NCBI GenBank assembly: GCA_049694315.1
Contig: JBAVQU010000061.1
Coordinates: 38,796-102,795 of the forward strand
Length of the DNA: 64,000 bases
DNA from: Candidatus Zixiibacteriota bacterium
Lineage (GTDB): Bacteria; Zixibacteria; MSB-5A5; SM1-73
Direction: 5' to 3'
Positions within the stretch are counted from its first letter, which is position 1; each line of letters starts with the position of its first letter. The position numbers and the translations under genes are program-made. Shown here piece after piece: positions 1 through 64,000 of the stretch. Below the pieces are notes generated by a model. That model ran no database searches. It was not told the origin of the DNA and worked only from the letters and a program-made list of their open reading frames with translations.

Positions 1-551
1 AGATAATCTTTACTGGAATATGTGGAGGGATCGATTCCTCCAATCATATCGGTGATATTGTCATTCCAGATAGCTGGGCAACCCACGATTATGGCTACTA
101 CGGGAAGGAAGGGTTTTCGCCGGACTCGATACCTGTGATCCTAGCCGAAAAGAAGAATCAGACTCCTGTCTTGTTCTTCCGCGTAGATCAGGGTCTTCTG
201 GAAATAGCGAAGAAAGTCGGGCACCTTCTTTCGCTGAAGTCTGTTGGTCGCCGGCTCGCTAAGGTCAAGGTTGGAGGTCAAGGAGTAAGCGGGAATTCGT
301 TCATCGACCAAAAAGAGAAAAGAGAGTACTTAAAGAAGGAATTCGATGCTCAGATCGTGGACATGGAGTCTGCGGCCGTGGTGCAGGTGGCAAACATCAA
401 TGGGACTCCGGTGTTGGTAGTGAGGAGCTGTTCCGATTTGGCCGGTGGATCGGGCTCTGCGACCGCTTCTGAGGAAATAAAAGGGTTCTTCAAAGTAGCT
501 GCAGATAATTCTGCCAGTTTCGTTTTAGAGCTTCTGAAACAACTGCCCTGA
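1..551 (+). CDS. mtnN: 5'-methylthioadenosine/S-adenosylhomocysteine nucleosidase-like protein (PNP/UDP phosphorylase family), 5'-truncated at the window edge
   Basis: The reading frame is open from base 3 up to the annotated ATG at 135. It carries a 'DMESAAVVQVA...PVLVVRSCSDLAG' motif typical of MTA/SAH nucleosidases. The assignment is by motif only. Confidence 0.5.
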   Translation, partial: IIFTGICGGIDSSNHIGDIVIPDSWATHDYGYYGKEGFSPDSIPVILAEKKNQTPVLFFRVDQGLLEIAKKVGHLLSLKSVGRRLAKVKVGGQGVSGNSFIDQKEKREYLKKEFDAQIVDMESAAVVQVANINGTPVLVVRSCSDLAGGSGSATASEEIKGFFKVAADNSASFVLELLKQLP

Positions 552-623
552 TGATTCTTTTGTGAATAGAACTGATAGGCGCACCCTTTAGGGAGTGTTA
601 GAAACTTCATTTGACAATCGTAG

Positions 624-644
624 GGACAGGGCTTGTCCCTGTCC
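624..644. other. GC-rich hairpin between convergent genes: 8-bp stem GGACAGGG/CCCTGTCC with a 5-nt loop
   Basis: The inverted repeat is read directly from the sequence. There is no clean U-tract on either strand. A second 7-bp hairpin (GACAGCC/GGCTGTC) lies at 659-677. Confidence 0.3.
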
Positions 645-852
645 TAAATCAAAAAGAAGACAGCCACAAGGGCTGTCCGTACGCAGACTCTTTCTTTCCA
701 ATCAAATTCCTTGAAGCACTTTTTCGACAGAACAGTCATCATTGTGCTCTGGCTGGATGCTGTCGTCCGGTCGAAAACAAGCGGATGATAACATCCTCCT
801 CGGAGCAGTTTATGGTCAAGCTGAAGCTTGACACTTCAGTTAGGTCTTTTGA

Positions 853-1866
853 TTAGAATTCAAATCCTAAAGAAAACCGATGCACGCTGGAGAGGCGGGA
901 AAAATCTGCCCAAGCATAGCTGATGTCCAGCTTGGTATTCTTACCCGCTTTGATCTTCATGCCGCCGCCCAGGGTCAACCCCTCCTCTTCGTAATTCAGT
1001 TTGTACCCGGCCCTTAAGGAAAACATTTCTTTCCAGACATACTCTCCGCCGAAGCTTGCCTGCTGAACGTTATCGTTAGGATGTTTTGCCTCCATGGAAA
1101 CGGTGAATTTCGATTCAGGCGAATCGACCAGATCATAGGCCATCCCCAATCTAAAGGTCAAGGGCAGATCATACTGGTCCACGGCCAGCTTGGCATTGAC
1201 CTTGTCATAGCTGGAATTACCGGGTTGTGGATTGTAGGAGGCATCCAGTTCCGGACCATCCAGCTTCATCTCCGGCCCCAGATTGGAGATGTTCATCCCC
1301 ATTCTTAGGCTTCTGAATCCGGTATAGAACAGAGTGCCGAAATCAAAGGCAAATCCGGAAGCTCTCTCCTCGGATATCCGCTCCGAGACGTACTTGCCGG
1401 CAATTCCCGCGGAGAATCTGTCGGTCATTTTTCGGGCATATCCCACGCTTAAGGCATAGGAGGAGGCAGTAAAAGTTTCTCCGGTTCCCTCCGGTTCCTC
1501 CACCGTGGTCACCTCCATACTGCCCATGGTCAGGGCGGTGAGACTCACTCCGACGGCGCTGTATTCGTCCAGGGCCTTCGCAAAGCTAACATGATTGAGT
1601 TGAACGTCTGTCACCCAGTTCACATTGGTGAGTGACAGGCTGGAGGAGGAGATTTCGGTCAGGGCGGCCGGGTTCCAGTACATGGCATAGGCATCGTTGA
1701 CGCAGGCCACCGAAGCTTCTCCCATGGCTTCGTATCGTGCTCCCATTCCGATCTTGAGAAATTGGGCTCCGATCGTACCCACTCTTGAGAAATCTCCGGA
1801 GTAGGCCAAGCTCGCCACACTCAGCATCAACAGAATGGCGATTACAATTACCGTTTTCCTTCTCAT
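853..1866 (-). CDS. FadL/PorV-like outer-membrane beta-barrel protein (paralog P1), downstream partner of T9SS cargo 1
   Basis: It has a signal peptide. Its N-terminal 'GAQFLKIGMGARYEAMGEASVA..NDAYAMYWNPAAL' motif matches the FadL/OMPP1 N-terminal signature 'G.GRA.SGEGA.ADDA....NPA'. It ends 'SLGFEF', a C-terminal aromatic typical of OM barrels. An AAGGAG Shine-Dalgarno (SD) site lies 7 nt upstream of the ATG. Confidence 0.6.
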   Translation of the reverse strand: MRRKTVIVIAILLMLSVASLAYSGDFSRVGTIGAQFLKIGMGARYEAMGEASVACVNDAYAMYWNPAALTEISSSSLSLTNVNWVTDVQLNHVSFAKALDEYSAVGVSLTALTMGSMEVTTVEEPEGTGETFTASSYALSVGYARKMTDRFSAGIAGKYVSERISEERASGFAFDFGTLFYTGFRSLRMGMNISNLGPEMKLDGPELDASYNPQPGNSSYDKVNAKLAVDQYDLPLTFRLGMAYDLVDSPESKFTVSMEAKHPNDNVQQASFGGEYVWKEMFSLRAGYKLNYEEEGLTLGGGMKIKAGKNTKLDISYAWADFSRLSSVHRFSLGFEF

Positions 1867-2119
1867 GTTTCCGCTCCTTCTTTTGCAATTGAGCCACCAG
1901 CTTTTTTTCTGCGTGATGACTAGGTCCTGGCACGTTCTATGTCGTCAGGAGCACGGCTCCCGACGCAACTGCTAAAAGCCGAGTTCGTTGAATTCTGCTT
2001 TCTTCCCCCTCACCCTCCCCTCTCCCACCAGGGGAGAGAGTATAATAGTAAACACATCTCCAATGGTTCATCCGTCGAAGATGGTGAGCGGAGTCGAACC
2101 ATTAAGTCCGTTGACTGGC

Positions 2120-4774
2120 CTATTTTATCACCGCGAATTTCCCCAGCTTCTCGCCATATTTTGACTCCACGTGGTAGAAATAGACACCGGGCACGATCCC
2201 CATTTGGTCCTTGTTTAACATGTCCCAGTCTTCGGTGCCGGTTCCGTTTGCATGCTCGATCGCCTTCACCAAATCCCCGGCCAGAGTGTAGACGCGGATG
2301 GTGCATTCATTCGGGAGATGGGTGAATTGGATCTTTCTTATCCCCTCTTTGTTTTCCCAAAGCGCATGAGCGAGGTAAGGGTTGGGAACGACTTTGATTT
2401 TTGACAAATCATTCCTGGCCGATTGAGCGTCAATTCCTCCGGCATTGAAGACGAACTCATCATTGGAGGAATTGAGTGGGGCACCTACGATTCGGAATAC
2501 GTCTCCCACGCTATAGTTTGTATCTGCGGTGCCGAATCGGAAAAACCAGACATGATCGTCAGGCCAAGCTTCTGGATGCGGCTGACCATCATAAGACACA
2601 TCGACGATGTCGATGTATTCCTTATTTCCGGGTGTCCACACGCCGTTGCTGTCTCTATCATAGATCTCCGCCAAAACCTGCACGTCTTGGCTGGTGTTCC
2701 AAACTTCGAAAGGCACGTGCACCGGGGTGACGTCATCAAAGAAACTATAGGCCTGCGACCCCTGCGCAGTGAACCTCAGCTCATAGGTGGAGCGGAAATG
2801 AACGTCCCCTCCCAAAGACCATCCCCAGGTTTCGCCAGTAGTTCCGTAAAAGTACCCCATGTGCAGAGTGTTTTCCTCGGCATCGGCAAATCCGGTCTGG
2901 CCATACGAGCGGGGAACTTTCTCTCCATTGGTCACGATCACCTGCATTCCATCAACCACGGGATAACTCTCCTGGTCTCCGGACTGCTTGGTTTGATCCT
3001 TCAGAACAGTATCGCCGGTGGCCGTGTCGACCACATGCCAGTAAGTGACCAGTGGATCTTCGGTAAAGACAACTTTATATTCATGTCCGGTTAAGGCACC
3101 TTGATCGAACACGACGGGTGTGACCGCGCCATCACTTCTTTCCTCAGGTCCATGGTAATTGTGCTTGACTGAGGCGCTGGCTGGGTAATATCCCGCCGGA
3201 TCGGTACGGGGATAGGCAAAAGCACAATTGATGTCCTCTCCCGGTCGACCGAAAGCAGTCTGTAAAGGACCTATGGGTACGTTGGTGTCACCCTCATCGA
3301 AGGAGACCACAGAATACCAGTATTCGATCCCGTTGATCAGACTGCTATCCACATGGGTATGCGGAAGAACGTCGCCCGCATTCTCTTTCTGGTACATGGC
3401 AATGGGGACATAGTCCGGACCCAGACTTCCATCCGGATTCCTGACCAGATCTCCCCAGGTTTGTCCCATGTCGGTGCTTTTGTAAATCTTATATCCCTTG
3501 AAATCCTTTTTTCCGCTTAACGGATCAATCGAGGATTCGGAGCTATGGTCCCAGGTGAGCTTCACCTTCCGGTAACTTGGCGTGGTCGCTATTCTGGCTG
3601 GCTTGGGAGGCTCCGGACCGATGAAATGGTTGTTGTATACGGTTTGAGCTATCGCCGCATTGTTCTTCAGCTCTTTCTCGGTCTGTCCGGCCACTAAGGC
3701 AAAAACTATGCGGATGGTTTTGCCTGAGGTCAAGTTGATTCCTCTGGTGCACTGGATATATATCTGATCTCGTGGGATAGAGGAAACCTCGAAAGTGTCA
3801 CTGGCGATGAGGCTGTATTTGCCGGCATCGCTGGTGGGAAGTACGTCCCACTGCTGGTTGCGGAAAGCGGTCATTCCGATGTTGTCAGGAGTCTCAATAT
3901 ACTTCGTTCCCATCATTCCGGTCTTCACCAGTGGACCCCAGCCGGGATCGTACCCATCCTGGTCGTAGGTCCAAGCCAGGTTCATGGACGAGTCGAAAGC
4001 GACCAGATCACCCAATCTGCCGTTTTCGTGAGCAACCGGATCATAACCGCCGACATCGAAATCGCTGTAGAGACCGAACGCGAAATCGGAATAGTTGTTC
4101 GGCGAAGCATTTTTGATCTCCAAGACCACAAAAAGATAGTCCTGATTGTAGCTGTAATTCCACTGGTAGATGGTCTGAGTCATCTCCAGTCCCAGCTTAG
4201 ACACGCCGCTGTTGGCGTCGCAGAATCGATAGTGGCTTTCTTGAAGCGAGATCGGGCCCGCCTCCACCAGGCCGGAGGATATGGTCCAGACCCGGTTGTA
4301 CACCCACTGTCCGGCTTCTGGACTCCATACTTTCCATCCGTGTGCCGGCTTACCGATTCCCGATCCCACGGTATCGGTTCGATCGTAATCATAAGATGAA
4401 CTGTCTGTGGACAGGTGAATTCGGTAGCTTTCGTTTCCGTTGATGATTGACGGAAGAGGCATGAAGTCGTTATCACTGGTGGCTACCGCCGTATCTCCGT
4501 TCGGCTTCACCGCTCCCATCCAATATTTGATCTCGGCCAGATAGTTGTGTCCTGAGCCTTTGGGCCACTCGCCGGAGGGTTTTCCCAGGTCGCTTTGTCC
4601 TCCAATCTGTCCCCAGTTCTGAACAGTGGTAACGATGTTCCCCTTGTTTTGGATGATCTGATCCTGCATGGGAGACGGAGGAACAAGAATTTCCTGGTTT
4701 TTTGAGCTGGCCTTCCCTCCATAATAGAGGAAGAAAAAGACAGCCACAAAAGAGACGATTGTTTTCTGGTTCAT
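2120..4774 (-). CDS. Large secreted protein of unknown function with an FN3-like segment and a C-terminal T9SS type-A sorting domain (cargo 1)
   Basis: The start was moved to the internal ATG at 4774, which has a GGGAGG SD 7 nt upstream and a signal peptide 'MNQKTIVSFVAVFFFLYYGG'. The C-terminus 'KIKVVPNPY...FTHLPNECTIRVYTLAGDLV...GVYFYHVESKYGEKLGKFAVIK' matches the Por_Secre_tail/type-A CTD pattern. No catalytic motif was recognised. Confidence 0.7.
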   Translation of the reverse strand: MNQKTIVSFVAVFFFLYYGGKASSKNQEILVPPSPMQDQIIQNKGNIVTTVQNWGQIGGQSDLGKPSGEWPKGSGHNYLAEIKYWMGAVKPNGDTAVATSDNDFMPLPSIINGNESYRIHLSTDSSSYDYDRTDTVGSGIGKPAHGWKVWSPEAGQWVYNRVWTISSGLVEAGPISLQESHYRFCDANSGVSKLGLEMTQTIYQWNYSYNQDYLFVVLEIKNASPNNYSDFAFGLYSDFDVGGYDPVAHENGRLGDLVAFDSSMNLAWTYDQDGYDPGWGPLVKTGMMGTKYIETPDNIGMTAFRNQQWDVLPTSDAGKYSLIASDTFEVSSIPRDQIYIQCTRGINLTSGKTIRIVFALVAGQTEKELKNNAAIAQTVYNNHFIGPEPPKPARIATTPSYRKVKLTWDHSSESSIDPLSGKKDFKGYKIYKSTDMGQTWGDLVRNPDGSLGPDYVPIAMYQKENAGDVLPHTHVDSSLINGIEYWYSVVSFDEGDTNVPIGPLQTAFGRPGEDINCAFAYPRTDPAGYYPASASVKHNYHGPEERSDGAVTPVVFDQGALTGHEYKVVFTEDPLVTYWHVVDTATGDTVLKDQTKQSGDQESYPVVDGMQVIVTNGEKVPRSYGQTGFADAEENTLHMGYFYGTTGETWGWSLGGDVHFRSTYELRFTAQGSQAYSFFDDVTPVHVPFEVWNTSQDVQVLAEIYDRDSNGVWTPGNKEYIDIVDVSYDGQPHPEAWPDDHVWFFRFGTADTNYSVGDVFRIVGAPLNSSNDEFVFNAGGIDAQSARNDLSKIKVVPNPYLAHALWENKEGIRKIQFTHLPNECTIRVYTLAGDLVKAIEHANGTGTEDWDMLNKDQMGIVPGVYFYHVESKYGEKLGKFAVIK

Positions 4775-4793
4775 GTAACTACCTCCCTCATGG

Positions 4794-7493
4794 TTAGAAG
4801 ATAAACTCAATCCCCCAGCGGACCGTTCGGGGGACGTCGTAGTTTCCCGGGTCCTTGGCCAAAAGGCGATGATAGCGGTTCACGTCCTCAGCCGTCAACG
4901 GTCCATCTCCGTCAGGATCGGCGGTCAGTTCATAATGATAGCCGTCATCATCTGGCTTTCCGGTGTTGGAATAGACGTGCAGCACGTTTCTTCGGTCGAA
5001 GAGGTTTTCCACTTCGGTGAAGAGCGAAAAGTGCGCATCTTGTGATTTGAACAGGTACAAGTCCTTGTTGAACTTCAAATCCACCTGATAGGTAGCAGGC
5101 ATCCTGCCCTCATTCAAAGCTCCCAAGCGGTGTCCTTGATCGTCCGTCTTGGTGTAAGGCATGCCGCTCCCATACTTGGTCAGCACATCCAGTCCCCATG
5201 CTCCGGGCAGGGTCAGGCCCGCCAGCTTTCGTCCCCAGTCCCTGGGAACCCGGTAGTCTAAGTCTACCGTCAGAGTGTGGCGTTGGTCGAAGTCCAGAGG
5301 ATATTCCCTCACCGGCCAAACCGGGGCACTGGTGCCTTGGGTGAAGTAGTCGTAGTAACCCTCATAGGCCGAGGAGGCATTGCCTTTTGCTATCATGTAT
5401 GAGTAGTTGATCGTGCCGGAGAGGTTGCTGTGGTTGGGTCTTCGGGTGAGGATAACGTCCAATCCCTTTACCGTCCCGTAATCGGCATTGGTGAACTGGG
5501 TATAGGAGCCTCCGGCATAGACCACCTCGCGGGTGGAGGCCAGGTTGTTCAGGTCTTTGTAATAGGTGGTGACCTTCATGGTGATGTCATCGCTCAAGGC
5601 ATGGTTCACGCCTAGCTCGTAGGCTACACTCTTTTCCGCCTTCATGTCCGGGTTTCCCAGAAGAGGAAAACCGGTGGACAGGTCGGCCTGAAGATTGGTG
5701 AACATGTCCTGATAGGGCGGAACCTGGAAATAGTAGCCATAGCTGAAATGTATCACCGTCCGGTCGGAGATGGGATGGGAGACGCCCAGACGCGGGCTTA
5801 GCTGAGTTTTTGCCCTGGTGTGAACCATTCGATCCTTGGTCACCGGATTGCTCCAGTAATCGATGTCTGCGTTCACGTAGTCCAAACGAAGACCTGCGTT
5901 CACGATTATGTCCTTCAGCTCAAGTTTATCCTGCAGATACACGGCGCCGTAATCGGGATTGACCTGGTACTTTTCTCCGTAAGGCTGGGCATTGAAAAAC
6001 TGTTTGTCGTCCCATCGCAATTGATTGGCCCGGTACTCTCCTCCAAGTTTGACCTGGTTATGCTTGTCCATCTGGCTCATCACGTCGAACCCCAGACTGG
6101 TGTAACTAGTGCTCTGATAATGATAGGCCGGATAGAAATCGGGAGCAGCGGTGAAACCGGTGTAAAAATACTGCTCCGCCGGGTTATAGTTGTCGTCATC
6201 AATTGTGCCGATGTATACTCCGTTGGAGTCTTCCTGATACCCGGGCCATTGATTCCAATAGAGGTTGAAGAGATGCTCTGGAGCCTGCTTAGTCTCGGTA
6301 TGGAAATGGTTAACCTTTATGGAGTAGAAGGTATGGTTGGATGAGGGACAGGTGAGTTTCGCCCCCAAACTGTACGACTGATTGCGAACTTTTCCCAATC
6401 CGTTCAAATTGAAATCATAGGAGATGTTGTTGACGTCTCTGTGCACATATCTCAACAGGTCCCTTTCGTAGTAATTGCCGTTCAATACCAGCTTGAGGTT
6501 GCCGGCAGGTTGTAGGTTTATCTTTCCCGTTCCGGTGGAGATGTCTTTCCGGTTATGCGGAAGATAATCGTCATTCCAGATCTTCTCTCCGGAGAAGAAA
6601 AAGGTGGCCTTGTCGGTCTGCTTGAGGGTCAAGGGACCGCCCAAGTTGACAACCAGGGAGTTGTTGTCGTTTCTCTGGAGTCTCCCAAATTCGCCGGTGT
6701 TCACCTGGTAGGTGCGAGCCAATCCGTCGTAAGCCTTGATTTTTCCGGAAAAGACCGGACCTCCTTCCCGGGTGATCGCGTTGACCACGCCGGAGAGGGC
6801 CTCGCCGTACTCCGCCGTGAAACCTCCGGTACTGACGTCCAACTCCTCAAGGGCATCGGGGGAAACTCTGGTCCCCGGCAGCCCCACCAGCTGATCCTGA
6901 ATGCAAATGTCGTCCAAGAAATAGCTCACCGTGGCCTCACGTCCCCCGCGAACGTGGAGGTAGCCACGATCGTCTACCACCGTACCCGCCAGGTTGGATA
7001 TGACCGGCTGTATTCCGACCGAATTGGGAAGGTTGTCCAGCTGTTCCCTGATCACCATGTCGGTGGAGGAAGTCAGGTCCTTCTGGATCAGTGGACGGGA
7101 AGCTATCACCGTCACCCCTTTTTTCAGTTCAATCGGGGCCGATTTCAACTGAAAATCAAGGGGAGTGGTGAGATCCAGAAGCACGGTCACCTGAGTCTGG
7201 GTGACTGTCTGGTAGCCGATCAGCGAAGTCTCAACGGTATAGGTCCCCACCGGAACGTTCAGAAAAAAGTACTCCCCGTCCTCATCCGCAGAGCTTCCGA
7301 TACTAGTGCCTCTGATCATTATCGTCGCACCGGGCAACGGCTCCTTGGTCTCCGCATCTCGAATCACCCCGGCGATCTTTCCAGCCGTGCCCGCCAAGGT
7401 GACCTGATGAAAAATCAAGATAAAAAGACAGGCCAGCAAAACTGCTCTTAGGCCCAACCTGATCGTCCCCTTAGGATATGTCTTCGTGGTCAC
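4794..7493 (-). CDS. SusC/RagA-like TonB-dependent outer-membrane transporter with an N-terminal carboxypeptidase-regulatory-like domain, plug and 22-strand barrel
   Basis: The N-terminus 'GKIAGVIRDAETKEPLPGATIMIRGTSIGSSADEDGEYFFLNVPVGTYTVETSLIGYQ' is a CarbopepD_reg-like domain. It is followed by a TonB-box/plug region and ends '...RWGIEFIF' with a terminal aromatic. It starts on GTG with an AAGGAGG SD. It sits 19 nt upstream of cargo 1. Confidence 0.8.
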   Translation of the reverse strand: MTTKTYPKGTIRLGLRAVLLACLFILIFHQVTLAGTAGKIAGVIRDAETKEPLPGATIMIRGTSIGSSADEDGEYFFLNVPVGTYTVETSLIGYQTVTQTQVTVLLDLTTPLDFQLKSAPIELKKGVTVIASRPLIQKDLTSSTDMVIREQLDNLPNSVGIQPVISNLAGTVVDDRGYLHVRGGREATVSYFLDDICIQDQLVGLPGTRVSPDALEELDVSTGGFTAEYGEALSGVVNAITREGGPVFSGKIKAYDGLARTYQVNTGEFGRLQRNDNNSLVVNLGGPLTLKQTDKATFFFSGEKIWNDDYLPHNRKDISTGTGKINLQPAGNLKLVLNGNYYERDLLRYVHRDVNNISYDFNLNGLGKVRNQSYSLGAKLTCPSSNHTFYSIKVNHFHTETKQAPEHLFNLYWNQWPGYQEDSNGVYIGTIDDDNYNPAEQYFYTGFTAAPDFYPAYHYQSTSYTSLGFDVMSQMDKHNQVKLGGEYRANQLRWDDKQFFNAQPYGEKYQVNPDYGAVYLQDKLELKDIIVNAGLRLDYVNADIDYWSNPVTKDRMVHTRAKTQLSPRLGVSHPISDRTVIHFSYGYYFQVPPYQDMFTNLQADLSTGFPLLGNPDMKAEKSVAYELGVNHALSDDITMKVTTYYKDLNNLASTREVVYAGGSYTQFTNADYGTVKGLDVILTRRPNHSNLSGTINYSYMIAKGNASSAYEGYYDYFTQGTSAPVWPVREYPLDFDQRHTLTVDLDYRVPRDWGRKLAGLTLPGAWGLDVLTKYGSGMPYTKTDDQGHRLGALNEGRMPATYQVDLKFNKDLYLFKSQDAHFSLFTEVENLFDRRNVLHVYSNTGKPDDDGYHYELTADPDGDGPLTAEDVNRYHRLLAKDPGNYDVPRTVRWGIEFIF

Positions 7494-7739
7494 TTCTCAC
7501 CCCTCCTTTTTTGATAACGCCATGACTTGAGAACCTCTAAATCCCGTATAGTGGCCTCAGGATATACCTACAGAATCCGGGAGCTTCTGCATAGACACCC
7601 GGACTATTCATTTAGTCGACCTCCGCCGTCGGAACTTTAGCTGACAGATTCTGCCAGCCTGGGGCATAAACCCACGGGGCACTGACACGCCAGGTTACAA
7701 CTCATGCGCCCAATGCATAATGGCCTGACCATTGGCCCC

Positions 7740-9395
7740 TCACCGCACTGGCAGTCTGATTCTAAAGGTCGTTCCTACGTTTAGCTCGCTCTCCGCCTGT
7801 ATGGTTGCCCCATGGTGATCCATGATCTTTTTACAGATGGACAACCCCATGCCGTGACCGGTTTCCTTGGTAGTGAAACCCGCGTCGAAGATTTTGCTTA
7901 ATTCATCCTGGGACATCCCTTTGCCCATGTCCTTGACCCAAATCTCCACCACCTGGTCTGGGGAATGGTAGTCGGTCCCGATGGTTATTTTCCCTCCCTC
8001 ACCTCGCCTCTTTCCCATGGCATCTGCGGCATTGTTAAGAAGATTGTAAAGCACCTGCTGCATTTGACCGGCGTCTGCCACTAAGCGCGGAAGATGAGGT
8101 TTCAGCTCGGTCACAATGACGATGTTCTTGAATCTGCTTTGAGGTTTCACAAAAGCAACGGTCTTCTCGATCAGATCATTGACGTCACATTCCGTTTTCT
8201 CCGCCTTCAGAGAGGTGAAATCAAGTAGCCCTTCGGCAAACTTTCTTATCTTCTCCAGGCTGGCGGAAATGCTCTGAAGCTGCTTGTCCAAGGAACTGAC
8301 GTCTCCATGGCTTATCTTCATGCCCAGCATCTGGAAGTTGCCCATGATGACGGTCAGGTAGTTGTTGAGCTCATGTCCGATCTCTGCCGAGATTCTTCCC
8401 TGTGTGGCCATCTTCTCCAGACCGATTATCTGCTCCTGCAAGCTCTGCAGCTCCTTGTAGGATTTTTTTGTCTCTAAGAGCAAGGTAAGGTTTTCCAGAG
8501 AGATCGCGGTCTGGATCCCCAGTATGGTCAGAATCTTGATATCCTCCTCTGAAAGCTCTTGATCGCCGCCGGTTTTCCTCAAAGCCATGACTCCAGTGGT
8601 GGATTCTCCTTTCCTTAGGGGAATCAGGATTGCCTCTCCCTCGAGGTCCGGACCAGGTTGCATCGCCAGAGAGTCACCCAGGAGACTAACCAGCTGAGGA
8701 AACAAGACCTGCTCCTTCACCGTCCTGATCTCCGGAATCTCCTTCAGCCAACAGCCTTCTTGCATGGCTTCTGGGTCTGTCTTGGTGGTAGTCCAAACAA
8801 ACAGGTTCTGCTTAAGGTCTATGGCCTGAAAGCTCTGGATCTCCCCGGCTTTTTCATGCCAGTAGAGGATTATTCCGCTCTTCAAGCGGCTCTGAATCAA
8901 AGCGAACTCCAGCGACAACTTAAGCAGGCTCTTACTATCCCCGGCCGTATATAGGATTCGATTCAAATCAAATATCTGGGAAAGACCCTTTTTTCTGCCG
9001 TCCTCTATGCTCTGACTTCTCTTCTGGATGGCGCGGGTTACTGCATGCCTTATCTCCTGCAGATCAAAAGGCTTAAGGATGTAATCATAGGCTCCTTCCT
9101 GAATGGCTTTTTTTGCCGTATCTAAGCTGGCGAATCCGGTCATAAATATGGCGCCCATGGAAGGGTCCATTTGATGAGCAGCTTGAATCAGTTCCAGGCC
9201 GTCCATCTCCGGCATCTTGATGTCGGTCAAAATGAAATCGAATCTTTCCTGCCTCAACCTGTCCAGCGCCTCGGAAGCGCCGGAAGCGCCGGTGACTTGA
9301 TGCCCCTGACTGCGCAGAGCATCACAAGCCAGCTTCAGCATTATCTCCTCGTCATCCACCACCAGGATTCTGACCGATTCAGTTTTGGTCTGCAT
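7740..9395 (-). CDS. Hybrid two-component protein: N-terminal receiver (REC), a GAF-like middle domain, and a C-terminal HisKA/HATPase_c histidine kinase
   Basis: The REC domain reads 'ILVVDDEEIM...DIKMPEMDGLEL'. The H-box reads 'HELNNYLTVIMGN'. The ATPase G-box reads 'GHGMGLSICKKI'. Confidence 0.8.
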   Translation of the reverse strand: MQTKTESVRILVVDDEEIMLKLACDALRSQGHQVTGASGASEALDRLRQERFDFILTDIKMPEMDGLELIQAAHQMDPSMGAIFMTGFASLDTAKKAIQEGAYDYILKPFDLQEIRHAVTRAIQKRSQSIEDGRKKGLSQIFDLNRILYTAGDSKSLLKLSLEFALIQSRLKSGIILYWHEKAGEIQSFQAIDLKQNLFVWTTTKTDPEAMQEGCWLKEIPEIRTVKEQVLFPQLVSLLGDSLAMQPGPDLEGEAILIPLRKGESTTGVMALRKTGGDQELSEEDIKILTILGIQTAISLENLTLLLETKKSYKELQSLQEQIIGLEKMATQGRISAEIGHELNNYLTVIMGNFQMLGMKISHGDVSSLDKQLQSISASLEKIRKFAEGLLDFTSLKAEKTECDVNDLIEKTVAFVKPQSRFKNIVIVTELKPHLPRLVADAGQMQQVLYNLLNNAADAMGKRRGEGGKITIGTDYHSPDQVVEIWVKDMGKGMSQDELSKIFDAGFTTKETGHGMGLSICKKIMDHHGATIQAESELNVGTTFRIRLPVR

Positions 9396-9400
9396 TCAGC

Positions 9401-9769
9401 CTATTTCTCCTCGAGAACCGAGCTACCAACTTGGTCGATGATCTTTCTCAGTTCCTTCAAATCAAAAGGTTTGTGCATACAGGTTATGGCGCCTCTGCTC
9501 TGGGCTTGGGCCGCCAGCCGGTCGGGATAGCTGTCCATCATCGCCACTGGCATACCGGGATAAAGCTTGCGTATATTTATCAGAGCCTCCAGTCCGTTCA
9601 TGGCGGGCATGTGTACGTCCAGCAAGAGGAGTTCGAACGATCGCGTCTGAGCCTCCCTTAACGCTTCCCATCCGTTTTCAGCGACTGTGACCCGATGACC
9701 GTCGTTGGTCAGCACCTCGAAGAGCAGTTTGCGAATGATGGGGTCATCGTCTGCCACCAGAATGTCCAT
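9401..9769 (-). CDS. Single-domain CheY-like response regulator
   Basis: It is 122 aa with 'ILVADDDPIIR...LLLDVHMPAMNGLE...HKPF'. It lacks an output domain. Confidence 0.85.
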   Translation of the reverse strand: MDILVADDDPIIRKLLFEVLTNDGHRVTVAENGWEALREAQTRSFELLLLDVHMPAMNGLEALINIRKLYPGMPVAMMDSYPDRLAAQAQSRGAITCMHKPFDLKELRKIIDQVGSSVLEEK

Positions 9770-9831
9770 CGACTCCCCTCAGGCATTTTTCGAAAAGAAC
9801 AATAACTATGGTCTTCCGTCACCGCGTTTCT

Positions 9832-11535
9832 TCATTGACTGACGGCCAACTCCTTCTCATCTTTGATCTTGCAGACGACTTCTTCGGCGGAGACAGGCAG
9901 GATCACGGTGAAGACGGATCCCTGATTTCGTTTGCTTTCCACCTCGATTTCTCCGCCGTGATTCTTGACCAGTCCGTAGCTCACCGAGAGACCGAGACCG
10001 GTCCCTTCTCCCACCCTCTTGGTGGTGAAAAAGGGTTCAAATATCTTGCCCACGTTCTCCTCTGGAATGCCCACTCCGGTATCGGCAAAGGATACTTCCA
10101 CTGCCCGCCGGTCTTCGCGCACTCGGCTGGTGATGGTCAATGTTCCTCCGCCGGGCATGGCCTGGAGAGCATTCAAGATGAGATTGGTGAAGATCTGCTG
10201 CAGTTCGCTGGGATGTCCGTTGATCAAAGGCAGGGAATCGGCCAAGCTCTGCACCAGAGTCACGTTGCCTTTCTCGATCTGATGTTTGGTAAAAACCAGT
10301 GTCTCCTTGATAACCGAGCTTAGGTCGGTTGGCTCGGACTCTTCCTTGCGTGACGCCCGGCTGAATTTCAGAAGACTCTGAATGATGCTCCGGCATCTTT
10401 TGGTTTGCTCTTCTATGTCCGTCAAGAACTGGAGGAAGCTCGTATGATCCTCCTGGCTGAATTGAGAGATCGGCTTCTGGTTGATCTTCTCCAAAGCAAA
10501 TTGCGAGTATCCCAAAATCCCCCCCAGGGGGTTGTTTAGCTCGTGCGCCACTCCGGCAGCCAGCTGGCCCACCGCCGCCATCTTCTCCACCTGAATCAAT
10601 TGGGACTGGGTTTGCTTAAGGATCTTCATGGCCTTCTCCAGTTCCCGATTGCTCTTCTCCAGTTCGGCGGTTCTCTCCTTGACCTTGTTTTCCAGGGTTC
10701 GGTTGTACCTTTCGATCTCCTCTCTGGATTCTTTTAATGACGTGATCATCCGATTGAAGGAGTCCGCCAGCTTTCCTATCTCGTCTTTGGCGGCGACGCG
10801 GACCATCTGACTAAGGTCTCCGCTGGCCACCCTTTCCGTGGCCTGAACCAGTTTTCGAACGGGCCGTACGAAGATGTTCACCAGGAAGATGGTGAGCAAA
10901 ACACCCACTGCCACCACCAGCGTGGTCAAAAGGATGACGATTCTTTTCATGTCCGCGATTTCCTTGCGCATATGCTGCAGGAACAGCCCGATGTGAGCGA
11001 CGCCGATTCTCTCCTCTCTCGTGACCAAATCCTTCTTGTCTTCCAGTATCAGACCCAATTCCTCTTTGGATCTCTCTACTCGGGTGGTTTTGATCGGATA
11101 GCTGAAGTCGCAGAACTCCTCCCCTTTGACCGCAAAGTGCCTCTCGCAGGGTTTTCCTTCTCCGAAGGTCTGTTGCATCACGGATAGCCTTCCGGTGCAA
11201 AAGACGTAATCTTTGGCGGTTCGGTCCCACTCGGCCAGAACGTTTCCTATCCGATCCTGAACCACGACGTATTCCACGTCCTCCTCCTGAGAAAGACCCT
11301 TCATCAGGTTGAGAAGCAGCGTTCTGTTCTCGACCAGCACCCCGTATTCGCTGTTGAAAGCCAAATTCCTGACCAATGACTCCGCTCTTTTCCCTAGCTC
11401 CCTCTCAATCAGAAGACTTTGTCTTCTGATCAGGAAGCCACAAAGGAGGAATGAGGTGATCAATATCAGAAGGGAAATCATCAGAACGAACTTGGTCTTC
11501 AGTCCCAAACGGATTCCAGGTAAGAGAGTCCTCAT
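9832..11535 (-). CDS. Membrane sensor histidine kinase (two TM segments, HAMP, HisKA, HATPase_c)
   Basis: It has N-terminal TM helices and a HAMP-like segment. The H-box reads 'HELNNPLGGILGYSQ'. The G-box reads 'GTGLGLSVSYGLVKNHGG'. Confidence 0.85.
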   Translation of the reverse strand: MRTLLPGIRLGLKTKFVLMISLLILITSFLLCGFLIRRQSLLIERELGKRAESLVRNLAFNSEYGVLVENRTLLLNLMKGLSQEEDVEYVVVQDRIGNVLAEWDRTAKDYVFCTGRLSVMQQTFGEGKPCERHFAVKGEEFCDFSYPIKTTRVERSKEELGLILEDKKDLVTREERIGVAHIGLFLQHMRKEIADMKRIVILLTTLVVAVGVLLTIFLVNIFVRPVRKLVQATERVASGDLSQMVRVAAKDEIGKLADSFNRMITSLKESREEIERYNRTLENKVKERTAELEKSNRELEKAMKILKQTQSQLIQVEKMAAVGQLAAGVAHELNNPLGGILGYSQFALEKINQKPISQFSQEDHTSFLQFLTDIEEQTKRCRSIIQSLLKFSRASRKEESEPTDLSSVIKETLVFTKHQIEKGNVTLVQSLADSLPLINGHPSELQQIFTNLILNALQAMPGGGTLTITSRVREDRRAVEVSFADTGVGIPEENVGKIFEPFFTTKRVGEGTGLGLSVSYGLVKNHGGEIEVESKRNQGSVFTVILPVSAEEVVCKIKDEKELAVSQ

Positions 11536-12479
11536 TGGTAGACCTCCTTTGCCACACTGACAATGTGAGGAGGGATCTTCAAGTTGATTTGTTCGGCGGT
11601 CCTCAAGTTCAGTATCAAGTAAATCATCCGGGGTATGGTCAAGGGAATCTGCTTGGGATCCTCGCCGGAAAGCACCCTCAAGGCCAACTCACCGGATTGC
11701 CTTCCGACGTCCTTGTCATCCCAGGCTAAGGTGAACAACGCCCCCCCCTTGACGAAGGCGGGAGAAAGTCCCATGAAGGGAATGCCGTTGCGCAGGGTGT
11801 GAAGCAGCAAGTATTGGGTCGACTGGGGAGTGAATATGATGGTGTCTGCTACCGCCCAAAGACCCTCTGTTTTCTTCCCCAGGTTCTCTATGGCCGGAGG
11901 GATCTCCTTTTCTGAAGAGATGACCACGGGAACCAGCTCCAGGCCGATCTCGTCACAAACCCTTCGAGCCTCCGCCACCAGCGGTTCGGAATCCCGGGTA
12001 TAGAGCACCCCCAACCTTCGTAATCCGGGAACGATAAGCTTGAATTTCTCTAACTGTGTTTTTATCGGGATATCCAAAGACGCTCCGGTCAGGTTGCTCC
12101 CGGAGGACCACATGCTCTGGGCAAATCCACTGGAGATCGGATTCAGCACCGCAGAAAAAACTATGGGGATGTTCTTGATTTCCTTTGAGATTAGGGAAGT
12201 GGCCCTGGAGCCTATGGTGATGATCAGTTCTGGATTAAGCTCTCTGATCTTCTGGATGATCTGTTCCTCATCCGGGGTGCCGGCGGAGAGGTCATATTCA
12301 ATGAAAACCGGAAGGATGTCGCCTTTTCTGATCTCCTTCTTCACGCCCTCGGTGGCCGCTCGGAAAGAGGGCGAATCACTGCTTTTTACGATGACTATCC
12401 TTTTTTCCGCAGAAAAGGCCACCCCCTGAAAAAGGAGCAGAGTCAAAATCCACGGAAACAGCTTTCGCCAGAATGTCAT
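11532..12479 (-). CDS. Periplasmic substrate-binding-like protein (COG2984-type ABC-transporter periplasmic component associated with two-component systems)
   Basis: It has a signal peptide and a sugar-binding-fold-like repeated beta-alpha pattern. Its stop overlaps the downstream kinase start in an ATGA arrangement, indicating translational coupling. Confidence 0.55.
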   Translation of the reverse strand: MTFWRKLFPWILTLLLFQGVAFSAEKRIVIVKSSDSPSFRAATEGVKKEIRKGDILPVFIEYDLSAGTPDEEQIIQKIRELNPELIITIGSRATSLISKEIKNIPIVFSAVLNPISSGFAQSMWSSGSNLTGASLDIPIKTQLEKFKLIVPGLRRLGVLYTRDSEPLVAEARRVCDEIGLELVPVVISSEKEIPPAIENLGKKTEGLWAVADTIIFTPQSTQYLLLHTLRNGIPFMGLSPAFVKGGALFTLAWDDKDVGRQSGELALRVLSGEDPKQIPLTIPRMIYLILNLRTAEQINLKIPPHIVSVAKEVYQ

Positions 12480-12980
12480 CCTTTTTGACCGTCCTTCTTT
12501 TTGACCAAAGAGGGCGTCCCCATCCTGATAGCTTGGTATTGATTGTTATCGACTCCGTTTTCTACTTCTTCACCCAATTCTGTGCTAATATCCTTCCGTC
12601 ATGGCGACGCATGCATTTGGTTATCCTGCGCAGGTTAAGCGTCCCGTTATCCGGCAACCATCTCTGCCGCCGATCAAGTGACACCGGTGCAGACTGGATT
12701 GGACTCAGCGTGCCCAAATGGGACTGCGCTTTCTACCCCATCGTCCGATAAAGAGAGTGGAGGGTCTGAGAAGAAAGAAGGATAAGGAAAGAAGAGTTGG
12801 ATCAGCCGAAACCGTAGGTAACATAGAAACAGAGTCTCGGATCGGTGAACTGAACAACACTCCCTTGCTCAGGTGGCGATGGATGAAGGAATATCTTCGA
12901 TATCAGGAATATCCCAGGTCCTGGAAACCTGTGGGATTCAGAATCCTTCGGTCTGGGATCTAGTCAAGCCGGGAGGCATT

Positions 12981-13631
12981 TTGCTCAAGTTAGACCAGGT
13001 CACGAAGGTCTTTGGACCAAGCATTGTCGCGCTTGACCATGTCAGCTTTCAGATGGAAAGAGGAGATTTCTGCTTCCTGCTTGGTCCCAACGGATCGGGA
13101 AAAACCACCTTCTTGAAGCTCCCGACCTTGGAGGAAAGACCCTCCGAAGGAGAGGTGGTATGCCATGGATTCAGCAGCCGCACCATAGGAAAGAGACAGA
13201 TACCGCATCTCCGACGGAAGCTCGGATGGATCTCTCCGGAATTTCCCTTGATGGATGATATGGACGTCTTCGATAACGTGGCACTGAGTCTGCGGATTCT
13301 GAGCAAACGGGAAGCCCAGATAAAACGTCAGGTGGGGCAGGTTCTGGAAATGGTAGGGCTGGGCGGCAAGGGCAAGATCCTCCCCGGCAGCCTTTCCTCA
13401 GGAGACAAACAGAAAGCTGCCATCGCTCGCGCCGTGGTCCGGAGTCCCTGGCTCTTGCTGGCAGATGAACCCACGACGGGTCTTGATCAGACTAACGCTG
13501 ACGAGATTTTGGGGTTGTTTAAGAAGATAAACCTTCTCGGGACCGGAGTTCTGGTGGCCACCCAAGACTCCCGCCTGTGCCCGCAGAACGGAGCCAGGAT
13601 TGTCAAAATCGACAAAGGAAGACTCCTTTAG
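12981..13631 (+). CDS. ftsE: Cell-division ABC ATPase FtsE
   Basis: The Walker A motif is 'GPNGSGKTT' and the ABC signature is 'LSSGDKQKAAIARA'. The annotated ORF begins at GTG 12873, but the in-frame TTG at 12981 is preceded by a GGGAGG SD and gives a canonical length of about 217 aa. The start is therefore uncertain. Confidence 0.75.
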   Translation: MLKLDQVTKVFGPSIVALDHVSFQMERGDFCFLLGPNGSGKTTFLKLPTLEERPSEGEVVCHGFSSRTIGKRQIPHLRRKLGWISPEFPLMDDMDVFDNVALSLRILSKREAQIKRQVGQVLEMVGLGGKGKILPGSLSSGDKQKAAIARAVVRSPWLLLADEPTTGLDQTNADEILGLFKKINLLGTGVLVATQDSRLCPQNGARIVKIDKGRLL

Positions 13632-13724
13632 TCACTCGCTTAGCTTCTCCGAGGCCTTTTGCGGTCGAAGGCCTGTGCTCCGGCCAAGCCGTCAGAGATT
13701 CATCCTTAAGAGTGGGCGGAATGT

Positions 13725-14585
13725 ATGAGGATCCGCTATTTGATCAGACAATCTGTCAGAGGCCTTTCCCAAAGGTTGGGCTTCAGCTTCCTTCTGCTGG
13801 TCTGCCTTGCCTCCTCCTTCTTGGTAGTCAGCACGTTTCTTTTGATTACCCGGAACCTGAGAAACGCGGCAGAAAAGCTTGGGGGTCAGGTGCAGATTGC
13901 GATTTTCTTGAGTGATGACATTACCCCGGAGCAAACCTCCTCGCTATTTCGAGATTTAAGAAACCTCCCAGAGGTAGAGGCGGTTAACTATAGATCCAAA
14001 GAGGACGCTTTAAGTCGGCTGCGGAATTATCTCGGAAGAGATTGTCTTGAAGAACTGGAATCCAATCCACTGCCTACGTCTTTTGAGCTGGGATTGAAAA
14101 AGGAATTCAGAGGGTTTGAAACGATTGCCCGGATGGCTTCGAAAATCAGGAAGAAGGAGGGGGTGGAGGAGGTGGAATTCGGGGCAGAGTGGCTGAAAAG
14201 ACTGGATCAAGCGGTGCAGAGATTTTCCGTGGTGGATTCTGTCTTCGGCATCTTCCTCATTTTGGCGGTAGGGCTGATCGTGTCCAGCTTCATGCGGGTG
14301 ACGGTCTCCTCCCAGCTAAGGTCCGTTCAGGTGCTGAAGCTCTTGGGAGCCAGCAGAAGAGATATCGTGCTTCCTTTCTTCATGCACGGATCCTTTCTCG
14401 GATTAGGCGGCGCTCTTCTGGGCGTTTTACTCTCCTGGGCTGGCTGCCTGACGTTCTCCATGACGGTGACCCCCGTGGTCTTCTTGCCATTCCCCGTCAT
14501 CTTGGGACTGATCGTTGGTGGAGTGATCTTGGGGGGTGGAGGCAGTTTCATCGCCGCCATCAGATGCCTTCAGCCCGCCCGGTGA
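13725..14585 (+). CDS. ftsX: Cell-division permease FtsX
   Basis: It has four TM helices and a periplasmic loop, and it immediately follows ftsE. Confidence 0.8.
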   Translation: MRIRYLIRQSVRGLSQRLGFSFLLLVCLASSFLVVSTFLLITRNLRNAAEKLGGQVQIAIFLSDDITPEQTSSLFRDLRNLPEVEAVNYRSKEDALSRLRNYLGRDCLEELESNPLPTSFELGLKKEFRGFETIARMASKIRKKEGVEEVEFGAEWLKRLDQAVQRFSVVDSVFGIFLILAVGLIVSSFMRVTVSSQLRSVQVLKLLGASRRDIVLPFFMHGSFLGLGGALLGVLLSWAGCLTFSMTVTPVVFLPFPVILGLIVGGVILGGGGSFIAAIRCLQPAR

Positions 14586-14625
14586 AAAAAGAGGCTCCCA
14601 AAAACCCTCCGTCGGCTTTGGACAA

Positions 14626-15861
14626 ATGAAAAACACTCACTATTCAACCAAGGTCAGCCGGACAATGTCACGGCCATTTTTATTGGTTTTTTCCCTCTGT
14701 TTTTGTATATTTGTCAGCAAGGCACAATCGGATACGTTAGGCATCAATGGCGGAGAGCAAGAAAACCAGTTAAGCAGAATCAAAAACCAGCTGGACCAGA
14801 AGAGAGACTCGATACAAATGCTCAACCAAACGGAAAGGAATACCTTCGAGCAGCTCCTCGACTTGGAAGAAAGGTTGGAGTCAGCCGAGCGACTCAAAAG
14901 AGGGCTGACCAGTGAAGAACGGGATATGGCGCAGGAGTTGCAGACAAAACAAAAGGGTCTGGAGGAAATCGATGTGCGGCTGCATCTTCATGCCGTGACC
15001 TCCCAAAGAAGACTGAAACAGATATATGAACGGGCGAGCTATGATCCCTATGCAGCCTTAGCTGAAACCTCTTCACCCACGGAGTTGGCTCTCCGAGTCA
15101 ATTTCAGCCGGAGGATCGTCAAGCAGGATTTTTCCCGTTTGCAGGACACCAGGAGTTCAAGAGAGGAACTGGAAACCAAGCAGCAGTATCTGACCGGCGC
15201 CCAGAGCCGGCTGGCGTGGCTAAAGGGAAGAAAAGCTGAAGAGGAAAGGGTGTATCAAGAAGAGCTTAACCGCAAAGAAGCTGCACTAAAACAGATCCGG
15301 TTGGAAAGAAAACTTTATGCTCAGGCCATGGCACAACTCGAACAGGACGCTATCAAGCTGGAGAGCATTTTGGCCGAGGTCAACCAGCAAAACCCCAACG
15401 GGTTCCGGTCCGGTACGGACGAAAACGGCGGGACCACCGCCCAGCCAGCCGACGGACTCTTTGCCATCTCAAAAGGAAAGCTGCCCTGGCCGGTTCGTGG
15501 AAAGGTAGTCTCTTTTTTCGGTGAACACCCGGACGCCCAATCTCATGCTGAAGTAAGGAACCCGGGAATAGACATAGCGGCGGAGCCAGGGACGGAGGTG
15601 CTGGCCGTGGCCGACGGAAGAGTGGTCTACTCCTCGCGATTGAGGGGGTACGGAGACTTCGTGATCATAGAACATGAGGGAGGATACTATACGCTTTACG
15701 CCCGCCTTTCCCAGATCTCGGTCACGCTTAACCAGGAGATAGACAGGCTTCAGGTGATTGGGGTGCTGGGAGAAAGCGAACCTTTCTTTGGCTCGTCCTT
15801 GCATTTCGAAATCAGAGATGGAAAGACAGCGCAGGACCCCCTGAAGTGGCTCAGACCATGA
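14626..15861 (+). CDS. envC: EnvC-like murein hydrolase activator: coiled coil plus a C-terminal M23/LytM peptidase domain
   Basis: The start was moved to ATG 14626, which gives a signal peptide. A long coiled coil is followed by the LytM motif 'GIDIAAEPGTEVLAVADGRVVYSSRLRGYGDFVIIEH'. It follows ftsEX. Confidence 0.75.
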   Translation: MKNTHYSTKVSRTMSRPFLLVFSLCFCIFVSKAQSDTLGINGGEQENQLSRIKNQLDQKRDSIQMLNQTERNTFEQLLDLEERLESAERLKRGLTSEERDMAQELQTKQKGLEEIDVRLHLHAVTSQRRLKQIYERASYDPYAALAETSSPTELALRVNFSRRIVKQDFSRLQDTRSSREELETKQQYLTGAQSRLAWLKGRKAEEERVYQEELNRKEAALKQIRLERKLYAQAMAQLEQDAIKLESILAEVNQQNPNGFRSGTDENGGTTAQPADGLFAISKGKLPWPVRGKVVSFFGEHPDAQSHAEVRNPGIDIAAEPGTEVLAVADGRVVYSSRLRGYGDFVIIEHEGGYYTLYARLSQISVTLNQEIDRLQVIGVLGESEPFFGSSLHFEIRDGKTAQDPLKWLRP

Positions 15862-16961
15862 CTTTCAATCGAGTATTAGACCAGCAAATCCCCAAAAGAA
15901 TTCTCTCCGGAGCTTTGAGAAGAAATCTCTTGGCCTCGGCTTATCTTTTTTACGGGGATCAGGGAACGGGCAAGTGGATCATGGCCCTGGAGCTGGCCAA
16001 GGCGATCAATTGCGAGAAAGGCGAAAGCCAGGCATGCGATGTCTGCTCCTCCTGCCGGAAGATCGACAAGCTCATCCACCCGGACGTGAAAATGCTCTTT
16101 CCTCTTCCATCTGCCAAGTCTGAGGAGAAGTCGCGCGAAGACATGGAGAGATTCAAGTCCCTAAAGAAGCAAGACCCCTATGTCATCGTCAAATTCGAGA
16201 AGGGCGTCAACATACCGGTGGAGCAAATCAGGGCCATGCAGCGGGATATCAGTCTAAAGCCCTTTGAAGGGAGGAGGAAGGTGGTCATCATAAGTGAGGC
16301 AGAGCACATGCACGTCTCTTCCGCCAATTCCCTTCTGAAGACCTTGGAGGAGCCGCCGGCGGATGCCACCATAATTTTGACCACCAACGATTTGAACCGG
16401 CTGCTTCCCACGGTAGTCTCGCGCTGTCAACAGATAAGATTCGCCAAGATACCTCAGAAGCTGATTGAAGAAAAGCTGGTGGCAGTCTGCCAGGTGGACC
16501 AGGAAAAAGCATCGTACTTTGCCAGACTGGCTGGCGGAAGCTACGGAAGAGCTTTGGATTTCCTGCGAGGCGAGAAACAGGATATTCGGGGGGAGGCTTT
16601 CGGTCTCTTGCAGGTGGGCACCGAGGGCACCACCGGTCAGATTGTCCGGACGGTAAACCAGATCTTTTACCAATGGGACCGAAACTCGATTTTGGAGATG
16701 CTCGAATGCCTTACTGCCGTTCTAAGAGACGTTTGTTTCACTATGGAGGGACTCAACCGGCTGATCAATTCCGATATGAAACCCCTGGTGGTCAAACTGT
16801 CGGAAAAGTTTGAGCGTCAAAATAAGGTTGAGACTGCTTTCCGCATGATTGATCAGATCCGGGTCGACTGTGAGACTCGGAACGCCAGCCCCAAGCTGGC
16901 CCTTTTGACCCTGTGTCTGAAGCTGAAGGATCTGTCGAAAAGAGAAGCAGTTGCCATTTGA
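15858..16961 (+). CDS. holB: DNA polymerase III delta' subunit
   Basis: It carries 'AYLFYGDQGTGKWIMALELAKAINCE...CDVCSSCRKIDKLIHPD'. Its ATG at 15858 overlaps the envC stop in an ATGA arrangement. Confidence 0.8.
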   Translation: MTFNRVLDQQIPKRILSGALRRNLLASAYLFYGDQGTGKWIMALELAKAINCEKGESQACDVCSSCRKIDKLIHPDVKMLFPLPSAKSEEKSREDMERFKSLKKQDPYVIVKFEKGVNIPVEQIRAMQRDISLKPFEGRRKVVIISEAEHMHVSSANSLLKTLEEPPADATIILTTNDLNRLLPTVVSRCQQIRFAKIPQKLIEEKLVAVCQVDQEKASYFARLAGGSYGRALDFLRGEKQDIRGEAFGLLQVGTEGTTGQIVRTVNQIFYQWDRNSILEMLECLTAVLRDVCFTMEGLNRLINSDMKPLVVKLSEKFERQNKVETAFRMIDQIRVDCETRNASPKLALLTLCLKLKDLSKREAVAI

Positions 16962-17014
16962 TTGAAGTTCTTGCCGCAGGTCTGTACTTCCTGCAATAAA
17001 CAAAGGAGTAACCA

Positions 17015-17866
17015 GTGGCTGAGGTATATTTGGTGGAATTCAAGGGATCGCGCAAAGAGTATTTTGCCAATCCGGATTGTTTGAGCATAAGGCCGGGAGA
17101 CTGGGTCATCGTCAAGGCTGAGAGGGGCGAGGATATGGGAAAGGTCACCAAGAAAACCGACTCGCAGATGGCGGAGTTGGAGGAGAAACCGGACAACATC
17201 TTGCGCCTGGCTACCAGGGAGGACTTAAGCAGAGTCCAGGCCAACCGGGAAAAAGAGAAAGAGTGCGTGAAGCAGTGTGAGAAGATGATCGCCGACAGGA
17301 ACCTGCAGATGAAACTGGTTGATGCCGAGCTCCAGTTCGACAATAACAAGATCACCTTCTTCTTCACCGCCGAAAAGAGGGTGGATTTTCGGGAATTGGT
17401 TAAGGAGCTGGCGTCTACTTACAAGACCAGAATTGAGCTGAGGCAGATCGGGGTGAGAGATGAGGCTCGAAGAATCGGGGGGTTTGGAGTGTGTGGATTG
17501 GGACTCTGCTGTACCTCCTTTCTTCGGGAATTTGAGCCGATCTCCACGCAGCTTGCCAGGGAACAGAATCTCTCGCTCAACCCGGCCAAGATCTCCGGCA
17601 ACTGCGGAAGACTCCTCTGTTGTCTCCGGTATGAGAAAGAGCTTTACGAGAAGAGCCTGCCTCTATACCCTAAGCTGGGAGACAAACTCCAGACTGACAA
17701 GGGCGAAGGAGTGGTGGACAAAATCAATATCTTCAAAGAGTACATCCAGGTGAAACACGAAGCAGGCGAGGAGGAGAAGATCACGCTGGCGGAATTAAGA
17801 AAAAAGGAGAGGAAGAAAACGCGACAGACGGGTAAAACGATGAATCGGAGAAGCCCTAATCACTGA
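17015..17866 (+). CDS. ricT: PSP1 C-terminal domain protein (YaaT/RicT-like)
   Basis: It has the conserved cysteine-rich 'GVCGLGLCC...GNCGRLLCCLRYE' region. It follows holB as in Bacillus. It starts on GTG with an AAGGAG SD. Confidence 0.7.
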   Translation: MAEVYLVEFKGSRKEYFANPDCLSIRPGDWVIVKAERGEDMGKVTKKTDSQMAELEEKPDNILRLATREDLSRVQANREKEKECVKQCEKMIADRNLQMKLVDAELQFDNNKITFFFTAEKRVDFRELVKELASTYKTRIELRQIGVRDEARRIGGFGVCGLGLCCTSFLREFEPISTQLAREQNLSLNPAKISGNCGRLLCCLRYEKELYEKSLPLYPKLGDKLQTDKGEGVVDKINIFKEYIQVKHEAGEEEKITLAELRKKERKKTRQTGKTMNRRSPNH

Positions 17867-18349
17867 CCCAGAGTCATCGACTCACCGGAGGGTAGTTGGG
17901 ATCTGGTCCCGGCTTTTGATGTTAAAGGATCACGTTACCGGTTACGAGCAAGTGCCTTTGTGACTTTATATTACAAGCACACCCAAATTCCAGAGGCGTA
18001 GTCCCCATCCTGCCACATACCAAAAGAGCTAACGACATCGGGACCCGGACGGTGATGCCGGATAGAATACCAGCTTAGAGGAGAATGGACTCTTGCCGCT
18101 GCGGGTGAAGATGAATGCTCGCCGACACCGGACGGTGATTGATCTGCCGACGGAATTGCTCATCCGTCCTACTACCTTGCAGGACAGCACTTCAAGATGA
18201 CCTGACCGGCTTGGCGCAAGCAACATGCCGATGTCCGAGAGAGGGAACGCCAGAGAGGCGTTTGGGTCCGCCATCCGGTCTATGCGTCGCCGCCCGATTG
18301 AGCTAGGTGATTTGCAGGATGTCTTCAGTTTCCAGATAAGGAGGAGAAA

Positions 18350-20275
18350 TTGACCGCGAGATTCATGGTTACTACCCCCATTTACTATGTCAACGATAGA
18401 CCGCACTTAGGTCAAGCCTACACCACGATTGCGGCAGACGTCTTGGCCCGTTTTCATCGAATGGCGGGTGACGAGACGTTCTTTTTGACCGGCACGGACG
18501 AACACGGCTCCAAGGTAGAGGAGACGGCGAAGAAGCTGGGCAAGACCCCTCAAGAATTGTGCGACCTAAACGTCGAGTATTTCAAAGGAGCGTGGAGGAG
18601 CCTGAATATATCGTATGATTACTTCGTCCGAACGACTGATCTTCGACATCGCCAGGCTGTGGTGAAGCTCCTTGATCTCTTGTACGCGACCACCATCCCC
18701 GATGGAGAGAAAGCAGTCTATCCGGGAGAATACTCCGGGCTTTACTGTTTGGGCTGTGAGAAGTTTGTCACGGAAAAAGACCTGGTCAACGGTCTGTGCC
18801 CGGATCATCTGCAGGAGCCAAAAAAAATTACGGAAAAAAACTATTTCTTTCGCCTTACCTCCTATTTGAAGCAGGTGGAGGAGCTAATCAGGACGGACCA
18901 GCTGAAAATATCTCCGGAGGAGAGAAGGAAAGAGACTCTGGGACTTCTAAGACAAGAGTTGGAGGATTTCTCCATTTCCAGGGAAAAGGTGACCTGGGGG
19001 ATCCCTCTCCCCTTCGATCCGGGCCAGAATGCCTATGTCTGGGTGGATGCTCTTCCCAATTATATCTCCGCCATCGGATATGGAGATGATTTGGAGAAAT
19101 TCCATAAGTGGTGGAGAGATGGGAAAGTGGTTCATCTGATCGGCAAGGACATCCTGAAGTTTCACGCCATTTTCTGGCCCGCCATGCTCCTGGCTTTGGG
19201 AGAAAAACCTCCGGACGAGATATTCGTTCACGGGTTCTTTACCATAAACGGCCAGAAAATGAGCAAGACCTTGGGCAATGTCCTCTATCCTGAATCCCTT
19301 GTGGAGAAATACGGCTCCGATGGAGCCCGTTATCTTTTGCTCACGCAATTTCCTTTTGGTCAGGATGGGGACATTCAGGAAGAAAGATTCGTGGAGAAAT
19401 ACAACGCCGATCTGGCCAATGACTTGGGTAATCTGGTTAGCAGGACGTTGAAGATGGTGGGAAGTTATGGCCAGGGGAGAATCCCCAAACCTTCCGCCTA
19501 CGATCAGTCAGATGAGAGCATCCAGATCGAAGCCACCGAGTGCGGCCAGATTGTCTGGAAACAGATACAAGGGATCAATCTCAATCAGGCCATCGACCAG
19601 GTTGCCAGGCTGGTCCGAACCACCAATCGGTATGTGGAGAGCCAGGCTCCTTGGGCACTGGCCAGAGACAACAAGAAGGAGAGACTGGAGACCGTATTGT
19701 ATGTAAGCTGTGAGGTCCTGAGAATCATCAGCGCACTCTTCTACCCGGTGCTTCCGCAGAAGTGCATCAGACTAAGGGAGCTTTTGGGTCTATCCGATAA
19801 GGATCTCATTCCCACTCTCGAGGAGACAAGAGAATGGGGTAAACTAAAGGCGGGGACAAAGGTAGGCATCCCACAGCCCCTTTTCCCCAGACTGGAAAAA
19901 GAAGTCAAGGAGGGAAAAGAGAAAGTGGACACTCTTCAAGAGAATACGGTTCCGGAGCTGACGTTTGAGGAGTTCTCCAAGCTCGATTTGAGAGTAGCGG
20001 AAGTTAAGGAGGCGGAAAGGGTAAAGGGTGCGGACAAGCTTCTGAAGTTGAAAATAGACTTAGGCTCGGAAGAACGACAGATCGTGGCAGGCATAGCAGA
20101 GCAATATTCTCCGGAGGAGATGGTAGGCAAAAAGATTGTGGTGGTAGCTAATCTGAAACCGGCCAAAATCAGGGGAATAGAATCAAAGGGCATGCTTCTG
20201 GCTGCCAAAGACGGCGCGATCTTGAGCTTGGTTAGCCTGGACAAAGAGGTGAAAGGCGGATCAAAGATAAGTTAG
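18350..20275 (+). CDS. metG: Methionine--tRNA ligase with a C-terminal EMAP/tRNA-binding domain
   Basis: The HIGH-region equivalent is 'TTPIYYVNDRPHLGQAYTT' and the KMSKS motif is 'KMSKTLGNV'. The C-terminus 'KLLKLKIDLGSEERQIVAGIA' is an OB-fold tRNA-binding domain. It starts on TTG after an AAGGAGGA SD. Confidence 0.9.
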   Translation: MTARFMVTTPIYYVNDRPHLGQAYTTIAADVLARFHRMAGDETFFLTGTDEHGSKVEETAKKLGKTPQELCDLNVEYFKGAWRSLNISYDYFVRTTDLRHRQAVVKLLDLLYATTIPDGEKAVYPGEYSGLYCLGCEKFVTEKDLVNGLCPDHLQEPKKITEKNYFFRLTSYLKQVEELIRTDQLKISPEERRKETLGLLRQELEDFSISREKVTWGIPLPFDPGQNAYVWVDALPNYISAIGYGDDLEKFHKWWRDGKVVHLIGKDILKFHAIFWPAMLLALGEKPPDEIFVHGFFTINGQKMSKTLGNVLYPESLVEKYGSDGARYLLLTQFPFGQDGDIQEERFVEKYNADLANDLGNLVSRTLKMVGSYGQGRIPKPSAYDQSDESIQIEATECGQIVWKQIQGINLNQAIDQVARLVRTTNRYVESQAPWALARDNKKERLETVLYVSCEVLRIISALFYPVLPQKCIRLRELLGLSDKDLIPTLEETREWGKLKAGTKVGIPQPLFPRLEKEVKEGKEKVDTLQENTVPELTFEEFSKLDLRVAEVKEAERVKGADKLLKLKIDLGSEERQIVAGIAEQYSPEEMVGKKIVVVANLKPAKIRGIESKGMLLAAKDGAILSLVSLDKEVKGGSKIS

Positions 20276-20615
20276 GCAGATGATCTTCGGAAGACGTGGG
20301 GCGAAGGTACGATTATCGACCGTCTGAGTTTCCTTTCAGGTTTTCCTTCTCTCAGTCATGTGCGGCGACTAATGATCGGCAATTTGCACCAGTCCAAAGA
20401 CGAGCAGGGTCAGGGTGCATGGTGAGCCACTCAATCTCCAAACGTGGTTCATTCGACGGCAGGCGCAGGGCGTAGGATGACGGAAGACATTCCGCCCTCT
20501 ATTACCACTGCCATCAAACCGTAGAGAGTCTCAGAATTCGGTAACAGAGAATATCCAAACTTTGACCAAAGGCCCTATTTTGTTTTCTGAATGACCGAAA
20601 TCGAATGAGGTCCCG

Positions 20616-21980
20616 GTGATAGATACACATGCGCATTTAGACACAAAGCAATTTGCCAAAGACCGGTCACAAGTCATAGAGCATGCCTTCTCCGGCGGAG
20701 TGGAGAAAATCATCAATGTCGGCTTTGATTTCAAATCCAGTCAAAGCTCGGTTCGGCTGGCTGAGGAATACGATCAGATTTACGCTGCCGTGGGATTTCA
20801 CCCGCATGATGCCAAGGACCTAACGGAGGAGTCGCTCAAAGAGATCGAGAAGCTGGCCTGCCACAAAAAAGTCGTGGCTGTTGGCGAGATCGGCTTGGAT
20901 TTTTACAGAAATCTGTCTCCGCATGAAGACCAAGTGAGAGCATTTAAAAAACAGATTGCCTTAGCCAAAGACCTTAAGCTTCCCATAGTGGTGCATGTCC
21001 GGGAGGCCTGGGATGCCGCCCTTGCTATTCTGAAGGAGACCGGGGCCGGTCAACTGGGGGGAGTGCTTCACTCTTTCACCGGAAACTCAAAGCAGGCCCA
21101 GACAGCTCTGGATTTAGGTTTCCATCTGAGCTTCAATGGAATGCTCGGTTATCCTGATTCCGGAACTTGTCGGGTTGCAAAAGGCATTCCGACAGATTCA
21201 CTTCTGGTTGAGACCGATTCCCCTTATCTCTCACCGATTCCGCAAAGGGACAAAAGAAATCAACCCGCATACGTGAGGTTTGTTTTGGAAAAACTCTCCG
21301 AGCTTCTCTCTCCCTTAACCTTTCAGGATGTGGAACGAATCACCTCCGTCAACGCCTGTCGCTTGTTCAATCTGGATAAGGAGATCAAGCCACAGATAGC
21401 TTATCCCATTCGCAATAGCCTGTATCTGAACATCACCAATCGTTGTTCCAACTCTTGTGTGTTCTGCGTGCGCAACTTTACCGATTTCGTCAAGGGTCAC
21501 AATCTGCGACTCAAGCACGAGCCTACATTCCCGGAAGTAATCAGGTCTTTGGACCGTCTGCATGAATATGAGGAGGTGGTTTTCTGTGGGTACGGCGAGC
21601 CGACCATCCGCCTGGATCTGCTGAAAGATGTGGCGCGATATCTGAAGAGCGAAAATGTGAAAGTTAGATTGAACACTAACGGCCAGGGCAATCTCATTCA
21701 CCGAAGGAGCATAGTGCCGGAACTGGTGGGTTTGATAGACATAGTTTCCATCAGCCTAAATGTCGATGACGCCAAGAGGTACGACCAATTATGCAGATCG
21801 CAGTTCGGGGAGGGTATCTTTGAGAGAATTATCGATTTTGCAAAAGAGTGCAAAAGGCTTCTACCCCGGACGATTCTTACTGTGCTTGACCTGCCCGAGG
21901 TGGATTTGAAAAAGTGTGAGAGCATCGCCGACCGGTTAGGGGTCGAACTTCGCGTTCGGCATTACAACCAAGTCGGATAG
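20616..21980 (+). CDS. Fusion protein: an N-terminal TatD-family metal-dependent hydrolase joined to a C-terminal radical-SAM domain (resembles the 'TatD-associated radical SAM' family)
   Basis: The TatD motifs are 'IDTHAHLD', 'VGEIGLDFY' and 'LLVETDSPYL'. The C-terminal half reads 'NITNRCSNSCVFCVR' (CxxxCxxC) followed by a GYGEP-like SAM-binding motif. Confidence 0.75.
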   Translation: MIDTHAHLDTKQFAKDRSQVIEHAFSGGVEKIINVGFDFKSSQSSVRLAEEYDQIYAAVGFHPHDAKDLTEESLKEIEKLACHKKVVAVGEIGLDFYRNLSPHEDQVRAFKKQIALAKDLKLPIVVHVREAWDAALAILKETGAGQLGGVLHSFTGNSKQAQTALDLGFHLSFNGMLGYPDSGTCRVAKGIPTDSLLVETDSPYLSPIPQRDKRNQPAYVRFVLEKLSELLSPLTFQDVERITSVNACRLFNLDKEIKPQIAYPIRNSLYLNITNRCSNSCVFCVRNFTDFVKGHNLRLKHEPTFPEVIRSLDRLHEYEEVVFCGYGEPTIRLDLLKDVARYLKSENVKVRLNTNGQGNLIHRRSIVPELVGLIDIVSISLNVDDAKRYDQLCRSQFGEGIFERIIDFAKECKRLLPRTILTVLDLPEVDLKKCESIADRLGVELRVRHYNQVG

Positions 21981-22067
21981 TCTCGTGGTCTGGGCAGTGG
22001 TTCCTGCCCGTGACTGCGGATTACCGGGCAAACGCCGGGCAGCACGCTGACCAGACGGGGTCGGAAT

Positions 22068-22868
22068 GTGAGACCAAGAAAGAGCCTAAGCCAGAATTTC
22101 CTCATCGACGATCGGGCTGCCGCAAGAATCGTTGACCGCCTGGAATTGAGCAAAGATGACGTCGTTCTGGAGATCGGATCAGGCCGGGGAGCTTTAACCA
22201 AGCATTTGGTGAAGAAAGCCAAGAAGGTCATTGCAGTCGAGATCGACAAGCGATTGTGCTCATGTCTGGAAAAACAGCTTGGCCCGAAGAAAAATCTTGA
22301 GATAGTGAACCAAGACATCCTCAGGCTGGACTTCAAGGACTTGCTTCAGCCGGAGAGCCGATGCAAGGTGGTGGGAAATATCCCTTATAAGATCACCTCT
22401 CCCCTTCTCTCTCTCCTTCTCAAACACAAGCAATCGATCACCCTCTGCGTTCTGACGGTCCAAAAGGAGGTGGCTGTCAGAATCTGCTCTGTTCCGGGAA
22501 GCAGGGATTGGTCCCCTTTATCCATAGCGGTCCAGCTTTTCTCGGACGTGCAAATTCTCTTTCATCTCAAACCCAGCTCTTTCTTCCCCCAGCCTCGGGT
22601 CGATTCCTCGGTGGTAAAAATAGTGTTTCTGCCCAAACCCAGGGTTCCACTTCCAGACGAGCGGCTGTTTTTCAAAGTGGTTCGGGCGGCTTTCGGGCAG
22701 CGGAGAAAAATCCTCTTGAACTCCCTGGCATCGAATTTGGATTTGCCCAAGAAGGAACTTGAGGTTATCTTGAATACGGCAGGTATCGACCCTAAAAGAC
22801 GGGCAGAGACTTTGTGCTTGAGCGAATTTGCCATTTTGTCTTCTGCCATTCATCGGTCTTTGAATTAG
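22068..22868 (+). CDS. rsmA: 16S rRNA (adenine1518/1519-N6)-dimethyltransferase
   Basis: It carries 'SLSQNFLID', the 'LEIGSGRGALT' SAM-binding motif, and 'GNIPYKITSP'. Confidence 0.9.
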   Translation: MRPRKSLSQNFLIDDRAAARIVDRLELSKDDVVLEIGSGRGALTKHLVKKAKKVIAVEIDKRLCSCLEKQLGPKKNLEIVNQDILRLDFKDLLQPESRCKVVGNIPYKITSPLLSLLLKHKQSITLCVLTVQKEVAVRICSVPGSRDWSPLSIAVQLFSDVQILFHLKPSSFFPQPRVDSSVVKIVFLPKPRVPLPDERLFFKVVRAAFGQRRKILLNSLASNLDLPKKELEVILNTAGIDPKRRAETLCLSEFAILSSAIHRSLN

Positions 22869-23034
22869 GACCTGTGGGAAAAACATTGGGCCAGGACTTT
22901 GTTGCGCGGGCGAAACTCCAAGCATCTCCCCTATTGTGCTTTCTGATGAGCCCAGACGGGGAATACGGCGCGAAGCGAAAAGAGGACGAATTAGATACTC
23001 AAAAGCATCCATCTCAAAACAGGCTCTTTCTCGA

Positions 23035-24879
23035 ATGATGAGATTCGTTGGTCACGTGTCCGAAATGGCAAAATTGTCCTTTTTGATATTCCTTCTGTTA
23101 CCCGTACTTCTGCTGAAACCCGCCTTGGCTGCCCAGCTTAGGCTGGATTTCTCTCAGGATAATCGGACGTACGTATGGAACACCAGATTGGACTGTGACC
23201 GCAAGGTTGAAGCCGGCCTCTCCTGGGCTTTTACCAGCTCCATAAATTCCATGCTGACCAAAAAGTCAATCTTTTCGAATAATCAGAACCGGTGGCAGGA
23301 GAACGGCAATGTCGGCTTGAACTTAGATTACGGTTTCACCGGCCGGCTAAAAATCGGCGCGGTCTTTAGTCAGGAGACCAACTCCCTGGAACAAAAGAAA
23401 GTGACCAACTCGGTTTATGGCATCACCTCAGAATATGATTTCTTGGGGGTAAAGCTGGCTCAGATGCTGGGAGGGAAAAACATCGATCGCCGGTGGGAAC
23501 AGGGAAAGAGGAACGACGCCGGATTCAATCATCAGCTGGAGATTGCCTGGTCTCCGCAGCTTTTTACGGGATCGACCAGCCATATCTCGGTAAGCCAAAC
23601 CAGCTCGAGATTGAGCCATGTCCCGCTTTTGGAAAGAGATTTGAATCTCTCCTTTGCAAAGTCCTTCTCCCGAGATGACAGCCTCGAGTTCTTCTATCAG
23701 GAAGGCTGGTCCAAGAAAGGTTTCTACCAAGGAGAGCTTACCGATTCCCAGATTTACACCCAGCGAAGGACTCAGAGGGTGATCAGCCTCCGATCCTCCG
23801 CCGTGGTTCCTTTACAGATCAAAGTGGACTTCGACTTCGACTTCACCGGGAATGGTTATAAGTATTCGGGCAGACCGGGAGCTTTTTCATCCGTCCTCAG
23901 CAACAACTCGTCCAATTCTCTAAGTTTCAACCTCCGGACCGAGAGAAGTTTTTTCAAGCGGCTCAGCCTCGGAGGTTTTTACAAATACACTCAGACCGAA
24001 GAGGATTACTCAAATAATCAGAGGGATCAAACCATGAAAGGCGGCGAGTTGGGTGGGAATCTGGCCATGAGCATAAGTGACTTAGATTCCCTGCATCTTA
24101 TCGCCTCCATTGGGGTAACCTCATTCTATGCATCGCAGGTTTCAGCACAGCTGAATGATCGGGACATTCAGACTCTTTTCTCCTGGGGGGACTATCGGCA
24201 CGTCTTCAGCCGGTTTCTCTCCCTCCGCATGGAGGGCGGCTTTCGCAACTTCCATCAGGTTTACGTTTCCAATCGCCTCTCCGCCAACAACAATCACAAC
24301 CAGACCTACGTTCTCTCTCCCACGCTGATCTGGCGACCTCACTTTAGGCTGGATATCAGGCAGAACTACAATATTCAGGCCAATTATATCTACTATGATT
24401 ACGAGAAATCAAAAGAGAGCACCAACAACCGGCTCTTTCGTCGCGCCAGCAGCGGGACGAACATAGACTATTCTTTGACTCACCGCGTCATCTTCGGCTT
24501 GGGATACACGTACAAATACGAAGACTACGGTCAGCTCATCTGGAAGGACCAGTGGGTACAGAGACCAAGCTGGGAAAGGAGAACTCACACCATAGATCTC
24601 TCCGTTAAGTATGCACCATCGAAAAGCTGGGACCTTGTCCCGCAGTACACCTATGAGAGTAGGAGGTCGTGGGATCACTATACTGATGTGATGACCATGG
24701 AAAGAATGCGCACGTTAAGCGACAGGTTTCACCGGAACATGATCTCTTTGTCTTGCAGACATCTGACGGACGACCGCAATTATCTGAGTTTCAGCTGGGG
24801 CACCTGGGTGCAAAAGAGCACCGCCAGCGCCAAAGAGACCTCCAATTATGCCACCGTTTCAGTCAGCCGGATATTTTGA
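23035..24879 (+). CDS. Putative outer-membrane beta-barrel protein of unknown function
   Basis: The likely start is the ATG at 23035 or 23065; the signal peptide is 'MAKLSFLIFLLLPVLLLKPALAA'. It has an alternating amphipathic pattern rich in Y/F/W and a C-terminal '...VSVSRIF'. Confidence 0.5.
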   Translation: MMRFVGHVSEMAKLSFLIFLLLPVLLLKPALAAQLRLDFSQDNRTYVWNTRLDCDRKVEAGLSWAFTSSINSMLTKKSIFSNNQNRWQENGNVGLNLDYGFTGRLKIGAVFSQETNSLEQKKVTNSVYGITSEYDFLGVKLAQMLGGKNIDRRWEQGKRNDAGFNHQLEIAWSPQLFTGSTSHISVSQTSSRLSHVPLLERDLNLSFAKSFSRDDSLEFFYQEGWSKKGFYQGELTDSQIYTQRRTQRVISLRSSAVVPLQIKVDFDFDFTGNGYKYSGRPGAFSSVLSNNSSNSLSFNLRTERSFFKRLSLGGFYKYTQTEEDYSNNQRDQTMKGGELGGNLAMSISDLDSLHLIASIGVTSFYASQVSAQLNDRDIQTLFSWGDYRHVFSRFLSLRMEGGFRNFHQVYVSNRLSANNNHNQTYVLSPTLIWRPHFRLDIRQNYNIQANYIYYDYEKSKESTNNRLFRRASSGTNIDYSLTHRVIFGLGYTYKYEDYGQLIWKDQWVQRPSWERRTHTIDLSVKYAPSKSWDLVPQYTYESRRSWDHYTDVMTMERMRTLSDRFHRNMISLSCRHLTDDRNYLSFSWGTWVQKSTASAKETSNYATVSVSRIF

Positions 24880-24894
24880 TCGATTAGGGTCCCT

Positions 24895-25533
24895 ATGAAA
24901 ACATCTCTAGGATTTCGTTCTTATCGTCTCTGTGTCATCTCTCTGCTGCTGACCGCACAATTCTGTGGGTGGGGATGTAAGAATCCCTTTAAGACTAGAA
25001 GCTCCCCACCGCCAGTGGTCACCCAGGGCACCTGGGAGACTCCGGCCGAACCCAAGATAGTGCTTCAGAATTTGCTTCACGCGTACGCTGAGAGGATCAT
25101 GGTCAATTTCGCCCAGTGCCTGTCGGATTCTTTCAGATTCTCCGCCCCGGAGGATTCCGTGGATGCAGTCAATCAGGGCCGCGCCGATCTGTTTGCGCAA
25201 TGGGACAGATCGGCAGAGATCAGTGTCACCACTAATATTTTCAGCACCTTCAGCCCGAACAACGACTCATTGAGTTACGTTTTGTCGTTTCAGTCCATTC
25301 CGCCGGTTCCGGACGACATCACGGATACGGTAGCGGTTCTTTCGAGAAACTATGAATTGAGCGTGCTTAACTTGACGTCGACGCCTCCTGAAACCACTTT
25401 GGTAAAGGGAACAGCTACTTTCTACATGAAGCAGAGCTTCTTGAGCTGGTGGAGCATCTATTTCTGGAGTGACATTCAGGCCTCACCCGGAAACGACGAC
25501 TGGGCAGACTTCAAGGCCAGATTCAGAAAGTGA
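24895..25533 (+). CDS. Hypothetical lipoprotein (paralog A)
   Basis: It has a signal peptide with the lipobox-like motif 'LLLTAQFCGWGC'. It lies 15 nt after the barrel gene. Confidence 0.45.
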   Translation: MKTSLGFRSYRLCVISLLLTAQFCGWGCKNPFKTRSSPPPVVTQGTWETPAEPKIVLQNLLHAYAERIMVNFAQCLSDSFRFSAPEDSVDAVNQGRADLFAQWDRSAEISVTTNIFSTFSPNNDSLSYVLSFQSIPPVPDDITDTVAVLSRNYELSVLNLTSTPPETTLVKGTATFYMKQSFLSWWSIYFWSDIQASPGNDDWADFKARFRK

Positions 25534-25546
25534 GATTGGTCCTTTC

Positions 25547-26116
25547 ATGCACGATTTCTCGGTGAAATCAAGAAGAGCTAAGCTTTGCATTTTGCACTTG
25601 GCTTTCTGCATCCTTCTTTGCGGCTGTTTCAATCCATTTTCTCCGTCGGTGACTGCCCCCGGAGTCCTCAAGCCCATTGCTCGACAGGTTGATCCGGATA
25701 GCGTTCTGTACAACTTCAGATACGCTTACGAGAACCGCGACAGCTTGGTCTACGAGAACTGTCTGGATCAGGAGTTCTTCTTCAAGTATTGGGACCAAAC
25801 CGCGGCTGGGGTGGGCGAAGTGGAAACCGGGTTTCCCAGGAGCGAGGACATCCAGGTCACTAAAGATCTTTTCAGGTTTTTCGACGATATCCGGTTGGAT
25901 AGGTGGAGCGTGGAGCAGGTGGCTGACACCGTGGTAGGAGACGAAACCTGGAAAAGGCGAAACGTGAGTTTCGATCTGTTGGTCTGGGATACCAACGGCG
26001 ATTACAATTATCAGTATTATCAAGCCTCGGGACGTGCCGAGTTCTCTTTCCGACGTTCCGCCAAGGATAATATGTGGCGCATCGTCCACTGGGTAGATAG
26101 ATCTGTTTCACCCTGA
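25547..26116 (+). CDS. Hypothetical lipoprotein (paralog B)
   Basis: The start was moved to ATG 25547; the signal peptide plus cysteine is 'LHLAFCILLCGC'. Its 'CFNPFSPSV...YNFRYAYENRD' segment parallels 'CKNPFKTRS...LLHAYAERI' in the preceding gene. Confidence 0.45.
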   Translation: MHDFSVKSRRAKLCILHLAFCILLCGCFNPFSPSVTAPGVLKPIARQVDPDSVLYNFRYAYENRDSLVYENCLDQEFFFKYWDQTAAGVGEVETGFPRSEDIQVTKDLFRFFDDIRLDRWSVEQVADTVVGDETWKRRNVSFDLLVWDTNGDYNYQYYQASGRAEFSFRRSAKDNMWRIVHWVDRSVSP

Positions 26117-26146
26117 ACGCAGCAATTAAGTAAACGGAGGAATCAA

Positions 26147-26869
26147 ATGGCGAAGTTGAGCATAAACGTGGATCACGTTGCCACCATCCGAGAGGCCAGA
26201 AAGGCCTTGGAGCCTGATCCGGTGGCAGCGGCAATAGCCTCAGAGGTCGCCGGGGCAGACGGAATCACCATCCATCTCCGCGGAGACAGAAGACACATCC
26301 AGGATCGCGACCTCAAAATCCTGAGGGAAGTGGTCAGAACCTCTTTGAATCTGGAGATGGCGGCCACCGACCAAATGGTGGAGAAAGCCTTTCAGATCAA
26401 GCCGGACATGGCGACTTTGGTTCCGGAGAGAGAGGGCGAGATAACCACGGAAGGCGGCTTGGACGTGCAGAGCAATTTCGAGAAGCTCAATCAGACCATC
26501 GGCAAGCTCCAGCTGAGCGGCATGGTGGTAAGTCTTTTCGTCAACCCGGATGAGGAAAGCATCAAAGCCGCGGCCAAACTGCGTACCGACTACGTGGAGA
26601 TCAACACCGACAGCTATGCGTCCGCCAAAAGCGTCAGCGACCAGATCACTCAGCTGGAAAGACTGGAGAAGATGGCGGCTTTGGCCCATCGGCTGAATCT
26701 CGGAATAAACATGGGGCATGGGCTGAATTACCGGAACATCACGAATCTGGCTCAAATCCAACCCATCCATGAATTCTCTATCGGTCATGCCATCGTTGCC
26801 CGTGCGGTTCTGGTGGGGTTCGAAAAGGCGGTAAGAGAAATGCTGGATTTAGTCAAGAGATTCAAGTAA
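26147..26869 (+). CDS. pdxJ: Pyridoxine 5'-phosphate synthase
   Basis: It carries 'LSINVDHVATIREAR' and 'ITIHLRGDRRHIQDRD'. An AGGAGGAATCAA SD precedes the ATG. Confidence 0.9.
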   Translation: MAKLSINVDHVATIREARKALEPDPVAAAIASEVAGADGITIHLRGDRRHIQDRDLKILREVVRTSLNLEMAATDQMVEKAFQIKPDMATLVPEREGEITTEGGLDVQSNFEKLNQTIGKLQLSGMVVSLFVNPDEESIKAAAKLRTDYVEINTDSYASAKSVSDQITQLERLEKMAALAHRLNLGINMGHGLNYRNITNLAQIQPIHEFSIGHAIVARAVLVGFEKAVREMLDLVKRFK

Positions 26870-26892
26870 TCTGAAGCTGATGTCTTTTCAGC

Positions 26893-26927
26893 CGGAGCAC
26901 CGGTTCCGAATTTTTGTTTGTTTTTCG
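26893..26927 (+). terminator. Rho-independent terminator after pdxJ
   Basis: The hairpin is CGGAGC-ACCG-GTTCCG. It is followed by 'AATTTTTGTTTGTTTTTCG'. Confidence 0.5.
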
Positions 26928-27051
26928 TCGCTTTTCCATGACGGGATGAAGCCTGGCCCGGATCAAGCGAGGGGATGTGAATGGAGCCTGCCAAATGAAA
27001 GCGTTTGCAGTTCTCCTCAGGGAGCTGCAGGCGAGGTTGCCGTGTGACCGG

Positions 27052-27708
27052 CTAGCGAATTGCAGTCAGGACTCTCTCCCATCGGACTCGCGAGGGGAAA
27101 TGAATAAGATCGTAGAATAGTATCTCAAAAAATGAACCTATGTAAGGACTGGACCATTGGGGGGCATTCGAATCTGGAGCCCACGAAAAATAAATCACCA
27201 GTGCTTTCCCTTTGATATTCCCCCTATCTAAGAAACCCCAATCTCTGGAGTCTTGGCTGTTGTCCCGGTTGTCCCCCAGCACACAGTATTGACCTTTGGG
27301 TACCTCGAACGGGCCGAAATTGTCCCGGTTGGAATATTCCGCCGGCAATATCTGATGGTCTATGTGCCTGGACGGGAACGAAGTCTCAGCTTCTTCGCCA
27401 TCGACGTATAACCTCTTATTCACGATTTCCACAATTTGACCTTCAGAGGCGACTATCCTCTTTATGAACGTCTTGCTGGGATTGAAAGGATGCTTGAAAA
27501 CGATGATGTCCCCCACCTTGGGTTCAGAAAAATGATAGACCAGCTTATAGACCAGCAAGAAATCACCGTCCAGCAGGGTATCCTCCATGGATCGAGAGGG
27601 AATTCGGTATCCCTGGACCACGTAAGTGCGCAGAAGCATGCCTATTACCAAGGCAATGCCTATGGTCAAGGCATAAGGCTTAAGCTTGGATTTGCCTCTT
27701 CTTCTCAT
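27052..27708 (-). CDS. lepB: Signal peptidase I
   Basis: It has an N-terminal TM segment. The Ser box is 'IPSRSMEDTL' and the C-terminus carries the 'VLGDNRDNSQDSRDWGF' motif. Confidence 0.85.
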   Translation of the reverse strand: MRRRGKSKLKPYALTIGIALVIGMLLRTYVVQGYRIPSRSMEDTLLDGDFLLVYKLVYHFSEPKVGDIIVFKHPFNPSKTFIKRIVASEGQIVEIVNKRLYVDGEEAETSFPSRHIDHQILPAEYSNRDNFGPFEVPKGQYCVLGDNRDNSQDSRDWGFLDRGNIKGKALVIYFSWAPDSNAPQWSSPYIGSFFEILFYDLIHFPSRVRWERVLTAIR

Positions 27709-28245
27709 CTTTTTGTGATCCTATAGGCGTGACTTTACCTCTCCGCACGGATCATGCGCCATATCATTATCTGTATCGGTACTTTCGGCAAGGAGTTTAA
27801 GAGCCTTCCCCCGGAACGACCCTGGTGGACCGGCGACGCGGCATATCTCTAATTCAAGCATCTCCACATCCGACGGATCCAACCATCATCGCCCAGTTCC
27901 GCTCTCATGGTGGTGATTGGCTGTGGCCGAGACCGGAACGGCTAGTCACCTTCATTTGGGGCGCCTCGGAAAAGGCGACAGAGAATGGCCGGGCATGGGC
28001 TGCTCAGCCTGCAATAACTCGACTTTCTTGGGTGGCGTAGACAGGGTTCTCCGGTCTGTAGCGGGGTTTCCTCAAAGTATTATCAGCCCTGCCAAGCGAA
28101 TTAGCCGGAGAGTCTGTAAGAATCACTTGACTTCAGAGAGCCAAACCATAAGTTTGTGGCGAATCTTAAGCTCTCTTTTTTGCACCAATGAAATTTGACG
28201 GTTAACGTCTTTACTATGAGGAACCCATAACGCCAGTGAGGGAAC

Positions 28246-29532
28246 ATGGATAAGTTCGTGATCGAGGGTGGAAAAAGACTTGCCGGAAGCGTGAAGATCC
28301 AATCCTCCAAGAATGCGGTTCTGCCCATCTTGGCCGCTTCCCTGCTTTCGGAAAAGGGAGAGACCTGCATCCACGACGTGCCTTATCTGGCGGATGTGGA
28401 TACCATGCTCAAAGTCCTGCAGCGACTCGGAGCTAAAGTCAAAACCCATTCTGGCGATAAACGCGACGTGTCGCCTTGCAGCCGGACGGTGGTCATAAAC
28501 GCCGAGCAGCTCAGAGGCTATGAAGCGCCCTATGATCTGGTCAGAAAGATGAGAGCTTCTTTCCTGGTAATGGGACCTCTTCTGGCCCGATTCGGAAGGG
28601 CCAGGGTCTCTCTTCCCGGTGGATGCGTACTGGGTCCCCGGCCCGTTAACCTGCATCTCTCCGGTTTTGCCCGGATGGGAGCAAAGATTAGGGAAGAGCA
28701 TGGCTATGTAATTGCGTCCGTAGACAGACTCTCCGGCAACGTGATCTTTTTCGATCGTCCCAGTCATACCGGCACCGAAAATATCTTGATGGCCGCCTCT
28801 TTGTCATCCGGAAAGACTACCATCGTAAATGCCGCCTGCGATCCGGAAGTAGTGGATTTGGCCAGGTTTCTTATTCTGATGGGCGCAAAAATCACCGGGG
28901 CCGGGAGTTCTACTATCTGTGTAGAAGGGGTCAGAAGACTTAAGGCCGCAGAATACCGGCCCATCCCGGACCGCCTGGATTCGGCTACTTTCATGATGGC
29001 GGCCTGCATCACCTCAGGAAACGTGGAGCTGAAAAACGTCCTGCCGGAGCATCTTACTATGGTTACGCTCAAGCTTAGAGAAATGGGTGCCGACATCGTA
29101 GAAAAGAAGAACCAGCTCAAAGTCAGAGGTCCTAAGAAGCTTCGGCCCGTCTCCATCACCACCTATCCCCATCCCGGATTTCCCACAGACGTACAGGCAT
29201 CCATCATGGCGCTGACCTGTATCGCCGATGGAACCAGCCAGATACGGGAGACCGTGTTTGAGGACCGCTTCACTCACGTGATGGAGCTTTGCCGGCTCGG
29301 TGCAGACGTGAAGGTTTCGGGTGACAGAGCCACCATCAATGGAGTGCCCCGACTGAAGGGTGCATCGGTTATGGCCTCCGACATCAGAGCCGGCGCGGGT
29401 CTTACTATCGCCGGACTTGCGGCAGAAGGAGCTACGGAGGTGTTAAGGGTGTACCATATCGATAGGGGCTACGATCACCTGGAGAAGAGACTGGCCCAAT
29501 TGGGTGCAAACATAAAGAGGATGAGAAGCTGA
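28246..29532 (+). CDS. murA: UDP-N-acetylglucosamine 1-carboxyvinyltransferase
   Basis: It carries 'KIQSSKNAVLPILAASLL' and 'PGGCVLGPRPVNLH'. It has the characteristic length of 428 aa. Confidence 0.9.
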   Translation: MDKFVIEGGKRLAGSVKIQSSKNAVLPILAASLLSEKGETCIHDVPYLADVDTMLKVLQRLGAKVKTHSGDKRDVSPCSRTVVINAEQLRGYEAPYDLVRKMRASFLVMGPLLARFGRARVSLPGGCVLGPRPVNLHLSGFARMGAKIREEHGYVIASVDRLSGNVIFFDRPSHTGTENILMAASLSSGKTTIVNAACDPEVVDLARFLILMGAKITGAGSSTICVEGVRRLKAAEYRPIPDRLDSATFMMAACITSGNVELKNVLPEHLTMVTLKLREMGADIVEKKNQLKVRGPKKLRPVSITTYPHPGFPTDVQASIMALTCIADGTSQIRETVFEDRFTHVMELCRLGADVKVSGDRATINGVPRLKGASVMASDIRAGAGLTIAGLAAEGATEVLRVYHIDRGYDHLEKRLAQLGANIKRMRS

Positions 29533-29852
29533 GAAGGAATGTTTCTGCCGGTCCGGGTCTTGAGGAACGTTTTGTTTCGCGGTGGTGAACCCGGCTGGCA
29601 CGAAAGTCTGCTCGCCTTTTCGCGGATCGGCACTCTGGAGAGTAGAGATGGAAAGAGGTTCGGCATGATCGATTCACCGGGGAATGAAGGCTTTCCCCGA
29701 CTTTCGTCACACTTACACAGACCTGACGGGCCGGGCAGGAGCATCGAACGGGGCTTCGGTTCTCATGGGCTACCAATCTCAAGCAAATCAAACGCGGTAT
29801 TTTCGGGTTTCGGTTTGGAGATAAGTTGCGATACCGCAAGGAGACGGAAATA

Positions 29853-32800
29853 ATGAGATATTCATCCAAGCTAAGGCTCATCTTCGGTCTAATGCTCTTC
29901 TTCTTTGCTGGCCGCTCAGTCGCCCAGGAGCCTAATTTCGGAAAGAACAAGGTACAGTATAAATCCTTCGACTGGCATTACCTTCAAACTGAGAAATTCG
30001 ACATTTACTACTATCAGGGAGAATATCATCTGGCTAAGTTCGCCGCGGGCGTCCTGGAAAAAGCATATTCGAAGGTCAAAAAAGAGCTGCGGTACGATTT
30101 GAGTAAGAAAATTCCGGTAATCCTATACGACTCCCCGAATGACTTCCAACAGACCAATGTGGTTCCCGACTTAATCGAGGAAGGGGTGGGGGGATTCACC
30201 GAGTCGTTCAAGACCAGAGTGGTGGTGCCCTTCACCGGCTCTTACGAGGACTTCCGTCATGTGCTTCATCACGAGCTAACCCATGCCGTGGTGTACGACA
30301 TGCTGTATGGAAATCTTCTCAGTTCCATCCTCAGCCGGGGATACCTTTTCCAGCTTCCCCTGTGGTTTGCCGAGGGATACGCCGAATACTCCTCCCGGGG
30401 CGGCTGGGACATCGAGGCCGACATGGTGTTAAAGGATGCCACCATCGAGGGTTACTTAACCCCACTGGATCAGGCGGGAGGTTTTCTCGTTTACAAGGAA
30501 GGACAATCCGCCATAGGTTACATTGTGGAGAAGTACGGAGAGGAGAAGCTCTCTGAGATTTTGAACCGGGGCAAAAGAGAACTCTCCATGGACAAAGCTC
30601 TAAAGTCGGCCATCGGCTTGGATCAGGCGGCCTTCTCCGAGGAATGGATGAAGGCGCAGCGCAAGAAATACTGGCCGGAGATCTCCTTAAGAAAGGAGCC
30701 CAAGGAATTTGCCAAGGAGCTCACGCATCATCCCAAGGACGGCTCCTATGCCAATGAGAGACCGGCCTTCTCCCCTACCGGCGATCGACTGGCCATCTTT
30801 TCGGATAGAAGTGGTTATACGGAAATCTACATTATCTCTGCCATCGACGGAAAGGTTTTGAAGAGGCTGGTAAGAGGAGAAAGATCGGGGGATTTGGAGT
30901 CACTGCACTCTTGGCTCAGTGGTCTCACCTGGTCTCCGGACGGCAAGAGCCTGGCTTTTGTCTCAAAAAACCATGGCAAGGACGTCCTCTGCTTGGTCAG
31001 GACCAAAGACGGAAAGATATATTCCAGGTTTAAGTTCGATTTGGATGTTATGCGGTCTCCGTCCTGGGCGCCGGACGGCAGCCAGATCGCTTTCGTAGGA
31101 GTCAAGGACGGGAAAGCTGATCTCTACACCTGCGAGATCGGCACCCGCAAGCTGACCCGACTTACCGATGACGACTATGATGACGAAGATCCCAGCTTCT
31201 CTCCGGACGGCAGGTCCATCGCCTTCAGCTCCGACCGACCCCAAAAGGCCAGTGACGATTCGTCGGGTTACAAGTATGGGCATTTTGGTCTCTATCTTTT
31301 GGAGCTTGGTTCCTGGAAGATCACACCGGTTACATCCGACGAGGGAAACAGCATTTCACCATCTTGGTCGCCTGACGGCAAGAAGATCTGTTTTGTCTCG
31401 AACCGAAACGGGATTAACAACCTGTATGTATTGGATCTGGATAGCACGACGATTGAACCCATCACCAATGTGCTCGCCGGCTGTTTTTATCCTTCCTGGT
31501 CGACCGAGGGAGATAAGATCGCCTTCTCCGGCTTCCAGAAGGGGGGATGGGATGTGTTCCTGATAAAGGACATCAAGCCAGCCGTGGCAAAAGGGGATTC
31601 CCTCTCCAAGACCCTTTATCTTCTGACATTGGGAAAAGATACCACTTCGACACGCATTGATACCACCAAGAAAGAACCTACCCCGGAAAAGGTGGATTTT
31701 AGTTCCTATGTGTTCAAGGCCGGAAAGAGCGAGCTTGACAGCCTAACGGAGGTGATGGAGAGGAAAAAGACTCCTCCGGAGAAAAAAGACACCATGGTCT
31801 ATAAGCTTCCTAATGGCGAGTACGCAGAGCACAAATACAAGCTCAAGTTTTCCCCGGATTTGGTATCGGGTGGACTAACCTACGATACCTTCTTTGGCTT
31901 TCAGGGTCAGTCGTCCATCGTCATCAGTGACATGCTGGGGGATCACTCGTTCGGCTTGGCCACGGACATCGTCAATACCATAGACCAGAGTAACTTCCAG
32001 TTGTCTTATCAATACAGCGGCAGGCGGCCGAACGTGGGAGTAGCCATTCTGCATACCAAGTATTATTATGTGGATAACCTAAACCGCCTCTTCTCCGATC
32101 GAGTTTACGGGGCCTTGGGTTATCTCTCGTATCCCTTCAGCAAGTTCACCCGGGTGGAGCTGGACGCCACCCAGATTTCGGTGGATCGAAAGTATTATGA
32201 TCCCAATCCCATAACTTCAGCTTATGATGACCGGAGCGTGAAAGCGCTCATAGCCACCCTTTCTTGGATCAACGACACGGTCATCTGGGGATTTACTGGC
32301 CCCATCAATGGGTCCAGGAGTTTGCTGTCCTACGAGTATGCACCATACGTAACCCCAAGGAGCCTCACTTATGGTGCCGCCTTGATGGATTATCGCCGAT
32401 ACTTTCATTTCCTCAAAAGCTATGATTTCGTCTTCAGATTGACCAGCGGCTTCTCGCACGGTCGGGACCAGAAGACGTTCTTCTTGGGAGGAGTATCCAA
32501 CTGGATAGGTCCCAGTTTGGGCTCGGGCGACATCTATGGATTGAACAGCCTATATTTTGGGAACATCGTAACTCCGCTGCGGGGCTACAGGTATTTCGAT
32601 GTCAGCGGGTCTAAGTTTTTCTTGTCCAACTTCGAGCTGCGTTATCCCTTTATAGAGCACCTGATCATGAAATTTCCTCTCCCTCTAACCCTCCACTACA
32701 TCAGCGGCGCCATGTTCTATGACATGGGGGCCGCCTGGGACGAGACCAAGAAATTCAAGGGTGGGACCTCGGTGGACCATACCAGGCTTAAGGACATAAA

Positions 32801-32933
32801 AGCCGGCTTCGGATTTGGCGCCAGAGCCAATCTCGGTCTCTTTGTTCTGCGGTACGATGCAGGCTGGGCCACTGACTTCGACCGGGTGTCTGCCAAACCT
32901 AAACATTATGTGTCGTTGGGCGCGGAATTCTAA
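29853..32933 (+). CDS. Atypical Omp85-superfamily outer-membrane protein: signal peptide, an HExxH peptidase-like N-domain, PD40/TolB-type beta-propeller repeats, and an Omp85 (D15 surface antigen) C-terminal barrel
   Basis: It starts at ATG 29853 with an AAGGAG SD 9 nt upstream. It has 'HHELTHAV'. There are six or more repeats of the form 'SPDG..IAF.S.R.G...LY'. The C-terminus 'LRGYRYF...ELRYPF...SGAMFYDMGAAW...AGFGFGARANLGLFVLRYDAGWATDF...HYVSLGAEF' matches the BamA/Omp85 barrel C-terminal signature. Confidence 0.65.
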   Translation: MRYSSKLRLIFGLMLFFFAGRSVAQEPNFGKNKVQYKSFDWHYLQTEKFDIYYYQGEYHLAKFAAGVLEKAYSKVKKELRYDLSKKIPVILYDSPNDFQQTNVVPDLIEEGVGGFTESFKTRVVVPFTGSYEDFRHVLHHELTHAVVYDMLYGNLLSSILSRGYLFQLPLWFAEGYAEYSSRGGWDIEADMVLKDATIEGYLTPLDQAGGFLVYKEGQSAIGYIVEKYGEEKLSEILNRGKRELSMDKALKSAIGLDQAAFSEEWMKAQRKKYWPEISLRKEPKEFAKELTHHPKDGSYANERPAFSPTGDRLAIFSDRSGYTEIYIISAIDGKVLKRLVRGERSGDLESLHSWLSGLTWSPDGKSLAFVSKNHGKDVLCLVRTKDGKIYSRFKFDLDVMRSPSWAPDGSQIAFVGVKDGKADLYTCEIGTRKLTRLTDDDYDDEDPSFSPDGRSIAFSSDRPQKASDDSSGYKYGHFGLYLLELGSWKITPVTSDEGNSISPSWSPDGKKICFVSNRNGINNLYVLDLDSTTIEPITNVLAGCFYPSWSTEGDKIAFSGFQKGGWDVFLIKDIKPAVAKGDSLSKTLYLLTLGKDTTSTRIDTTKKEPTPEKVDFSSYVFKAGKSELDSLTEVMERKKTPPEKKDTMVYKLPNGEYAEHKYKLKFSPDLVSGGLTYDTFFGFQGQSSIVISDMLGDHSFGLATDIVNTIDQSNFQLSYQYSGRRPNVGVAILHTKYYYVDNLNRLFSDRVYGALGYLSYPFSKFTRVELDATQISVDRKYYDPNPITSAYDDRSVKALIATLSWINDTVIWGFTGPINGSRSLLSYEYAPYVTPRSLTYGAALMDYRRYFHFLKSYDFVFRLTSGFSHGRDQKTFFLGGVSNWIGPSLGSGDIYGLNSLYFGNIVTPLRGYRYFDVSGSKFFLSNFELRYPFIEHLIMKFPLPLTLHYISGAMFYDMGAAWDETKKFKGGTSVDHTRLKDIKAGFGFGARANLGLFVLRYDAGWATDFDRVSAKPKHYVSLGAEF

Positions 32934-33053
32934 ACTCTCCGATAGATTGTCCCGCTTAGCCGGAATGAAACCGCACGGGGCATCGTCTCCTCTTTGCCAC
33001 ATGGGGATCGGGTGCCGAAGAAGTTGACAAGATACTGACTCCACTAAAACAAC

Positions 33054-33092
33054 AAAGCCGCCCTGAAGCATGGTTTGCATCAAGGCGGCTTT
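33054..33092 (+). other. Hairpin about 120 nt downstream of the Omp85-like gene: 9-bp stem AAAGCCGCC/GGCGGCTTT with a structured 21-nt loop and no U-tract
   Basis: The inverted repeat is read from the sequence. It could be a terminator variant or a structural element. Confidence 0.3.
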
Positions 33093-33607
33093 AGCCCCCC
33101 TTAAGTGATTCCGCTCTGGTCAGGTTCTCATTGGAATTGCAGCTCCCAAATCCTGCATCCACAACCGCAATCGTGCTCCATCCTCCTGCTTTCTCTCACT
33201 CTTGCATCGGCTTTTGATCCCCTGGCAAACCGGGGAATAGGTCACCGTGGTTTCCTATCATAAGCTATATCGGCCATTCTCCTGTTTTGCTTAATCCCCC
33301 AAAGAGGCGATTCGGCTCGGGGATTTTTCCCAAAAACTCAGACCTCTCCAGGGAGATCCGAAGCGGTTAAGGAAGGTCAAAATTTGCCGAAATAGTAAGA
33401 AAAGCTTCGTTGCGTTACCGTCCCCCGGATTCACCGGCCAAATCAGGTTTCTCTTACCGAGCCACCGATGGGTCTGAAATTTCCTAAGCTCTGAGCTACG
33501 AATTGCGTGGGATTTTCGGAAAACAGAGTCTATCTCTGGCAAGCCGTGAAAAGCACGAGAAGATTGGTCCGTTCCAATCATCAGGTCATACTTCAGGGAG
33601 GTGAATC

Positions 33608-34165
33608 ATGTCAAGTGACGAGACTGTGACTGCACTTTTTGCAATGGCAGTCACCGCAGAGGAAAGATGCAAGGAATTATATTCCGGGTTGGCAAAAAGA
33701 TTCTCTCACCTACCGGACGCGGCCCGTTTCTGGATGGGAATGGCGATGGACGAAGTGCAGCACCACCAGAAACTGGAGAACGTCCGCGACTCTCTTACCC
33801 TACAGCAGCTTCATTCGGCAGCAGATCACGTTATGATCGAGAAGGCAAGACAGGCTCTGACCTTCTCAGCTGCGGAAAGCTCGAACTCGGTCGCGACATT
33901 GGATGACGCCTATGCGCTGGCTCGTGAGTTGGAGCGTTCCGAAGTCAACACGGTATTTGCATTCGTGATGAATGAGTTCATTCCCAGCGAGAAACAGAAA
34001 GATTTTGTTCTCTTGCAGCTGGAACACCACACCCAAAAGATAGTCAAATTCCCCGAAACCTTTGGCGACGCCGAATGGAGAAGGAGTATCGCTGCTGGGC
34101 CCATGCCCGCCGGTGCGCAGTCCGCTCTTTCTCGCCGAGAAACCATGAGCGCCCCGGACAAATAA
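33608..34165 (+). CDS. Hypothetical ferritin-like/rubrerythrin-like four-helix-bundle protein
   Basis: It has glutamate-rich helices with a 'DEVQHH' (ExxH) motif. The assignment is weak. A GGGAGGTGAATC SD precedes the ATG. Confidence 0.4.
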   Translation: MSSDETVTALFAMAVTAEERCKELYSGLAKRFSHLPDAARFWMGMAMDEVQHHQKLENVRDSLTLQQLHSAADHVMIEKARQALTFSAAESSNSVATLDDAYALARELERSEVNTVFAFVMNEFIPSEKQKDFVLLQLEHHTQKIVKFPETFGDAEWRRSIAAGPMPAGAQSALSRRETMSAPDK

Positions 34166-34699
34166 GATGTGTCCGGGAAAAGCATACTCAAAGGTCTTCT
34201 CCAAAAGAGCCTCCGATAGCCACCCTTAGGCGCATATCTCTATCTCCACCTGATCCAGCTTTCAAAGAAAACCCGCGGGATGTCTTGAGACTCTCCCTCT
34301 TCCCTTTTGTTACCACTGTCCGTTCCGTCTTGAAAATCTTGCCGGAGGTGGGTGAGTGAGGGATTGGGGATAACCTCGTCCGAATACAAAATCACCAAAA
34401 TGAAAGACAAACTTCCGCTCCAATGGAACCCGGCAGCTGAATAGGAGAAGAACCATGCTCAGAGACCCCGCCTTCCAGAGACGGGGGAGCCTAAGCAGGT
34501 AACGTTCGGCACTCGCGTATTTGATTGGGGTAGTTTCAAGCGACGGCAGTGCTGCTCAGGATAGGATGAGCGGGGGATAGTTCTGAGACGGGAGGTTTCC
34601 GGAAGAGTATCGGCTCATCCGGATAAGGCCTATGCTGGCGGGGCTGCAGCTCGGTCGCATCCCGGGGAACAGCCGTATTTCGACTGATCACTTCTGGAT

Positions 34700-34756
34700 C
34701 GGAGAAACCGACAAAGCCAAGAGCGCGACCTGACAGGTAGTTCTAATCAGGTCGCG
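34700..34756 (-). terminator. Terminator-like hairpin downstream of rplS: 10-bp perfect stem CGCGACCTGA/TCAGGTCGCG with a 13-nt loop, followed on the minus strand by a T-rich tract
   Basis: The stem was read at 34724-34756. The U-rich tract 'CTCTTGGCTTTGTCGGTTTCTCC' follows on the minus strand. Confidence 0.45.
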
Positions 34757-34837
34757 TGACATCCTTCTCTCTCCTTGTGGGATGGACCATGCGAAAGCAC
34801 CACGCTGTCTTCGAGACGATGGACAGGTTTTGAGAAA

Positions 34838-35206
34838 TCAGGATTCTAAGGCCTCTCCTTCTTCCTTCTTCTTTTCCTCGATACGAGCGGATTTTCCTTT
34901 CAGACCCCTTAAGTAGAAAAGCTTGGCCCTCTTCACCTTCCCCTGTCGCAGCATCTCGATCCTGGTGATGTTTGGCGAACACAGGGGGAAGACCCGCTCC
35001 ACACCCACACCGCTGGAGATCTTCCTTAGGGTAAACGTCGCGCCCGTCCCCTTTCCTCGTCTTTGGATCACCACCCCCTGAAAGGCTTGAATCCTCTCCT
35101 TGTCGCCTTCCTTGATTTTGGTCGAGACTCTCAGCGTGTCGCCGGGTTTGAACTCCGGGAGTTTGTCCTTAAGGTATTTTGCCTCTAAAGCCGAAATCGG
35201 ATCCAT
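34838..35206 (-). CDS. rplS: 50S ribosomal protein L19
   Basis: It carries '[29 protein letters not shown]'. Confidence 0.9.
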
Positions 35207-35269
35207 ATCTTCCTCCGTGCAAGCATGACGTTGATCACATTCAAAGCGTTGGCCGGAATTGGGAAAATC

Positions 35270-36013
35270 CTACCCTCTCTCCTTTTCTATCTCCCTCACC
35301 CATTCACTCTCCTCGTCCGAGAGGCGTGCTAAATCTAATAAATCCGGCCTTCTTTGTAAAGTCCTTTTCAGCGCCTCTTTTTTCCGCCACTTTCTGATTC
35401 TCTCATGGTCTCCCGACAGAAGTGCCTCCGGCACCCTAAGTCCCCGGAACTCCGCCGGCCTGGTATATTGAGGAGGTCCTAAGATTCCTTCAAAAAACGA
35501 ATCGCTCTGCGCCGACTCAAAATCCCCCAGAACGCCCGGTATCAACCGAATCACGGCATCCATGATAGCCAAGGCGGGGATCTCACCTCCGGTCAACACG
35601 TAATCGCCGATGGATATCTCTTCTACCGGATAGAGCATCTTCAGCCGTTCATCCACTCCCTTGTAATGCCCACACATGATTATTAGCCGATCCTTTAAGG
35701 ATAGTTCCAGAGCCTTCTGCTGAGAGAATCTCTCACCCTGGGGAGAGGTCAGAATCAGGCTGGTTACAGACCTTTCGTTTTCCTTGTCCCACACTGAGTC
35801 CAACGCTCTGCACAAAGGCTCCAGCTTCATCACCATCCCGCTTCCTCCTCCGAAAGGCGTGTCATCCACGGTCTGGTGTTTATCCTCTGCAAAATCCCTG
35901 ATGTTATGTATTCGCACATTTACCAGGTTCTTTTCCCTGGCCCGCTGAGTCAGGCTTTCATTTAAGGGTCCGGAAAACATTCCCGGGAAAATGGTCAGTA
36001 TGTCGATCAGCAT
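35270..36013 (-). CDS. trmD: tRNA (guanine37-N1)-methyltransferase
   Basis: It carries 'IDILTIFPGMF', 'DDTPFGGGSGMVMK' and 'GHYKGVDERL'. Confidence 0.9.
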   Translation of the reverse strand: MLIDILTIFPGMFSGPLNESLTQRAREKNLVNVRIHNIRDFAEDKHQTVDDTPFGGGSGMVMKLEPLCRALDSVWDKENERSVTSLILTSPQGERFSQQKALELSLKDRLIIMCGHYKGVDERLKMLYPVEEISIGDYVLTGGEIPALAIMDAVIRLIPGVLGDFESAQSDSFFEGILGPPQYTRPAEFRGLRVPEALLSGDHERIRKWRKKEALKRTLQRRPDLLDLARLSDEESEWVREIEKERG

Positions 36014-36020
36014 GGAAACT

Positions 36021-36545
36021 TCAAAGCTCCAATAGTCCTTCTTGCGGCTGAATGATCATTTGCCTTGTGTTCAGGTCGATGTTCTTGATCACATTTCTGA
36101 CTGCCGGAATGTCGTAGAGCCTGGTTTTCCCCTCCACCACATATATGTCGTGGGCCGGAAGAGATATCACCTCTTTCACTTTTCCGACCTTCTGTCCATC
36201 CGTGGTGGTGACTTCCAGACCTATCAGGTCAAATACAAAGTATCTCCCCTCGGGAAGCCTGACCAGCTCCTCTCTGTCTATCTCTATGAACCCTCCGACC
36301 AATTCCTCTGCCGCCTCCGGGCTGAGCACTTGCTTCAGCTTGAGCAAAACCTTGCCCTTGAATTCTCTGGCTTGCTCGACGACAAACTCACCCGTGCGCT
36401 TCGCGCTTGAGACCGTGACCTTCCCCAGTCCGACAAACCTGCCGGGATCGTCGGTCAAAGGGATCACCACCATTTCTCCCTTGGTGCCGCGCACTCGGGA
36501 AATCTTGCCGATTGTCACCCGACTGATTTCAGGCAAACACCGCAC
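36021..36545 (-). CDS. rimM: 16S rRNA processing protein RimM
   Basis: It carries 'IGKISRVRGTKGEMVV' plus a PRC-barrel C-terminus. Its position between rpsP and trmD is the expected one. Confidence 0.85.
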   Translation of the reverse strand: MRCLPEISRVTIGKISRVRGTKGEMVVIPLTDDPGRFVGLGKVTVSSAKRTGEFVVEQAREFKGKVLLKLKQVLSPEAAEELVGGFIEIDREELVRLPEGRYFVFDLIGLEVTTTDGQKVGKVKEVISLPAHDIYVVEGKTRLYDIPAVRNVIKNIDLNTRQMIIQPQEGLLEL

Positions 36546-36841
36546 CTTTCTGTTAGCCTGCTAATTGATCCCTTCTTGCCCTCCGAAACATATCCTCCGA
36601 AGATGACTCTCTGAAGAGAGCTTTCTTGGAGTGGCACGTTTGGTTTGACTTGTCCTCCCACACTCGTGCCGGACTTGAGGTCCGTAATGTGAGCTGACAC
36701 GATGAACACCGTAGGCCGGTCTATCGTGAGAGAGCGGCCAGAATCTTGGGATGGTTCACCTAAAGGTGAACACTCCACTACGTCGGTTTCGAGTGGCCTT
36801 CGCGCCTACTTGTCTGATTCCGTCTGTCGGAAGCCTCTCTG

Positions 36842-37294
36842 CTATTCTTTGGGCTCCTCTTTCTTAGCCTCCTCCTTCGGCTTCTCAGGTTCTGCTTTTG
36901 TCTTGGGAGCCTTCTGCTCGGCGGCAGGGGCAGCCGCCTCGACCGGCGGGCCTTTTTTCCTTTTCTTCTTCTTGCCCGTCTCCTTAAGCTGGTTCGAAAG
37001 GCTGACTTGGGAGACATCCTGCCCCTTTTGCATCATCTCCCATTTTTTCATAAGCCCGATTTGTTTGAAAAGGCCCTTTACCGTGTCGCTGGGCGTGGCG
37101 CCCTGCTTCAGCCACGAGTAGACCTTCTCTTCATTCACCAGCACGCTTGCCGGCTTTTCGATGGGATTGTAATGTCCCAGAATCTCAATGAACCTTCCGT
37201 CCCTGGGCATCCGCGAATCGGTGGCCACAAAGCGAAAGGAAGGTTTCTTCTTTGCGCCCATCCTTCTCAGTCTGATTACTACCGCCAAATTCAC
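36842..37294 (-). CDS. rpsP: 30S ribosomal protein S16 with a lysine/alanine/proline-rich C-terminal extension
   Basis: It carries '[33 protein letters not shown]'. The tail is '[43 protein letters not shown]'. Confidence 0.85.
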
Positions 37295-37440
37295 CTCCGT
37301 TTAAAATGGTTTTTCAAATCGTCCTCTTTCACATTCTCTCAAAACTCGACTCAATTCCTGCAGGCTGCTTAGCTCCACCGACCCGGCGAATGGGGCAGCC
37401 GCAGGGCAGCTTCCCGAAATTCTCACGGATTCTATTAACC

Positions 37441-38760
37441 CTAAAATGAAAGACCTTTTCCCAGCTTTCTTAAGTCCATTTTCGCCACGTTTTTTATCAT
37501 CTTCTGCATCATGAAGAACTGCTTCAGAAGCTGATTCACGTCCTGGACGGAAGTTCCGCTGCCCATGGCTATCCTTTTTCTTCTGCTCCCGTCAATAACT
37601 TGAGGCTTTTGCCTTTCTTCCTTGGTCATGGAGCTGATCATCGCTTCCACCCGCAGCATGGCCTTATCGTCAATCTTTAGTCCGCCCGCTATCTTCCCCC
37701 CCAAACCGGGAATCATCTCCAAAACCGACTCCAAAGGACCCATCTTTTTCAACTGTTGAAGCTGCGTGTAGAAATCGTCTAAGGTGAAGGCCTCCTTCTT
37801 CAGCTTCTGCTCAAGTTTCTCTGCTTCCTCCAAGCTGATGGCTTCTTCAGCCTTCTCCACCAAGGAGACCACGTCTCCCATTCCCAGTATGCGGGAAGCC
37901 ATCCGATCCGGATAGAATGTCTCCAGGGCATCCAGCTTTTCCCCTACTCCCACGAATTTTATGGGCTTGCCGGTGACCGCCCGTACGGACATGGCGGCTC
38001 CACCCCGGGCGTCTCCGTCCATCTTGGTCAGAAAGATTCCGTCTACTCCTAACTTTTCCTCGAAGGTCTTGGCGATATTGACCGCATCCTGGCCGGTCAT
38101 GGCATCCGCTACCAAGATTATCTCCTGGGGCGAAACCGCCTTCTTGATCCTGACCAGTTCCTGCATCAACGGCTCGTCGATATGCAGCCTCCCGGCGGTG
38201 TCGATAATCACCAAGTCCTTTCCTTCTTTGCGGGCATGGTCAACCGCCGCTTCGCATATCTTCACCGGATCGTCCTTGGCAGAGAAGACCGGAATGTCCA
38301 GCGACTTGCCCAATATCTTAAGTTGATCGATGGCCGCTGGCCGATAAATGTCTGCCGCCACCAGCAAGGGGTACTTCCCTTTTTTTCGATAGTATCGCGC
38401 CAGCTTTCCGCAGGCGGTGGTCTTGCCGGATCCTTGAAGACCCACCAACATGAAGACCGTAGGAGGCTGGGGAGAAAACTTTACCTCCACTCGTTCCTTG
38501 CCCAAAAGACTGGTCAGCTCTTCGTAGACTATCTTTACGACCTGCTGCCCTGGGGTGATGCTGCGAAAGACTTCCTGGCCGATGGCCTTGGCCTCAACCC
38601 GGCTTACAAAGTCTTTGACCACCTTGTAGTTGACGTCCGCCTCTAAAAGTGCAAGTCTAACCTCTTTCAGGGCATCTTTGATATTGTTTTCCGAGAGCCG
38701 CCCCTGCCCGCGGATCTTCTTGAAAATGGCTTCTAACTTGCTGGTTAAGTCTTCAAACAT
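37441..38760 (-). CDS. ffh: Signal recognition particle protein Ffh
   Basis: It has an N-domain and a G-domain 'GLQGSGKTT'. A methionine-rich M-domain lies near the C-terminus. Confidence 0.9.
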   Translation of the reverse strand: MFEDLTSKLEAIFKKIRGQGRLSENNIKDALKEVRLALLEADVNYKVVKDFVSRVEAKAIGQEVFRSITPGQQVVKIVYEELTSLLGKERVEVKFSPQPPTVFMLVGLQGSGKTTACGKLARYYRKKGKYPLLVAADIYRPAAIDQLKILGKSLDIPVFSAKDDPVKICEAAVDHARKEGKDLVIIDTAGRLHIDEPLMQELVRIKKAVSPQEIILVADAMTGQDAVNIAKTFEEKLGVDGIFLTKMDGDARGGAAMSVRAVTGKPIKFVGVGEKLDALETFYPDRMASRILGMGDVVSLVEKAEEAISLEEAEKLEQKLKKEAFTLDDFYTQLQQLKKMGPLESVLEMIPGLGGKIAGGLKIDDKAMLRVEAMISSMTKEERQKPQVIDGSRRKRIAMGSGTSVQDVNQLLKQFFMMQKMIKNVAKMDLRKLGKGLSF

Positions 38761-39030
38761 GGTCTCCTACTCAGATTTTGGAGTGCAGGAGTTTGTTTCT
38801 GCGTTTTCGGGAATTTCGCCTCTGCAAAAAACCGCGCCCGCAAGCTGCTACTGTCCACCTGCTATCATACGTCTGCTCGGCCCAAAATGCAAAAATCATA
38901 ATATAAATCTACACATCAGCCGTGCAACAGAAATCCTTACGCCAGTTTGTCCCCTAAACGTTCGAGTACGCTACCTTTGCCCTGCTGGGTAGCTGAAAGT
39001 CGAGGGTGAGGGGCCCTCGGCCAACAAGCT

Positions 39031-39690
39031 CTAAGTTTCCCTCAATGCTTTGACTATCCGGCAGTAGTTCTTGCTCTTGAAGATCGCCGCTCCAGCGACT
39101 AAGATGGTTGCTCCCGCTTTTTTCACCAGTTTGGCGGTCTCCGAATTTATCCCTCCATCCACCTCAACTTGGGTTTTCAGTCTGTGCTCTTGGATGAATT
39201 CCTTTGCTTCCGCAATCTTTCGGAGAACCGAGGGAATGAGCTTCTGCCCGCCGAATCCGGGATTAACTGTCATCAACAAAAGCAGATCCAGCTCCTCTAT
39301 TATGGGTTTGGTTACGCAGAATGGAGTCGCCGGATTCAATGCACACCCAGCTTTCACCTTAAAGCTCTTGATCAGATTTATGGTGCGGTGAAGGTGCTTG
39401 CAGGCTTCGAAGCTTACGGTAAGATAATCCGCCCCGCTGTCGACAAACGATTCTACAAGTGAGTCGGGATTTTCGATCATCAGGTGAACGTCCAAAGGAA
39501 GCTGGGTGCAGCGGTTTACGGCCTCGACTATCATCGGGCCAAAGGTAATGTTGGGGACAAAGTGTCCGTCCATCACGTCCAAATGAAGAAGCTCGACGCC
39601 GCATTTCTCCACCCGTTGAATCTCCTTTTCGATGTTCGCAAAATCAGCAGACAAAAGAGAAGGTGCTACCATTACCATTTGTAACCTCAC
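39031..39690 (-). CDS. rpe: Ribulose-phosphate 3-epimerase
   Basis: It carries 'PSLLSADFANI' and 'LHLDVMDGHFVPN'. Confidence 0.9.
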   Translation of the reverse strand: MRLQMVMVAPSLLSADFANIEKEIQRVEKCGVELLHLDVMDGHFVPNITFGPMIVEAVNRCTQLPLDVHLMIENPDSLVESFVDSGADYLTVSFEACKHLHRTINLIKSFKVKAGCALNPATPFCVTKPIIEELDLLLLMTVNPGFGGQKLIPSVLRKIAEAKEFIQEHRLKTQVEVDGGINSETAKLVKKAGATILVAGAAIFKSKNYCRIVKALRET

Positions 39691-39825
39691 CGAAAACGAT
39701 TAGAGACTAAGGATTTGTTTCCTGCATGCATGTGATACATGAATGGACAGGCAGACGGAAATCCATTCTCACTATCAATAATACTGCCTCAGCCGTTGAA
39801 GCGTCAGGCGTCAATCAGAGACATG

Positions 39826-40656
39826 TCACAATACAGTCGCGCTGACTTCCAAGTCGATTTCCGACCCTCTGGCCGCCTTTTCACCTGCCGGCAGCGACTG
39901 TTCCAAGATGGTCCCCGGAGCGAAATCGTCGTCCTTTTTGTATTTCACCTTTCCCAACTGCAGTCCCATCTCCCGGATGATCCCTTTCCCTTCTTCCAAG
40001 CTCTTACCGACAAGATCAGGCACGGAAACTGTGTCCGGTGCTACCCCCAGACTCACTTCCAGGTTTACCGAGATCCCAGGAGGAACCGATACTCCGGATG
40101 CCGGGGTGTTGGCCACCACCACGTCCTTGGGAAATGAATCGGAAGTAACCCAGCTTACCTCTCCCAACTCCAGCCCTTCCCGACCCAAAAGCAACCCCGC
40201 CTGTCTCAGCGAAATTCCCTTGAGTCTGGGCACCAAAACCGCCTCCGCCTCCTTGCTGATCTTGACCTTCACCGCCCTGCCTTTCCGTGTCTTGGTGTCG
40301 GGGGACGGAATTTGGGAAAGTATGGTTCCCGGCGGTTTCGCCGAATCGTATTCCTCCCCTATCACCACCAGGCTCAGATCCGCTTTCTGCAAGAGCGAAT
40401 CTGCCTGAGGCACGCCCAGGTCGATAACCCTTGGCACCAGGCAGGTCCCCGTCCGGTGGACCACCAAAGGCATGATCACCCGGTCGACTAAAAGCAGGAG
40501 GAAATAAAGGATCAAGATCGTCGCCAAAACAAGAATGGCGGTATCTCTTAGTCTTCTGCTGGTCCGAATGAAATCCAGTGCCCGCCTCAGCCGCAATTTC
40601 ATTCTCTGCTCCGTGTACCACCTCAAGACTTCATACCTCGATTCCTGTTGTCCCAA
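39826..40656 (-). CDS. Membrane-anchored protein with three PASTA domains and no kinase domain
   Basis: It has an N-terminal TM helix and three repeats of about 65 aa each that begin 'V.VPDLVG/LKG.S...A'. It sits between rsmB and rpe, where Firmicutes carry the prkC/stkP kinase. Confidence 0.65.
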   Translation of the reverse strand: MGQQESRYEVLRWYTEQRMKLRLRRALDFIRTSRRLRDTAILVLATILILYFLLLLVDRVIMPLVVHRTGTCLVPRVIDLGVPQADSLLQKADLSLVVIGEEYDSAKPPGTILSQIPSPDTKTRKGRAVKVKISKEAEAVLVPRLKGISLRQAGLLLGREGLELGEVSWVTSDSFPKDVVVANTPASGVSVPPGISVNLEVSLGVAPDTVSVPDLVGKSLEEGKGIIREMGLQLGKVKYKKDDDFAPGTILEQSLPAGEKAARGSEIDLEVSATVL

Positions 40657-40711
40657 ATAAGATACCAGTTTTCCGGGAAAAGTCCAGTATCAAAGCTGCT
40701 CCTCGACGACG

Positions 40712-42052
40712 TTAGATCTTTTCCAGTCTGCACGCAAAGCTTCCGTCCATCTTGTGCCGGTGGGGATAGGTTCTGACGAATCCTTCGACGTCCACCACCC
40801 CGGAGTCCACAAACAGAGCACCGTCTGACAGACGGAAATCCTGTCTTTGTCTCAGAAAATCATAAATCACAGAATCATTTTCCTCCGGCATGATGGTGCA
40901 GGTGCTGTAAACCAAAACGCCGCCTTTTTTCACCAGCTCCGCCGCATTCGACAAAATCTCAAGCTGAAGCTTATGCAATCGGCCAAGATCCTCCTGCTCT
41001 TTTCTCCAGCGAGCATCCGAGTTGCGTCCCAATGTCCCCAATGCCGAACAGGGAGCGTCAACCAGAATTCTATCCGCAGGATGACAGAAGAATTTCCGGG
41101 CGTCCGCACAGCAGAAAACCACAGGGGAAGCTCCCAGCCTGGCACAATTCTCCTTGGTCATTTCGAGCTTCTTGATGCTGATATCCACTGCCACCACCGT
41201 GCCTCGATTGTTCATTCGCTCCGCCGTGAAGGTAGCTTTTCCTCCAGGGGCGGCACACAAGTCCAGTATGAGTTCACCGGGTTGGGGATCAAGCAGCAGA
41301 ACCGGGAATCCGGCGCTTTGGTCCTGAAAGTAGATCAGCCCCTCCTGCAAGGGCGAAAAATGATTCAAATCGACTTTGGATTCGACGGTATAGAAACCCT
41401 CCAGAAATCTGGAGCGTTTGAATTTGACCTTTTCCCGATCGAGTATCTCCTCTAATTCGTCCCTGCCAATTCTCAGGGAATTGATCCTAAACGAAAGGTG
41501 AGGCCTTTGATTGAAAGCGTGACACAATCGGATAGTCTCCTCTTCTCCCCAAGTCTCCAGCCACCTCTCCACCATCCAGTTGGGAAAAGAATAGAATAAA
41601 GCGATATTCTCGGTTTTGTCCTCATCCGAGGATGGGAAGCTGACCCTCCCTTTATCCCGCAGGTAGCCTCTCAAGACTGCGTTGACTAAAGCCACGGTCC
41701 CTTTGTGCCCAAACTTTTTGGCCAGCTCTACCGACTCATCTACAGCCGCACTCGGGGGAACCTTCTCCAAAAAGTCGATCTGGTAGACTCCCATTCGCAA
41801 TACGTTTCGAATCCACGGCGTCAATTCCTCCAGCTTTCTTTCCAGAAACCGGCTCAAGACAAAATCCAGCCTCCTCCTCATCTTGGTGGTTCCGTGGACC
41901 AGCTCACCGATGAATCGTCGATCCAAAGAAGAAAGATACAGGCCAGCCGTGACGGACTGGATAGCCTCAGCGGCAAAGGCGTTCTCAGTCTCTATCTTCT
42001 CCAATGCTCTTAAAGCTAACTCTCTGGGGTTGGTAGTCGTTGTTCTTTCCAC
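40712..42052 (-). CDS. rsmB: 16S rRNA (cytosine967-C5)-methyltransferase
   Basis: It has a NusB-like N-domain. The SAM-binding motif is 'DLCAAPGGKAT' and 'DAPCSALGT' is also present. Confidence 0.85.
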   Translation of the reverse strand: MERTTTTNPRELALRALEKIETENAFAAEAIQSVTAGLYLSSLDRRFIGELVHGTTKMRRRLDFVLSRFLERKLEELTPWIRNVLRMGVYQIDFLEKVPPSAAVDESVELAKKFGHKGTVALVNAVLRGYLRDKGRVSFPSSDEDKTENIALFYSFPNWMVERWLETWGEEETIRLCHAFNQRPHLSFRINSLRIGRDELEEILDREKVKFKRSRFLEGFYTVESKVDLNHFSPLQEGLIYFQDQSAGFPVLLLDPQPGELILDLCAAPGGKATFTAERMNNRGTVVAVDISIKKLEMTKENCARLGASPVVFCCADARKFFCHPADRILVDAPCSALGTLGRNSDARWRKEQEDLGRLHKLQLEILSNAAELVKKGGVLVYSTCTIMPEENDSVIYDFLRQRQDFRLSDGALFVDSGVVDVEGFVRTYPHRHKMDGSFACRLEKI

Positions 42053-42129
42053 CCTAAGGAGCAGTAAATGCTTGGATTCGTTTGATTGACCTTGATCCGG
42101 GAAAATCTGTCAGACCTTGCCATTCCCAA

Positions 42130-44772
42130 CTAAACCACTTCCATCGGAGTCAGGATTCTTCTGTCTTTCGTGATGAATAGTCCGGTTCTTTTGAAGACTA
42201 AACTCAGAACCTTCTTCTCCTCTAAGCCGAATCCGTAGGTCAGAACCTCCTGCGGACGGGCATACCCCTCGCTTCCCACGGCCAAAAGCATCTTCAAAAC
42301 TGTTTGATTTTCAGAGGACTCACAACTTAATCCTACGACGTATCTCCTGATGTCCAGCTCCTTGACTTCTTCCTTCGAGATTCTTTTCACCCCAAGATGG
42401 TCGCTTTCCAGAACAGACTGAGCCGAACTCTCCGTCTGCTCCGGAGGAAGATTCAAGTTGACTTCGTATGAGGCTAAGTTGATGATGTAGCTCAGTGAGT
42501 CCGACTTGCCCAATATGGATCTAGCCTCGAGGAACTCGAACCCCGCCGGAAGAGCACGGTTCAATCGTTCGATGATGGTAGACGTGTAAGGCTCGGTTAG
42601 CTGAATGTCCAGATACTCGGAGTCAGAGATGAATCCCAACGGAAGAGGAGGACCGAAAGCTACCTTCTGGTGAGGATGGAAACCTTCGCTATAAGCGATA
42701 GGGATTCCGGACCTGCGGATGGTCCGCTCGAAAGTTCGCCCGATGTCCAGATGAGAAGTAAACCTTACCTCCTCCGACTTGCTCCATCTGATTCTCACCC
42801 GTCCGCGCGCCACGGTCACGGCCAGAGACAGCGGCTTCTTCTTTTTCTTTCGTCCGTATGAAGTGAAGACCGTGAGGGGCGACTCCTCCGTCGAGGAAAC
42901 GGCCTCCTGCAACCGTTCCTCTGAAACCAAATCACTTATCTTCACCCCTTCCGGGGAGGCGTCGGATCGAGAACCTGATGGGCGCGCACATTCTTGATCA
43001 ATCGCAGACTTTGCTGCGAGCGCGTAAGCCCGATTGCGTTCCTTCTTGAGATGGTCCTTCTCTGATCCTTTGTGAATGTGATCCCAGGGAAGAGGCAGAC
43101 TGGCATCCATTTCTTGCGCATAGAAAGCCGGATCGATTCCTGCTTCGACGAATCCCTCTTTCCAGAGCTGATAATTGAAATGTTCGGTCCAACCATCCAG
43201 CCTTGCCCCCCTCTTCCAGGCGGAGAAGATCACCGCAGAAAGCCGCCGGTCTCCCCGGCCCAAAATCCCCTCCAAATAAGAGACATGCGGATCCCTGAAT
43301 TTTAAATGCAGGTTCCCCGGTCTCAAGTTGCTCCTCAGATAATAGATCTTCTCCTGCAAGCTGTCGATGTCTCGAAGCCTCTCCCATTGAAATGGCGTAT
43401 GCGGTTTTGGAGTGAAAGGCGAGATGGTGACGTTTAAGTTCTTCCCCTGACCTCCCTCTTTTCCCACTCTCAGGATTTTCTTAAGCAGGTTCACTATCCC
43501 CTGCAAATCCTCCTCTCCTTCCGTGGGCAGCCCGATCATGAAGTAAAGTTTGAGTAGGTTCCACCCGGACGAAAAAGCAATTCTGGCGGTGTTTAGAAGA
43601 TCGTCCTCTTGCAGGTGCTTGCCGATGACATTTCTTAGCCTGGCAGTGCCTGCCTCCGGAGCAAAGGTCAGGCCCGGCTTCTTGACCCGGGCCAAAAGTT
43701 GAGCTACCTCTAATGTGAGTGAGTCAGGTCTGAGTGAAGGCAAGGAAATGGATACCTTTCTTGACGAGAATCTCTGATGAAGGGTTCTGGCCAGTAGAGG
43801 CAGTTGGGAATAGTCGGTAGTCGAGAGAGAAAGAAGAGAAATCTCGTCCCAGCCGGAGCTGACTATTCCGGCATCAGCCTGACTGACGATGTCGTCCACC
43901 GGTCTTTCTCGCTTCGGTTGATAAGCCACTGTGGCCGCACAGAAGCGACATCTCATCGGGCAACCGCGCATGATCTCGATGGTTAAACGATCGTGGGTCG
44001 TCTCCAGAAAGGGGACTATGGGGGCAGGCGGGTAGTATTCGTTTTTCAACTGGGGAACAATCCTCGCCTCAATCGTCTCGGGAACGCCGGGTGCCTTCGG
44101 CCTTATGCTCTCGAATCTGCTTTCGTCACTGTACTTCACCTCGTAAAACTGAGGAACGTACACTCCGGGTATCTGCGAAAGTCTGAGGAGAAGCTCCTCT
44201 TTGCCCGCTTGGTTCTCTCTCTCCTGGTGCATGACATCGATGATCTCACCAATCATCTCCTCTGCATCACCTAAGGCAAACAGATCAAAAAACTCTGCCA
44301 TCGGCTCCGGATTCATCGCCGACGGTCCCCCGGCGATGATCAAGGGATGGCTTTCGTCTCTCTTTGCCGACCAGATCGGTATGCCGGCCAAGTCCAGCAT
44401 GTTGAGAATGTTGGCATAGTTGAGTTCATAGGTCAAGGAAAAACCTATGATGTCAAACTCCTGCAAAGGAGTATGAGATTCCAAGGAGAAAAGAGGTATG
44501 TTCTCTCTCCGCGAAATTTCCTCTGCATCCGGCCAGGGGGCGAAAACCCTTTCTGCCACACAATCGGCTCTTCGATTGATTATATGATAAAGTATGGCTG
44601 ATCCCAGATATGACATTCCGATTTCATACAGGTCAGGAAAAGCCAAAGCCACCCTAAGTCTTCCCTGGTGATCCTTTCTCACCGCCCCCAATTCGTTTCC
44701 GACATACCTTCCCGGCTTCATCACGAATGGAAGCAGATTCTTTTTTACTTTTTCTGAAAGTGGATGCATCAT
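42130..44772 (-). CDS. Fused B12-binding-domain radical-SAM protein (TIGR03960-like) with a C-terminal DUF2344 (radical-SAM-linked) domain
   Basis: The N-terminal 'PFVMKPGRYVGNE' is followed by the 'MRGCPMRCRFCAA' CxxxCxxC cluster. The C-terminal 200 aa or so ('FTSHLDIGRTFERTIRRSGIPIAYSEGFHPHQKVAFGPPLPLG') matches the DUF2344 pattern. Confidence 0.7.
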   Translation of the reverse strand: MMHPLSEKVKKNLLPFVMKPGRYVGNELGAVRKDHQGRLRVALAFPDLYEIGMSYLGSAILYHIINRRADCVAERVFAPWPDAEEISRRENIPLFSLESHTPLQEFDIIGFSLTYELNYANILNMLDLAGIPIWSAKRDESHPLIIAGGPSAMNPEPMAEFFDLFALGDAEEMIGEIIDVMHQERENQAGKEELLLRLSQIPGVYVPQFYEVKYSDESRFESIRPKAPGVPETIEARIVPQLKNEYYPPAPIVPFLETTHDRLTIEIMRGCPMRCRFCAATVAYQPKRERPVDDIVSQADAGIVSSGWDEISLLSLSTTDYSQLPLLARTLHQRFSSRKVSISLPSLRPDSLTLEVAQLLARVKKPGLTFAPEAGTARLRNVIGKHLQEDDLLNTARIAFSSGWNLLKLYFMIGLPTEGEEDLQGIVNLLKKILRVGKEGGQGKNLNVTISPFTPKPHTPFQWERLRDIDSLQEKIYYLRSNLRPGNLHLKFRDPHVSYLEGILGRGDRRLSAVIFSAWKRGARLDGWTEHFNYQLWKEGFVEAGIDPAFYAQEMDASLPLPWDHIHKGSEKDHLKKERNRAYALAAKSAIDQECARPSGSRSDASPEGVKISDLVSEERLQEAVSSTEESPLTVFTSYGRKKKKKPLSLAVTVARGRVRIRWSKSEEVRFTSHLDIGRTFERTIRRSGIPIAYSEGFHPHQKVAFGPPLPLGFISDSEYLDIQLTEPYTSTIIERLNRALPAGFEFLEARSILGKSDSLSYIINLASYEVNLNLPPEQTESSAQSVLESDHLGVKRISKEEVKELDIRRYVVGLSCESSENQTVLKMLLAVGSEGYARPQEVLTYGFGLEEKKVLSLVFKRTGLFITKDRRILTPMEVV

Positions 44773-45067
44773 TTCTATTCTTTTAACTGCTTTTCAGGTA
44801 AAAAGGTTACTCTTCTAACCAACAGTCACGTCGTTCTTACTTACGGCATGTTAATATAGATTGAAACAGCGGAAAAACCAAATAAGTTGAAGGAAATCTC
44901 ATAAGAGAAGGGGGTAGGGGTCGGAGTGCAGAAGCTGGTTGACGCGAAGTGTAAATGCCGTCTTGCGGAGATTCTGCGGTCTCAGAGTTTCAAAGCTTAC
45001 TTCGAATTCTACATATTGTCGCCTGTGAGATTGTGTTACGCTCCTCGGGTTTGGCCATTTCGCCTAA

Positions 45068-46705
45068 TCATATCTCAACGGTGCTTTTCTCTGTGTCTAC
45101 GGGTTTTGCTCTCCTCCTACCTTTATAGGTTCTGAGAAATAGTGCCGGCACCAGACTGGCCAAGACCACGATGGAGGCTATCAGGAATACATCGTCCACT
45201 GCCTTTATAAAAGCCTGGTTTTGAACGAAGGTGAAAATGGTGGCCTGAGCTTTACTGAGACCATCGCTGGAGCTTCCGCCGCTGGTGTGGACTGCAAAGC
45301 GTTGGAGTTTCAAAACCGTCTGTTTGAAACTGTCCGAATAGGCGCTCAATTGTTGCCCGTAAATGGCTGAATGGAAGATCGTTCTTCGGGTGATAAGCGT
45401 TCCAAAAAGAGCCACGCCGAAACTTCCGCCGATTTGGCGGATCACGTTGATTAATCCCGAGGCCTGCGCCATCTTCTCGTGGCCGACTTTGGAGATGGCC
45501 ATGGTGGCCAAAGGCGACATTATCAGCCCCATGCCAATGCCCCGAAGATACAAAGGAAACATGATCTGGGATTTCTCCGACAGGTAAGATAGAAAGTTAT
45601 ATTGATACAGCGAGAGCGCCATCAAGGCCAAGCCTGCCACCGCTGGAATTCTGCCATCGAACCTGTCAGAGAATATGCCGGCCAAAGGGGCCGTCAGGCC
45701 AACCAAAATTCCCATAGGGAAAAAGACCAGACCGGCCTGCAAAGGAGTGTAACGCAGTGAATTCTGCAGATAAATGGGTAACAGAAAAGTGCTGCCAAAT
45801 ACTCCCAGGCCGAAGATGAAAAACACCATGTTACTGATGGTGAAGTTAAGGTCTTTGAAGATCCTTAAGTCTATCAAGGGATGTTGGATGCTAAATTCGG
45901 TGATTAGGAAGATTACCAGCCCTACCAATGAAATGGCAATATTGGTTAAGATATAAGTGGAAGTCCATCCTCCGGTATTCCAGGCTGAATTTCCGCTGGA
46001 AAGGGCCAAGAGCAGGCAGGTAAGAAAGGCGGTCAAGGATAGGAATCCGATCACGTCGAAATAGCGAACGTGTGGAGACTTATAGTTTCTCAGAATGATC
46101 AGTGAAGCCGCCATCCCCATGATTCCGATGGGAATGTTTATGTCAAAGATGGCGTGCCAGGAAAAACGTTCTATCAGATATCCACCGGCAGTCGGTCCCA
46201 GGGCAACCGAGGCCGAGGCCGCCACCGACCAGAAGCCCAAGGCAATCCCCCTTTTCTCCGGGGGGAACTCGCGGGTAAGAATCGCCATTCCTACCGGCAG
46301 CAAGAGACCGGCGCCTGCTCCTTGCACCACCCGAAAGACGATCAATGTCCCGATACTCCAGGAGAGGCTGGAAAGAAAGGAGCCAAAGGTAAATAAGAAG
46401 AGGCCCAAAAGAAACGTCGGTTTATATCCCCAGGCATCGGCCAGCCAGCTGGAAGAAGGTAACGTGACCGCAAAGATGAGCAGATATGCGGTCACGATCC
46501 ATTCGATTCTGTCAACCGATACGCCAAAGGTGGCCATCAGCTTGGAAAGTGCCACGTTGACAATGGTCGAATCCAAGACGGCCATAAAAGTGCCGACCAT
46601 CACGCTGGCCAGCACCAGCCAGCGGTAAGTCTCGTTTTCGTGGTTCAGGAAGGGGAACTGCTCAAGCAGGCTCGTGCGAAAATGCCGCCATTTTTCGGTC
46701 TTCAT
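45068..46705 (-). CDS. MFS transporter, DHA2 (EmrB/QacA) family, 14 TMS
   Basis: It carries 'VGTFMAVLDSTIVNVAL' and about 14 hydrophobic segments. Its start overlaps the stop of the upstream HlyD gene. Confidence 0.85.
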   Translation of the reverse strand: MKTEKWRHFRTSLLEQFPFLNHENETYRWLVLASVMVGTFMAVLDSTIVNVALSKLMATFGVSVDRIEWIVTAYLLIFAVTLPSSSWLADAWGYKPTFLLGLFLFTFGSFLSSLSWSIGTLIVFRVVQGAGAGLLLPVGMAILTREFPPEKRGIALGFWSVAASASVALGPTAGGYLIERFSWHAIFDINIPIGIMGMAASLIILRNYKSPHVRYFDVIGFLSLTAFLTCLLLALSSGNSAWNTGGWTSTYILTNIAISLVGLVIFLITEFSIQHPLIDLRIFKDLNFTISNMVFFIFGLGVFGSTFLLPIYLQNSLRYTPLQAGLVFFPMGILVGLTAPLAGIFSDRFDGRIPAVAGLALMALSLYQYNFLSYLSEKSQIMFPLYLRGIGMGLIMSPLATMAISKVGHEKMAQASGLINVIRQIGGSFGVALFGTLITRRTIFHSAIYGQQLSAYSDSFKQTVLKLQRFAVHTSGGSSSDGLSKAQATIFTFVQNQAFIKAVDDVFLIASIVVLASLVPALFLRTYKGRRRAKPVDTEKSTVEI

Positions 46706-47673
46706 TACTTATGGCCCCGGACGCGGATTCTTACCTCGACCGACATGCCCGGCAGAAGCGCAACCGGATCACGTTCCCCGGAGGCGATCCGTCTTTCTAT
46801 GGAAATTTTGACCGGCACTCTCTGGGTGACCTTGGTGAAATTGCCGGACGCGTTGTCGGGTGGAATCAGCGAGAACTGAGATGCCGTAACCGCTCCGATG
46901 AGAGTCACTCGTCCGTCGAACTTGATGCCGGGGTGCGCATCCACAGAAATCTGAACCGGATCGTTGACGTGAATGGATGAGAGCTTGGTCTCCTCGAAAT
47001 TGGCCGTGACCCAGGTGTTCTGTAAATCATAGATAGTGAAGATCGGCTGACCCGGTTGCACGATGTCGCCCGACATCACCCATTTCTTGGCAACCACACC
47101 GGTCATCGGTACCGTGATCTTGGTATTCTGCAGCTGGGTTTGAACCACGTCCAGCTTGGCCTTTGACGCACTTACCTGAGCCAGCGCCACCTTGTGTTGG
47201 GCCGTGGCCAAATCAAAGGTCTTTTTGGCCAGGTCGAATTGATCCCACGAGACTATGCTGTCTTTGAACAAATCGGAGGTGCGGCGAAAATCAGTCTCTG
47301 CGCGCCGAAGATTGATCGTTGCCAAGGAAACGTTTTCCTGATTCAATGCGATGTTCTGTTGCTCCTGGGCTGCCTGCGACTGCAAATCGCTGTCGTCAAG
47401 CCGAACCAAAAGTTCCCCTTGTCTCACCGTGTCTCCCTCATCTGCCGTCAATTCATTAATGCGCCCCAGGATTTTCGCGCTTACGCCGACCTGATTCGCA
47501 TCGACGTACGCATCATCCGTTGAGATAAAGCCTCGCAAATACGCATACCAATAGCCCGCTACTGCGATGGCAACCAGGGCCAAAAGCAGAACCGGAATAA
47601 GGATGCGCTTTTTTCGATACGTCTTGACCTTTTTCCCGGATTCATCGTTCGATTGTTTTCGACTTTCTTCCAT
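46705..47673 (-). CDS. HlyD-family membrane fusion protein (EmrA-like)
   Basis: It has an N-terminal TM segment, a coiled coil and beta-barrel lipoyl-like segments. It is translationally coupled to the MFS pump. Confidence 0.8.
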   Translation of the reverse strand: MEESRKQSNDESGKKVKTYRKKRILIPVLLLALVAIAVAGYWYAYLRGFISTDDAYVDANQVGVSAKILGRINELTADEGDTVRQGELLVRLDDSDLQSQAAQEQQNIALNQENVSLATINLRRAETDFRRTSDLFKDSIVSWDQFDLAKKTFDLATAQHKVALAQVSASKAKLDVVQTQLQNTKITVPMTGVVAKKWVMSGDIVQPGQPIFTIYDLQNTWVTANFEETKLSSIHVNDPVQISVDAHPGIKFDGRVTLIGAVTASQFSLIPPDNASGNFTKVTQRVPVKISIERRIASGERDPVALLPGMSVEVRIRVRGHK

Positions 47674-47913
47674 ATCTTACATCACTCTCCTATCCGATTT
47701 TGAAGCTGACAACCTCTTTCACTTTATTTTTCGGCGTTAGGATCGACTTAACGCCTCCATTGATTGACGGCCAATTCCTCCGTCGTCGATTATTCGACGA
47801 TCTTGATCCACACGTTCGCGGAGAAGTAAAGCCGTCCGGGATCAACCGGCGTAACATAATAGATTCATGTCGTCCGATATCGACAGCTCACTCCACTCGA
47901 GGATATATCCGTA

Positions 47914-49032
47914 TCACAGCTTCCTTGCCACCTCTTCTGCCACCTCAGTCGTGGTGGCCTTACCTCCCATATCGTAAGTCCGCGCCTTTCCCTCTCTAAT
48001 GACTTCAGCAATCGCAGCCTCCAGAAGCGCGGCTTTTTGAGTCTCCCCCAGCCAATCCAGCATCAATTTGACGCTGAGAAGAGTGGCCATCGGATTGACC
48101 TTGTTCATTCCGGCATATTTGGGAGCGGAGCCGTGAGTCGGCTCGAAGACCGCATAATCGTCTCCGATGTTGCCGGAGCTGGCAAAACCCAGCCCTCCCA
48201 CCAACTGGGCGGCCAGATCGGAGATTATGTCGCCGAACATGTTGGATGTGACCAGCACGTCGTAATCCTGAGGGTTCTTGACCAGCCACATGCACATGGC
48301 ATCGATGTTGGTCTCCCATAGGGGAATCCCTGGATATTCTTTGGCAATCTTTCTTGCCTCCCGGATCATCAAACCCGAGGTCTCCCGGATCACGTTGGGT
48401 TTCTCCACCACCGCGACCGATCTTTTTCTGTGTTTTTTCGCATACTCAAAGGCATCCCGAACGATGTTCTGGCATGCTTTCCTGGTGATCACCCGTAAAC
48501 TCACCGCAATGTCTTCTAATGACGTATTTTCGAACTTCTTCATGCGGGCATTATGCTTGCACAGCACTGACATCACCTCGGAAGGAAGAGGATAAAATTC
48601 AACCCCGGCATACAAGTCTTCCGTGTTTTCCCTGAACACCACCAGGTCCACGTTCTCCCGATAGTTCAAGGGATTTCCAGGGTACGCTTTGCAGGGCCGG
48701 AGGTTGGTTCTGAGATTGAATAACTGACGCAGCTTGACGATGGGGCTGAAGTAGACGTACCCTTTGTCCCGGAGAGCGGGATCGATCTCCGCGTCCGCTT
48801 CTTCTTTGGGTTTCGAAGTTATGGCGCCAAAAAGACAACAGTCGGTTTCTCTCAAAAGCTCAATCGTTCTGTCGGGCAGTGGATTCCCCTCCTTGCACCA
48901 GAACTCCCAGCCGATGTCTCCGGGAATGTATTCCGCATCCAGCTTCATCTTATCCAAGACTATCTTGGCCGCATGCAGTACTTCTTTCCCGATGCCGTCT
49001 CCCGGCAGCCAGGCGATCTTGTACTTTTCCAT
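47914..49032 (-). CDS. Isocitrate/isopropylmalate dehydrogenase family protein (NAD-IDH or homoisocitrate/tartrate dehydrogenase type)
   Basis: It carries 'LPGDGIGKEV', 'LRQLFNLRTNLRP' and 'NMFGDIISDLAAQLVGGLG'. Confidence 0.8.
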   Translation of the reverse strand: MEKYKIAWLPGDGIGKEVLHAAKIVLDKMKLDAEYIPGDIGWEFWCKEGNPLPDRTIELLRETDCCLFGAITSKPKEEADAEIDPALRDKGYVYFSPIVKLRQLFNLRTNLRPCKAYPGNPLNYRENVDLVVFRENTEDLYAGVEFYPLPSEVMSVLCKHNARMKKFENTSLEDIAVSLRVITRKACQNIVRDAFEYAKKHRKRSVAVVEKPNVIRETSGLMIREARKIAKEYPGIPLWETNIDAMCMWLVKNPQDYDVLVTSNMFGDIISDLAAQLVGGLGFASSGNIGDDYAVFEPTHGSAPKYAGMNKVNPMATLLSVKLMLDWLGETQKAALLEAAIAEVIREGKARTYDMGGKATTTEVAEEVARKL

Positions 49033-49132
49033 GAATGATTTCCTCCTTCGCTATTCACCGAAGCGTTATTATAAGATGGGAAGAATTGCCACAGGACCAA
49101 ATCACCAGGGGGCTGGATGTGGAAGAAGGACT

Positions 49133-50098
49133 CTAAAATGCAACCTCCAGTGAGATACAATGCACGTCGCCCAGGTCCGACTTGTAGGGAATATAGGCAT
49201 AGTCGATTCCGTACTTTTTGAACTTTATCCCCATTCCGAATGAAAGGTCTTTCTCATCGTAGCCGAACTGATAACCCAACCGCAGAGCCAGCGTCCGATA
49301 AGCGTCATACTCCAGGCCCAGATGCACTTTCGCGTTATCGTCTCTGGGCTTAACCAAATCCAAGCCCAAGGTCAGATCGCTTTGCCAGGCTTTCTTTTCC
49401 TCAAACCAGCTCACTCCGGCCTTGTATTGGGTGGGAAGCGAATACCACTCTTTCTCAAATCTCATTTTGGATCCCAAATTCAAAATAGCCGCTCCTACCG
49501 TCAGGCCTCTTAATGCCGATTGCCCCGCCTCAGCAAACGGAGAATAGATGCTCCCTACGTCGAAGGCCCATCCGTTGGATGACGAGATGTCTATCTTTTC
49601 GTACAGCCATTTGGCCGAGACTCCTGCGGCCAATTTCTTGGAAAGTGACCGGGCATAAGAAAGATACCCCTCCACGTCGTGAGCATCGAACAGGGCGACA
49701 GGTTCGACGGTAGGTACGTCACCCCGTTTTTCAATATCGGGAACTCGGCCCACAGATAGGCCAAGCCCAAAAGCACTTTTACCGGTGGCCATGGCCAAGG
49801 AAAAGTGCTCAGCGGTTATGTCCTGGAGCCATTGAGTGTGGGTGAAACTTGCCTCTGTCCCTCCCACCGAAGAGAGCGCTGCCGGATTCCAGAATGGCTC
49901 ACCCGCTCCCGCCGACTGGGCGGTATAAGCTTCCCCCATGCCCATAGCTCTTGCCCCGGCTCCGAGCTTAAGAAAGCTCAAAAGAGAAGTCCCGCTTTCA
50001 CCATTCTTGGCGCATACCGGTGAAGCCAGGAGCGCACCCAGGAAAACTACGATGACCACAGACGATATGGCCTTTCTCAATTCTGCTCCTTCGGTCAT
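49133..50098 (-). CDS. FadL/PorV-like outer-membrane beta-barrel protein (paralog P2)
   Basis: It has a signal peptide and the N-terminal motif 'GAGARAMGMGEAYTAQSAGAGEPFWNPAAL'. It ends '...ISLEVAF'. Confidence 0.6.
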   Translation of the reverse strand: MTEGAELRKAISSVVIVVFLGALLASPVCAKNGESGTSLLSFLKLGAGARAMGMGEAYTAQSAGAGEPFWNPAALSSVGGTEASFTHTQWLQDITAEHFSLAMATGKSAFGLGLSVGRVPDIEKRGDVPTVEPVALFDAHDVEGYLSYARSLSKKLAAGVSAKWLYEKIDISSSNGWAFDVGSIYSPFAEAGQSALRGLTVGAAILNLGSKMRFEKEWYSLPTQYKAGVSWFEEKKAWQSDLTLGLDLVKPRDDNAKVHLGLEYDAYRTLALRLGYQFGYDEKDLSFGMGIKFKKYGIDYAYIPYKSDLGDVHCISLEVAF

Positions 50099-50294
50099 TT
50101 CCTCAAGGATGGGTTAGGTCTCCACATCGTGTCGCCGACGTTATGATGGACGACCTCGACACCTCGTTCCTTCGTAGACTTAAGCTATCGAAACGAGCGC
50201 TGTCTCGAAAAAGTGCTTCAGTAGAAATTGTTTTCGGTTCTTTTGACCATCCACTTTATACGCCTGGCTTCCTTTTGCCAGTGCAGCGACCTTC

Positions 50295-51233
50295 TCAGAA
50301 CTCAAACTGTAGGGAGATCAAGTGGTCCGGGTCATCCTCCACCCGACTGGCGACAAAAGCATAGTCAAAACCCAGAACGGTCGAGCGAAGCCTATGCCTT
50401 AGTCCCAAACCCAGGGTCAGCGAACCTTTGTCATATCCGATTCTCCCGGCAACGTCTTGGAGTGCCCAGCCTTCCATCCCCAGATGAATCTTCGCTTTTT
50501 GTTTCTCGCTTTTGTCGATCTCCGAGGAGAGGAGTATCCTGTCCTTGAGCAGAAGATAAGAGGCACCGAGCCGTAGGTTTACCGGGAAGTTCTCCTTCAC
50601 CGAGGAACCCAGAAGATCAAACTGCTTCCAATACTCGCCCGACGTCCACGAAAACTTCATTCCCACATTCTCCACTGCCAGCCCCAGGCGCAGCTTAGGA
50701 ATCGGTCTTCCCATCACCGATGCCCCGAACCCGAGACCATAGGCCCTGATGTTGGCCAGATTGTACTGAATGTATTCCATCCCCAATCCTACCGAAAGCT
50801 GTTCCAGAATCTTCCGCCCGTAGAATAACTGGACCGCGTTCTGGTAGTTCGAGATCTCTTCGGTAACGTAACCATCGTTGTCTCTTCCCATCACGTCCCC
50901 CACCCCGGCATTGATCCATGCCAGTGCGATGGTCGCCTCGTCGCGAATCGGTTGATTGTAGATGGCGTAGCTTAGCCTTCGGTCCAGCGTCATCTTTCGG
51001 TAGAAGACGCCGAAACTCTTCTTGGTGATCTGCACCATGCCGGCTGGATTGAAGAATCCGCCGGTGGCGTCGTCCGCCACCCCTACAAAAGCTCCTCCCA
51101 TTCCCAAAGCCCTGGCTCCCACCCCCGGCTGCAGAAATGCATCGGCATAGCCTCCATCTCCGGTTTCAGCCAGAGCGGTGGAGGAAAACACAGCTAAGAC
51201 CACAAGCATTCGGATAGTAAGCATCTTGAGCAT
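50295..51233 (-). CDS. FadL/PorV-like outer-membrane beta-barrel protein (paralog P3)
   Basis: It carries the motif 'GVGARALGMGGAFVGVADDATGGFFNPAGM' and ends '...ISLQFEF'. The start was placed at the third ATG, which lies 6 nt after an AAGGAG SD. It is 38 nt downstream of the BNR protein gene. Confidence 0.6.
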   Translation of the reverse strand: MLKMLTIRMLVVLAVFSSTALAETGDGGYADAFLQPGVGARALGMGGAFVGVADDATGGFFNPAGMVQITKKSFGVFYRKMTLDRRLSYAIYNQPIRDEATIALAWINAGVGDVMGRDNDGYVTEEISNYQNAVQLFYGRKILEQLSVGLGMEYIQYNLANIRAYGLGFGASVMGRPIPKLRLGLAVENVGMKFSWTSGEYWKQFDLLGSSVKENFPVNLRLGASYLLLKDRILLSSEIDKSEKQKAKIHLGMEGWALQDVAGRIGYDKGSLTLGLGLRHRLRSTVLGFDYAFVASRVEDDPDHLISLQFEF

Positions 51234-51277
51234 TTGCATCTCCTTGTTTACCGCCTACTCCTCTGATGCCGCCAAAT

Positions 51278-53779
51278 CTACTTCAGAACGACCACCTTCC
51301 CCCACTCTACCTGGCCTCCCGGGGCTTCCATCTTGAAGAAATAGACTCCATTTGCGACCATGTTTCCTTTTTCGTTCTTTCCATCCCAGGCTTCATCATA
51401 TTCTGCGCCTCCGGACCGGGACTGGCCGTCTAACAAGGTTGTGACCAAATTCATGGCGAAATCGTATATTTTTATGCTGACCGGTCCATCCTGTCTGGGC
51501 CGATAGTGAATTCTGGTCACCTGTCCCCCTGCTACCACGGGAGAGAAAGGGGAAGGATAGGCGTAAGCGGTCTCCGATCCCTTCGATCCGATGGGGGCGG
51601 CCACACGGGTGACCTCCCACGAGGCGCCTTCATCCGCGCTCTTGACCAGACCCTCAGAGTTTCCCGCCCACACTTCACCTCCGATTATGGCCACCGAAGA
51701 GAATTCGGAGCTGTAAATTTTGTCTCCGGTGGGTGCGCTGTCTTGCATGTAATTGAAGACTCCCCAGCTACTTCCTCCATTGTAAGACCTCTTAAGTCCG
51801 GAGCCGGTAGCCGCCCAGACCACGGAGTCGTCAAAGGCAAAATTCCAAACCTCGTCCCCCAAAAGCGTCGTGCTCCAGCTGTCCCCGTCGTCGGTGCTGA
51901 AGCTGGCGCCATAATTACCGGAGTAAGTGGGCTGCGTAGCGGCCCAGATGACCTTTTTCCCGTTGTATTTTTGTATACCCAAGCCGACCACCCAATCTCC
52001 GGTCGTGCCGTTGACATAGGAATTGTAATTGAGCACGGTATCGGAGACGTCGCGATAATTGTATATGAATTTGTAAATTCCTGCCGCAGTTCCCGCCCAG
52101 ATGGCTTTCTTGAAGGAGGGAGCCAGCTTGGTCACCTTCCAGGTTTTGCCGTCATCGCTGGACTTGGCCAATCCATCTTCTGATCCGACCAATAGCGTGA
52201 TGGTTGAAGTGTCTGGCACCACACAGACCGAGGTGAAGTAAGAGGGAATGATAAGCTCTCCCGACGTGGAGTCAATGATTTCGAAGCTGGACCAGGATCC
52301 TCCTCCATCGGTCGATTTCTTCAAACCTTCGTGGGTAGCCACCCATACGGTGGAATCCGAAAAGGCAAAATCACGCGTCTGGATGTCGCTCAAATAAGTG
52401 TGCCAGGTTTGACCTTCGTCCGTGCTTTCATAATTCAGCGGGCTGGAAAGCACGAAGCCGCCCACCCAGACAACACTGTGGCCCGCCAAAGGCTGAACCG
52501 CCACCCGGACCACCTCGAAGGGTTCCACCGTTTCCTCATAGAGATACCGAATGACGGTATCGCCGGAATCGGTGCCGGTGTAAACGAACTTGTATAAACC
52601 GTCCTTCGTTCCCGCCCAGATAACCTTGGGATATGTCGTCGTCGGGTCGACGGCCAGGCTCGTGAAAATATCTTTATCCTCAAGTTGCCCCTGGTTGAAT
52701 CTTCTTTCGGCTGATGAATCTACAAAAACGCTATCCCAGGTTTTCCCCCGATCAGTGCTGCGAATTAAGCCTCCCTTTCCGCAAGCCGCCCATATGACGG
52801 TGTCTACCAAGGCCATGTCCAATGCGAACTCATCCAAGGAACCTGCCTGCCCTTGGGCTGGTCGGGAGGTGTCCCAGGTGGCACCATAGTTGGTGGTATA
52901 ATTGAAATCCGTTCCGGTCAGCGAAGGCAGAAGCGGCAGAGGGTGAGTTTCTTCCAGCTTGTATGACCCCGTCCAGAAGAACGAGCTATCGCCTGCCAGG
53001 CAAAAGATCCCGTTGGAGTTCAGTCCACTCGAAGTATCGAATGGGAAAAAGCTCTGTCCCGCATCTGCGCTGGTAAATAGACCATTCTCCGTTGCCACCC
53101 AAATCAATTTGCCATCATAAGCTATGTCGTTGACCGAGTTCTTTAGCCTTTTCTCCACCGGACACATGGTGTCAACGGCTACCGAAAAATAGCGGTCGTT
53201 CAAATAGAGATACTGTTCCTGCTCAAAGTCCAACCGGGAAAGCGAATCGACAAAAACGTTCTCCCAGTTCTGCCCGCCGTCCCGTGAACGAATCAGCCCC
53301 CCGTACCAGCAGGCCGCCCAAACTGTAGTATCGTCCAGGGCGATATCGTAAACCACCTTCCCCGCGAAATCCGTCTGCGTCGGAATGAACGAACCCCAGT
53401 TCTGTCCCAGATCACTGGTTTGGTTAAAGCCCTTCCCGTAAGGGATCACTTCCCCTTTGACCAGCTTGGTGTAGGATGCCGACAACCACAAGGTTCTTCC
53501 CGAGGCGGCCAATGCAGAGATATCGTTGGAGTTCAGACCAGTCTGTTGATTGTAAGTCACCCAGCTTGCGCCCCGGTCGGTGGTTTTGGATAATCCGTTG
53601 CCTGTCCCCACCCAGATGACGGTGGTGTCTCCCAACGTCATAAAGACTATGTCTCCGACGCTGTTGCTGGCAAATCCCGGAGATGGTGCATCCAAGCTGA
53701 GGCTCATCCCCTCCCAGGATTCGGCGGGAAAAAGGACTACGGTGAATACCAGGATCATCAGGAGCAGACTTCGTGTCAT
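51278..53779 (-). CDS. BNR/Asp-box repeat (sialidase/sortilin/Ycf48-like beta-propeller) secreted protein with a T9SS type-A C-terminal sorting domain
   Basis: It has at least nine 'S/T-x-D-x-G-x-T/S-W' Asp-box repeats, for example 'TDRGASWV', 'DGGQNWE', 'TDRGKTWD' and 'TDEGQTWH'. The CTD reads 'VSIKIYDFAMNLVTTLLDG...WDGKNEKGNMVANGVYFFKMEAPGGQVEWGKVVVLK'. An AGGAGG SD precedes the ATG. Confidence 0.75.
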   Translation of the reverse strand: MTRSLLLMILVFTVVLFPAESWEGMSLSLDAPSPGFASNSVGDIVFMTLGDTTVIWVGTGNGLSKTTDRGASWVTYNQQTGLNSNDISALAASGRTLWLSASYTKLVKGEVIPYGKGFNQTSDLGQNWGSFIPTQTDFAGKVVYDIALDDTTVWAACWYGGLIRSRDGGQNWENVFVDSLSRLDFEQEQYLYLNDRYFSVAVDTMCPVEKRLKNSVNDIAYDGKLIWVATENGLFTSADAGQSFFPFDTSSGLNSNGIFCLAGDSSFFWTGSYKLEETHPLPLLPSLTGTDFNYTTNYGATWDTSRPAQGQAGSLDEFALDMALVDTVIWAACGKGGLIRSTDRGKTWDSVFVDSSAERRFNQGQLEDKDIFTSLAVDPTTTYPKVIWAGTKDGLYKFVYTGTDSGDTVIRYLYEETVEPFEVVRVAVQPLAGHSVVWVGGFVLSSPLNYESTDEGQTWHTYLSDIQTRDFAFSDSTVWVATHEGLKKSTDGGGSWSSFEIIDSTSGELIIPSYFTSVCVVPDTSTITLLVGSEDGLAKSSDDGKTWKVTKLAPSFKKAIWAGTAAGIYKFIYNYRDVSDTVLNYNSYVNGTTGDWVVGLGIQKYNGKKVIWAATQPTYSGNYGASFSTDDGDSWSTTLLGDEVWNFAFDDSVVWAATGSGLKRSYNGGSSWGVFNYMQDSAPTGDKIYSSEFSSVAIIGGEVWAGNSEGLVKSADEGASWEVTRVAAPIGSKGSETAYAYPSPFSPVVAGGQVTRIHYRPRQDGPVSIKIYDFAMNLVTTLLDGQSRSGGAEYDEAWDGKNEKGNMVANGVYFFKMEAPGGQVEWGKVVVLK

Positions 53780-54210
53780 TATTCCAACCTCCTATTCTTT
53801 CTTTCCTCATAAACCTAAGGCAGAAAACGGCGAATAGTCTCCGGTCAATTAAGCCCGAAACGGCCCTTTGTCAAGCAAAATAGTCCCCCTCTCGCGAACC
53901 AGGCTACACCCATGCAACGCAAACACTCTTGCTCACGTTCCGTCTAGCCCTCAAAGCATTGCCCAAAAAAGTCGGAAAACGATTTCTCGCTGGCATCTGC
54001 ACCTGCGATCAGTGAAGGAGTGCACCAAGGTGTAAGACACATGACCCCATGGATTTCTGTCTGTTGACACATCGAGCGAGACTAAGTCCGGTGAAACTTA
54101 CGTCCAAAGCTATTCTATATACGGAGCCTGGGCACCAAAATACATTGACTTTGTCCGGGTCTTGTGATATGTTTTCGCGTGAGCATCAACCGATTTTGCC
54201 GGAGGGAAAC

Positions 54211-54990
54211 ATGAGTGAAGAGAGATGGAAAACCGCCATTACGGATGTGAGGAAGGGGGAGATAAGGGTGAGAGGATACGACATTGTGGAGATGATGGAG
54301 AAGCTCTCCTTCTCCGACGCTATATTCTTGACCTTAAAAGGTGATCTCCCCACCCCGGAAGAGTCCCAGATGATGAGAGCCATCTTGGTCTCCAGCATTG
54401 ACCACGGAGCGACCCCGCCTTCGGCTTTGTCCGCCCGCACCGTGCTTTCCTCAGGGAACTCCCTGAATGCGGCTGTGGCCGGCGGTGTGCTGACCATCGG
54501 GGACGTGCATGGAGGAGCAATCGAGAAATGTGCCAGGATTCTTCAGGATTGGGCTAAAAGACCGGATGAGACTTCATCCTTGGCCAAAGCCTTGGTTTCC
54601 GAGTTCATCTACACCAAAAGAAGAATTCCGGGCTTCGGGCATCGCTTGCATGAGACTGACCCACGGACTGTCAAGCTTTTCCGGATAGCGCGGGACTTAA
54701 ACTTCAAAGGAAAGCACCTGGACTTAGCACAGGCGGTGGAAACGGAGCTGGCCAGTTCCTTGGGAAAGAAGCTCCCCATAAATGTGGATGGCGCCATCGC
54801 TGCGGTCGTATCCGACATGGGATTCGACTGGAGGCTGGGCAAAGGCTTTTTTATCATCTCCCGCGCAGCCGGGCTGGTGGCTCACACCTACGAAGAGATG
54901 ACCAGGGAAAAGCCGATGCGTAGATTGGGCAACTGGAACTTCGAATACGATGGGCCGGAAAAAAGAAATGTCCCGGCGGATTGGAGATGA
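54211..54990 (+). CDS. Short citrate-synthase-family protein (citryl-CoA lyase-like, about 259 aa)
   Basis: The start was moved to ATG 54211 after a GGAGGG SD. It carries 'GHRLHETDPR' and 'AAGLVAHTYEE', which correspond to the conserved His and Asp regions of the citrate synthase C-terminal domain. Confidence 0.55.
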   Translation: MSEERWKTAITDVRKGEIRVRGYDIVEMMEKLSFSDAIFLTLKGDLPTPEESQMMRAILVSSIDHGATPPSALSARTVLSSGNSLNAAVAGGVLTIGDVHGGAIEKCARILQDWAKRPDETSSLAKALVSEFIYTKRRIPGFGHRLHETDPRTVKLFRIARDLNFKGKHLDLAQAVETELASSLGKKLPINVDGAIAAVVSDMGFDWRLGKGFFIISRAAGLVAHTYEEMTREKPMRRLGNWNFEYDGPEKRNVPADWR

Positions 54991-55121
54991 GTCCTCTCTA
55001 AAGCAACGCTGCCAGTCGGACCCAAGGCTTTCTTATTTCTAAGCCAAACTCCACGTCTCCCGCCCGTGGCCACCGAAAAGCTCGGGAGCCAGGAACCTTC
55101 GGTGAATCGGTGATCATCTCG

Positions 55122-55164
55122 GAGAAATTGAAAAACAAAACGCCAGCCCCGTTGAGAACGGGGC
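55122..55164 (-). terminator. Rho-independent terminator after PorV-like P4, bidirectional in position between convergent genes
   Basis: The 8-bp stem GCCCCGTT/AACGGGGC has a GAG loop at 55146-55164. On the minus strand it is followed by 'TGGCGTTTTGTTTTTCAATTT'. Confidence 0.6.
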
Positions 55165-55194
55165 CGGCGCCTCTTTCGATGCCTTTGTCTGGGC

Positions 55195-56202
55195 TTAGAA
55201 ATTTAGCACCAGACCGAACCGGTGAGCGTTCTGCAGTCTGCCCAAATCTGCCCAAGCGTAGTTGATCCCCACGCTTCCGAATCCGGAAATCTCGTAGTCA
55301 TAGCCCGCTCCGAGCGCTAGACCTTCTTCATCGGTTCTAAACTTATATCCGGCTCTGACCGACAACCGATTTCGCCAGCTGTACTCCAGTCCCGCGCTGG
55401 CCTGCTGGCCGCGGTCCCGGGTATTGTATCCGTCTACCGTCGCCATAAGCTTGCTCTGCTCGCTAAACTCAAAGTCGTAGGCCACTCCCAGACGAAAGCT
55501 CAAGGGCAGAGGTTGAGATTGGGTTTCCTTTTTCACCAGAATCGGCGCGGTGCTGGAATTGCTGTCCGCATCAAATGTCGTCTCCAGCTCACTTCCGTCA
55601 AACTTGGTGTCCGTTCCGAAGTTTCTGGTGGACATGGCTATCCTCAGGGTCCGATATCCGGTGTAGTACAGGGTGCCGACGTCAAAAGCGAGAGCATCGG
55701 CAGAGAGCTGGGAGATTTTCTCTCGGATGTACTTGGCAGTCACCCCGAAAGAGAATCGATCGGTGAGCTGATAGGCGTTGGTGATCCCTACCACCCAGCT
55801 GTCCGCCCCGAACTTCTCTCCAGTTCCGTCCGGCTGGTCCAGAGTAGTCACTTCCATGTCGCCCATGGTCAAAACGGCCACGTGCACCCCCACGTTTCCG
55901 AACCCCTGAAGCGGAGTCTCATAGGCTAAGTAGTTGTATTTGATGTCCGAAATCCAATCGGTATAGCTGAACGCCAGGCTGCGCTTGTCCAGGTTGGCTA
56001 TTCCCGCCGGGTTGTAGTACAGCGCCATCGCTCCCTTGGTGACCGCCACGCTTGCCCCCCCCAAGCCCACTACCCGGGCGTCTACGTCCAACTTGAGGAA
56101 CTGAGCCCCGGACGTCCCCACATTGTCGAATTGGGCCGGCCACGCTTCACCGGCCAGGCAGACAAACTGGATCAGCACCAGGAACGTAAGGAATTTTTTC
56201 AT
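55195..56202 (-). CDS. FadL/PorV-like outer-membrane beta-barrel protein (paralog P4), downstream partner of T9SS cargo 2
   Basis: It carries 'VGTSGAQFLKLDVDARVVGLGGASVAVTKGAMALYYNPAGI' and ends 'HRFGLVLNF'. It is the closest paralog of P1. A GGAGGAGG SD precedes it and it lies 30 nt after cargo 2. Confidence 0.6.
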   Translation of the reverse strand: MKKFLTFLVLIQFVCLAGEAWPAQFDNVGTSGAQFLKLDVDARVVGLGGASVAVTKGAMALYYNPAGIANLDKRSLAFSYTDWISDIKYNYLAYETPLQGFGNVGVHVAVLTMGDMEVTTLDQPDGTGEKFGADSWVVGITNAYQLTDRFSFGVTAKYIREKISQLSADALAFDVGTLYYTGYRTLRIAMSTRNFGTDTKFDGSELETTFDADSNSSTAPILVKKETQSQPLPLSFRLGVAYDFEFSEQSKLMATVDGYNTRDRGQQASAGLEYSWRNRLSVRAGYKFRTDEEGLALGAGYDYEISGFGSVGINYAWADLGRLQNAHRFGLVLNF

Positions 56203-56232
56203 CGCAACTTACCTCCTCCAAGGTTAAATCCG

Positions 56233-59200
56233 TTATCGCACCACCGCGAATTTCCCGATCTTTTCTCCGTATGGCGAATCCACATGGTAGATGTAAACGC
56301 CGGATGCGATCTTCTGGTTGTTTTTGGTCAAAAGATCCCAGTTCTCGTTGCCGTCCAGATCCGCGCTGTTATGTTCCAAGGTGCGAAGAAGATCACCGGA
56401 CAGAGTATATATCCGGAGGGTGCATCTGTTTGGAAGGTGGGTGAAGGCGATCCGGGAATAATCCCCACTGGGCTCCCAGTTGTTACGAACGATGTAAGGA
56501 TTCGGCACCACCTTTATTCGATTCAAATCCACCTGGTTCGCTTCTATATGCTTCTCGTTAGTCTTGATCGTGAAGACATCCTCGTGCGTATTGGGTTTCC
56601 AGGTTATCAGCAGGGCATTATCTCCCTTGGCCCAGACCGGATCTACTTCATTGAAAGCAGCGCGGTAGTCCCAATCGTGTCGCGACATCGGTTTTGAGGT
56701 GTCGAGGCTCCAATAGGCGGCGTTGCCGGGATCATGATCGGGGTTGGAGAAGAAATCCTCCGCATAAGTGTTGCCGCTGGTGTTTTTGTCCAGAAGAATG
56801 ATGTAATCGTCGGTATGGAATCTCCCGTCTCCATAGAAGTCATACATCAAAGGCCAGATCCTGACGTCATCGCTGACGTCCTCGACGTTCGGACCCAGAT
56901 CCCAGACTTCAAAGGGGACGCTTATGTGGGTGGTATCTGCCCGGAAATGGCCCCAGGGAGTATTACCCTGAACGTCCCGATAGAACCCTTGAGCGGTGGT
57001 ATCCCCTGGACCAGCCACGAATTTGATTCGAAAATTCCTGAAGTCACCGTTTGCCAGAGCGTTCCTCCCGCCGATATAGACCTCGTTGAAGAACCAAGAC
57101 AGCCCATGAGAGTTCAATTTGGTCAGATCGGCGTTGAACCCCAATTCGGCCGGTCCCATCACCTTAAACACCATTCCGTCTACCACTGGGTAGTCGTTGT
57201 TCCCAGTCTGGTTGGCCATGTTATCCAACAACACTGTATCTGCGGTCACGTCCTTGAGATACCAGAGCAGTGGAATGTCTCCTTCATGGAACCCCACCTC
57301 ATACACATGTCCGGTGACCGCATCCGGCTGCACAGTCGTCACCTGCACCGTGCCATCGCTACTTCCAGGCGCGTGCGTCACATTGTATGCGCTTCCTTGG
57401 ACCAGTCCCGAGGCGTTAGAGCGGGGAGTGACCGCAACCGCGCTTATCCCGTTCTGGAGGCTACGGGGCGAAGCAAAGGGCTGGAAGTCGTAGGCCACCA
57501 CATCGTAGTAATAGGTCATTCCGTTGATCAGTCCGGTATCTACGTAAGAGTAGCCCAGTTGACTATTCGCACCTTCGGGCTCTTCCAGGTGCCCGGTGAT
57601 TTCAAATACGAGGTTATCGGTCGGCACGTACGAGGGATTGTCCCCCTTGAAATGGATCAGCATTCCGCCGAATAACAGATAACAGTCGTCGAAATAGTTG
57701 TCGTAAGTCCCATCCGCTATTCTTTCGGCGGTGCTTCGGCTCACGAAGAGAGTATCCCCTTCCAGAGAAAACACCTCAAAAAGATAAGGTGGCTCGCCGG
57801 GGGGTAACCAGTGATTCTCTTTTTTTGAAGGAGGAATGCCTACTCCGAGGGTCAGGTCAGTGACGGAAAAGGAGGTATCGGCTTTCACCTGCACCAGGTA
57901 CTGGTGGCCGGTAAAGAGTGACGTGGAGCCTTCCACCAGAATGTAGTTCTCCGTGTTCAACTCATCATAGGTGACCGCTCCGGCAAACGTGGGGCCGGAG
58001 AGTTGCTGGACATCGACGTGTCGCGGCGTCACACTGCTCTTGTCCCAGGAGGAGAGAAGCTCGAAGCTTCCGGGCAGGCCGGTGGTGCTTCGGTAAAGCC
58101 GGTAGCCTTCGAAGTCCATCTCTTTGTAGTTGGGATCATACAAGGGATTAGTGGGATCGCTGGTGAATTTGAAGTATGGATCTTTCGAGGACTCCGACGA
58201 GTTATCCCAGCCGATCAAAACCTTCTTGTCGTCGGGAACCACTGAGATGTTGGGCTTGTCCGGAGGACGGGGAAGGATGAATCCGATATCGTAAATCGAC
58301 TGGGCAATGTCGGCCACCCTGGGAAGCTGAACTCTGTCCGGAGCCATCATCACTGCCACTACAACCCTGACGGTGTCACCAACCACCGTGTCGATGCTGG
58401 CTATTTTCAGGGTGTCCGTGGATGAATTCCAGCTGTATACTGTGTCGACCACTGTGTCTCCCACTGCTGCCAAGAGGAATGGCCCGGTGTTCTGGAAGAA
58501 TCTTTGGTCATTCGGACTGGTTCCGCTTCCCAAATCGAAAGGAGCATAACGCTGGTCACCCGACGTCGGGTAGTTGTGTCCGGCCATGATCAGGAACTTC
58601 TCCGGCTCGTTCGCGGGATCACCCGACTCCAGATCCGAAACCTTGAAGGAGGTTAACCCCAGGGAATTTCCCCTTCTAACGTCTTTCACATAGACCCCAT
58701 TGCCGTTTACGTTCAGGGAATCGTCGCTGATCTGGTCATCACCGTTCAAATCCACGTCGTAAGTGGCCAGAGGGCTTTCCAGAAACTTGTAGGCTAAATA
58801 GCCCGGTATCCTGCCGAATCCCTGTTCGGCGTTGTCGCTGTCGTAGGCATACCCCAAATTCCGGGTCTTGTCAATGCCGACCAGATCGTCTCTGGCATTG
58901 GGCCCGATATCGGGATCGCACATGACCGAGACAAAGCAGTTCCTTATGGGTCTTTTGTCCTCTCTGATGTTTACGATCTGGTAGATGAAGAAGTGAATGG
59001 TCTTGTTGTTGTCGTAGTTCCAGGAGTGGGTGCGTTGTATCACCTTGACTCCCAAGCCGAATTTGGCAATGTCTTTTCCGTCTCCGGCGTTGGAGTTTAT
59101 GCCGGTGTCCCACCTTTCTGGGTCCTGATCGTCATACTCCGTATAGCTGTCTTCAATCCCAACTAATATCGGATTGTCGGCATTGTCCCGTAAGGGCCAG

Positions 59201-59718
59201 AAATTGGCGGCACTATAGTCCTCGGGGTGGTCACTGATGAATATGTCCGTGACTCCGGCGAATTCTCCGGCTCCGCTGCTGGGTTCATATCCCACCGCCA
59301 CCCGGGGGTCGGAGAGCGTTCGATAAAGAACCTCATCCCTGGTTGACCCCGAATTGTTGAAACTCAAGGTCTGTAGGCTGGGATTGTTCACGGTTCCCCC
59401 CACCCATAAGCCGGCGCCATAGATGTAAAACTCGTTGGTACCTTTGGGCCACTCTCCCCCTGCCGATCCCACGTCCACAAACTGCCCAAAAACAGAGTAG
59501 TTGGTCATGGGGATTCGGAAATCGTTGATGTCCAGACCATGCCTGATGTATCTGGTTTTGTTACTAAAGTGTTCTGTCTGGGCCATCTTTGCCAGCCGGG
59601 GGGAACCCTTCTGGCCCGCGGTTCGAGCTTGGTTTTCGGTGGGCAGCAGTGCAAATAGAAGGAGGAACAAGAAGACAACCCCGCCCGAGATTGCGCGTTT
59701 CTTAACGAATTTCTCCAT
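56233..59718 (-). CDS. Large secreted protein of unknown function with an FN3-like segment and a C-terminal T9SS type-A sorting domain (cargo 2, paralog of cargo 1)
   Basis: The start was moved to ATG 59718, which lies 7 nt after an AAGGAG SD and gives the signal peptide 'MEKFVKKRAISGGVVFLFLLLFALLP'. The CTD 'RIKVVPNPY...FTHLPNRCTLRIYTLSGDLL...GVYIYHVDSPYGEKIGKFAVVR' is near-identical in pattern to cargo 1. The N-region motif 'GGEWPKGT' is shared with cargo 1. Confidence 0.7.
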   Translation of the reverse strand: MEKFVKKRAISGGVVFLFLLLFALLPTENQARTAGQKGSPRLAKMAQTEHFSNKTRYIRHGLDINDFRIPMTNYSVFGQFVDVGSAGGEWPKGTNEFYIYGAGLWVGGTVNNPSLQTLSFNNSGSTRDEVLYRTLSDPRVAVGYEPSSGAGEFAGVTDIFISDHPEDYSAANFWPLRDNADNPILVGIEDSYTEYDDQDPERWDTGINSNAGDGKDIAKFGLGVKVIQRTHSWNYDNNKTIHFFIYQIVNIREDKRPIRNCFVSVMCDPDIGPNARDDLVGIDKTRNLGYAYDSDNAEQGFGRIPGYLAYKFLESPLATYDVDLNGDDQISDDSLNVNGNGVYVKDVRRGNSLGLTSFKVSDLESGDPANEPEKFLIMAGHNYPTSGDQRYAPFDLGSGTSPNDQRFFQNTGPFLLAAVGDTVVDTVYSWNSSTDTLKIASIDTVVGDTVRVVVAVMMAPDRVQLPRVADIAQSIYDIGFILPRPPDKPNISVVPDDKKVLIGWDNSSESSKDPYFKFTSDPTNPLYDPNYKEMDFEGYRLYRSTTGLPGSFELLSSWDKSSVTPRHVDVQQLSGPTFAGAVTYDELNTENYILVEGSTSLFTGHQYLVQVKADTSFSVTDLTLGVGIPPSKKENHWLPPGEPPYLFEVFSLEGDTLFVSRSTAERIADGTYDNYFDDCYLLFGGMLIHFKGDNPSYVPTDNLVFEITGHLEEPEGANSQLGYSYVDTGLINGMTYYYDVVAYDFQPFASPRSLQNGISAVAVTPRSNASGLVQGSAYNVTHAPGSSDGTVQVTTVQPDAVTGHVYEVGFHEGDIPLLWYLKDVTADTVLLDNMANQTGNNDYPVVDGMVFKVMGPAELGFNADLTKLNSHGLSWFFNEVYIGGRNALANGDFRNFRIKFVAGPGDTTAQGFYRDVQGNTPWGHFRADTTHISVPFEVWDLGPNVEDVSDDVRIWPLMYDFYGDGRFHTDDYIILLDKNTSGNTYAEDFFSNPDHDPGNAAYWSLDTSKPMSRHDWDYRAAFNEVDPVWAKGDNALLITWKPNTHEDVFTIKTNEKHIEANQVDLNRIKVVPNPYIVRNNWEPSGDYSRIAFTHLPNRCTLRIYTLSGDLLRTLEHNSADLDGNENWDLLTKNNQKIASGVYIYHVDSPYGEKIGKFAVVR

Positions 59719-59783
59719 GTCAAATCTCCTTTTCAATGATTCTTTGCTCTCACGTCAATGCTGGCTTCATGGTTTGATCACCC

Positions 59784-62678
59784 TCAGAATGCGATGTAGA
59801 AGCCGACACTGATCTGGCGAGGAGGTCCGTAGTTCATGGGGTCATTGACATACACGTCGTACGCTTTGCTGTATGCCGCGTATTGCTCCTCCGCACTGAT
59901 GACTCCATCTCCGTTCGTGTCCTTCACCTGGATCCAATTCCAGTACTGGTTGCTCACGTTTTCTCCCGGAGCTCCTATGGCCCCCGGATTTAGCCGATAG
60001 CCATCTTCGTTGGGAAGTCCGGTGGCCGGATAGACGTCCAGCACGTTGATCCGGTCAAAGAGATTCATTATCTGAACGAAGAAGTTGATTTCCCTTCCGC
60101 TGATCTTGAAACTCTTGTCTATGGTTAAGTCCGTGTCGTAGGTCCAGGGCTTGCGATACTCATTCGTGGTTCCGACCCGGTTGCCTCGGTAATCCCTTTT
60201 GGTGTAAGGAAGACCGCTTGACGCCTCGGAGACCACACTTATCCCGAAGTCCCGTAGAGCAGTGACTTCAAAATCAGTGGGAAACCTCCAATCGGCCTGC
60301 AGCTCAAAGCTGTGCCTCCGGTCAAAGTCTAACGGTTTCACGCTCGACGGGAAAACCCTCGGCAGTCCGGTTACCGGATCGGTGGCATCGCGGGAGTGGT
60401 ACTCATACTGGTCGTCTTCGTCCGAGTTGGTCCCTTCTGCATACTGAAGCACGTAGCTCAAATTGAAGGAAAGGTATTTTCGGGGCCGCTGGGACAAGGT
60501 CACCTCCATCCCCTTCACGTTGGCATAGTCTAAGTTCTTGAGCACGTCGTAGGGAGTGGGGGAGATGAAGATCCTTTGGTACTGCACCATGTTGTAAACG
60601 TCCTTGTAATAAGCCGCGACGTTGAACTTCATGTCCCGGCTTATGGCCCGAGTCAAGCCCAGCTCATACTGTATGTTCCTGCTCGGCTTCAATCCTGGGT
60701 TCCCCACTACCTGATTTCCCCTCTGCAGATTGGGATTCAGAGAGAGGTATAGGTCGTGGAAGGTTGGCTGTTGCGTGAAATGCCCGTAATTGAAAAAGAC
60801 GGTCATCTTGTCGGAAACCGGATGAGAAATTCCCAACCTGGGGCTGAAGGTTACGTCAGTGCTCACGGCTGAGTCTCTGGCTTCAGGGTGCAGATCCGGT
60901 CTGTTCGGGACATCGGTATCGCTGGGCCAGACTTTCGCGTCCTTGCTCAGGTAATCGACTCGGCCCCCGACGTTCACCACCAAGCCCTGAAATTCGATCT
61001 TGTCCTGAAGGTAAACGTCCCCCCCCACCGGGTGATAGGTGTAGACGTCTATGAAAGTCAAGGGATCCCAGGGAAGGCTGTTGTAATGTCTTTTGATGGT
61101 GTATTGGTTCAACTCTACCCCAGACTTGATCTGGTTGTGGAAGTTCACCTGGCTGGTGGCGTCCACTTTGTAGGTGTAAACGTCACTTCTCCTCGACTCA
61201 AACAGCCTGGTGTCGCCGTAAGAGTAGAACAGGCCGTTCACCGCCAGAGGGTAGTTCTGGTACTCCACCGCCTTCCGATATCTTTTCCAGTCGGTGGTAT
61301 CGGGCGACGGGTCGGCAAACTTGTAGTCACTCCACCAGTGTCCGTCCCAGACTTCATCCTTATGCTGGGAGATGAAGGCTTGCGCCAGATCCGGATCATC
61401 CGGATACATTTCGTTGGCGGTCCGTTCCAGGAAAGCTTGATCCAAGCGTCTGCCCGTGGTGAAGGCGTTGCTGAAGAACCCAAATTTGGCCTCATAGAAG
61501 GTGTTCTTGGAGACCGAGTGAGTCAAGGCCAGATAAGCCTGCCTGGCCTTCTCCAAGGTGCAGTCGTAACCCTCCAAATCGTAAAGATAAGTGTGATTAT
61601 ACCTCTCATATTGCCGCCGATTGTCAAAGCCTCCGGCGCGCAGGGTCATGGAAGGGGTAAGCTTAAAAGTAAGCTTACCTTGCGTGCGGTAGGTCTGCTG
61701 TTGGTGGTGAGGCAGCTCGTGCAGTCGAGGTCCCCAGTCATCGGTCAGATACAGGTTGCCGCTCAAATAGTAGCTCAGCTTCTCCTGTGTGCCCGGCACC
61801 GGTCCTGCCAGGCTCAGGAAGTGCTCATTGGTTCCGAGGTCATACTTATTTTCTAAAAGCTGGTCCGTGGAGTACTGATATCTTCCTGACAACTGGGCTC
61901 CACCCTCCTGGGTCACGTAGTTGACAATGCCGGACATGGCATTGCCGTACTCAGCATTGAATCCGCTGGTGATCAGCTGCGCCTCGGCAATGGTAAAATG
62001 ACTCAGATTGGTGGCCTGACCCGCCAGGATAGGGTCGGTGATGGACAGCCCGTCCACCATGTACACTACCTCTTCGGGGCGCCCCCCTCTCAAAGTTATC
62101 CCCGGATTGGCAGTGTCGGTCACCCGATTGCCTTCATTTCCAATTGCCGTGCCCACATTTCCCTGATTGATCGGTCCGCCGATGGGGTCGAAGACCACGC
62201 CCGGTGTCCGTTGAATGATTCCGTCCGAGTTGATAACCGGACGATGAATTATGTCTGCGGAGGTAACTATATGGGCGGTGGATGTTAGGTCCGGCTCGAA
62301 TATCGGTCTTTCCGCCGTCACCGTAACCCCTTTCATTTCCAAGGCCTGAGCGGACAAAGTGAAATCTACGGTGGTGGTTAGATCCAAAAGCACTTGAACG
62401 TTTTCCATCTCCACCGGAGTGTAGCCGATCAGGGTGGTTTTGAGCTTGTATGCTCCGGGAGGGACATTCAAAATGAAGTACTCTCCTTTTTCATTTGCTG
62501 CCGCTCCCATAGTAGTTCCCTCAATCACCACTGCCACCCCCGGGAGCCGCTCACCGGTATCCTTGTCCTTGACTATTCCTGCTATCTTTCCGGTGGTTCC
62601 AGCCTGCACCCAGGAACAGAGAACAAGGAACAGAATGCTCCAGGTGAGCACGAGCCTGAATACTTGTTTGCTTTTCAA
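59784..62678 (-). CDS. SusC/RagA-like TonB-dependent outer-membrane transporter (paralog of 4794-7493)
   Basis: The N-terminal 'GKIAGIVKDKDTGERLPGVAVVIEGTTMGAAANEKGEYFILNVPPGAYKLKTTLIGY' aligns residue-for-residue with TBDT 1. It ends 'VGFYIAF'. It starts on TTG 5 nt after a GGAGGAG SD. Confidence 0.8.
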   Translation of the reverse strand: MKSKQVFRLVLTWSILFLVLCSWVQAGTTGKIAGIVKDKDTGERLPGVAVVIEGTTMGAAANEKGEYFILNVPPGAYKLKTTLIGYTPVEMENVQVLLDLTTTVDFTLSAQALEMKGVTVTAERPIFEPDLTSTAHIVTSADIIHRPVINSDGIIQRTPGVVFDPIGGPINQGNVGTAIGNEGNRVTDTANPGITLRGGRPEEVVYMVDGLSITDPILAGQATNLSHFTIAEAQLITSGFNAEYGNAMSGIVNYVTQEGGAQLSGRYQYSTDQLLENKYDLGTNEHFLSLAGPVPGTQEKLSYYLSGNLYLTDDWGPRLHELPHHQQQTYRTQGKLTFKLTPSMTLRAGGFDNRRQYERYNHTYLYDLEGYDCTLEKARQAYLALTHSVSKNTFYEAKFGFFSNAFTTGRRLDQAFLERTANEMYPDDPDLAQAFISQHKDEVWDGHWWSDYKFADPSPDTTDWKRYRKAVEYQNYPLAVNGLFYSYGDTRLFESRRSDVYTYKVDATSQVNFHNQIKSGVELNQYTIKRHYNSLPWDPLTFIDVYTYHPVGGDVYLQDKIEFQGLVVNVGGRVDYLSKDAKVWPSDTDVPNRPDLHPEARDSAVSTDVTFSPRLGISHPVSDKMTVFFNYGHFTQQPTFHDLYLSLNPNLQRGNQVVGNPGLKPSRNIQYELGLTRAISRDMKFNVAAYYKDVYNMVQYQRIFISPTPYDVLKNLDYANVKGMEVTLSQRPRKYLSFNLSYVLQYAEGTNSDEDDQYEYHSRDATDPVTGLPRVFPSSVKPLDFDRRHSFELQADWRFPTDFEVTALRDFGISVVSEASSGLPYTKRDYRGNRVGTTNEYRKPWTYDTDLTIDKSFKISGREINFFVQIMNLFDRINVLDVYPATGLPNEDGYRLNPGAIGAPGENVSNQYWNWIQVKDTNGDGVISAEEQYAAYSKAYDVYVNDPMNYGPPRQISVGFYIAF

Positions 62679-63202
62679 TTCATCTCCTCCTGTTGAAAAG
62701 TTGACCTTTCGAGGTTAGCTGAAACGTTATCTACTTTGGCCATTCACCTCCTTTGCGGTTTGCCGGCTCGTCGCCAAGCTTGCCATAGATAAAAAAGGTT
62801 ATGTTTGGTTCAGTCTCTTTAGGATGAGTTCTGCACGTTGAACCGGTATTGCTCAGACCCGATCTCTTCCATCCCATGTTCTGTGGATTTCGCTACCGCC
62901 GGACTGCCGGATAACCGCGAGAGAATGCTGATCCACAACATCGAAGAAGGGTCTTAGTGCTCAGCAAATGCACAATCTGCAGGAATAGTTTCGACCTCCT
63001 GTCGTCACTTAGAACCGTCGAGGGGACTACTGATGGGTGCTACTAAGCTTTTGCCGGTTTACATGTTATATGATCGACAGGCGGGCCGAAAAGTTTAGAG
63101 CGCAAAGGTAGAGAAAACGTGTGAACCAACCTTTTCTCAAATTGCCGGAAATCGGCATTTTGAGCGGCTTATTCCAGGGGTCACACTAAGGAGTCTAATC
63201 CG

Positions 63203-63433
63203 ATGACTCCTCTTATGGTGAGTTGTGATGAAGATGACTGCTCCAATGGGAGTTTCGTGTTGGCAAAAAGGTTGGATTTGGTTGATAATATGCTACAGAT
63301 TGGACCTAAAGCTGAAAACGTTTTCAGTTTGGAGCCGATTTATGCCAAAAAAGACGATGTCCAGTTGATCCAAGCCATGGAGTTACTTGTTGGGGTCAAA
63401 GCGGTTCAGGAGCAAGAAGATTCCGTTGCTTGA
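63203..63433 (+). CDS. Hypothetical small acidic protein (76 aa)
   Basis: An AAGGAG SD lies 9 nt upstream. Its stop overlaps the start of the next ORF in a TTGA arrangement. It resembles nothing recognised. Confidence 0.25.
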   Translation: MTPLMVSCDEDDCSNGSFVLAKRLDLVDNMLQIGPKAENVFSLEPIYAKKDDVQLIQAMELLVGVKAVQEQEDSVA

Positions 63434-63696
63434 ATTGTCAGAAAACACTTACCTGGAGACAACCCGTTACCCGCTGTCTGAAATGGCTAAACGGAGGAAA
63501 TGTCTCTGTGCTTAGTTCTTTTTCGAAGAGGAGCAACCAAACTACTCGTAAGACGATTCCTTGGTTTCTTGACTATCTACCACTTCCTGAGCCCAAAGTG
63601 AATTTTGATTGTCATCTGGTCCTGGATGCCACCTGGTTTGGTAGGCAACATGGTTTTCTTATCTATTGGGATGCGGATCTTAAGCATACTCGATGA
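63430..63696 (+). pseudogene. Possible truncated transposase-like fragment
   Basis: It is 88 aa and basic. The segment 'PKVNFDCHLVLDATWFGRQHGFLIYWDADL' loosely recalls the first-Asp region of DDE transposases (ISL3-like 'GIDEFAFRKGHRY..VVVD'). No long downstream ORF exists in any frame. The call is very tentative. Confidence 0.2.
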
Positions 63697-64000
63697 TGGC
63701 GGTAGGCAGCCAGTGAAAACAGTGATGAGATCATTCAAGACCCAATCAACTTAAAGAAAGCTAATGTTATTCGTTCCGGTATCACCTCGGAGGGCGGAGG
63801 AGGCACACGAAAAACATTGAGACGGTCTATCCCAATATTCCTCACCAGCGACGCATGACACCTGTACAAAGGGTGGGACTCTCACTTCTTACCAGAAATC
63901 CTAAAACTCAAGCAGGACAAGAGCTCCGACCTCTGGTTAAGACCATCACCCCAATTGAAAACAAACCACGAGATGAGCGGGTCGATCAATTTCCTCTTTG

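What the first reader, a model, noticed from the sequence alone, without database searches (positions are those of the whole stretch)
853..7493. Non-canonical 'PUL-like' operon: a SusC-like TonB-dependent transporter, a giant T9SS type-A cargo protein, and a dedicated PorV/FadL-like barrel, with no SusD
Three minus-strand genes are tightly spaced. There are 19 nt between the transporter stop and the cargo start, and each gene has its own Shine-Dalgarno site. The transporter carries the N-terminal carboxypeptidase-regulatory-like extension that defines SusC/RagA-type TonB-dependent transporters. In Bacteroidota these transporters are obligately paired with a SusD-family lipoprotein. Here the immediately downstream gene is instead an 884-aa secreted protein with no SusD features and a textbook T9SS type-A C-terminal sorting domain. 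It is followed by a 337-aa FadL/PorV-type barrel. PorV is the outer-membrane shuttle for type-A cargo. The inference is that the cell-surface partner of the transporter is delivered and anchored by the T9SS rather than being a lipoprotein. I do not know of a described system with that arrangement. The cargo protein has no recognisable catalytic motif.
Basis: partly seen in the sequence, partly recalled or inferred. Interest (0 to 1): 0.8.

Follow-up and report, generated by a model that had tools for sequence, protein, structure and literature searches.

The report
TonB transporter, tethered surface protein, PorV-like anchor
A Zixibacteria genome carries a three-gene outer-membrane cassette (TonB-dependent transporter, large secreted beta-rich protein with a type IX secretion tail, PorV-like barrel) that recurs across several relatives of the Bacteroidota, sits where SusC/SusD would sit in nutrient-uptake loci, and was not found described in the searchable literature.

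Summary
The three genes are real. The organism is a Zixibacterium, not a Bacteroidota member, so the premise "SusC must pair with SusD" does not apply. The transporter has the carboxypeptidase-regulatory N-terminal domain but fails the SusC/RagA model (52 vs 368 bits). The 884-aa protein is all-beta: a mutarotase-like supersandwich, an Fn3-like domain, a domain with no close solved analogue, and a T9SS-type C-terminal domain. That tail matches by fold but is below threshold for both type A and type B models, so it is not "textbook type A". The barrel is a PorV/PorQ-family member, not a PorV or PorQ equivalog.

The order transporter, middle protein, barrel holds in every one of 80 Zixibacteria species loci where the contig reaches. 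A paralogous second copy lies in this window. The order also holds in 8 of 8 distant family members sampled, including Marinimicrobia. Neighbours there are glycoside hydrolases or peptidases with canonical T9SS tails.

Similarity of the transporter tracks the middle protein's ectodomain. Similarity of the tail tracks the barrel.

Best reading: a SusD-independent nutrient-capture and import unit, with the surface protein held by a cognate PorV-like barrel. Export through a T9SS was not tested. No description was found in the searched literature.

The parts
4794..7493 (-). TonB-dependent transporter A (899 aa). Order of parts: signal peptide, carboxypeptidase-regulatory-like N-terminal domain (aa 40-125), TonB-box-like GVTVIAS, plug, 22-strand-type barrel.
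   Evidence: Pfam CarbopepD_reg_2 E 5.9e-18, Plug, TonB_dep_Rec_b-barrel E 7e-28. TIGR04056 SusC/RagA scores only 52.4 bits against a cutoff of 368. The TonB-box-like motif is my reading of the translation, not a tool result. It is 31% identical (E 4e-142) to the transporter of the second trio.
2120..4774 (-). Middle protein A (884 aa from the ATG at 4774; includes the stop codon). Secreted, all-beta, multi-domain, with a T9SS-type C-terminal domain.
   Evidence: ORF and 19-nt gap. AF2 model pLDDT 75.9. No Pfam domain above threshold. Orthologs at 45-97% identity in Zixibacteria.
3605..4660 (-). Middle protein, aa ~39-390: galactose-mutarotase-like beta-supersandwich, the fold of the non-catalytic N-domains of GH15/GH65/GH94-type enzymes and of the YidC P1 domain. 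Invariant DxDxGG / NGRLGD / DxDGxD motifs.
3215..3592 (-). Middle protein, aa ~395-520: Fn3-like beta-sandwich.
   Evidence: Secondary structure of the model. Foldseek matches to Fn3 arrays of receptors.
2405..3202 (-). Middle protein, aa 525-790: confidently modelled beta domain with no close solved analogue.
2123..2398 (-). Middle protein, aa 793-884: conserved C-terminal sorting or anchoring domain. Motif: VVPNP[YF]-x(10-25)-IxFxxLPxxCTIRIYT...W[DN]L...GxYxYHV...GKFAVIK.
   Evidence: Fold match to T9SS CTDs. Sub-threshold type A and type B HMM hits. It is the most conserved part across the superfamily, 41-47% identity between phyla.
1867..2119 (-). 253-nt spacer, lineage-specific and not conserved. 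It contains a palindromic G-rich element at 2005-2038.
   Evidence: No Rfam family at E <= 0.1 lies in the spacer.
853..1866 (-). PorV/PorQ-family outer-membrane barrel A (337 aa).
   Evidence: NF033709 248 bits (cutoff 90). PorV equivalog 125 bits against 250; PorQ equivalog 117 bits against 220. phmmer E 2e-20 to PorV 6h3i_F. 41% identical to the barrel of trio B.
658..678 (-). Terminator-like hairpin followed by a T-run, about 175 nt downstream of the barrel gene. Likely end of the operon.
   Evidence: Consensus scan and sequence reading. A pattern match only.
7740..12479 (-). Adjacent sensory module: TrpX-like periplasmic binding protein (11532-12479), HAMP histidine kinase (9832-11535), single-domain response regulator (9401-9769), hybrid response-regulator/histidine kinase (7740-9395).
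   Evidence: NCBIfam. Pfam PF04392/HAMP/HisKA/Response_reg on orthologs. The binding protein plus kinase lie next to the trio in nearly all Zixibacteria loci that reach far enough upstream.
55195..62678 (-). Second, paralogous trio B in the same order and strand: transporter 59784-62678 (964 aa), middle protein 56233-59736 (1167 aa), PorV/PorQ-family barrel 55195-56202 (335 aa).
   Evidence: Pfam and NCBIfam. Pairwise BLASTP of all three components.

Best explanation
The three genes encode one outer-membrane nutrient-acquisition unit, used by FCB-group bacteria outside the classical Bacteroidota in the place where Bacteroidota use SusC/SusD.

Shown:
- The cassette (transporter with an N-terminal carboxypeptidase-regulatory domain, then a large secreted beta-rich protein, then a PorV/PorQ-family barrel) is conserved in order and strand. 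It is duplicated as a whole within this genome. Sampled relatives with the same layout include Marinimicrobia, and the conserved tail module carries names from several other FCB lineages.
- In other lineages it is embedded among glycoside hydrolases or peptidases that carry canonical type A T9SS tails.

Inferred:
- The middle protein crosses the inner membrane by Sec and is exported across the outer membrane through its C-terminal domain, most likely by a T9SS.
- It then stays on the cell surface because that domain remains bound to the cognate barrel encoded next to it. This is how PorZ is held by PorQ, PorU by PorV, and type B cargo by PorP/SprF proteins.
- Its variable ectodomain (carbohydrate-binding-type supersandwich, Fn3, novel beta domain) captures substrate and works against the partner transporter, which imports the substrate using TonB energy.
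- In this lineage the adjacent binding-protein/histidine-kinase phosphorelay probably controls expression.
- The substrate of this particular copy is unknown.
For: Conservation:
- The order transporter, middle protein, barrel is present in every one of 80 Zixibacteria species loci where the contig reaches, at 45-78% identity.
- A whole-cassette paralog lies in the same window.
- The same order holds in 8 of 8 distant family members sampled, including a Marinimicrobia MAG. All 7 of these that have downstream sequence carry a barrel 34-45% identical to the window's.
- In L084 and L088 adjacent genes are 2 nt apart or overlap by 4 nt.

Scale:
- 1099 clusters (50% identity) match at E <= 1e-30 and 4565 at E <= 1e-10.
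- Named hits to the tail module include Ignavibacteria, Calditrichaeota, KSB1, Fidelibacterota and Rhodothermales.

PUL-like contexts:
- L092: CBM9 protein with a type A tail, then the trio, then GH3, GH16, GH3 and an MFS transporter.
- L090: C25 and M6 peptidases with type A tails. L088: two M16 peptidases, an S51 peptidase and a cyanophycinase-like protein. L086: a CBM20 protein with a type A tail.

Fold and family:
- Non-catalytic carbohydrate-binding-type supersandwich plus a T9SS CTD fold.
- The barrel is homologous to PorV.

Co-variation:
- Among 10 trios, transporter similarity tracks the middle protein's ectodomain (Spearman 0.76-0.78, Mantel p about 0.001).
- Tail-module similarity tracks the barrel (0.70-0.81, p < 0.001).
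- The cross pairs, which share the same phylogeny, give only 0.2-0.43.

Precedent: cognate barrels retaining uncleaved CTDs, and clustering of cargo genes with barrel genes, are described in review PMC10202324.
Against: - No physical interaction was tested, and no multimer model could be run.
- T9SS core genes (SprA, PorKLMN, PorU) were neither found in the window nor searched genome-wide.
- The tail is below threshold for both the type A and type B models.
- Trio A has no hydrolase neighbours in this window, so its substrate is unknown.
- The supersandwich fold is not proof of glycan binding. It also occurs in YidC and in catalytic mutarotases and lyases.
- The co-variation analysis uses only 10 non-independent trios.
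- The 253-nt spacer in this window could allow separate regulation of the barrel gene.
Confidence: 0.6

Rival explanations
1. Export device. The transporter is not an importer here. It acts as the outer-membrane conduit that secretes the middle protein, in the way Myxococcus Oar is required for PopC secretion. The PorV-like barrel receives and anchors the protein, independently of a SprA-type T9SS.
For: - Transporters of several trios carry hits on record to PF25183, which to my recollection is Pfam's Oar-like TonB-dependent transporter barrel family (the tools returned only the short name OMP_b-brl_4).
- The strict one-to-one pairing and co-variation of transporter with middle protein would also fit a dedicated exporter.
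- An Oar precedent exists (PMC6434023, listed).
- No T9SS core gene was seen (not tested genome-wide).
Against: - Contexts full of glycoside hydrolases, peptidases and inner-membrane sugar transporters argue for import.
- Neighbouring enzymes carry canonical type A tails that pass the curated cutoff, which implies a working T9SS in those organisms.
- The tail has the T9SS CTD fold and the barrel is a PorV homolog.
- PF25183 was not detected in the window's own transporter.
Confidence: 0.08
2. The middle protein is a surface enzyme (a new lyase or hydrolase built on the supersandwich and the novel beta domain), not a binding protein. It cuts polymer for the transporter to take up. Anchoring would be as in the main model.
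For: - Supersandwich domains are catalytic in mutarotases and form part of polysaccharide lyases (heparinase III, GAG lyases) among the fold hits.
- Many Asp, His, Tyr and Trp residues are invariant.
- The 525-790 domain has no known analogue, so its activity cannot be excluded.
Against: - No catalytic domain partner is present: there is no (alpha/alpha)6 or toroid, and the model is all-beta.
- No family or PDB sequence hit was found.
- The loci already contain dedicated secreted enzymes.
- The invariant DxDxGG and DxDGxD motifs look like calcium sites (my inference).
Confidence: 0.15
3. Genomic neighbours only. The middle protein and barrel are an adhesin or surface-coat pair like SprB-SprF, and the transporter upstream works independently.
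For: A cargo-plus-barrel pair does occur without a transporter in this window: 49133-53779, a propeller protein followed by two PorV/PorQ-family barrels.
Against: - The transporter lies immediately upstream in all 88 loci examined where sequence exists, often with only 2-20 nt between the genes or a short overlap.
- All three genes were duplicated together.
- Transporter similarity tracks the middle protein's ectodomain better than it tracks the barrel or the tail.
Confidence: 0.07
4. The barrel is a FadL-type channel for a hydrophobic or amphipathic product and has no role in handling the C-terminal domain.
For: Weak Toluene_X/FadL Pfam hits at E 3e-6, below the cutoff. The PorV family belongs to the FadL-like fold class (PMC12611786).
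Against: - The PorV/PorQ family score is far higher (248 bits) and there is direct similarity to PorV.
- Barrel similarity tracks the tail module (rho 0.70-0.81).
- The tail is the most conserved part of the middle protein.
Confidence: 0.05

Closest known systems
SusC/SusD (RagA/RagB) core of Bacteroidota polysaccharide or peptide utilisation loci
   Same: A TonB-dependent transporter with an N-terminal carboxypeptidase-regulatory-like domain is followed immediately by the gene of a surface-exposed partner. There are several paralogous copies per genome. The unit is embedded among secreted hydrolases, with an adjacent sensor or regulator.
   Different: The partner is an all-beta, roughly 900-1600-aa protein with a Sec signal and a T9SS-type tail, not an alpha-helical TPR lipoprotein. 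The transporter fails TIGR04056. A third obligatory gene encodes a PorV-family barrel. The hosts are Zixibacteria, Marinimicrobia and other non-classical FCB phyla.
Type B CTD cargo with cognate PorP/SprF-family barrels (SprB-SprF in Flavobacterium; PG1035-PorP in P. gingivalis)
   Same: The cargo gene is clustered with a dedicated PorV-like barrel gene. The tail is proposed to stay uncleaved and to anchor the cargo on the barrel (PMC10202324).
   Different: The barrel here belongs to the PorV/PorQ family (NF033709), not PorP/SprF (PF11751 gives only 23.8 bits). The tail has type-A-like motifs with an inserted loop and passes neither model. A transporter is always part of the unit.
PorZ-PorQ and PorU-PorV pairs of the T9SS attachment complex
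   Same: A protein with a retained CTD is held on the surface by a PorV/PorQ-family barrel. The tails of the middle proteins weakly match the PorU CTD, and the model matches the PorZ and PorU structures.
   Different: Those are single-copy machinery components. Here the pair is multiplied, variable in its ectodomain and tied to a transporter.
Oar-type TonB-dependent transporters (Myxococcus Oar, needed for PopC secretion)
   Same: A carboxypeptidase-regulatory N-terminal domain plus a transporter barrel outside Bacteroidota. PF25183 hits are on record for several cassette transporters.
   Different: PF25183 is not detected in the window's own transporter. No partner with a T9SS tail or PorV-like barrel is known for Oar (from knowledge of PMC6434023, listed).
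BamG-BamH of the Bacteroidota BAM complex
   Same: A FadL/PorV-like barrel serves as the membrane anchor for a large extracellular protein (PMC12611786). There is a weak BamG hit at E 3e-7.
   Different: BamH is a lipoprotein and part of BAM. The BamG score of 29.8 bits is far below the 250-bit cutoff.

Membership tests
SusC/RagA TonB-linked outer membrane protein family | Full-length match to TIGR04056 at the curated cutoff | tested here: not met
   52.4 bits against a cutoff of 368.25, with only aa 39-160 matched. Trio B scores 48.2 bits.
SusC/RagA TonB-linked outer membrane protein family | N-terminal carboxypeptidase-regulatory-like extension before the plug | tested here: met
   PF13715 E 5.9e-18 and PF13620 E 1.2e-17 at aa 40-125. 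From established knowledge this feature is shared with non-SusC transporters, so it is not sufficient.
SusC/RagA TonB-linked outer membrane protein family | Adjacent SusD/RagB-family lipoprotein gene | tested here: not met
   The downstream gene has no SusD Pfam hit at E <= 0.1 and models as all-beta with no lipobox cysteine. Genome-wide absence of susD was not testable.
SusD/RagB family (for the middle protein) | Alpha-helical TPR-based fold, lipoprotein signal, SusD Pfam domains | tested here: not met
   beta-sandwich domains only.
T9SS type A C-terminal sorting domain (TIGR04183 / PF18962) | HMM match at the curated cutoff | tested here: not met
   TIGR04183 scores 18.8 bits against 23, and PF18962 gives no hit. 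Only 7 of 49 orthologs hit weakly. Neighbouring enzymes in related loci do pass, at 29-43 bits.
T9SS C-terminal domain (structural class) | Seven-strand beta-sandwich CTD fold at the extreme C-terminus, with PNP, GxY and terminal K motifs | tested here: met
T9SS type B C-terminal domain (PF13585 CHU_C / TIGR04131) | HMM match at the curated cutoff | tested here: not met
   PF13585 scores 17.2 bits against 27, and 19 of 49 orthologs hit weakly. TIGR04131 gives no hit.
PorV/PorQ family (NF033709) | HMM match at the curated cutoff | tested here: met
   248.1 bits against 90. The other three barrels in the window score 118-215 bits.
PorV proper (NF033710) or PorQ proper (NF033711) | Equivalog-level HMM score | tested here: not met
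   PorV 125.1 bits against 250; PorQ 117 bits against 220.
T9SS cargo (functional) | Genome encodes the T9SS core (SprA/Sov, PorK/L/M/N, PorU/Z) | not testable with these tools
   No core gene was found among the roughly 40 window ORFs scanned. No whole Zixibacteria genome or T9SS query sequence was available. The indirect hint is canonical type A tails in Zixibacteria (L002) and PGAP names.
Oar-like TonB-dependent transporters (PF25183, which I recall as the Oar-like TBDT barrel family) | Pfam PF25183 barrel match | tested here: inconclusive
   No hit in the window's transporter at E <= 0.1. Hits are on record for an ortholog (L002) and for distant cassette transporters (L087, L090 weak, L091).

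The most novel reading that the evidence does not exclude
The cassette defines a previously unrecognised, phylum-spanning class of outer-membrane 'utilisome'. A TonB-dependent importer is served by a surface protein that is not a lipoprotein. Instead the protein is plugged by a dedicated T9SS-type tail into its own PorV-like barrel. This would be the FCB superphylum's alternative (possibly older) solution to SusC/SusD. It would also mean that PorV-family barrels act generally as cargo-specific surface sockets. The more radical variant is that the transporter plus barrel form a self-contained export-and-anchor system that works without a SprA translocon.
Probability: 0.45. Interest if true: 0.85.

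Novelty: new variant of a known kind. Interest (0 to 1): 0.72.

Why it matters
Knowledge of polymer uptake in the FCB superphylum rests almost entirely on the SusC/SusD pair of Bacteroidota. Zixibacteria, Marinimicrobia, Ignavibacteria, Calditrichota and KSB1 are abundant in sediments and the ocean, are mostly uncultured, and are usually annotated as having orphan TonB receptors and hypothetical proteins.

A conserved three-gene unit would give a marker for finding nutrient-utilisation loci in these phyla. The middle-protein family has more than 1000 clusters at E <= 1e-30 and returned no Pfam or NCBIfam match above threshold outside its C-terminal tail.

It would extend the roles of T9SS tails and PorV-family barrels from secretion machinery to permanent, cargo-specific anchoring beside a transporter. 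It also yields directly testable predictions: tail-barrel and ectodomain-transporter complexes, and locus-specific substrates such as beta-glucan for the GH3/GH16 locus.

Tried and rejected
- Ten full-text literature searches combined Zixibacteria or Marinimicrobia, T9SS, PorV or PorV-like, TonB-dependent, SusD, Melioribacter and FCB phyla. None found a description of the cassette, or of T9SS in Zixibacteria. The Caldithrix and Melioribacter genome papers do not mention it.
- The BAM paper's text and supplements gave no per-phylum T9SS table in readable form.
- Sequence searches of the middle protein against the PDB found nothing. The transporter matched only the carboxypeptidase D domain.
- The afdb50 fold library was unavailable.
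- For the 253-nt spacer, the Rfam scan at E <= 0.1 found nothing inside it (one sub-threshold chance hit lay elsewhere in the region). The palindromic element occurs once in the window. Spacers of relatives are not conserved. I therefore treated the spacer as lineage-specific filler, not as a regulatory RNA.
- The idea that the 833-aa propeller protein with two barrels (49133-53779) is PorZ/PorQ/PorV was rejected as unproven. Only the tail matches the PorZ and PorU models, far below cutoff.
- The look-up of a Calditrichaeota member (P0328) returned no record.
- Presence of the T9SS core and genome-wide absence of SusD could not be tested.

Full report
**Observation**

The region holds three minus-strand ORFs: 4794-7493 (899 aa), 2120-4810 (896 aa from a TTG; 884 aa from the ATG at 4774) and 853-1866 (337 aa). 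The ATG start leaves exactly 19 nt after the transporter stop and has a GGAGG motif 7-8 nt upstream. The other two genes have similar motifs.

The second junction is not tight. 253 nt separate the middle gene from the barrel gene. This spacer carries a palindromic G-rich element that occurs once in the window. The spacer is unconserved among close relatives (82-700 nt) and only 2-30 nt long in more distant ones. A terminator-like hairpin lies about 175 nt after the barrel gene.

**The three proteins**

*Transporter.* It has CarbopepD_reg_2 (E 5.9e-18), Plug and a TonB-dependent receptor barrel. It scores 52 bits on the SusC/RagA model, whose cutoff is 368, and only through its N-terminal domain. 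The N-terminal extension is therefore real, but the protein is not a SusC-family member.

*Middle protein.*
- It has a Sec signal peptide without a lipobox cysteine, no SusD hit and no Pfam domain above threshold.
- An AlphaFold model built on 49 orthologs (pLDDT 75.9) is all-beta.
- An Fn3-like domain follows.
- By HMM the tail is ambiguous and below threshold. Type A TIGR04183 scores 18.8 bits against 23. Type B CHU_C scores 17.2 bits against 27. Among 49 orthologs, 19 weakly hit type B and 7 weakly hit type A. 'Textbook type A' is therefore not supported.

*Barrel.* It is a clear PorV/PorQ-family member (248 bits, cutoff 90) and aligns to F. johnsoniae PorV (E 2e-20). It is below the equivalog cutoffs for PorV and PorQ.

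**Organism**

Homologs of the middle protein at 52-97% identity are named Zixibacteria, also written Zixiibacteriota. The genome scan returns Zixibacteria MAGs; records titled 'uncultured Ignavibacteria' come from one submitter series.

**Conservation**

- A scan of species-representative genomes found 115 genomes encoding a relative, and 80 loci were fetched. In every locus where the contig reaches, the order is transporter, middle protein, barrel on one strand, at 45-78% identity. A periplasmic binding protein gene and a HAMP histidine kinase gene lie next to the trio in nearly all loci that reach far enough upstream. They are divergent in most loci and co-directional in the window's clade, where a response regulator and a hybrid kinase also lie alongside (Pfam; NCBIfam).
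- The window itself contains a second complete trio at 55195-62678 in the same order. All three proteins are homologous to those of the first trio: transporter 31% (E 4e-142), middle protein 21-31% (E 1e-53), barrel 41% (E 5e-96). The cassette was thus duplicated as a whole and both copies stayed intact.

**Breadth**

A profile of the middle protein finds 10111 representatives of 50%-identity clusters at E <= 1e-3, 4565 at <= 1e-10 and 1099 at <= 1e-30, with lengths of about 900-1600 aa.

I looked up the genomic context of eight distant members. All eight have a transporter with the carboxypeptidase-regulatory domain immediately upstream. All seven with downstream sequence have a barrel 34-45% identical to the window's. 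One is from a Marinimicrobia MAG. In L084 and L088 adjacent genes are 2 nt apart or overlap by 4 nt.

The last ~130 residues are the best conserved part of the family, at 41-47% identity between phyla. The motif is VVPNP[YF]-x(10-25)-IxFxxLPxxCTIRIYT...GxYxYHV...GKFAVIK. A profile of this module finds 1079 proteins at E <= 1e-10. Named hits come from Ignavibacteria, Calditrichaeota, KSB1, Fidelibacterota, Rhodothermales and a 'Bacteroidota' MAG.

**Function from context**

In other lineages the trio sits where SusC/SusD would sit in a utilisation locus.
- L092: a CBM9 protein with a type A tail, the trio, then GH3, GH16, GH3 and an MFS transporter.
- L090: C25-type and M6 peptidases with type A tails.
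- L088: two M16 peptidases, an S51 peptidase and a cyanophycinase-like protein.
- L086: a CBM20 protein with a type A tail.

The neighbouring enzymes pass the type A cutoff at 29-43 bits, while the middle proteins do not. These organisms therefore have two classes of tail: a canonical one on enzymes, and a distinct one on the protein that is paired with its own barrel.

**Co-variation**

For ten trios I computed normalised similarity matrices for four parts: the transporter, the middle protein without its last 135 residues, the last 135 residues, and the barrel.
- Transporter similarity tracks the ectodomain (Spearman 0.76-0.78, Mantel p about 0.001).
- Tail similarity tracks the barrel (0.70-0.81, p < 0.001).
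- The cross pairs, which share the same phylogeny, give 0.2-0.43.

The sample is small and its members are not independent. The pattern is nevertheless what two separate interfaces would produce.

**Mechanism proposed**

Shown: the conserved, duplicated three-gene unit; its domain content; and its PUL-like surroundings.

Inferred:
- The middle protein is exported by means of its tail, most likely through a T9SS.
- The tail stays uncleaved and sits in the cognate PorV-like barrel. The T9SS review describes the same arrangement for PorZ-PorQ, PorU-PorV and type B cargo with PorP/SprF proteins, whose genes are likewise clustered (PMC10202324). A FadL-like barrel anchoring an extracellular protein is also seen in the Bacteroidota BAM complex (PMC12611786).
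- The variable ectodomain captures substrate for its partner transporter.
- The adjacent binding-protein/kinase phosphorelay probably regulates the A-type copy. Its binding protein is distantly TrpX-like, at 118 bits against a cutoff of 390.
- The substrate of this copy is unknown.

**Rivals**

The rivals are: an Oar-like export role for the transporter; an enzymatic rather than binding role for the middle protein; mere co-location; and a FadL-type channel role for the barrel. Each is weighed in its own section of this report.

The main gap is that I could not test whether Zixibacteria encode the T9SS core. None of the roughly 40 window ORFs scanned is a core component. Indirect support comes from canonical type A tails in a Zixibacteria genome (L002).

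**Novelty**

Ten literature searches found no description of this cassette or of T9SS in Zixibacteria. The searches here returned no Pfam or NCBIfam match above threshold for the middle protein or for this transporter subfamily.

All the parts are known kinds. The combination, its conservation and its spread appear undescribed in what I could search. I therefore rate it a new variant of a known kind: a TonB-dependent uptake system with a surface partner, and T9SS cargo with a cognate barrel.

Noticed in passing
window 55195-62678 (-): A second complete trio (964-aa transporter, 1167-aa middle protein, 335-aa PorV/PorQ-family barrel), paralogous to the first in all three genes. The gaps between its genes are 47 and 30 nt.
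   Followed up: yes
window 49133-53779 (-): An 833-aa BNR/beta-propeller protein is followed by two PorV/PorQ-family barrels (314 and 321 aa), with no transporter. Its FlgD_ig-type tail (YPSPF...GVYFFKM...GKVVVLK) weakly matches the PorZ and PorU tails. This may be attachment-complex-like or another cargo-and-socket set.
   Followed up: partly
window 29826-32933 (+): A 1035-aa ORF combines a Peptidase_MA_2 domain, a TolB/PD40 beta-propeller and an Omp85-type barrel in one protein. This is an unusual fusion for an outer-membrane protein.
   Followed up: no
window 2005-2038 (-), and L075 spacer: The palindromic G-rich element CTCTCCCCTGGTGGGAGAGGGGAGGGTGAGGGGG lies in the spacer between the middle gene and the barrel gene. 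A near-identical element sits in the same spacer of a related Zixibacteria MAG, while the rest of the two spacers is unrelated. It looks like a small REP-like insertion.
   Followed up: partly
window 20616-21980 (+): A single 454-aa ORF joins a complete TatD DNase domain (aa 2-252) to a radical SAM domain (aa 271-438).
   Followed up: no
L092 1-14549: A PUL-like beta-glucan locus built on the trio: CBM9 protein with a type A tail, transporter, middle protein (split by a frameshift into 870 + 182 aa), PorV-like barrel, GH3, GH16, GH3 and an MFS transporter.
   Followed up: partly
L087 1-12831: Tandem cassettes: a 1586-aa middle-protein paralog and its barrel, followed directly by a transporter, a 1589-aa middle protein and a barrel.
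   Followed up: no
window 22936-24879 (+): A 647-aa ORF with no Pfam hit, and only a weak match to a GSU2204-type CXXCH (seleno)protein model.
   Followed up: no

Follow-up and report, generated by a model that had tools for sequence, protein, structure and literature searches.

The closest described relatives of the protein analysed here are the WD40-like Omp85 proteins, a subfamily defined by Heinz and Lithgow (Front Microbiol 2014, 5:370; PMC4104836). In their Table S2, the domain profiles of this subfamily combine PF01103 with several copies of PF07676 and are without POTRA domains. For the approximately 97 members in Table S3, Phyre2 matches were reported to BamA/TamA, to TolB (templates 2w8b and 2ivz at 100%) and, under "best aminopeptidase hit", to 1z5h, 4kxd, 4ar1/4ar9 and 3qnf, with several genomes holding three to four entries each. 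The main text of that paper covers only the propeller, for which a BamA-BamB-like scaffold was proposed, and the peptidase appears only in a supplementary column. The subfamily has since been described as having "divergent WD40 and peptidase domains" (Hawley et al. 2024) and listed among the uncharacterised ones (Hanson et al. 2024), and we found no experimental study of any member in the literature.

The gene studied here lies in a window of 64,000 nucleotides, the whole stretch of DNA that was analysed, from a Candidatus Zixiibacteriota bacterium. Five parts make up its product: a signal peptide is followed by a gluzincin peptidase domain and then by a six-bladed PD40 propeller, from which a disordered linker leads to a 16-stranded Omp85 barrel. 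The coding sequence (29853-32933, plus strand, as are all features below) is complete, encodes 1026 amino acids plus stop, and is identical in product to NCBI protein P0001, which carries the name "BamA/TamA family". Within the open reading frame (29826/29853-32933), translation probably starts at the ATG at 29853, because the ribosome-binding site AGGAGA (29839-29844) is positioned 8 nt 5′ of it, GGAG and ATG form the sole invariant block in the intergenic alignment of six close relatives, and the resulting protein matches the 1026 residues of P0001. Residues 1-24 (MRYSSKLRLIFGLMLFFFAGRSVA/Q; 29853-29924) form a predicted Sec signal peptide, with a helix at 2-23 in the AlphaFold2 model of the protein (pLDDT 78, pTM 0.75). 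A small-x-small SVA precedes Q25, which is invariant in 65 close homologues, and marks the predicted cleavage site; a lipobox Cys is absent from the signal peptide.

The C-terminal domain (residues 659-1026, ending ...SLGAEF; 31827-32930) is the Omp85-type barrel that the first-pass annotation had recognised, although at approximately 366 residues it is longer than the 300 or so given there. PF01103 matches residues 712-1007 with 39.8 bits against a cut-off of 24, the AlphaFold2 model has a long L6 loop and forms exactly 16 strands between residues 666 and 1023, and a Foldseek search of the PDB with the whole model returned the BamA barrels 6qgw, 6fsu and 7nre at E values of ~5e-10 to 2e-9. 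Loop 6 carries VTPLRGY (residues 906-912; 32568-32588), the (V/I)RG(Y/F) hallmark of Omp85 proteins, in which R910 and G911 are invariant or nearly so among the 65 close and 44 distant homologues; an RG[YF]-type motif was found in nearly all of 80 genome loci. Strand 13 contains F955-Y-D957-M-G959 (32715-32729), which we take to be the (F/G)xDxG motif that pairs with L6 in Omp85 barrels. Its F955, D957 and G959 are invariant in the close homologues and nearly invariant in the distant ones, and nearly all complete homologues terminate in F or Y. With 16 strands, PF01103, both the L6 and FxDxG motifs and a C-terminal aromatic residue, the protein belongs to the Omp85/TpsB superfamily. It is not BamA or TamA proper, as it lacks POTRA domains and scores only 27.9 bits against the equivalog cut-off of 297 for TIGR03303 (OM_YaeT); the TamL exception model (31.3 bits against 400) and Omp85_fam (39.5 against 200) are likewise far below threshold. 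Membership in the patatin-like Omp85 group of PlpD was also rejected, since Pfam finds neither PF01734 nor PF07244.

The absence of POTRA domains noted in the first-pass annotation was borne out at every level examined: PF07244 has no match in the protein even at E≤1 and none in the 44 distant homologues (0/44), and the AlphaFold2 model holds no beta-alpha-alpha-beta-beta unit between propeller and barrel. This position is occupied by a disordered acidic and Ser/Thr/Pro-rich linker (residues 573-658; 31569-31826), which is rich in D, A, E, S, T and P, contains no Cys, and falls below pLDDT 50 at residues 596-647. Among 81 homologues the linker ranges from 44 to 199 residues, whereas the other domains are constant in length, and this variability is a new observation relative to the earlier literature.

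Preceding the linker is a TolB/Tricorn-like PD40 propeller (residues ~296-572; 30738-31568). The expectation of at least six repeats agrees with the six PD40 stretches found by Pfam (147.7 bits against a cut-off of 20.9), and the model places six four-stranded blades, with 23-24 strands in total, at residues 300-571. Sequence matches of the propeller to TolB reach an E value of 3e-28, TolB is a Foldseek match of the whole model against the PDB at 2e-13, and S9 peptidase propellers were also matched; in addition, homologues carry precomputed annotations for PF26549 (Tricorn_N) and PF26550 (Tricorn_2nd). We rejected assignment to TolB of the Tol-Pal system itself, as TIGR02800 gives 166 bits against a cut-off of 343 and the propeller is preceded by a zincin, with no TolA-binding domain.

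The N-terminal domain (residues ~26-292; 29928-30728) is a predicted gluzincin-type metallopeptidase, which substantiates the zincin-like segment of the first-pass annotation. Peptidase_MA_2 (PF13485) matches residues 73-266 with 39.3 bits against a gathering cut-off of 32.4 and is found in 40 of 44 distant homologues, and the model contains an alpha/beta zincin domain at residues ~40-290. Against the PDB, Foldseek relates this domain to the catalytic domains of M9 collagenases (4ar9, 7z5u, 8jt1 and 7wss; TMq 0.46-0.57, prob 1.0) and also to M1 aminopeptidases, with a list that includes 4ar9, 4ar1, 3qnf, 4fgm and 1z1w/F3; these fold matches are modest (E ~1e-3). The best match of the N-domain profile to a PDB sequence is the Grimontia collagenase 7wss, at an E value of 0.023. 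The HExxH motif, H140-E141-L-T-H144 (30270-30284), is followed 29 residues past H144 by the predicted third zinc ligand E174, located in the helix WFAEGYAEY (30363-30389) together with G175 and E178, and this helix aligns with WWSEGVAEY of 7wss in the profile alignment. Based on HExxH plus Glu, PF13485 above its cut-off and a thermolysin-like fold match (prob 1.0, E ~1e-3), the domain is predicted to be a gluzincin of clan MA(E). Membership in the M1 aminopeptidases was rejected because the HExxH-to-Glu spacer is 29 residues and not 18, and because GxMEN is absent. An invariant GGFTE at residues 113-117, 23-27 residues before HExxH, lies in a low-confidence loop and is at most a putative counterpart of GxMEN or of the collagenase double Gly.

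The predicted zinc site is intact and invariant. H140, E141, H144 and E174 are invariant in the 65 close homologues and in the 44 distant homologues of 29-50% identity. Across 80 genome loci (33-77% identity), HExxH is kept in 79, the remaining locus being truncated, and E174 and its helix motif are intact. Among the 44 distant homologues, no more than 19 alignment columns are invariant over the full protein, and six of these are H140, E141, H144, E174, G175 and E178; Y214 and G217 are invariant too. A decayed pseudo-enzyme would lose its catalytic residues, and their presence among so few invariant columns indicates that the peptidase is probably catalytically active. The invariance of the catalytic residues among the 19 columns is a new observation relative to the earlier literature.

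The first-pass annotation had considered this architecture novel, a claim that does not hold, because the protein falls in a well-populated annotated family that was catalogued in 2014. A search with the N-domain returned 721 clusters at 50% identity at E≤1e-30, 2102 at E≤1e-10 and 4087 at E≤1e-3, and most of the 2102 clusters are proteins of ~1000 amino acids. Carriers include Zixibacteria, Eisenbacteria, Calditrichia, Bacteroidota, Rhodothermia and others, and among cultured species Caldithrix abyssi, Rhodothermus marinus, Cytophaga hutchinsonii and Vibrio vulnificus have such a protein. The features of the protein, namely a barrel plus PD40 without POTRA, a TolB-type propeller and an aminopeptidase- or collagenase-like N-region, match those of the already catalogued WD40-like Omp85 proteins: the architecture is real but not new. 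The protein is 40% identical over residues 28-1026 to Caldithrix abyssi P0413, which is linked by species only to the C. abyssi members listed in PMC4104836 (H1XQ58, H1XRH5 and H1XP27).

The genes flanking this locus are envelope-related, in part as the first-pass annotation had described. The upstream neighbour is murA (UDP-N-acetylglucosamine enolpyruvyl transferase; 28246-29532, same strand), and by tblastn murA is directly upstream in all 57 Zixibacteria-type loci with enough upstream DNA (57/57), with an approximate median gap of 82 nt compared to 320 nt in this window; the murA gene call of one locus (L081) carries PF00275. The other proposed neighbour, lepB, is kept only in the closest relatives, whereas murA adjacency is conserved phylum-wide in Zixibacteria. 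In Eisenbacteria-type loci, tamA-tamB is directly upstream, and in two Marinimicrobia-like loci mlaE is directly downstream. The murA and tamA-tamB synteny is also new relative to the earlier literature. Nevertheless, synteny is weak functional evidence here, because in Eisenbacteria the downstream neighbour uvrD, which is unrelated, is conserved just as tightly as tamAB on the upstream side, and because the neighbours in other lineages, such as mutS or restriction-modification genes, are unrelated. In one locus, murI and an Amidase_3 gene are nearby, and neither is a conserved neighbour elsewhere.

Substrate capture or processing in the periplasm, as the first-pass annotation proposed, is the most reasonable reading of these observations. 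We suggest that the protein is an outer-membrane-anchored periplasmic zinc peptidase that, assisted by its propeller, clears or processes envelope proteins, a proposal to which we would give an even chance. Following Sec export and signal-peptide cleavage, the C-terminal barrel would be inserted in the outer membrane, with the terminal ...GAEF acting as the usual beta-signal. Strand 1 of Omp85 barrels begins at the periplasmic side, and therefore the linker, propeller and peptidase would hang in the periplasm, where the disorder of the linker and its length of 44 to 199 residues suggest a flexible tether of variable length. This placement is favoured by the conserved L6 RGY and FxDxG motifs, which close the BamA/TamA lumen, and by the precedent of PlpD, the only Omp85 protein once believed to self-export its N-terminal enzyme, which was shown by experiment to keep it in the periplasm (PMC11116518). 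In the active site, zinc would be held by H140, H144 and E174, with E141 serving as the general base, while the propeller may capture or filter unfolded stretches of polypeptide for cleavage there, in the manner of the propellers of tricorn protease and S9 oligopeptidases. TolB binds disordered peptide boxes, and because the best matches of the propeller are TolB, the S9 propellers and Tricorn_N/Tricorn_2nd, a peptide-handling module appears plausible. The barrel would be mainly a membrane anchor and may position the enzyme beside BAM or TAM; counting against a barrel that is an anchor only, the Omp85 hallmark motifs stay invariant, as do the further barrel residues D693, Y719, D808, R848 and Y850. 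The murA, tamA-tamB and mlaE neighbours point to a housekeeping or envelope role and not a nutritional one, and the most likely task of the protein would be to process or clear envelope proteins on the inner side of the outer membrane, much like a BamA-associated protease of the BepA kind, but one wired permanently to a barrel. The M9-collagenase-like fold, typical of secreted enzymes, is an observation that counts against this reading.

It is tempting to extend this proposal, more tentatively, to the entire WD40-like Omp85 family, which would then be a dedicated apparatus for envelope quality control or processing: an active zinc protease with a propeller as substrate trap, mounted on a barrel, would work beside TAM or BAM on proteins of the outer membrane or associated with the cell wall. 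If this were true, the family would join PlpD as a second case in which the Omp85 scaffold carries an enzyme and does not act as an insertase, and the positions of the gene next to murA in Zixibacteria and tamAB in Eisenbacteria would be explained.

Several of the same observations could also be accommodated by a periplasmic nutrient oligopeptidase of unchanged topology and chemistry that trims imported oligopeptides for uptake; the propeller would keep folded proteins out, much as in prolyl oligopeptidase or tricorn, and the barrel would be a passive anchor. In favour of it are the likeness of the propeller to S9 peptidase and Tricorn-family propellers and that of the N-domain to M1 aminopeptidases and the tricorn-interacting factor F3. 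Most carriers are FCB-group bacteria that degrade protein, and the three to four Table S3 entries in several genomes (PMC4104836) would fit substrate diversification. However, TonB-dependent receptors and peptide transporters were never beside the gene in the loci examined, the conserved neighbours are instead murA and tamAB, the phylum-wide adjacency to murA in Zixibacteria suggests a core gene, and there is no obvious reason for tethering a scavenging enzyme to an Omp85 barrel, which together render this explanation unlikely.

With its enzyme at the N-terminus, its barrel at the C-terminus and a long disordered linker between them, the protein is reminiscent of an autotransporter, and the nearest solved folds are secreted collagenases. 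This raises the idea of a self-exported (type Vd) surface protease, whose linker would thread the barrel to display the peptidase and propeller for degradation of extracellular protein, an option raised by Heinz and Lithgow for the related "Metallo" Omp85 subfamily (PMC4104836). We find this improbable, given that the prototype PlpD retains its enzyme domain in the periplasm (PMC11116518), that export would require a 550-residue zincin-plus-propeller to pass in unfolded form, and with no source of energy, through a barrel with conserved lumen-closing L6/FxDxG motifs, and that no extracellular-degradation genes are near the gene.

The scaffold idea in the main text of PMC4104836 would make the protein a BamA-BamB-like fusion, with the barrel as a working insertase or TAM-type partner, the propeller as a platform for accessory proteins and the zincin as a non-catalytic binder. 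It draws on the invariance of the barrel hallmark motifs and of several barrel residues, and on the gene directly following tamA-tamB in Eisenbacteria-type loci. Nonetheless, neither the catalytic Glu nor either His nor the third ligand varies across the family, which argues for catalysis, the six TolB-type blades compare to eight in BamB, and no POTRA is available to receive substrates or TamB (0/44 distant homologues), leaving such a fusion highly improbable. Least probable of all is an outer-membrane-tethered TolB paralogue that binds a Pal/OmpA-type lipoprotein for coupling of the outer membrane to peptidoglycan or for wall turnover, with the peptidase processing a wall-linked partner: the propeller is nearest TolB in sequence (E 3e-28; TIGR02800 166 bits) and fold, murA is the conserved upstream gene and one locus has murI and Amidase_3 nearby, but the TIGR02800 score is far under the 343-bit cut-off, the zincin stands where TolB has its TolA-binding N-terminal domain, and murI and the amidase gene are not recurrent neighbours.

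Like the present protein, PlpD, formerly classed under type Vd secretion, joins an N-terminal hydrolase, in place of a POTRA array, to an Omp85 barrel, so that the scaffold is reused as an enzyme anchor; unlike the present protein, PlpD is a patatin phospholipase that keeps one POTRA and forms homodimers, whereas the protein described here has a zincin, a propeller and a long disordered linker with no POTRA. BepA is a periplasmic HExxH metalloprotease (M48) with a protein-binding TPR repeat domain that acts on outer-membrane proteins at BAM. The analogy to BepA is hypothetical and concerns function, with no homology claimed, as BepA is a separate soluble protein of the M48 zincin family and carries TPR repeats and not a propeller. 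In tricorn protease/F3 and the S9 prolyl oligopeptidases, a beta-propeller beside the peptidase similarly restricts or channels substrates, but these are cytosolic serine-protease systems or separate proteins, while in the present protein the propeller and a gluzincin share one outer-membrane-anchored chain. TolB shares the six-bladed PD40 propeller, and residues ~355-570 match it best in both sequence and fold; in contrast to TolB, the present protein has no TolB N-terminal domain and is covalently anchored to the outer membrane. The M9 collagenases (ColG, ColH, ColT and those of Vibrio/Grimontia) match the N-domain best in both fold and profile comparisons, aligning at HExxH, at the xEGxAEY helix with the third ligand and at a YxxG element, and share a long HExxH-to-Glu spacer compared to 18 residues in the M1 family, although identity is only 12-17% and TM 0.46-0.57. 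The protein differs from them in having no activator, collagen-binding or PKD domain, and nothing suggests a collagen substrate. The WD40-like Omp85 proteins have the identical domain profile and the same templates, with 4ar1, 4ar9, 3qnf, 4fgm and F3 appearing both in Table S3 and in our Foldseek list. The 2014 set was without Zixibacteria, the phylum from which this protein comes, and that paper contains no analysis of catalytic-site invariance, linker variability or synteny, all of which were examined here.

The gene at 29853-32933 (+) encodes a 1026-aa protein whose domain anatomy bears out the first-pass annotation, which had described an Omp85 barrel carrying an HExxH peptidase-like domain and PD40 repeats and lacking POTRA domains. 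In Pfam, Peptidase_MA_2 (residues 73-266, 39.3 bits against a gathering score of 32.4), PD40 (six stretches, 147.7 bits) and Omp85 (PF01103, residues 712-1007, 39.8 bits against 24) all score over their gathering thresholds. POTRA was found neither by Pfam at E<=1, in this protein or in 44 distant homologues, nor in the secondary structure of the model. Matches to NCBIfam are all sub-threshold (TolB 166 bits against 343, BamA 27.9 against 297, Omp85_fam 39.5 against 200), so the protein does not qualify as an equivalog of either BamA/TamA or TolB. We modelled the full-length protein with AlphaFold2 using 65 homologues (pLDDT 78, pTM 0.75). A signal helix comes first, and residues ~40-290 form an alpha/beta zincin-like domain. 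Six four-stranded blades make up the propeller at 300-571, and the linker that follows has pLDDT<50 at 596-647. The barrel spans 666-1023, has a long loop 6 and shows exactly the 16 strands anticipated for the C-terminal region. The pTM value is a hint that the domains are arranged in a defined way. Searching the PDB with the whole model using Foldseek returned TolB (E 2e-13), S9-peptidase propellers and BamA barrels (E ~5e-10), and precomputed matches on homologues include PF26549 (Tricorn_N) and PF26550 (Tricorn_2nd), the propellers of tricorn protease. Conserved in the barrel are the loop-6 RG[YF] motif (VTPLRGY, 906-912), FxDxG at residues 955-959 and an aromatic residue at the very C-terminus. 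Among homologues, the propeller-barrel linker ranges from 44 to 199 aa while the other three domains are constant in length, and its composition is dominated by D, E, S, T, A and P, with Cys absent. These results show a bona fide Omp85 barrel without POTRA, connected through a variable disordered tether to a TolB/Tricorn-type six-bladed propeller.

The reading frame is listed with two possible starts (29826/29853..32933, +). We assign the ATG at 29853 as the true start from sequence, because an AGGAGA ribosome-binding site ends 8 nt before it, GGAG and the ATG are the sole invariant positions in an intergenic alignment of five close relatives, and the product matches that of NCBI, where a Candidatus Zixiibacteriota MAG protein (P0001), named "BamA/TamA family outer membrane protein", is identical over the 1026 aa. 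The TTG at 29826 was dropped, given the conserved ribosome-binding site and ATG and the agreement of the NCBI model. The resulting N-terminus (MRYSSKLRLIFGLMLFFFAGRSVA followed by Q) resembles a Sec signal peptide without a lipobox. The gap that separates the gene from murA (29533-29852) is 320 nt long, against a median of ~82 nt in 57 related loci, and contains a spurious-looking 104-aa ORF at 29539-29853. An RNA element in this gap was considered and rejected: Rfam has zero matches across the entire window, the predicted fold is not unusually stable (z-score -0.93), and the close-relative alignment holds no conserved sequence apart from the ribosome-binding site and ATG.

The novelty implied by the first-pass annotation does not survive, as the known and populous WD40-like Omp85 subfamily already holds this architecture. 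Heinz & Lithgow 2014 (PMC4104836) split the Omp85/TpsB superfamily into ten subfamilies, of which the "WD40-like" or "WD40-Omp85" subfamily has a TolB-like propeller and no POTRA; its profile is PF01103 plus one to five PF07676 (Table S2). Their Table S3 covers ~97 members, with barrel matches to 4k3b/4c00, propeller matches to 2w8b/2ivz, and a "best aminopeptidase hit" column listing 1z5h, 4kxd, 4ar1/4ar9, 3qnf and 4fgm at ~99%; the accession list includes C. abyssi H1XQ58, H1XRH5 and H1XP27. More recently, the subfamily was said to carry "divergent WD40 and peptidase domains" (Hawley et al. 2024, PMC11358297), and the metalloprotease, WD40-like and patatin-like subfamilies were named as uncharacterised (Hanson et al. 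2024, PMC11116518). Searching the literature by domain words and UniProt accessions, we found nothing on the family past the 2014 survey and these two 2024 mentions, and no functional study of any WD40-like member. A Caldithrix abyssi protein is 40% identical to the present one across residues 28-1026. The 2014 list also has L0G1A4 from Echinicola vietnamensis, and cultured carriers of the family include Caldithrix abyssi, Rhodothermus marinus, Cytophaga hutchinsonii, Myxococcus and Vibrio vulnificus. The other listed accessions we take to come from Bacteroidetes, Rhodothermus/Salinibacter, Ignavibacteria, Chloroherpeton, Cloacimonas, Gemmatimonas, myxobacteria, Geobacter, Vibrio/Photobacterium and Leptospiraceae. 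The protein is thus a Zixibacteria member of a large, known subfamily, and its architecture is not new.

To gauge the spread of the family, the N-terminal peptidase domain alone was searched against a set of 1.84 billion representatives of 50%-identity clusters. The number of matches was 721 at E<=1e-30, rising to 2102 at 1e-10 and to 4087 at 1e-3, and most of the best 150 were 950-1130 aa long. In 44 proteins matched in this way, PD40 was detected in all 44, Peptidase_MA_2 in 40 and POTRA in none; Omp85 reached E<=0.001 in 23, and the barrel aligns in every one. Named relatives come from Zixibacteria, Eisenbacteria, Marinimicrobia, Calditrichia, Bacteroidota, Rhodothermia and Coatesbacteria, under record names as inconsistent as "Tol biopolymer transport system component", "PD40 domain-containing protein", "DPP IV N-terminal domain-containing protein", "peptidase S9", "peptidase MA family metallohydrolase" and "BamA/TamA family outer membrane protein". 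Many "binchicken" MAG records labelled "uncultured Ignavibacteria" (loci L002, L004-L007, L013, L018 and others) hold homologues 50-76% identical to the protein together with the Zixibacteria-specific murA synteny, and these labels are probably wrong; a protein labelled "Verrucomicrobiae" (P0101) also shows murA synteny.

The predicted metal site consists of H140-E141-x-x-H144 and E174, located 29 residues downstream. In a separate model of the N-terminal domain (residues 24-300, pLDDT 78), the best Foldseek matches are M9 collagenase peptidase domains (ColT 4ar9, ColG 7z5u, and the Grimontia and Vibrio collagenases 8jt1, 7wss and 7esi; TMq 0.46-0.57), followed by the M1 aminopeptidases PepN, IRAP, ERAP1 and F3, with probabilities of 1.0 but E-values of only ~1e-3. 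A profile of the domain compared with PDB sequences placed Grimontia collagenase at the top (E 0.023), in an alignment that includes HExxH, the WxxEGxAEY helix and the YxxG element. M1 enzymes have an 18-residue spacer between HExxH and the Glu, and membership of M1 was rejected on the 29-residue spacer and the lack of a GxMEN motif. The metal site is collagenase/M1-like, and its geometry is collagenase-like.

Conservation of this site is strict, and the HExxH-plus-Glu site proposed from the first reading is intact. None of HExxH, W171, E174, G175, A177 and E178 varies among 65 homologues (51-79% identity), and across 80 loci of GTDB species representatives (33-77% identity) every copy that includes the region keeps the HExxH and E174-helix motifs. 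Even the 44 representatives at 29-50% identity, which share just 19 invariant columns over the full protein length, have H140, E141, H144, E174, G175, E178, Y214 and G217 among these columns. The gluzincin site of this secreted protein is therefore intact and strongly constrained, the pattern expected of an active enzyme, and the family peptidase is probably active. Just upstream of HExxH, an invariant GGFTE (113-117) lies in a low-confidence loop. Residues 97-119 (window 30141-30209), FQQTNVVPDLIEEGVGGFTESFK, are nearly all invariant across the 65 homologues despite a pLDDT<50 in both the full-length and N-domain models. This combination points to a flexible loop close to the active site that matters for function and might be a substrate-binding flap or an edge strand.

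The first-pass annotation had also placed the gene among envelope genes, naming lepB and murA. For murA this holds: it is the immediate upstream neighbour, in the same orientation, in 57 loci, which are all Zixibacteria-type loci with enough upstream sequence, and the synteny extends down to ~41% identity of the homologue. For lepB it does not: the conservation of lepB, of rplS-trmD-rimM-rpsP-ffh and of the ORF at 33608-34165 is limited to the closest relatives, and all were rejected as family-wide neighbours. Eisenbacteria-type loci instead conserve the order tamA (three POTRA plus Omp85), tamB, zincin-propeller-Omp85 and uvrD (L051, 1898-13043; also L056, L064, L077, L078 and L080), despite TamA and TamB being only 23-33% identical between loci; in L051, the gaps between the ORFs are 3-14 nt. 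In two Marinimicrobia/Lentisphaeria-labelled MAGs (L065, 7009-10902; L067, 7905-11803), an mlaE permease gene begins 0-2 nt after the homologue's stop and is followed by radA and tgt, with neither mlaF nor mlaD seen beside it. One locus surrounds the homologue with glycosyltransferases, murA, murI and Amidase_3, and the remaining loci have unrelated neighbours (mutS, a SPOR protein, restriction-modification genes). mlaE, murI and Amidase_3 are each limited to one or two loci and are not generally conserved. Among the loci examined, the family gene thus occupies core neighbourhoods that are often envelope-related. Gene order shared within one phylum says little about function, since the unrelated uvrD is equally conserved in Eisenbacteria-type loci.

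The window itself contains no BamA, TamA or TamB; its large ORFs encode two TonB-dependent receptors, a radical-SAM protein, a BNR protein and unknowns. Each receptor, with a CarboxypepD_reg N-domain, precedes a large protein in two copies of one two-gene arrangement (4794-7493 (-) with 2120-4810 (-), and 59784-62678 (-) with 56233-59736 (-)). The large proteins (895 and 1166 aa) have no Pfam match and are paralogues (31% identity over ~490 aa, E 1e-53) whose conserved C-terminal tails end in KFAV(I/V)(K/R); the arrangement could be a recurrent receptor-plus-surface-protein cassette. Two adjacent small ORFs at 24895-25533 (+) and 25469-26116 (+) encode 212 and 215 aa; their N-termini resemble those of lipoproteins (..GC / ..CGC), and they are distant paralogues (26% identity, E 5e-12). 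The second probably starts further downstream, because the two overlap by ~65 nt as listed; the 647-aa ORF upstream of them (22936-24879) has no Pfam match. The protein encoded at 51278-53779 (-) is 832 aa long and combines BNR/Asp-box repeats with a FlgD_ig-like domain at its C-terminus; it may be a glycosidase-like protein that is secreted or sits at the surface.

Because strand 1 of an Omp85 barrel has its N-terminus on the periplasmic side, the enzyme module is most likely periplasmic, where it would be tethered below the outer membrane. The overturned self-export case of PlpD points the same way, as its patatin domain remains periplasmic and is not secreted (Hanson et al. 2024, PMC11116518). 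The propeller would then capture or filter unfolded polypeptide for the zincin. This role is most likely by analogy with tricorn protease, S9 oligopeptidases and TolB, which binds disordered peptide "boxes". For the physiological role, the least certain step, we favour a part in processing or clearing envelope proteins, in which a BepA-like activity would be built directly onto an Omp85 anchor, because of the envelope context and the phylum-wide fixed gene position. The trimming of nutrient peptides is a serious alternative that would draw on the same peptidase; a homologue was never found in a nutrient-uptake locus among the loci examined. Less likely are surface display of the enzyme module, a BamA-BamB-like scaffold without catalysis, against which the invariant catalytic site argues, and a TolB-like tether to peptidoglycan.

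Omp85 proteins are central to outer-membrane construction, and to our knowledge every characterised member inserts or translocates proteins; the subfamilies with enzymes in place of POTRA are still unexplained. Our additions are modest, comprising the catalytic-site invariance, a metal-site geometry like that of collagenases, the disordered tether of variable length, and the lineage-wide murA and tamAB syntenies. For a family of >2000 clusters at 50% identity, they sharpen the hypotheses on activity, metal site, tether and envelope-biogenesis neighbours. If envelope-protein processing by an outer-membrane-anchored quality-control protease is correct, the family would be a new player in envelope homeostasis across FCB-group phyla and myxobacteria. 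PlpD has recently taught the field that an enzyme on an Omp85 barrel can be periplasmic, and such a protease would be the second case in which the Omp85 scaffold serves an enzyme.

Follow-up and report, generated by a model that had tools for sequence, protein, structure and literature searches.

[quoted passage not shown] The component closest to the protein described here is PorZ, which consists of two propellers and an uncleaved C-terminal domain (CTD), resembles BT4663 and is bound to PorQ (PMC8545088; PMC10947112; PMC10202324). In a second arrangement, that of type B CTD proteins (SprB-SprF and PG1035-PorP), an adjacent barrel anchors the secreted protein and may protect its CTD from cleavage (PMC10947112; PMC10202324). 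PorV is itself a FadL homologue, and the BAM machinery of Bacteroidota also includes a FadL-like barrel, BamG, along with a propeller surface lipoprotein, BamI (PMC12578637). In Rhodothermus marinus, an alginate utilisation locus is drawn with a TonB-dependent receptor, a T9SS sorting-domain protein and a PorV/PorQ family protein; the triad genes appear there as the uncharacterised 'hypA' and 'hypB' (PMC9530828).

A propeller gene followed by two barrel genes

The window, a stretch of 64,000 nucleotides, comes from a Candidatus Zixiibacteriota MAG and not from a member of the Bacteroidota. On the minus strand, an 833-aa ORF lies 38 nt ahead of P3, and P2 comes 196 nt further on, all in one orientation, in agreement with the ORFs and spacing proposed in an earlier inspection (referred to hereafter as the sequence-only reading). 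The operon encodes a Sec-exported protein with two propellers and a T9SS-type CTD, and then two barrels of the PorV/PorQ family, 14-stranded in the P2 model and by prediction in P3. No terminator-like site was found on the minus strand inside it. A phmmer search of all ORFs in the window identified exactly four paralogous barrels, P1 to P4, bearing out the claim of four PorV-like genes in 64 kb. P1 and P4 are part of a separate, widespread cassette comprising a TonB-dependent receptor, a CTD protein and a barrel. A CTD HMM, built partly from the CTD proteins of this same window, detected exactly three such proteins among ORFs of at least 120 aa, each directly upstream of a barrel. The features are as follows.

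51278-53779, minus strand: secreted double beta-propeller protein of 833 aa ('BNR'; ORF, AF2 model)
52580..53662, minus strand: N-terminal propeller of this protein, about aa 40-400, six Asp-box-like motifs (motif count and AF2 model)
51590..52522, minus strand: C-terminal propeller of this protein, about aa 420-730, seven Asp-box-like motifs (motif count and AF2 model)
51281..51565, minus strand: T9SS-CTD-like domain of this protein, FlgD_ig type (Pfam FlgD_ig, 32.1 bits)
50295-51239, minus strand: P3, 314 aa, outer-membrane barrel of the PorV/PorQ family (NF033709, 118 bits)
49133-50098, minus strand: P2, 321 aa, 14-stranded outer-membrane barrel of the PorV/PorQ family (NF033709, 183.2 bits)
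55195-56202, minus strand: P4, PorV/PorQ-family barrel of cassette B (NF033709, 214.5 bits)
56233..59736, minus strand: X1167, CTD protein of 1167 aa ('X'), cassette B (CTD HMM, 77.5 bits)
59784..62678, minus strand: TonB-dependent receptor of cassette B (CarboxypepD_reg, Plug and barrel domains)
853-1866, minus strand: P1, PorV/PorQ-family barrel of cassette A (NF033709, 248.1 bits)
2120..4810, minus strand: X896, CTD protein of 896 aa, X family, cassette A (CTD HMM)
4794..7493, minus strand: TonB-dependent receptor of cassette A

In cassette A, the X896 gene overlaps the receptor gene upstream of it by 17 nt.

Barrel genes are coupled to CTD genes

In all 23 loci examined, the gene immediately preceding P3 was the propeller gene, and P2 lay downstream of P3 in all 22 loci with room for it. 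All fetched Zixibacteria loci and one Zhuqueibacterota locus had the order propeller, P3-type, P2-type, and both order and orthology were kept in lineages only 30-33% identical. The neighbours of the operon are housekeeping genes in a fixed arrangement, with no other carbohydrate-utilisation genes nearby. The second cassette was similarly constrained: a metagenome scan yielded at least 477 confirmed relatives of the P1/P4-type barrel, and 52 of 54 barrels of this type in metagenome loci had a CTD gene directly upstream. Co-occurrence of CTD genes and barrels, a check proposed in the sequence-only reading, thus appeared as tight coupling when viewed from the barrels, but of 115 CTD ORFs across the loci that were fetched, 20 had no barrel, among them an S8 peptidase with a Por_Secre_tail in locus L005. 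The accompanying claim that every T9SS cargo has a private PorV is true within the window; given these 20 ORFs it does not generalise.

Our preferred reading, which we hold with slightly more confidence than doubt, is that the Zixibacteria operon encodes a PorZ-like T9SS propeller protein whose uncleaved CTD is docked on P3, the barrels being dedicated docks. The propeller protein would cross the outer membrane via the T9SS, and its uncleaved CTD would dock onto P3, the barrel encoded immediately downstream. This pairing is suggested by adjacency and by analogy with Porphyromonas gingivalis, in which PorQ holds PorZ and PorV holds PorU. Docking on P3 would keep the propeller protein on the cell surface, where it may act as a glycan-binding, PorZ-like component. 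PorZ itself binds A-LPS and supplies PorU. P2 would be the second barrel of the module, either a general PorV-like collector or a second dock. The barrels would be neither fatty-acid channels nor a random expansion, and P1 and P4 may be docks for a different family of CTD proteins that works beside a TonB-dependent receptor.

It seems unlikely that the barrels are instead cargo-specific shuttles, which would pick up cargo transiently from the translocon and hand it on, the cargo being cleaved and released or attached elsewhere. PorV proper contacts the SprA/Sov translocon by an extracellular loop and carries type A cargo. PorV/PorQ family membership and genomic coupling fit shuttles equally well, and a shuttle function is described for PorV of P. 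gingivalis (PMC5562754; PMC10202324). However, the barrel-CTD pairs that have been studied (PorZ-PorQ, PorU-PorV and type B CTDs with PorP/SprF) are stable anchors whose CTD is uncleaved (PMC10947112; PMC10202324), a single general shuttle serves many cargos in the systems studied, and CTD proteins without a barrel of their own occur in these genomes.

Docking of the CTD on P3 also invites comparison with SprB-SprF and PG1035-PorP, where the gene of a secreted CTD protein likewise lies beside that of its own outer-membrane barrel. The window differs in that its barrels belong to the PorV/PorQ family, not to PorP/SprF, and its CTDs, unlike type B ones, are of FlgD_ig type and carry type-A-like motifs. 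In the window, the propeller and barrel genes are adjacent in one operon, unlike porZ and porQ, which are not known to be neighbours in P. gingivalis.

The propeller protein resembles PorZ in architecture

The 833-aa protein has a signal peptide at about aa 1-22. It had been credited with at least nine canonical SxDxGxTW Asp boxes; nine repeats do have the DxGxxW core, but the strict motif occurs in only three. A relaxed Asp-box pattern matched 13 times, as compared with 0.23 expected in shuffles. The AF2 model (pLDDT 87.8, pTM 0.76) consists of two propellers and a seven-strand C-terminal beta-sandwich, the architecture of PorZ (two beta-propellers, then a beta-sandwich CTD). This architecture is not exclusive to PorZ, because GH74 proteins and BT4663 are similar.

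[quoted passage not shown] It headed the PDB profile search (2e-19), followed by another hybrid two-component sensor (7e-17), and ranked first in Foldseek (E 2e-21). Unlike BT4663, the window protein lacks transmembrane and kinase parts; a secretion-type CTD forms its end, and barrels are encoded after it. PorZ (5m11) was the third Foldseek match (E 1.0e-20), in an alignment spanning about 955 columns; by sequence it was not significant in the PDB profile search (E 0.24). The NCBIfam PorZ model (NF052228) gave 27 bits over aa 701-817 only, below its full-length cut-off of 260 bits, and both the PorZ and the PorU models matched the protein only in the CTD region. Of the 46 members of the propeller family, 17 matched the PorZ model (best E 1.1e-11). 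The likeness to the PorZ-PorQ and PorU-PorV systems thus lies in a CTD-bearing surface protein with two beta-propellers and a C-terminal beta-sandwich, in 14-stranded FadL-superfamily barrels of the PorV/PorQ family and, by analogy, in the concept of a cognate barrel that holds an uncleaved CTD. The window proteins nevertheless score below every PorZ, PorQ and PorV equivalog threshold, and their propellers carry Asp boxes. Unlike PorZ, the family also has one-propeller versions: orthologues of about 490 aa, found in many lineages, lack the N-terminal propeller and retain the C-terminal one.

The CTD of the 833-aa protein passed the Pfam FlgD_ig cut-off of 27 bits. Its assignment to type A, put forward in the sequence-only reading, could not be established by HMM, since the type-A model TIGR04183 gave no match at E<=0.1. 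With the same model (cut-off 23 bits), X896 and X1167 scored 18.8 and 14.6 bits, respectively, both below threshold, and only three of the 46 propeller-family members matched TIGR04183 / PF18962. For X1167, the Pfam and PDB searches gave weak CTD matches and nothing else. In the AF2 model, the CTD of the 833-aa protein forms seven strands at aa 739-831 and lacks the additional hairpin described for the CTDs of PorU and PorZ, which are not cleaved. The domain does show PNP-like, GxY and C-terminal K motifs.

An ordinary GH74-like or sialidase-like enzyme, secreted as cargo to act on an external glycan and merely anchored by barrels with no role in secretion, is a rather improbable identity for the protein. 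Double propellers of the GH74 xyloglucanase type have a conserved catalytic aspartate pair located in the inter-propeller cleft. Asp-box propellers are present, GH74 structures were recovered by Foldseek at E values of about 1e-17 with the highest global TM (0.33, against 0.17 for PorZ/BT4663), and the fold E-values of PorZ and BT4663 are only about three orders of magnitude from those of GH74. The NCBIfam 'F510_1955 family glycosylhydrolase' model was also the top match of the protein (114 bits) and matched all 46 family members. This score is nonetheless under the cut-off of 175, and the GH74 sequence matches are at the level of the repeat, with 2e-9 in the PDB profile search against 2e-19 for sensor-type propellers. 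The gene is moreover phylum-wide, in a fixed housekeeping neighbourhood that lacks carbohydrate-utilisation genes. In this respect it behaves like a conserved component, unlike a variable enzyme cargo.

The four barrels belong to the PorV/PorQ family

The HMM comparison proposed in the sequence-only reading placed all four barrels in the PorV/PorQ family. The NCBIfam subfamily model NF033709 has a curated cut-off of 90 bits, which was exceeded by P1 (248.1), P4 (214.5), P2 (183.2) and P3 (118.0), and it matched all 19 members of the P3 family and all 40 of the P2 family. The equivalog models were missed: for PorV (NF033710, cut-off 250) P1 scored 125.1, P4 91.8, P2 81.4 and P3 50.5 bits, and for PorQ (NF033711, cut-off 220) P1 scored 117, P4 114.5, P2 75.9 and P3 64.2 bits. 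A TIGR03519 match was marginal for P4 and a PF11751 match weak for P1. In profile searches of the PDB, PorV of F. johnsoniae was the only significant solved relative of P1-P4 by sequence (E-values of 2.4e-24 for P2, 2.2e-20 for P1, 3.3e-11 for the P3 family and 1.4e-11 for P4).

The AF2 model of P2 (pLDDT 84) has 14 strands, the number that had been predicted, and its closest structural match was PorV, with Foldseek E-values of 1.2e-15 for 8gl6_F (TM 0.76) and 7.5e-14 for 6h3i_F and a TM range of 0.72-0.76. Short N-terminal helices (aa 40-77) precede strand 1. The P3 and P2 families align over their full length (hhalign, 99.96% probability, 298 columns), by which P3 is predicted to share the 14-stranded, PorV-like fold modelled for P2. 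P3 orthologues are 65-80% identical. The profile scores of the P3 family (best E 2.3e-23 with PorQ vs 1.4e-15 with PorV) lean towards PorQ.

It had been held that PorV and FadL could not be separated here from the sequence. In fact, PorV/PorQ and FadL can be told apart with sequence models, and we regard FadL/TodX-type channels for hydrophobic substrates, recruited beside surface proteins, as a very improbable identity for the barrels. FadL, TodX and OmpP1 share with them the 14-stranded barrel superfamily and an N-terminal G-x-G-A-R/NPA-type motif, and the GARA...NPAG signature noted earlier is indeed present in P2 and P3. A lateral opening (S3 kink) and an N-terminal hatch governing substrate passage characterise the FadL-type channels. 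The Toluene_X model (PF03349, cut-off 29.7) gave 31.1 bits for P4, just over threshold, 26.4 for P1 and 19.4 for P2, and FadL/TodX/CymD structures were the second-best fold matches of P2 (E about 1e-8). However, P3 had no Toluene_X match, and the matches of the other barrels were confined to the N-terminal stretch, about 80 of 421 model positions (30-111 for P4). FadL-type PDB chains gave E>0.5 in the sequence searches, as compared with 1e-11 to 1e-24 for PorV, and their Foldseek TM was 0.52-0.63. The barrels are also about 100 residues shorter than FadL, and lipid uptake leaves the near-obligate coupling to CTD genes unexplained. The FadL reading is unsupported, HMM, PDB sequence searches and fold ranking all favouring PorV and the 14-stranded P2 model being closest to PorV. 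PorV in the SprA-PorV structure retains its plug. Because PorV is a FadL homologue and keeps this element, an intact N-terminal plug cannot tell FadL from PorV.

That the genes encode BAM accessory components, like the BamG barrel, which has a conserved N-terminal extension, and the BamI propeller lipoprotein, is just as hard to credit: weak matches to NCBIfam BamG (NF053685; P4 31.5, P1 29.8 and P3 11.7 bits), BamG chains among the distant Foldseek matches of P2 and a BamI match in two of the 46 propeller-family members speak for it, but the BamG scores fall far short of the 250-bit cut-off, and instead of a lipoprotein signal the propeller protein carries a signal peptide and a CTD. BamI is moreover reported to be largely restricted to class Bacteroidia (PMC12578637), and neither bamA nor bamD is adjacent.

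Receptor cassettes and wider implications

Cassettes A and B have the same three-gene order as the R. marinus alginate locus; the likeness is one of gene order, applies to P1 and P4 and does not extend to the P3-P2 pair. A broader and more speculative idea, which we put forward tentatively and think doubtful as it stands, covers Zixibacteria, Zhuqueibacterota and Rhodothermus as SusD-less relatives of Bacteroidota. In these groups, PorV/PorQ-family barrels might be a general means, hard-wired in the genome, of holding T9SS-secreted proteins to the outer membrane by an uncleaved CTD. In the receptor triad, the anchored CTD protein would capture substrate beside the TonB-dependent receptor, as a T9SS-dependent stand-in for the SusD lipoprotein. 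The propeller triad, a PorZ-like propeller with PorQ- and PorV-like barrels, might represent the attachment complex in its ancestral form, an operon.

An operon of a PorZ-like propeller and two PorV/PorQ barrels offers a compact, testable model of cognate CTD-barrel docking, and the cassette of receptor, CTD protein and barrel suggests a way in which SusD-less bacteria could link capture at the surface with TonB-dependent uptake. R. marinus, whose alginate locus has this gene order, is cultivable. For annotation, the barrels should not be labelled FadL, and neither 'glycosidase' nor 'PSII assembly factor' should be used for the 833-aa protein. GenBank already labels P2 and P3 'PorV/PorQ family protein', and its P2 entry (MGB8658760.1) starts six codons downstream of the ORF start used here.

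Layout of the propeller operon and its barrels

The 833-aa Asp-box protein (the propeller protein), which ends in a C-terminal domain (CTD), is encoded in an operon with the outer-membrane barrels P3 and P2. The ORF positions matched exactly the three-gene layout and 38-nt gap described in a sequence-only reading of the window. When all window ORFs were searched by phmmer with the barrels, four paralogues and no more were recovered, in agreement with the four PorV-like genes counted in that reading.

Genes of the operon and the remaining barrels
47914-49032, isocitrate/isopropylmalate-dehydrogenase-family gene, next after P2
49133-50098, minus, P2, 321 aa, 196 nt beyond P3
50295-51239, minus, P3, 314 aa, 38 nt 3' of the propeller gene
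51278-53779, minus, propeller protein, 833 aa
853-1866, minus, P1
55195-56202, minus, P4

Proteins identical to P2 and P3 have GenBank entries (MGB8658760.1 and MGB8658761.1, respectively), from a 116,395-bp contig of a Candidatus Zixiibacteriota MAG; the P3 start is placed there 2 codons downstream of that of the 314-aa ORF. Both are titled 'PorV/PorQ family protein', a family-level annotation, yet the two proteins are uncharacterised and the logic of the operon is undescribed in the literature searched. Because the host is Candidatus Zixiibacteriota, the earlier comparison with PorV numbers in Bacteroidota is not directly applicable. A promoter and terminator scan was informative only in finding no terminator-like sites on the minus strand. 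The genes around the operon are housekeeping genes and, given this context and the conserved synteny described below, a phage, plasmid or other mobile origin was set aside.

The barrels belong to the PorV/PorQ family

All four barrels passed the 90-bit cut-off of NF033709, the NCBIfam model of the PorV/PorQ subfamily, while none reached the equivalog cut-offs for PorV (250), PorQ (220) or PorV2 (325). In searches of all PDB sequences, the sole significant match of each barrel was Flavobacterium johnsoniae PorV (6H3I chain F).

Scores of the four barrels (NF033709 bits; E-value to PorV)
P1: 248; 2.2e-20
P2: 183; 2.4e-24 (family profile)
P3: 118; 3.3e-11 (family profile)
P4: 214; 1.4e-11

The sequence-only reading had kept FadL-type channels as an alternative and had held that sequence could not separate them from PorV. 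The two were in fact separated by NF033709, by the PDB searches, in which FadL-type chains appeared only at E>0.5, and by Pfam Toluene_X (FadL), which matched only the N-terminal motif region (19–31 bits) and did not match P3. P2 was modelled with AlphaFold2 from an alignment of 40 sequences (pLDDT 84, pTM 0.80), and the model has an N-terminal short-helix segment followed by 14 long strands, the number anticipated for such a barrel. When this model was compared with the PDB by Foldseek, PorV came first (8GL6_F, E 1.2e-15, TM 0.76; 6H3I_F, 7.5e-14), ahead of FadL, TodX and CymD (~1e-8, TM 0.52–0.63). The FadL reading thus found no support in the Pfam, NCBIfam, PDB sequence and fold searches and was rejected. 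An intact plug, proposed earlier as a mark of FadL channels, does not discriminate between the two, since PorV too is homologous to FadL (PMC12578637). A role as BAM accessory proteins, prompted by weak BamG and BamI matches and by PMC12578637, was rejected on the scores and the signal type.

The P3 and P2 families aligned over their full length in hhalign (99.96% probability, 298 columns, 24% identity), and P3 therefore shares the fold of P2, as judged from this alignment. The P3 family leans to PorQ (best E 2.3e-23, vs 1.4e-15 for PorV), while the P2 family shows no clear lean to PorQ or PorV.

The propeller protein resembles PorZ in architecture

The description of the 833-aa protein as carrying at least nine canonical Asp boxes was essentially right, if slightly generous: nine have the DxGxxW core, three fit the strict SxDxGxTW pattern and 13 fit a relaxed pattern, as compared with 0.23 expected by shuffling. 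Pfam identified BNR, PSII_BNR and FlgD_ig (32.1 bits, above cut-off). Among NCBIfam models, an Asp-box 'glycosylhydrolase' model was sub-threshold, and the PorZ and PorU models matched only the C-terminal region. The AlphaFold2 model (46 sequences; pLDDT 87.8, pTM 0.76) consists of three parts, the last of which is a CTD-type sandwich.

Parts of the AlphaFold2 model
about aa 40-400, first propeller
about aa 420-730, second propeller
aa 739-831, seven-stranded beta-sandwich

PorZ comprises two seven-bladed propellers and an uncleaved CTD-like sandwich and is BT4663-like overall; its ligand is anionic LPS, and the PorQ barrel keeps it at the cell surface (PMC8545088; PMC10947112; PMC10202324). 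A profile of the propeller family, run against PDB sequences, matched the BT4663 sensor domain (4A2L, E 2.3e-19), 3V9F (7.3e-17), GH74 enzymes (2e-9), the PorU CTD (1e-4) and, at E 0.24, PorZ (5M11). By Foldseek the model retrieved BT4663 first (E 2.4e-21) and PorZ 5M11 third (1.0e-20), and GH74-like folds were nearly as good as PorZ (~1e-17). Global TM was low throughout (0.17–0.33) because domain orientations differ. The modelled architecture and fold class thus match those of PorZ, whereas its sequence does not suffice to place it in the PorZ family. A true PorZ-like function is conceivable, with the balance tipped somewhat against it.

The gene order propeller–P3–P2 is conserved

Conservation was assessed in 18 GTDB species-representative loci, together with loci fetched by exact protein look-up. 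Orthologues of all three families were numerous, being 65–80% (P3), 55–70% (propeller protein) and 51–68% (P2) identical to the window proteins. The propeller gene was immediately upstream of P3 in all 23 loci and P2 was downstream in all 22 with room for it, followed in 17 loci by the dehydrogenase gene. Gene order was unchanged in orthologues of only 30–33% identity, where the P3 profile scored best on the second gene and the P2 profile on the third. Shorter forms of about 480–495 aa, consisting of the C-terminal propeller and CTD, are found in some lineages (e.g. L005, 8498-9982), Zixibacteria among them, with P3-type and P2-type barrels still downstream. A Zhuqueibacterota contig (L002) likewise carries a one-propeller form (482 aa, 7224-8672) followed by P3-like and P2-like barrels. 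We conclude that the operon is conserved in the manner of a functional module and does not look like variable cargo served by an expanded family of shuttles.

Several Zixibacteria genomes carry a metallo-beta-lactamase-fold gene (~275 aa, HHHxDH motif) between P3 and P2 (L008, 9406-10245; L019, 9099-9926). On the Zhuqueibacterota contig, the P2-like barrel is followed by yet another barrel-like gene, the third, which encodes 479 aa (Pfam TraF_2; 11242-12681), and a 382-aa unannotated gene directly adjoins the propeller gene at its start. CP070839, a Zixibacteria genome record labelled complete, was considered as a case of P2 split from the propeller gene and P3. In CP070839.1 (L109, 2552167-2559871; L001) the P2–dehydrogenase pair lies ~1.4 Mb off, behind unrelated genes. 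Because the propeller gene is cut off by the end of the record, this case provides no evidence either way on linkage; the separation is probably not real but due to a break or mis-join in the assembly.

P1 and P4 belong to receptor cassettes

P1 and P4 lie in two paralogous three-gene cassettes, in which a TonB-dependent receptor (CarboxypepD_reg and Plug) is followed by a large CTD protein of a family termed X and then by the barrel.

Cassettes and X proteins
853-7493, minus, cassette A, with P1
2120-4810, minus, X protein, 896 aa, fold unknown
55195-62678, minus, cassette B, with P4
56233-59736, minus, X protein, 1167 aa, fold unknown

A metagenome scan with the P1/P4 profile confirmed at least 477 relatives among the 600 matches listed, and gene context was counted in 80 loci kept from it. 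Where more than 3 kb lay upstream of the barrel, a CTD/X-family gene was its direct upstream neighbour in 52 of 54 cases, and one of the other two is an ORF-calling artefact; the second upstream gene was a TonB-dependent receptor in 41 of 46. The cassette is thus widespread in metagenomes. In six loci (L079, L084, L086, L091, L099 and L108) an extra CTD gene precedes the receptor, giving the order CTD, receptor, X, barrel. X is a dark family, always placed between receptor and barrel: Pfam searches with 28 members and a profile search of the PDB gave only weak CTD and Fn3-like matches. Its invariant residues are spread over about 1100 alignment columns (alignment A5).

The alginate locus of Rhodothermus marinus, a cultivable organism, is drawn with the same receptor–CTD–barrel order; the latter two genes, hypA and hypB, are labelled hypothetical there (PMC9530828). 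In some Porphyromonas, PorV/PorQ and T9SS-domain genes stand beside heme-uptake loci (PMC12106395). That barrel-anchored CTD proteins serve as partners of TonB-dependent receptors, with the operon as an ancestral attachment module, is a speculative and rather unlikely proposal.

Coupling of CTD proteins to neighbouring barrels

An HMM built from the CTDs of the propeller family and of the two X proteins detected three CTD proteins in the window, those of 833, 896 and 1167 aa, each with a barrel directly 3' of its gene. The earlier proposal of PorV-like barrels coupled to cargo stands in both respects, by NF033709 and by conserved gene order. Its extension to a private barrel for every cargo fails beyond the window, where 20 of the 115 CTD ORFs in fetched loci lack a barrel, for example an S8 peptidase with Por_Secre_tail.

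A review has proposed that 'cognate PorV-like beta-barrels' shield CTDs from cleavage, PorQ doing so for PorZ and PorP/SprF for type B cargo (PMC10202324). By analogy, the propeller protein would be exported by the T9SS, and its CTD would be kept and would dock on P3 as PorZ does on PorQ, with P2 as a putative second, PorV-like barrel. We slightly favour the view that the barrels are dedicated docks for the neighbouring CTD protein. If so, the cognate-barrel principle would extend to adjacent PorV/PorQ-type barrels in another phylum. In the literature searched, no paper linked Zixibacteria to PorV, T9SS or type IX secretion; a 2024 paper names further FCB phyla that may possess a T9SS, Zixibacteria not among them (PMC11285876).

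Other genes of the window

Elsewhere in the window, an unusual 1035-aa fusion (29826-32933, plus strand) joins a Peptidase_MA_2 domain to PD40/TolB-like propeller repeats and ends in an Omp85-type barrel at its C-terminus. Three consecutive plus-strand ORFs (22936-26116; 647, 212 and 215 aa) gave no Pfam match at E<=0.001, and a 454-aa ORF (20616-21980, plus strand) combines a TatD-type DNase/hydrolase (aa 2-252) with a radical SAM domain (aa 271-438).
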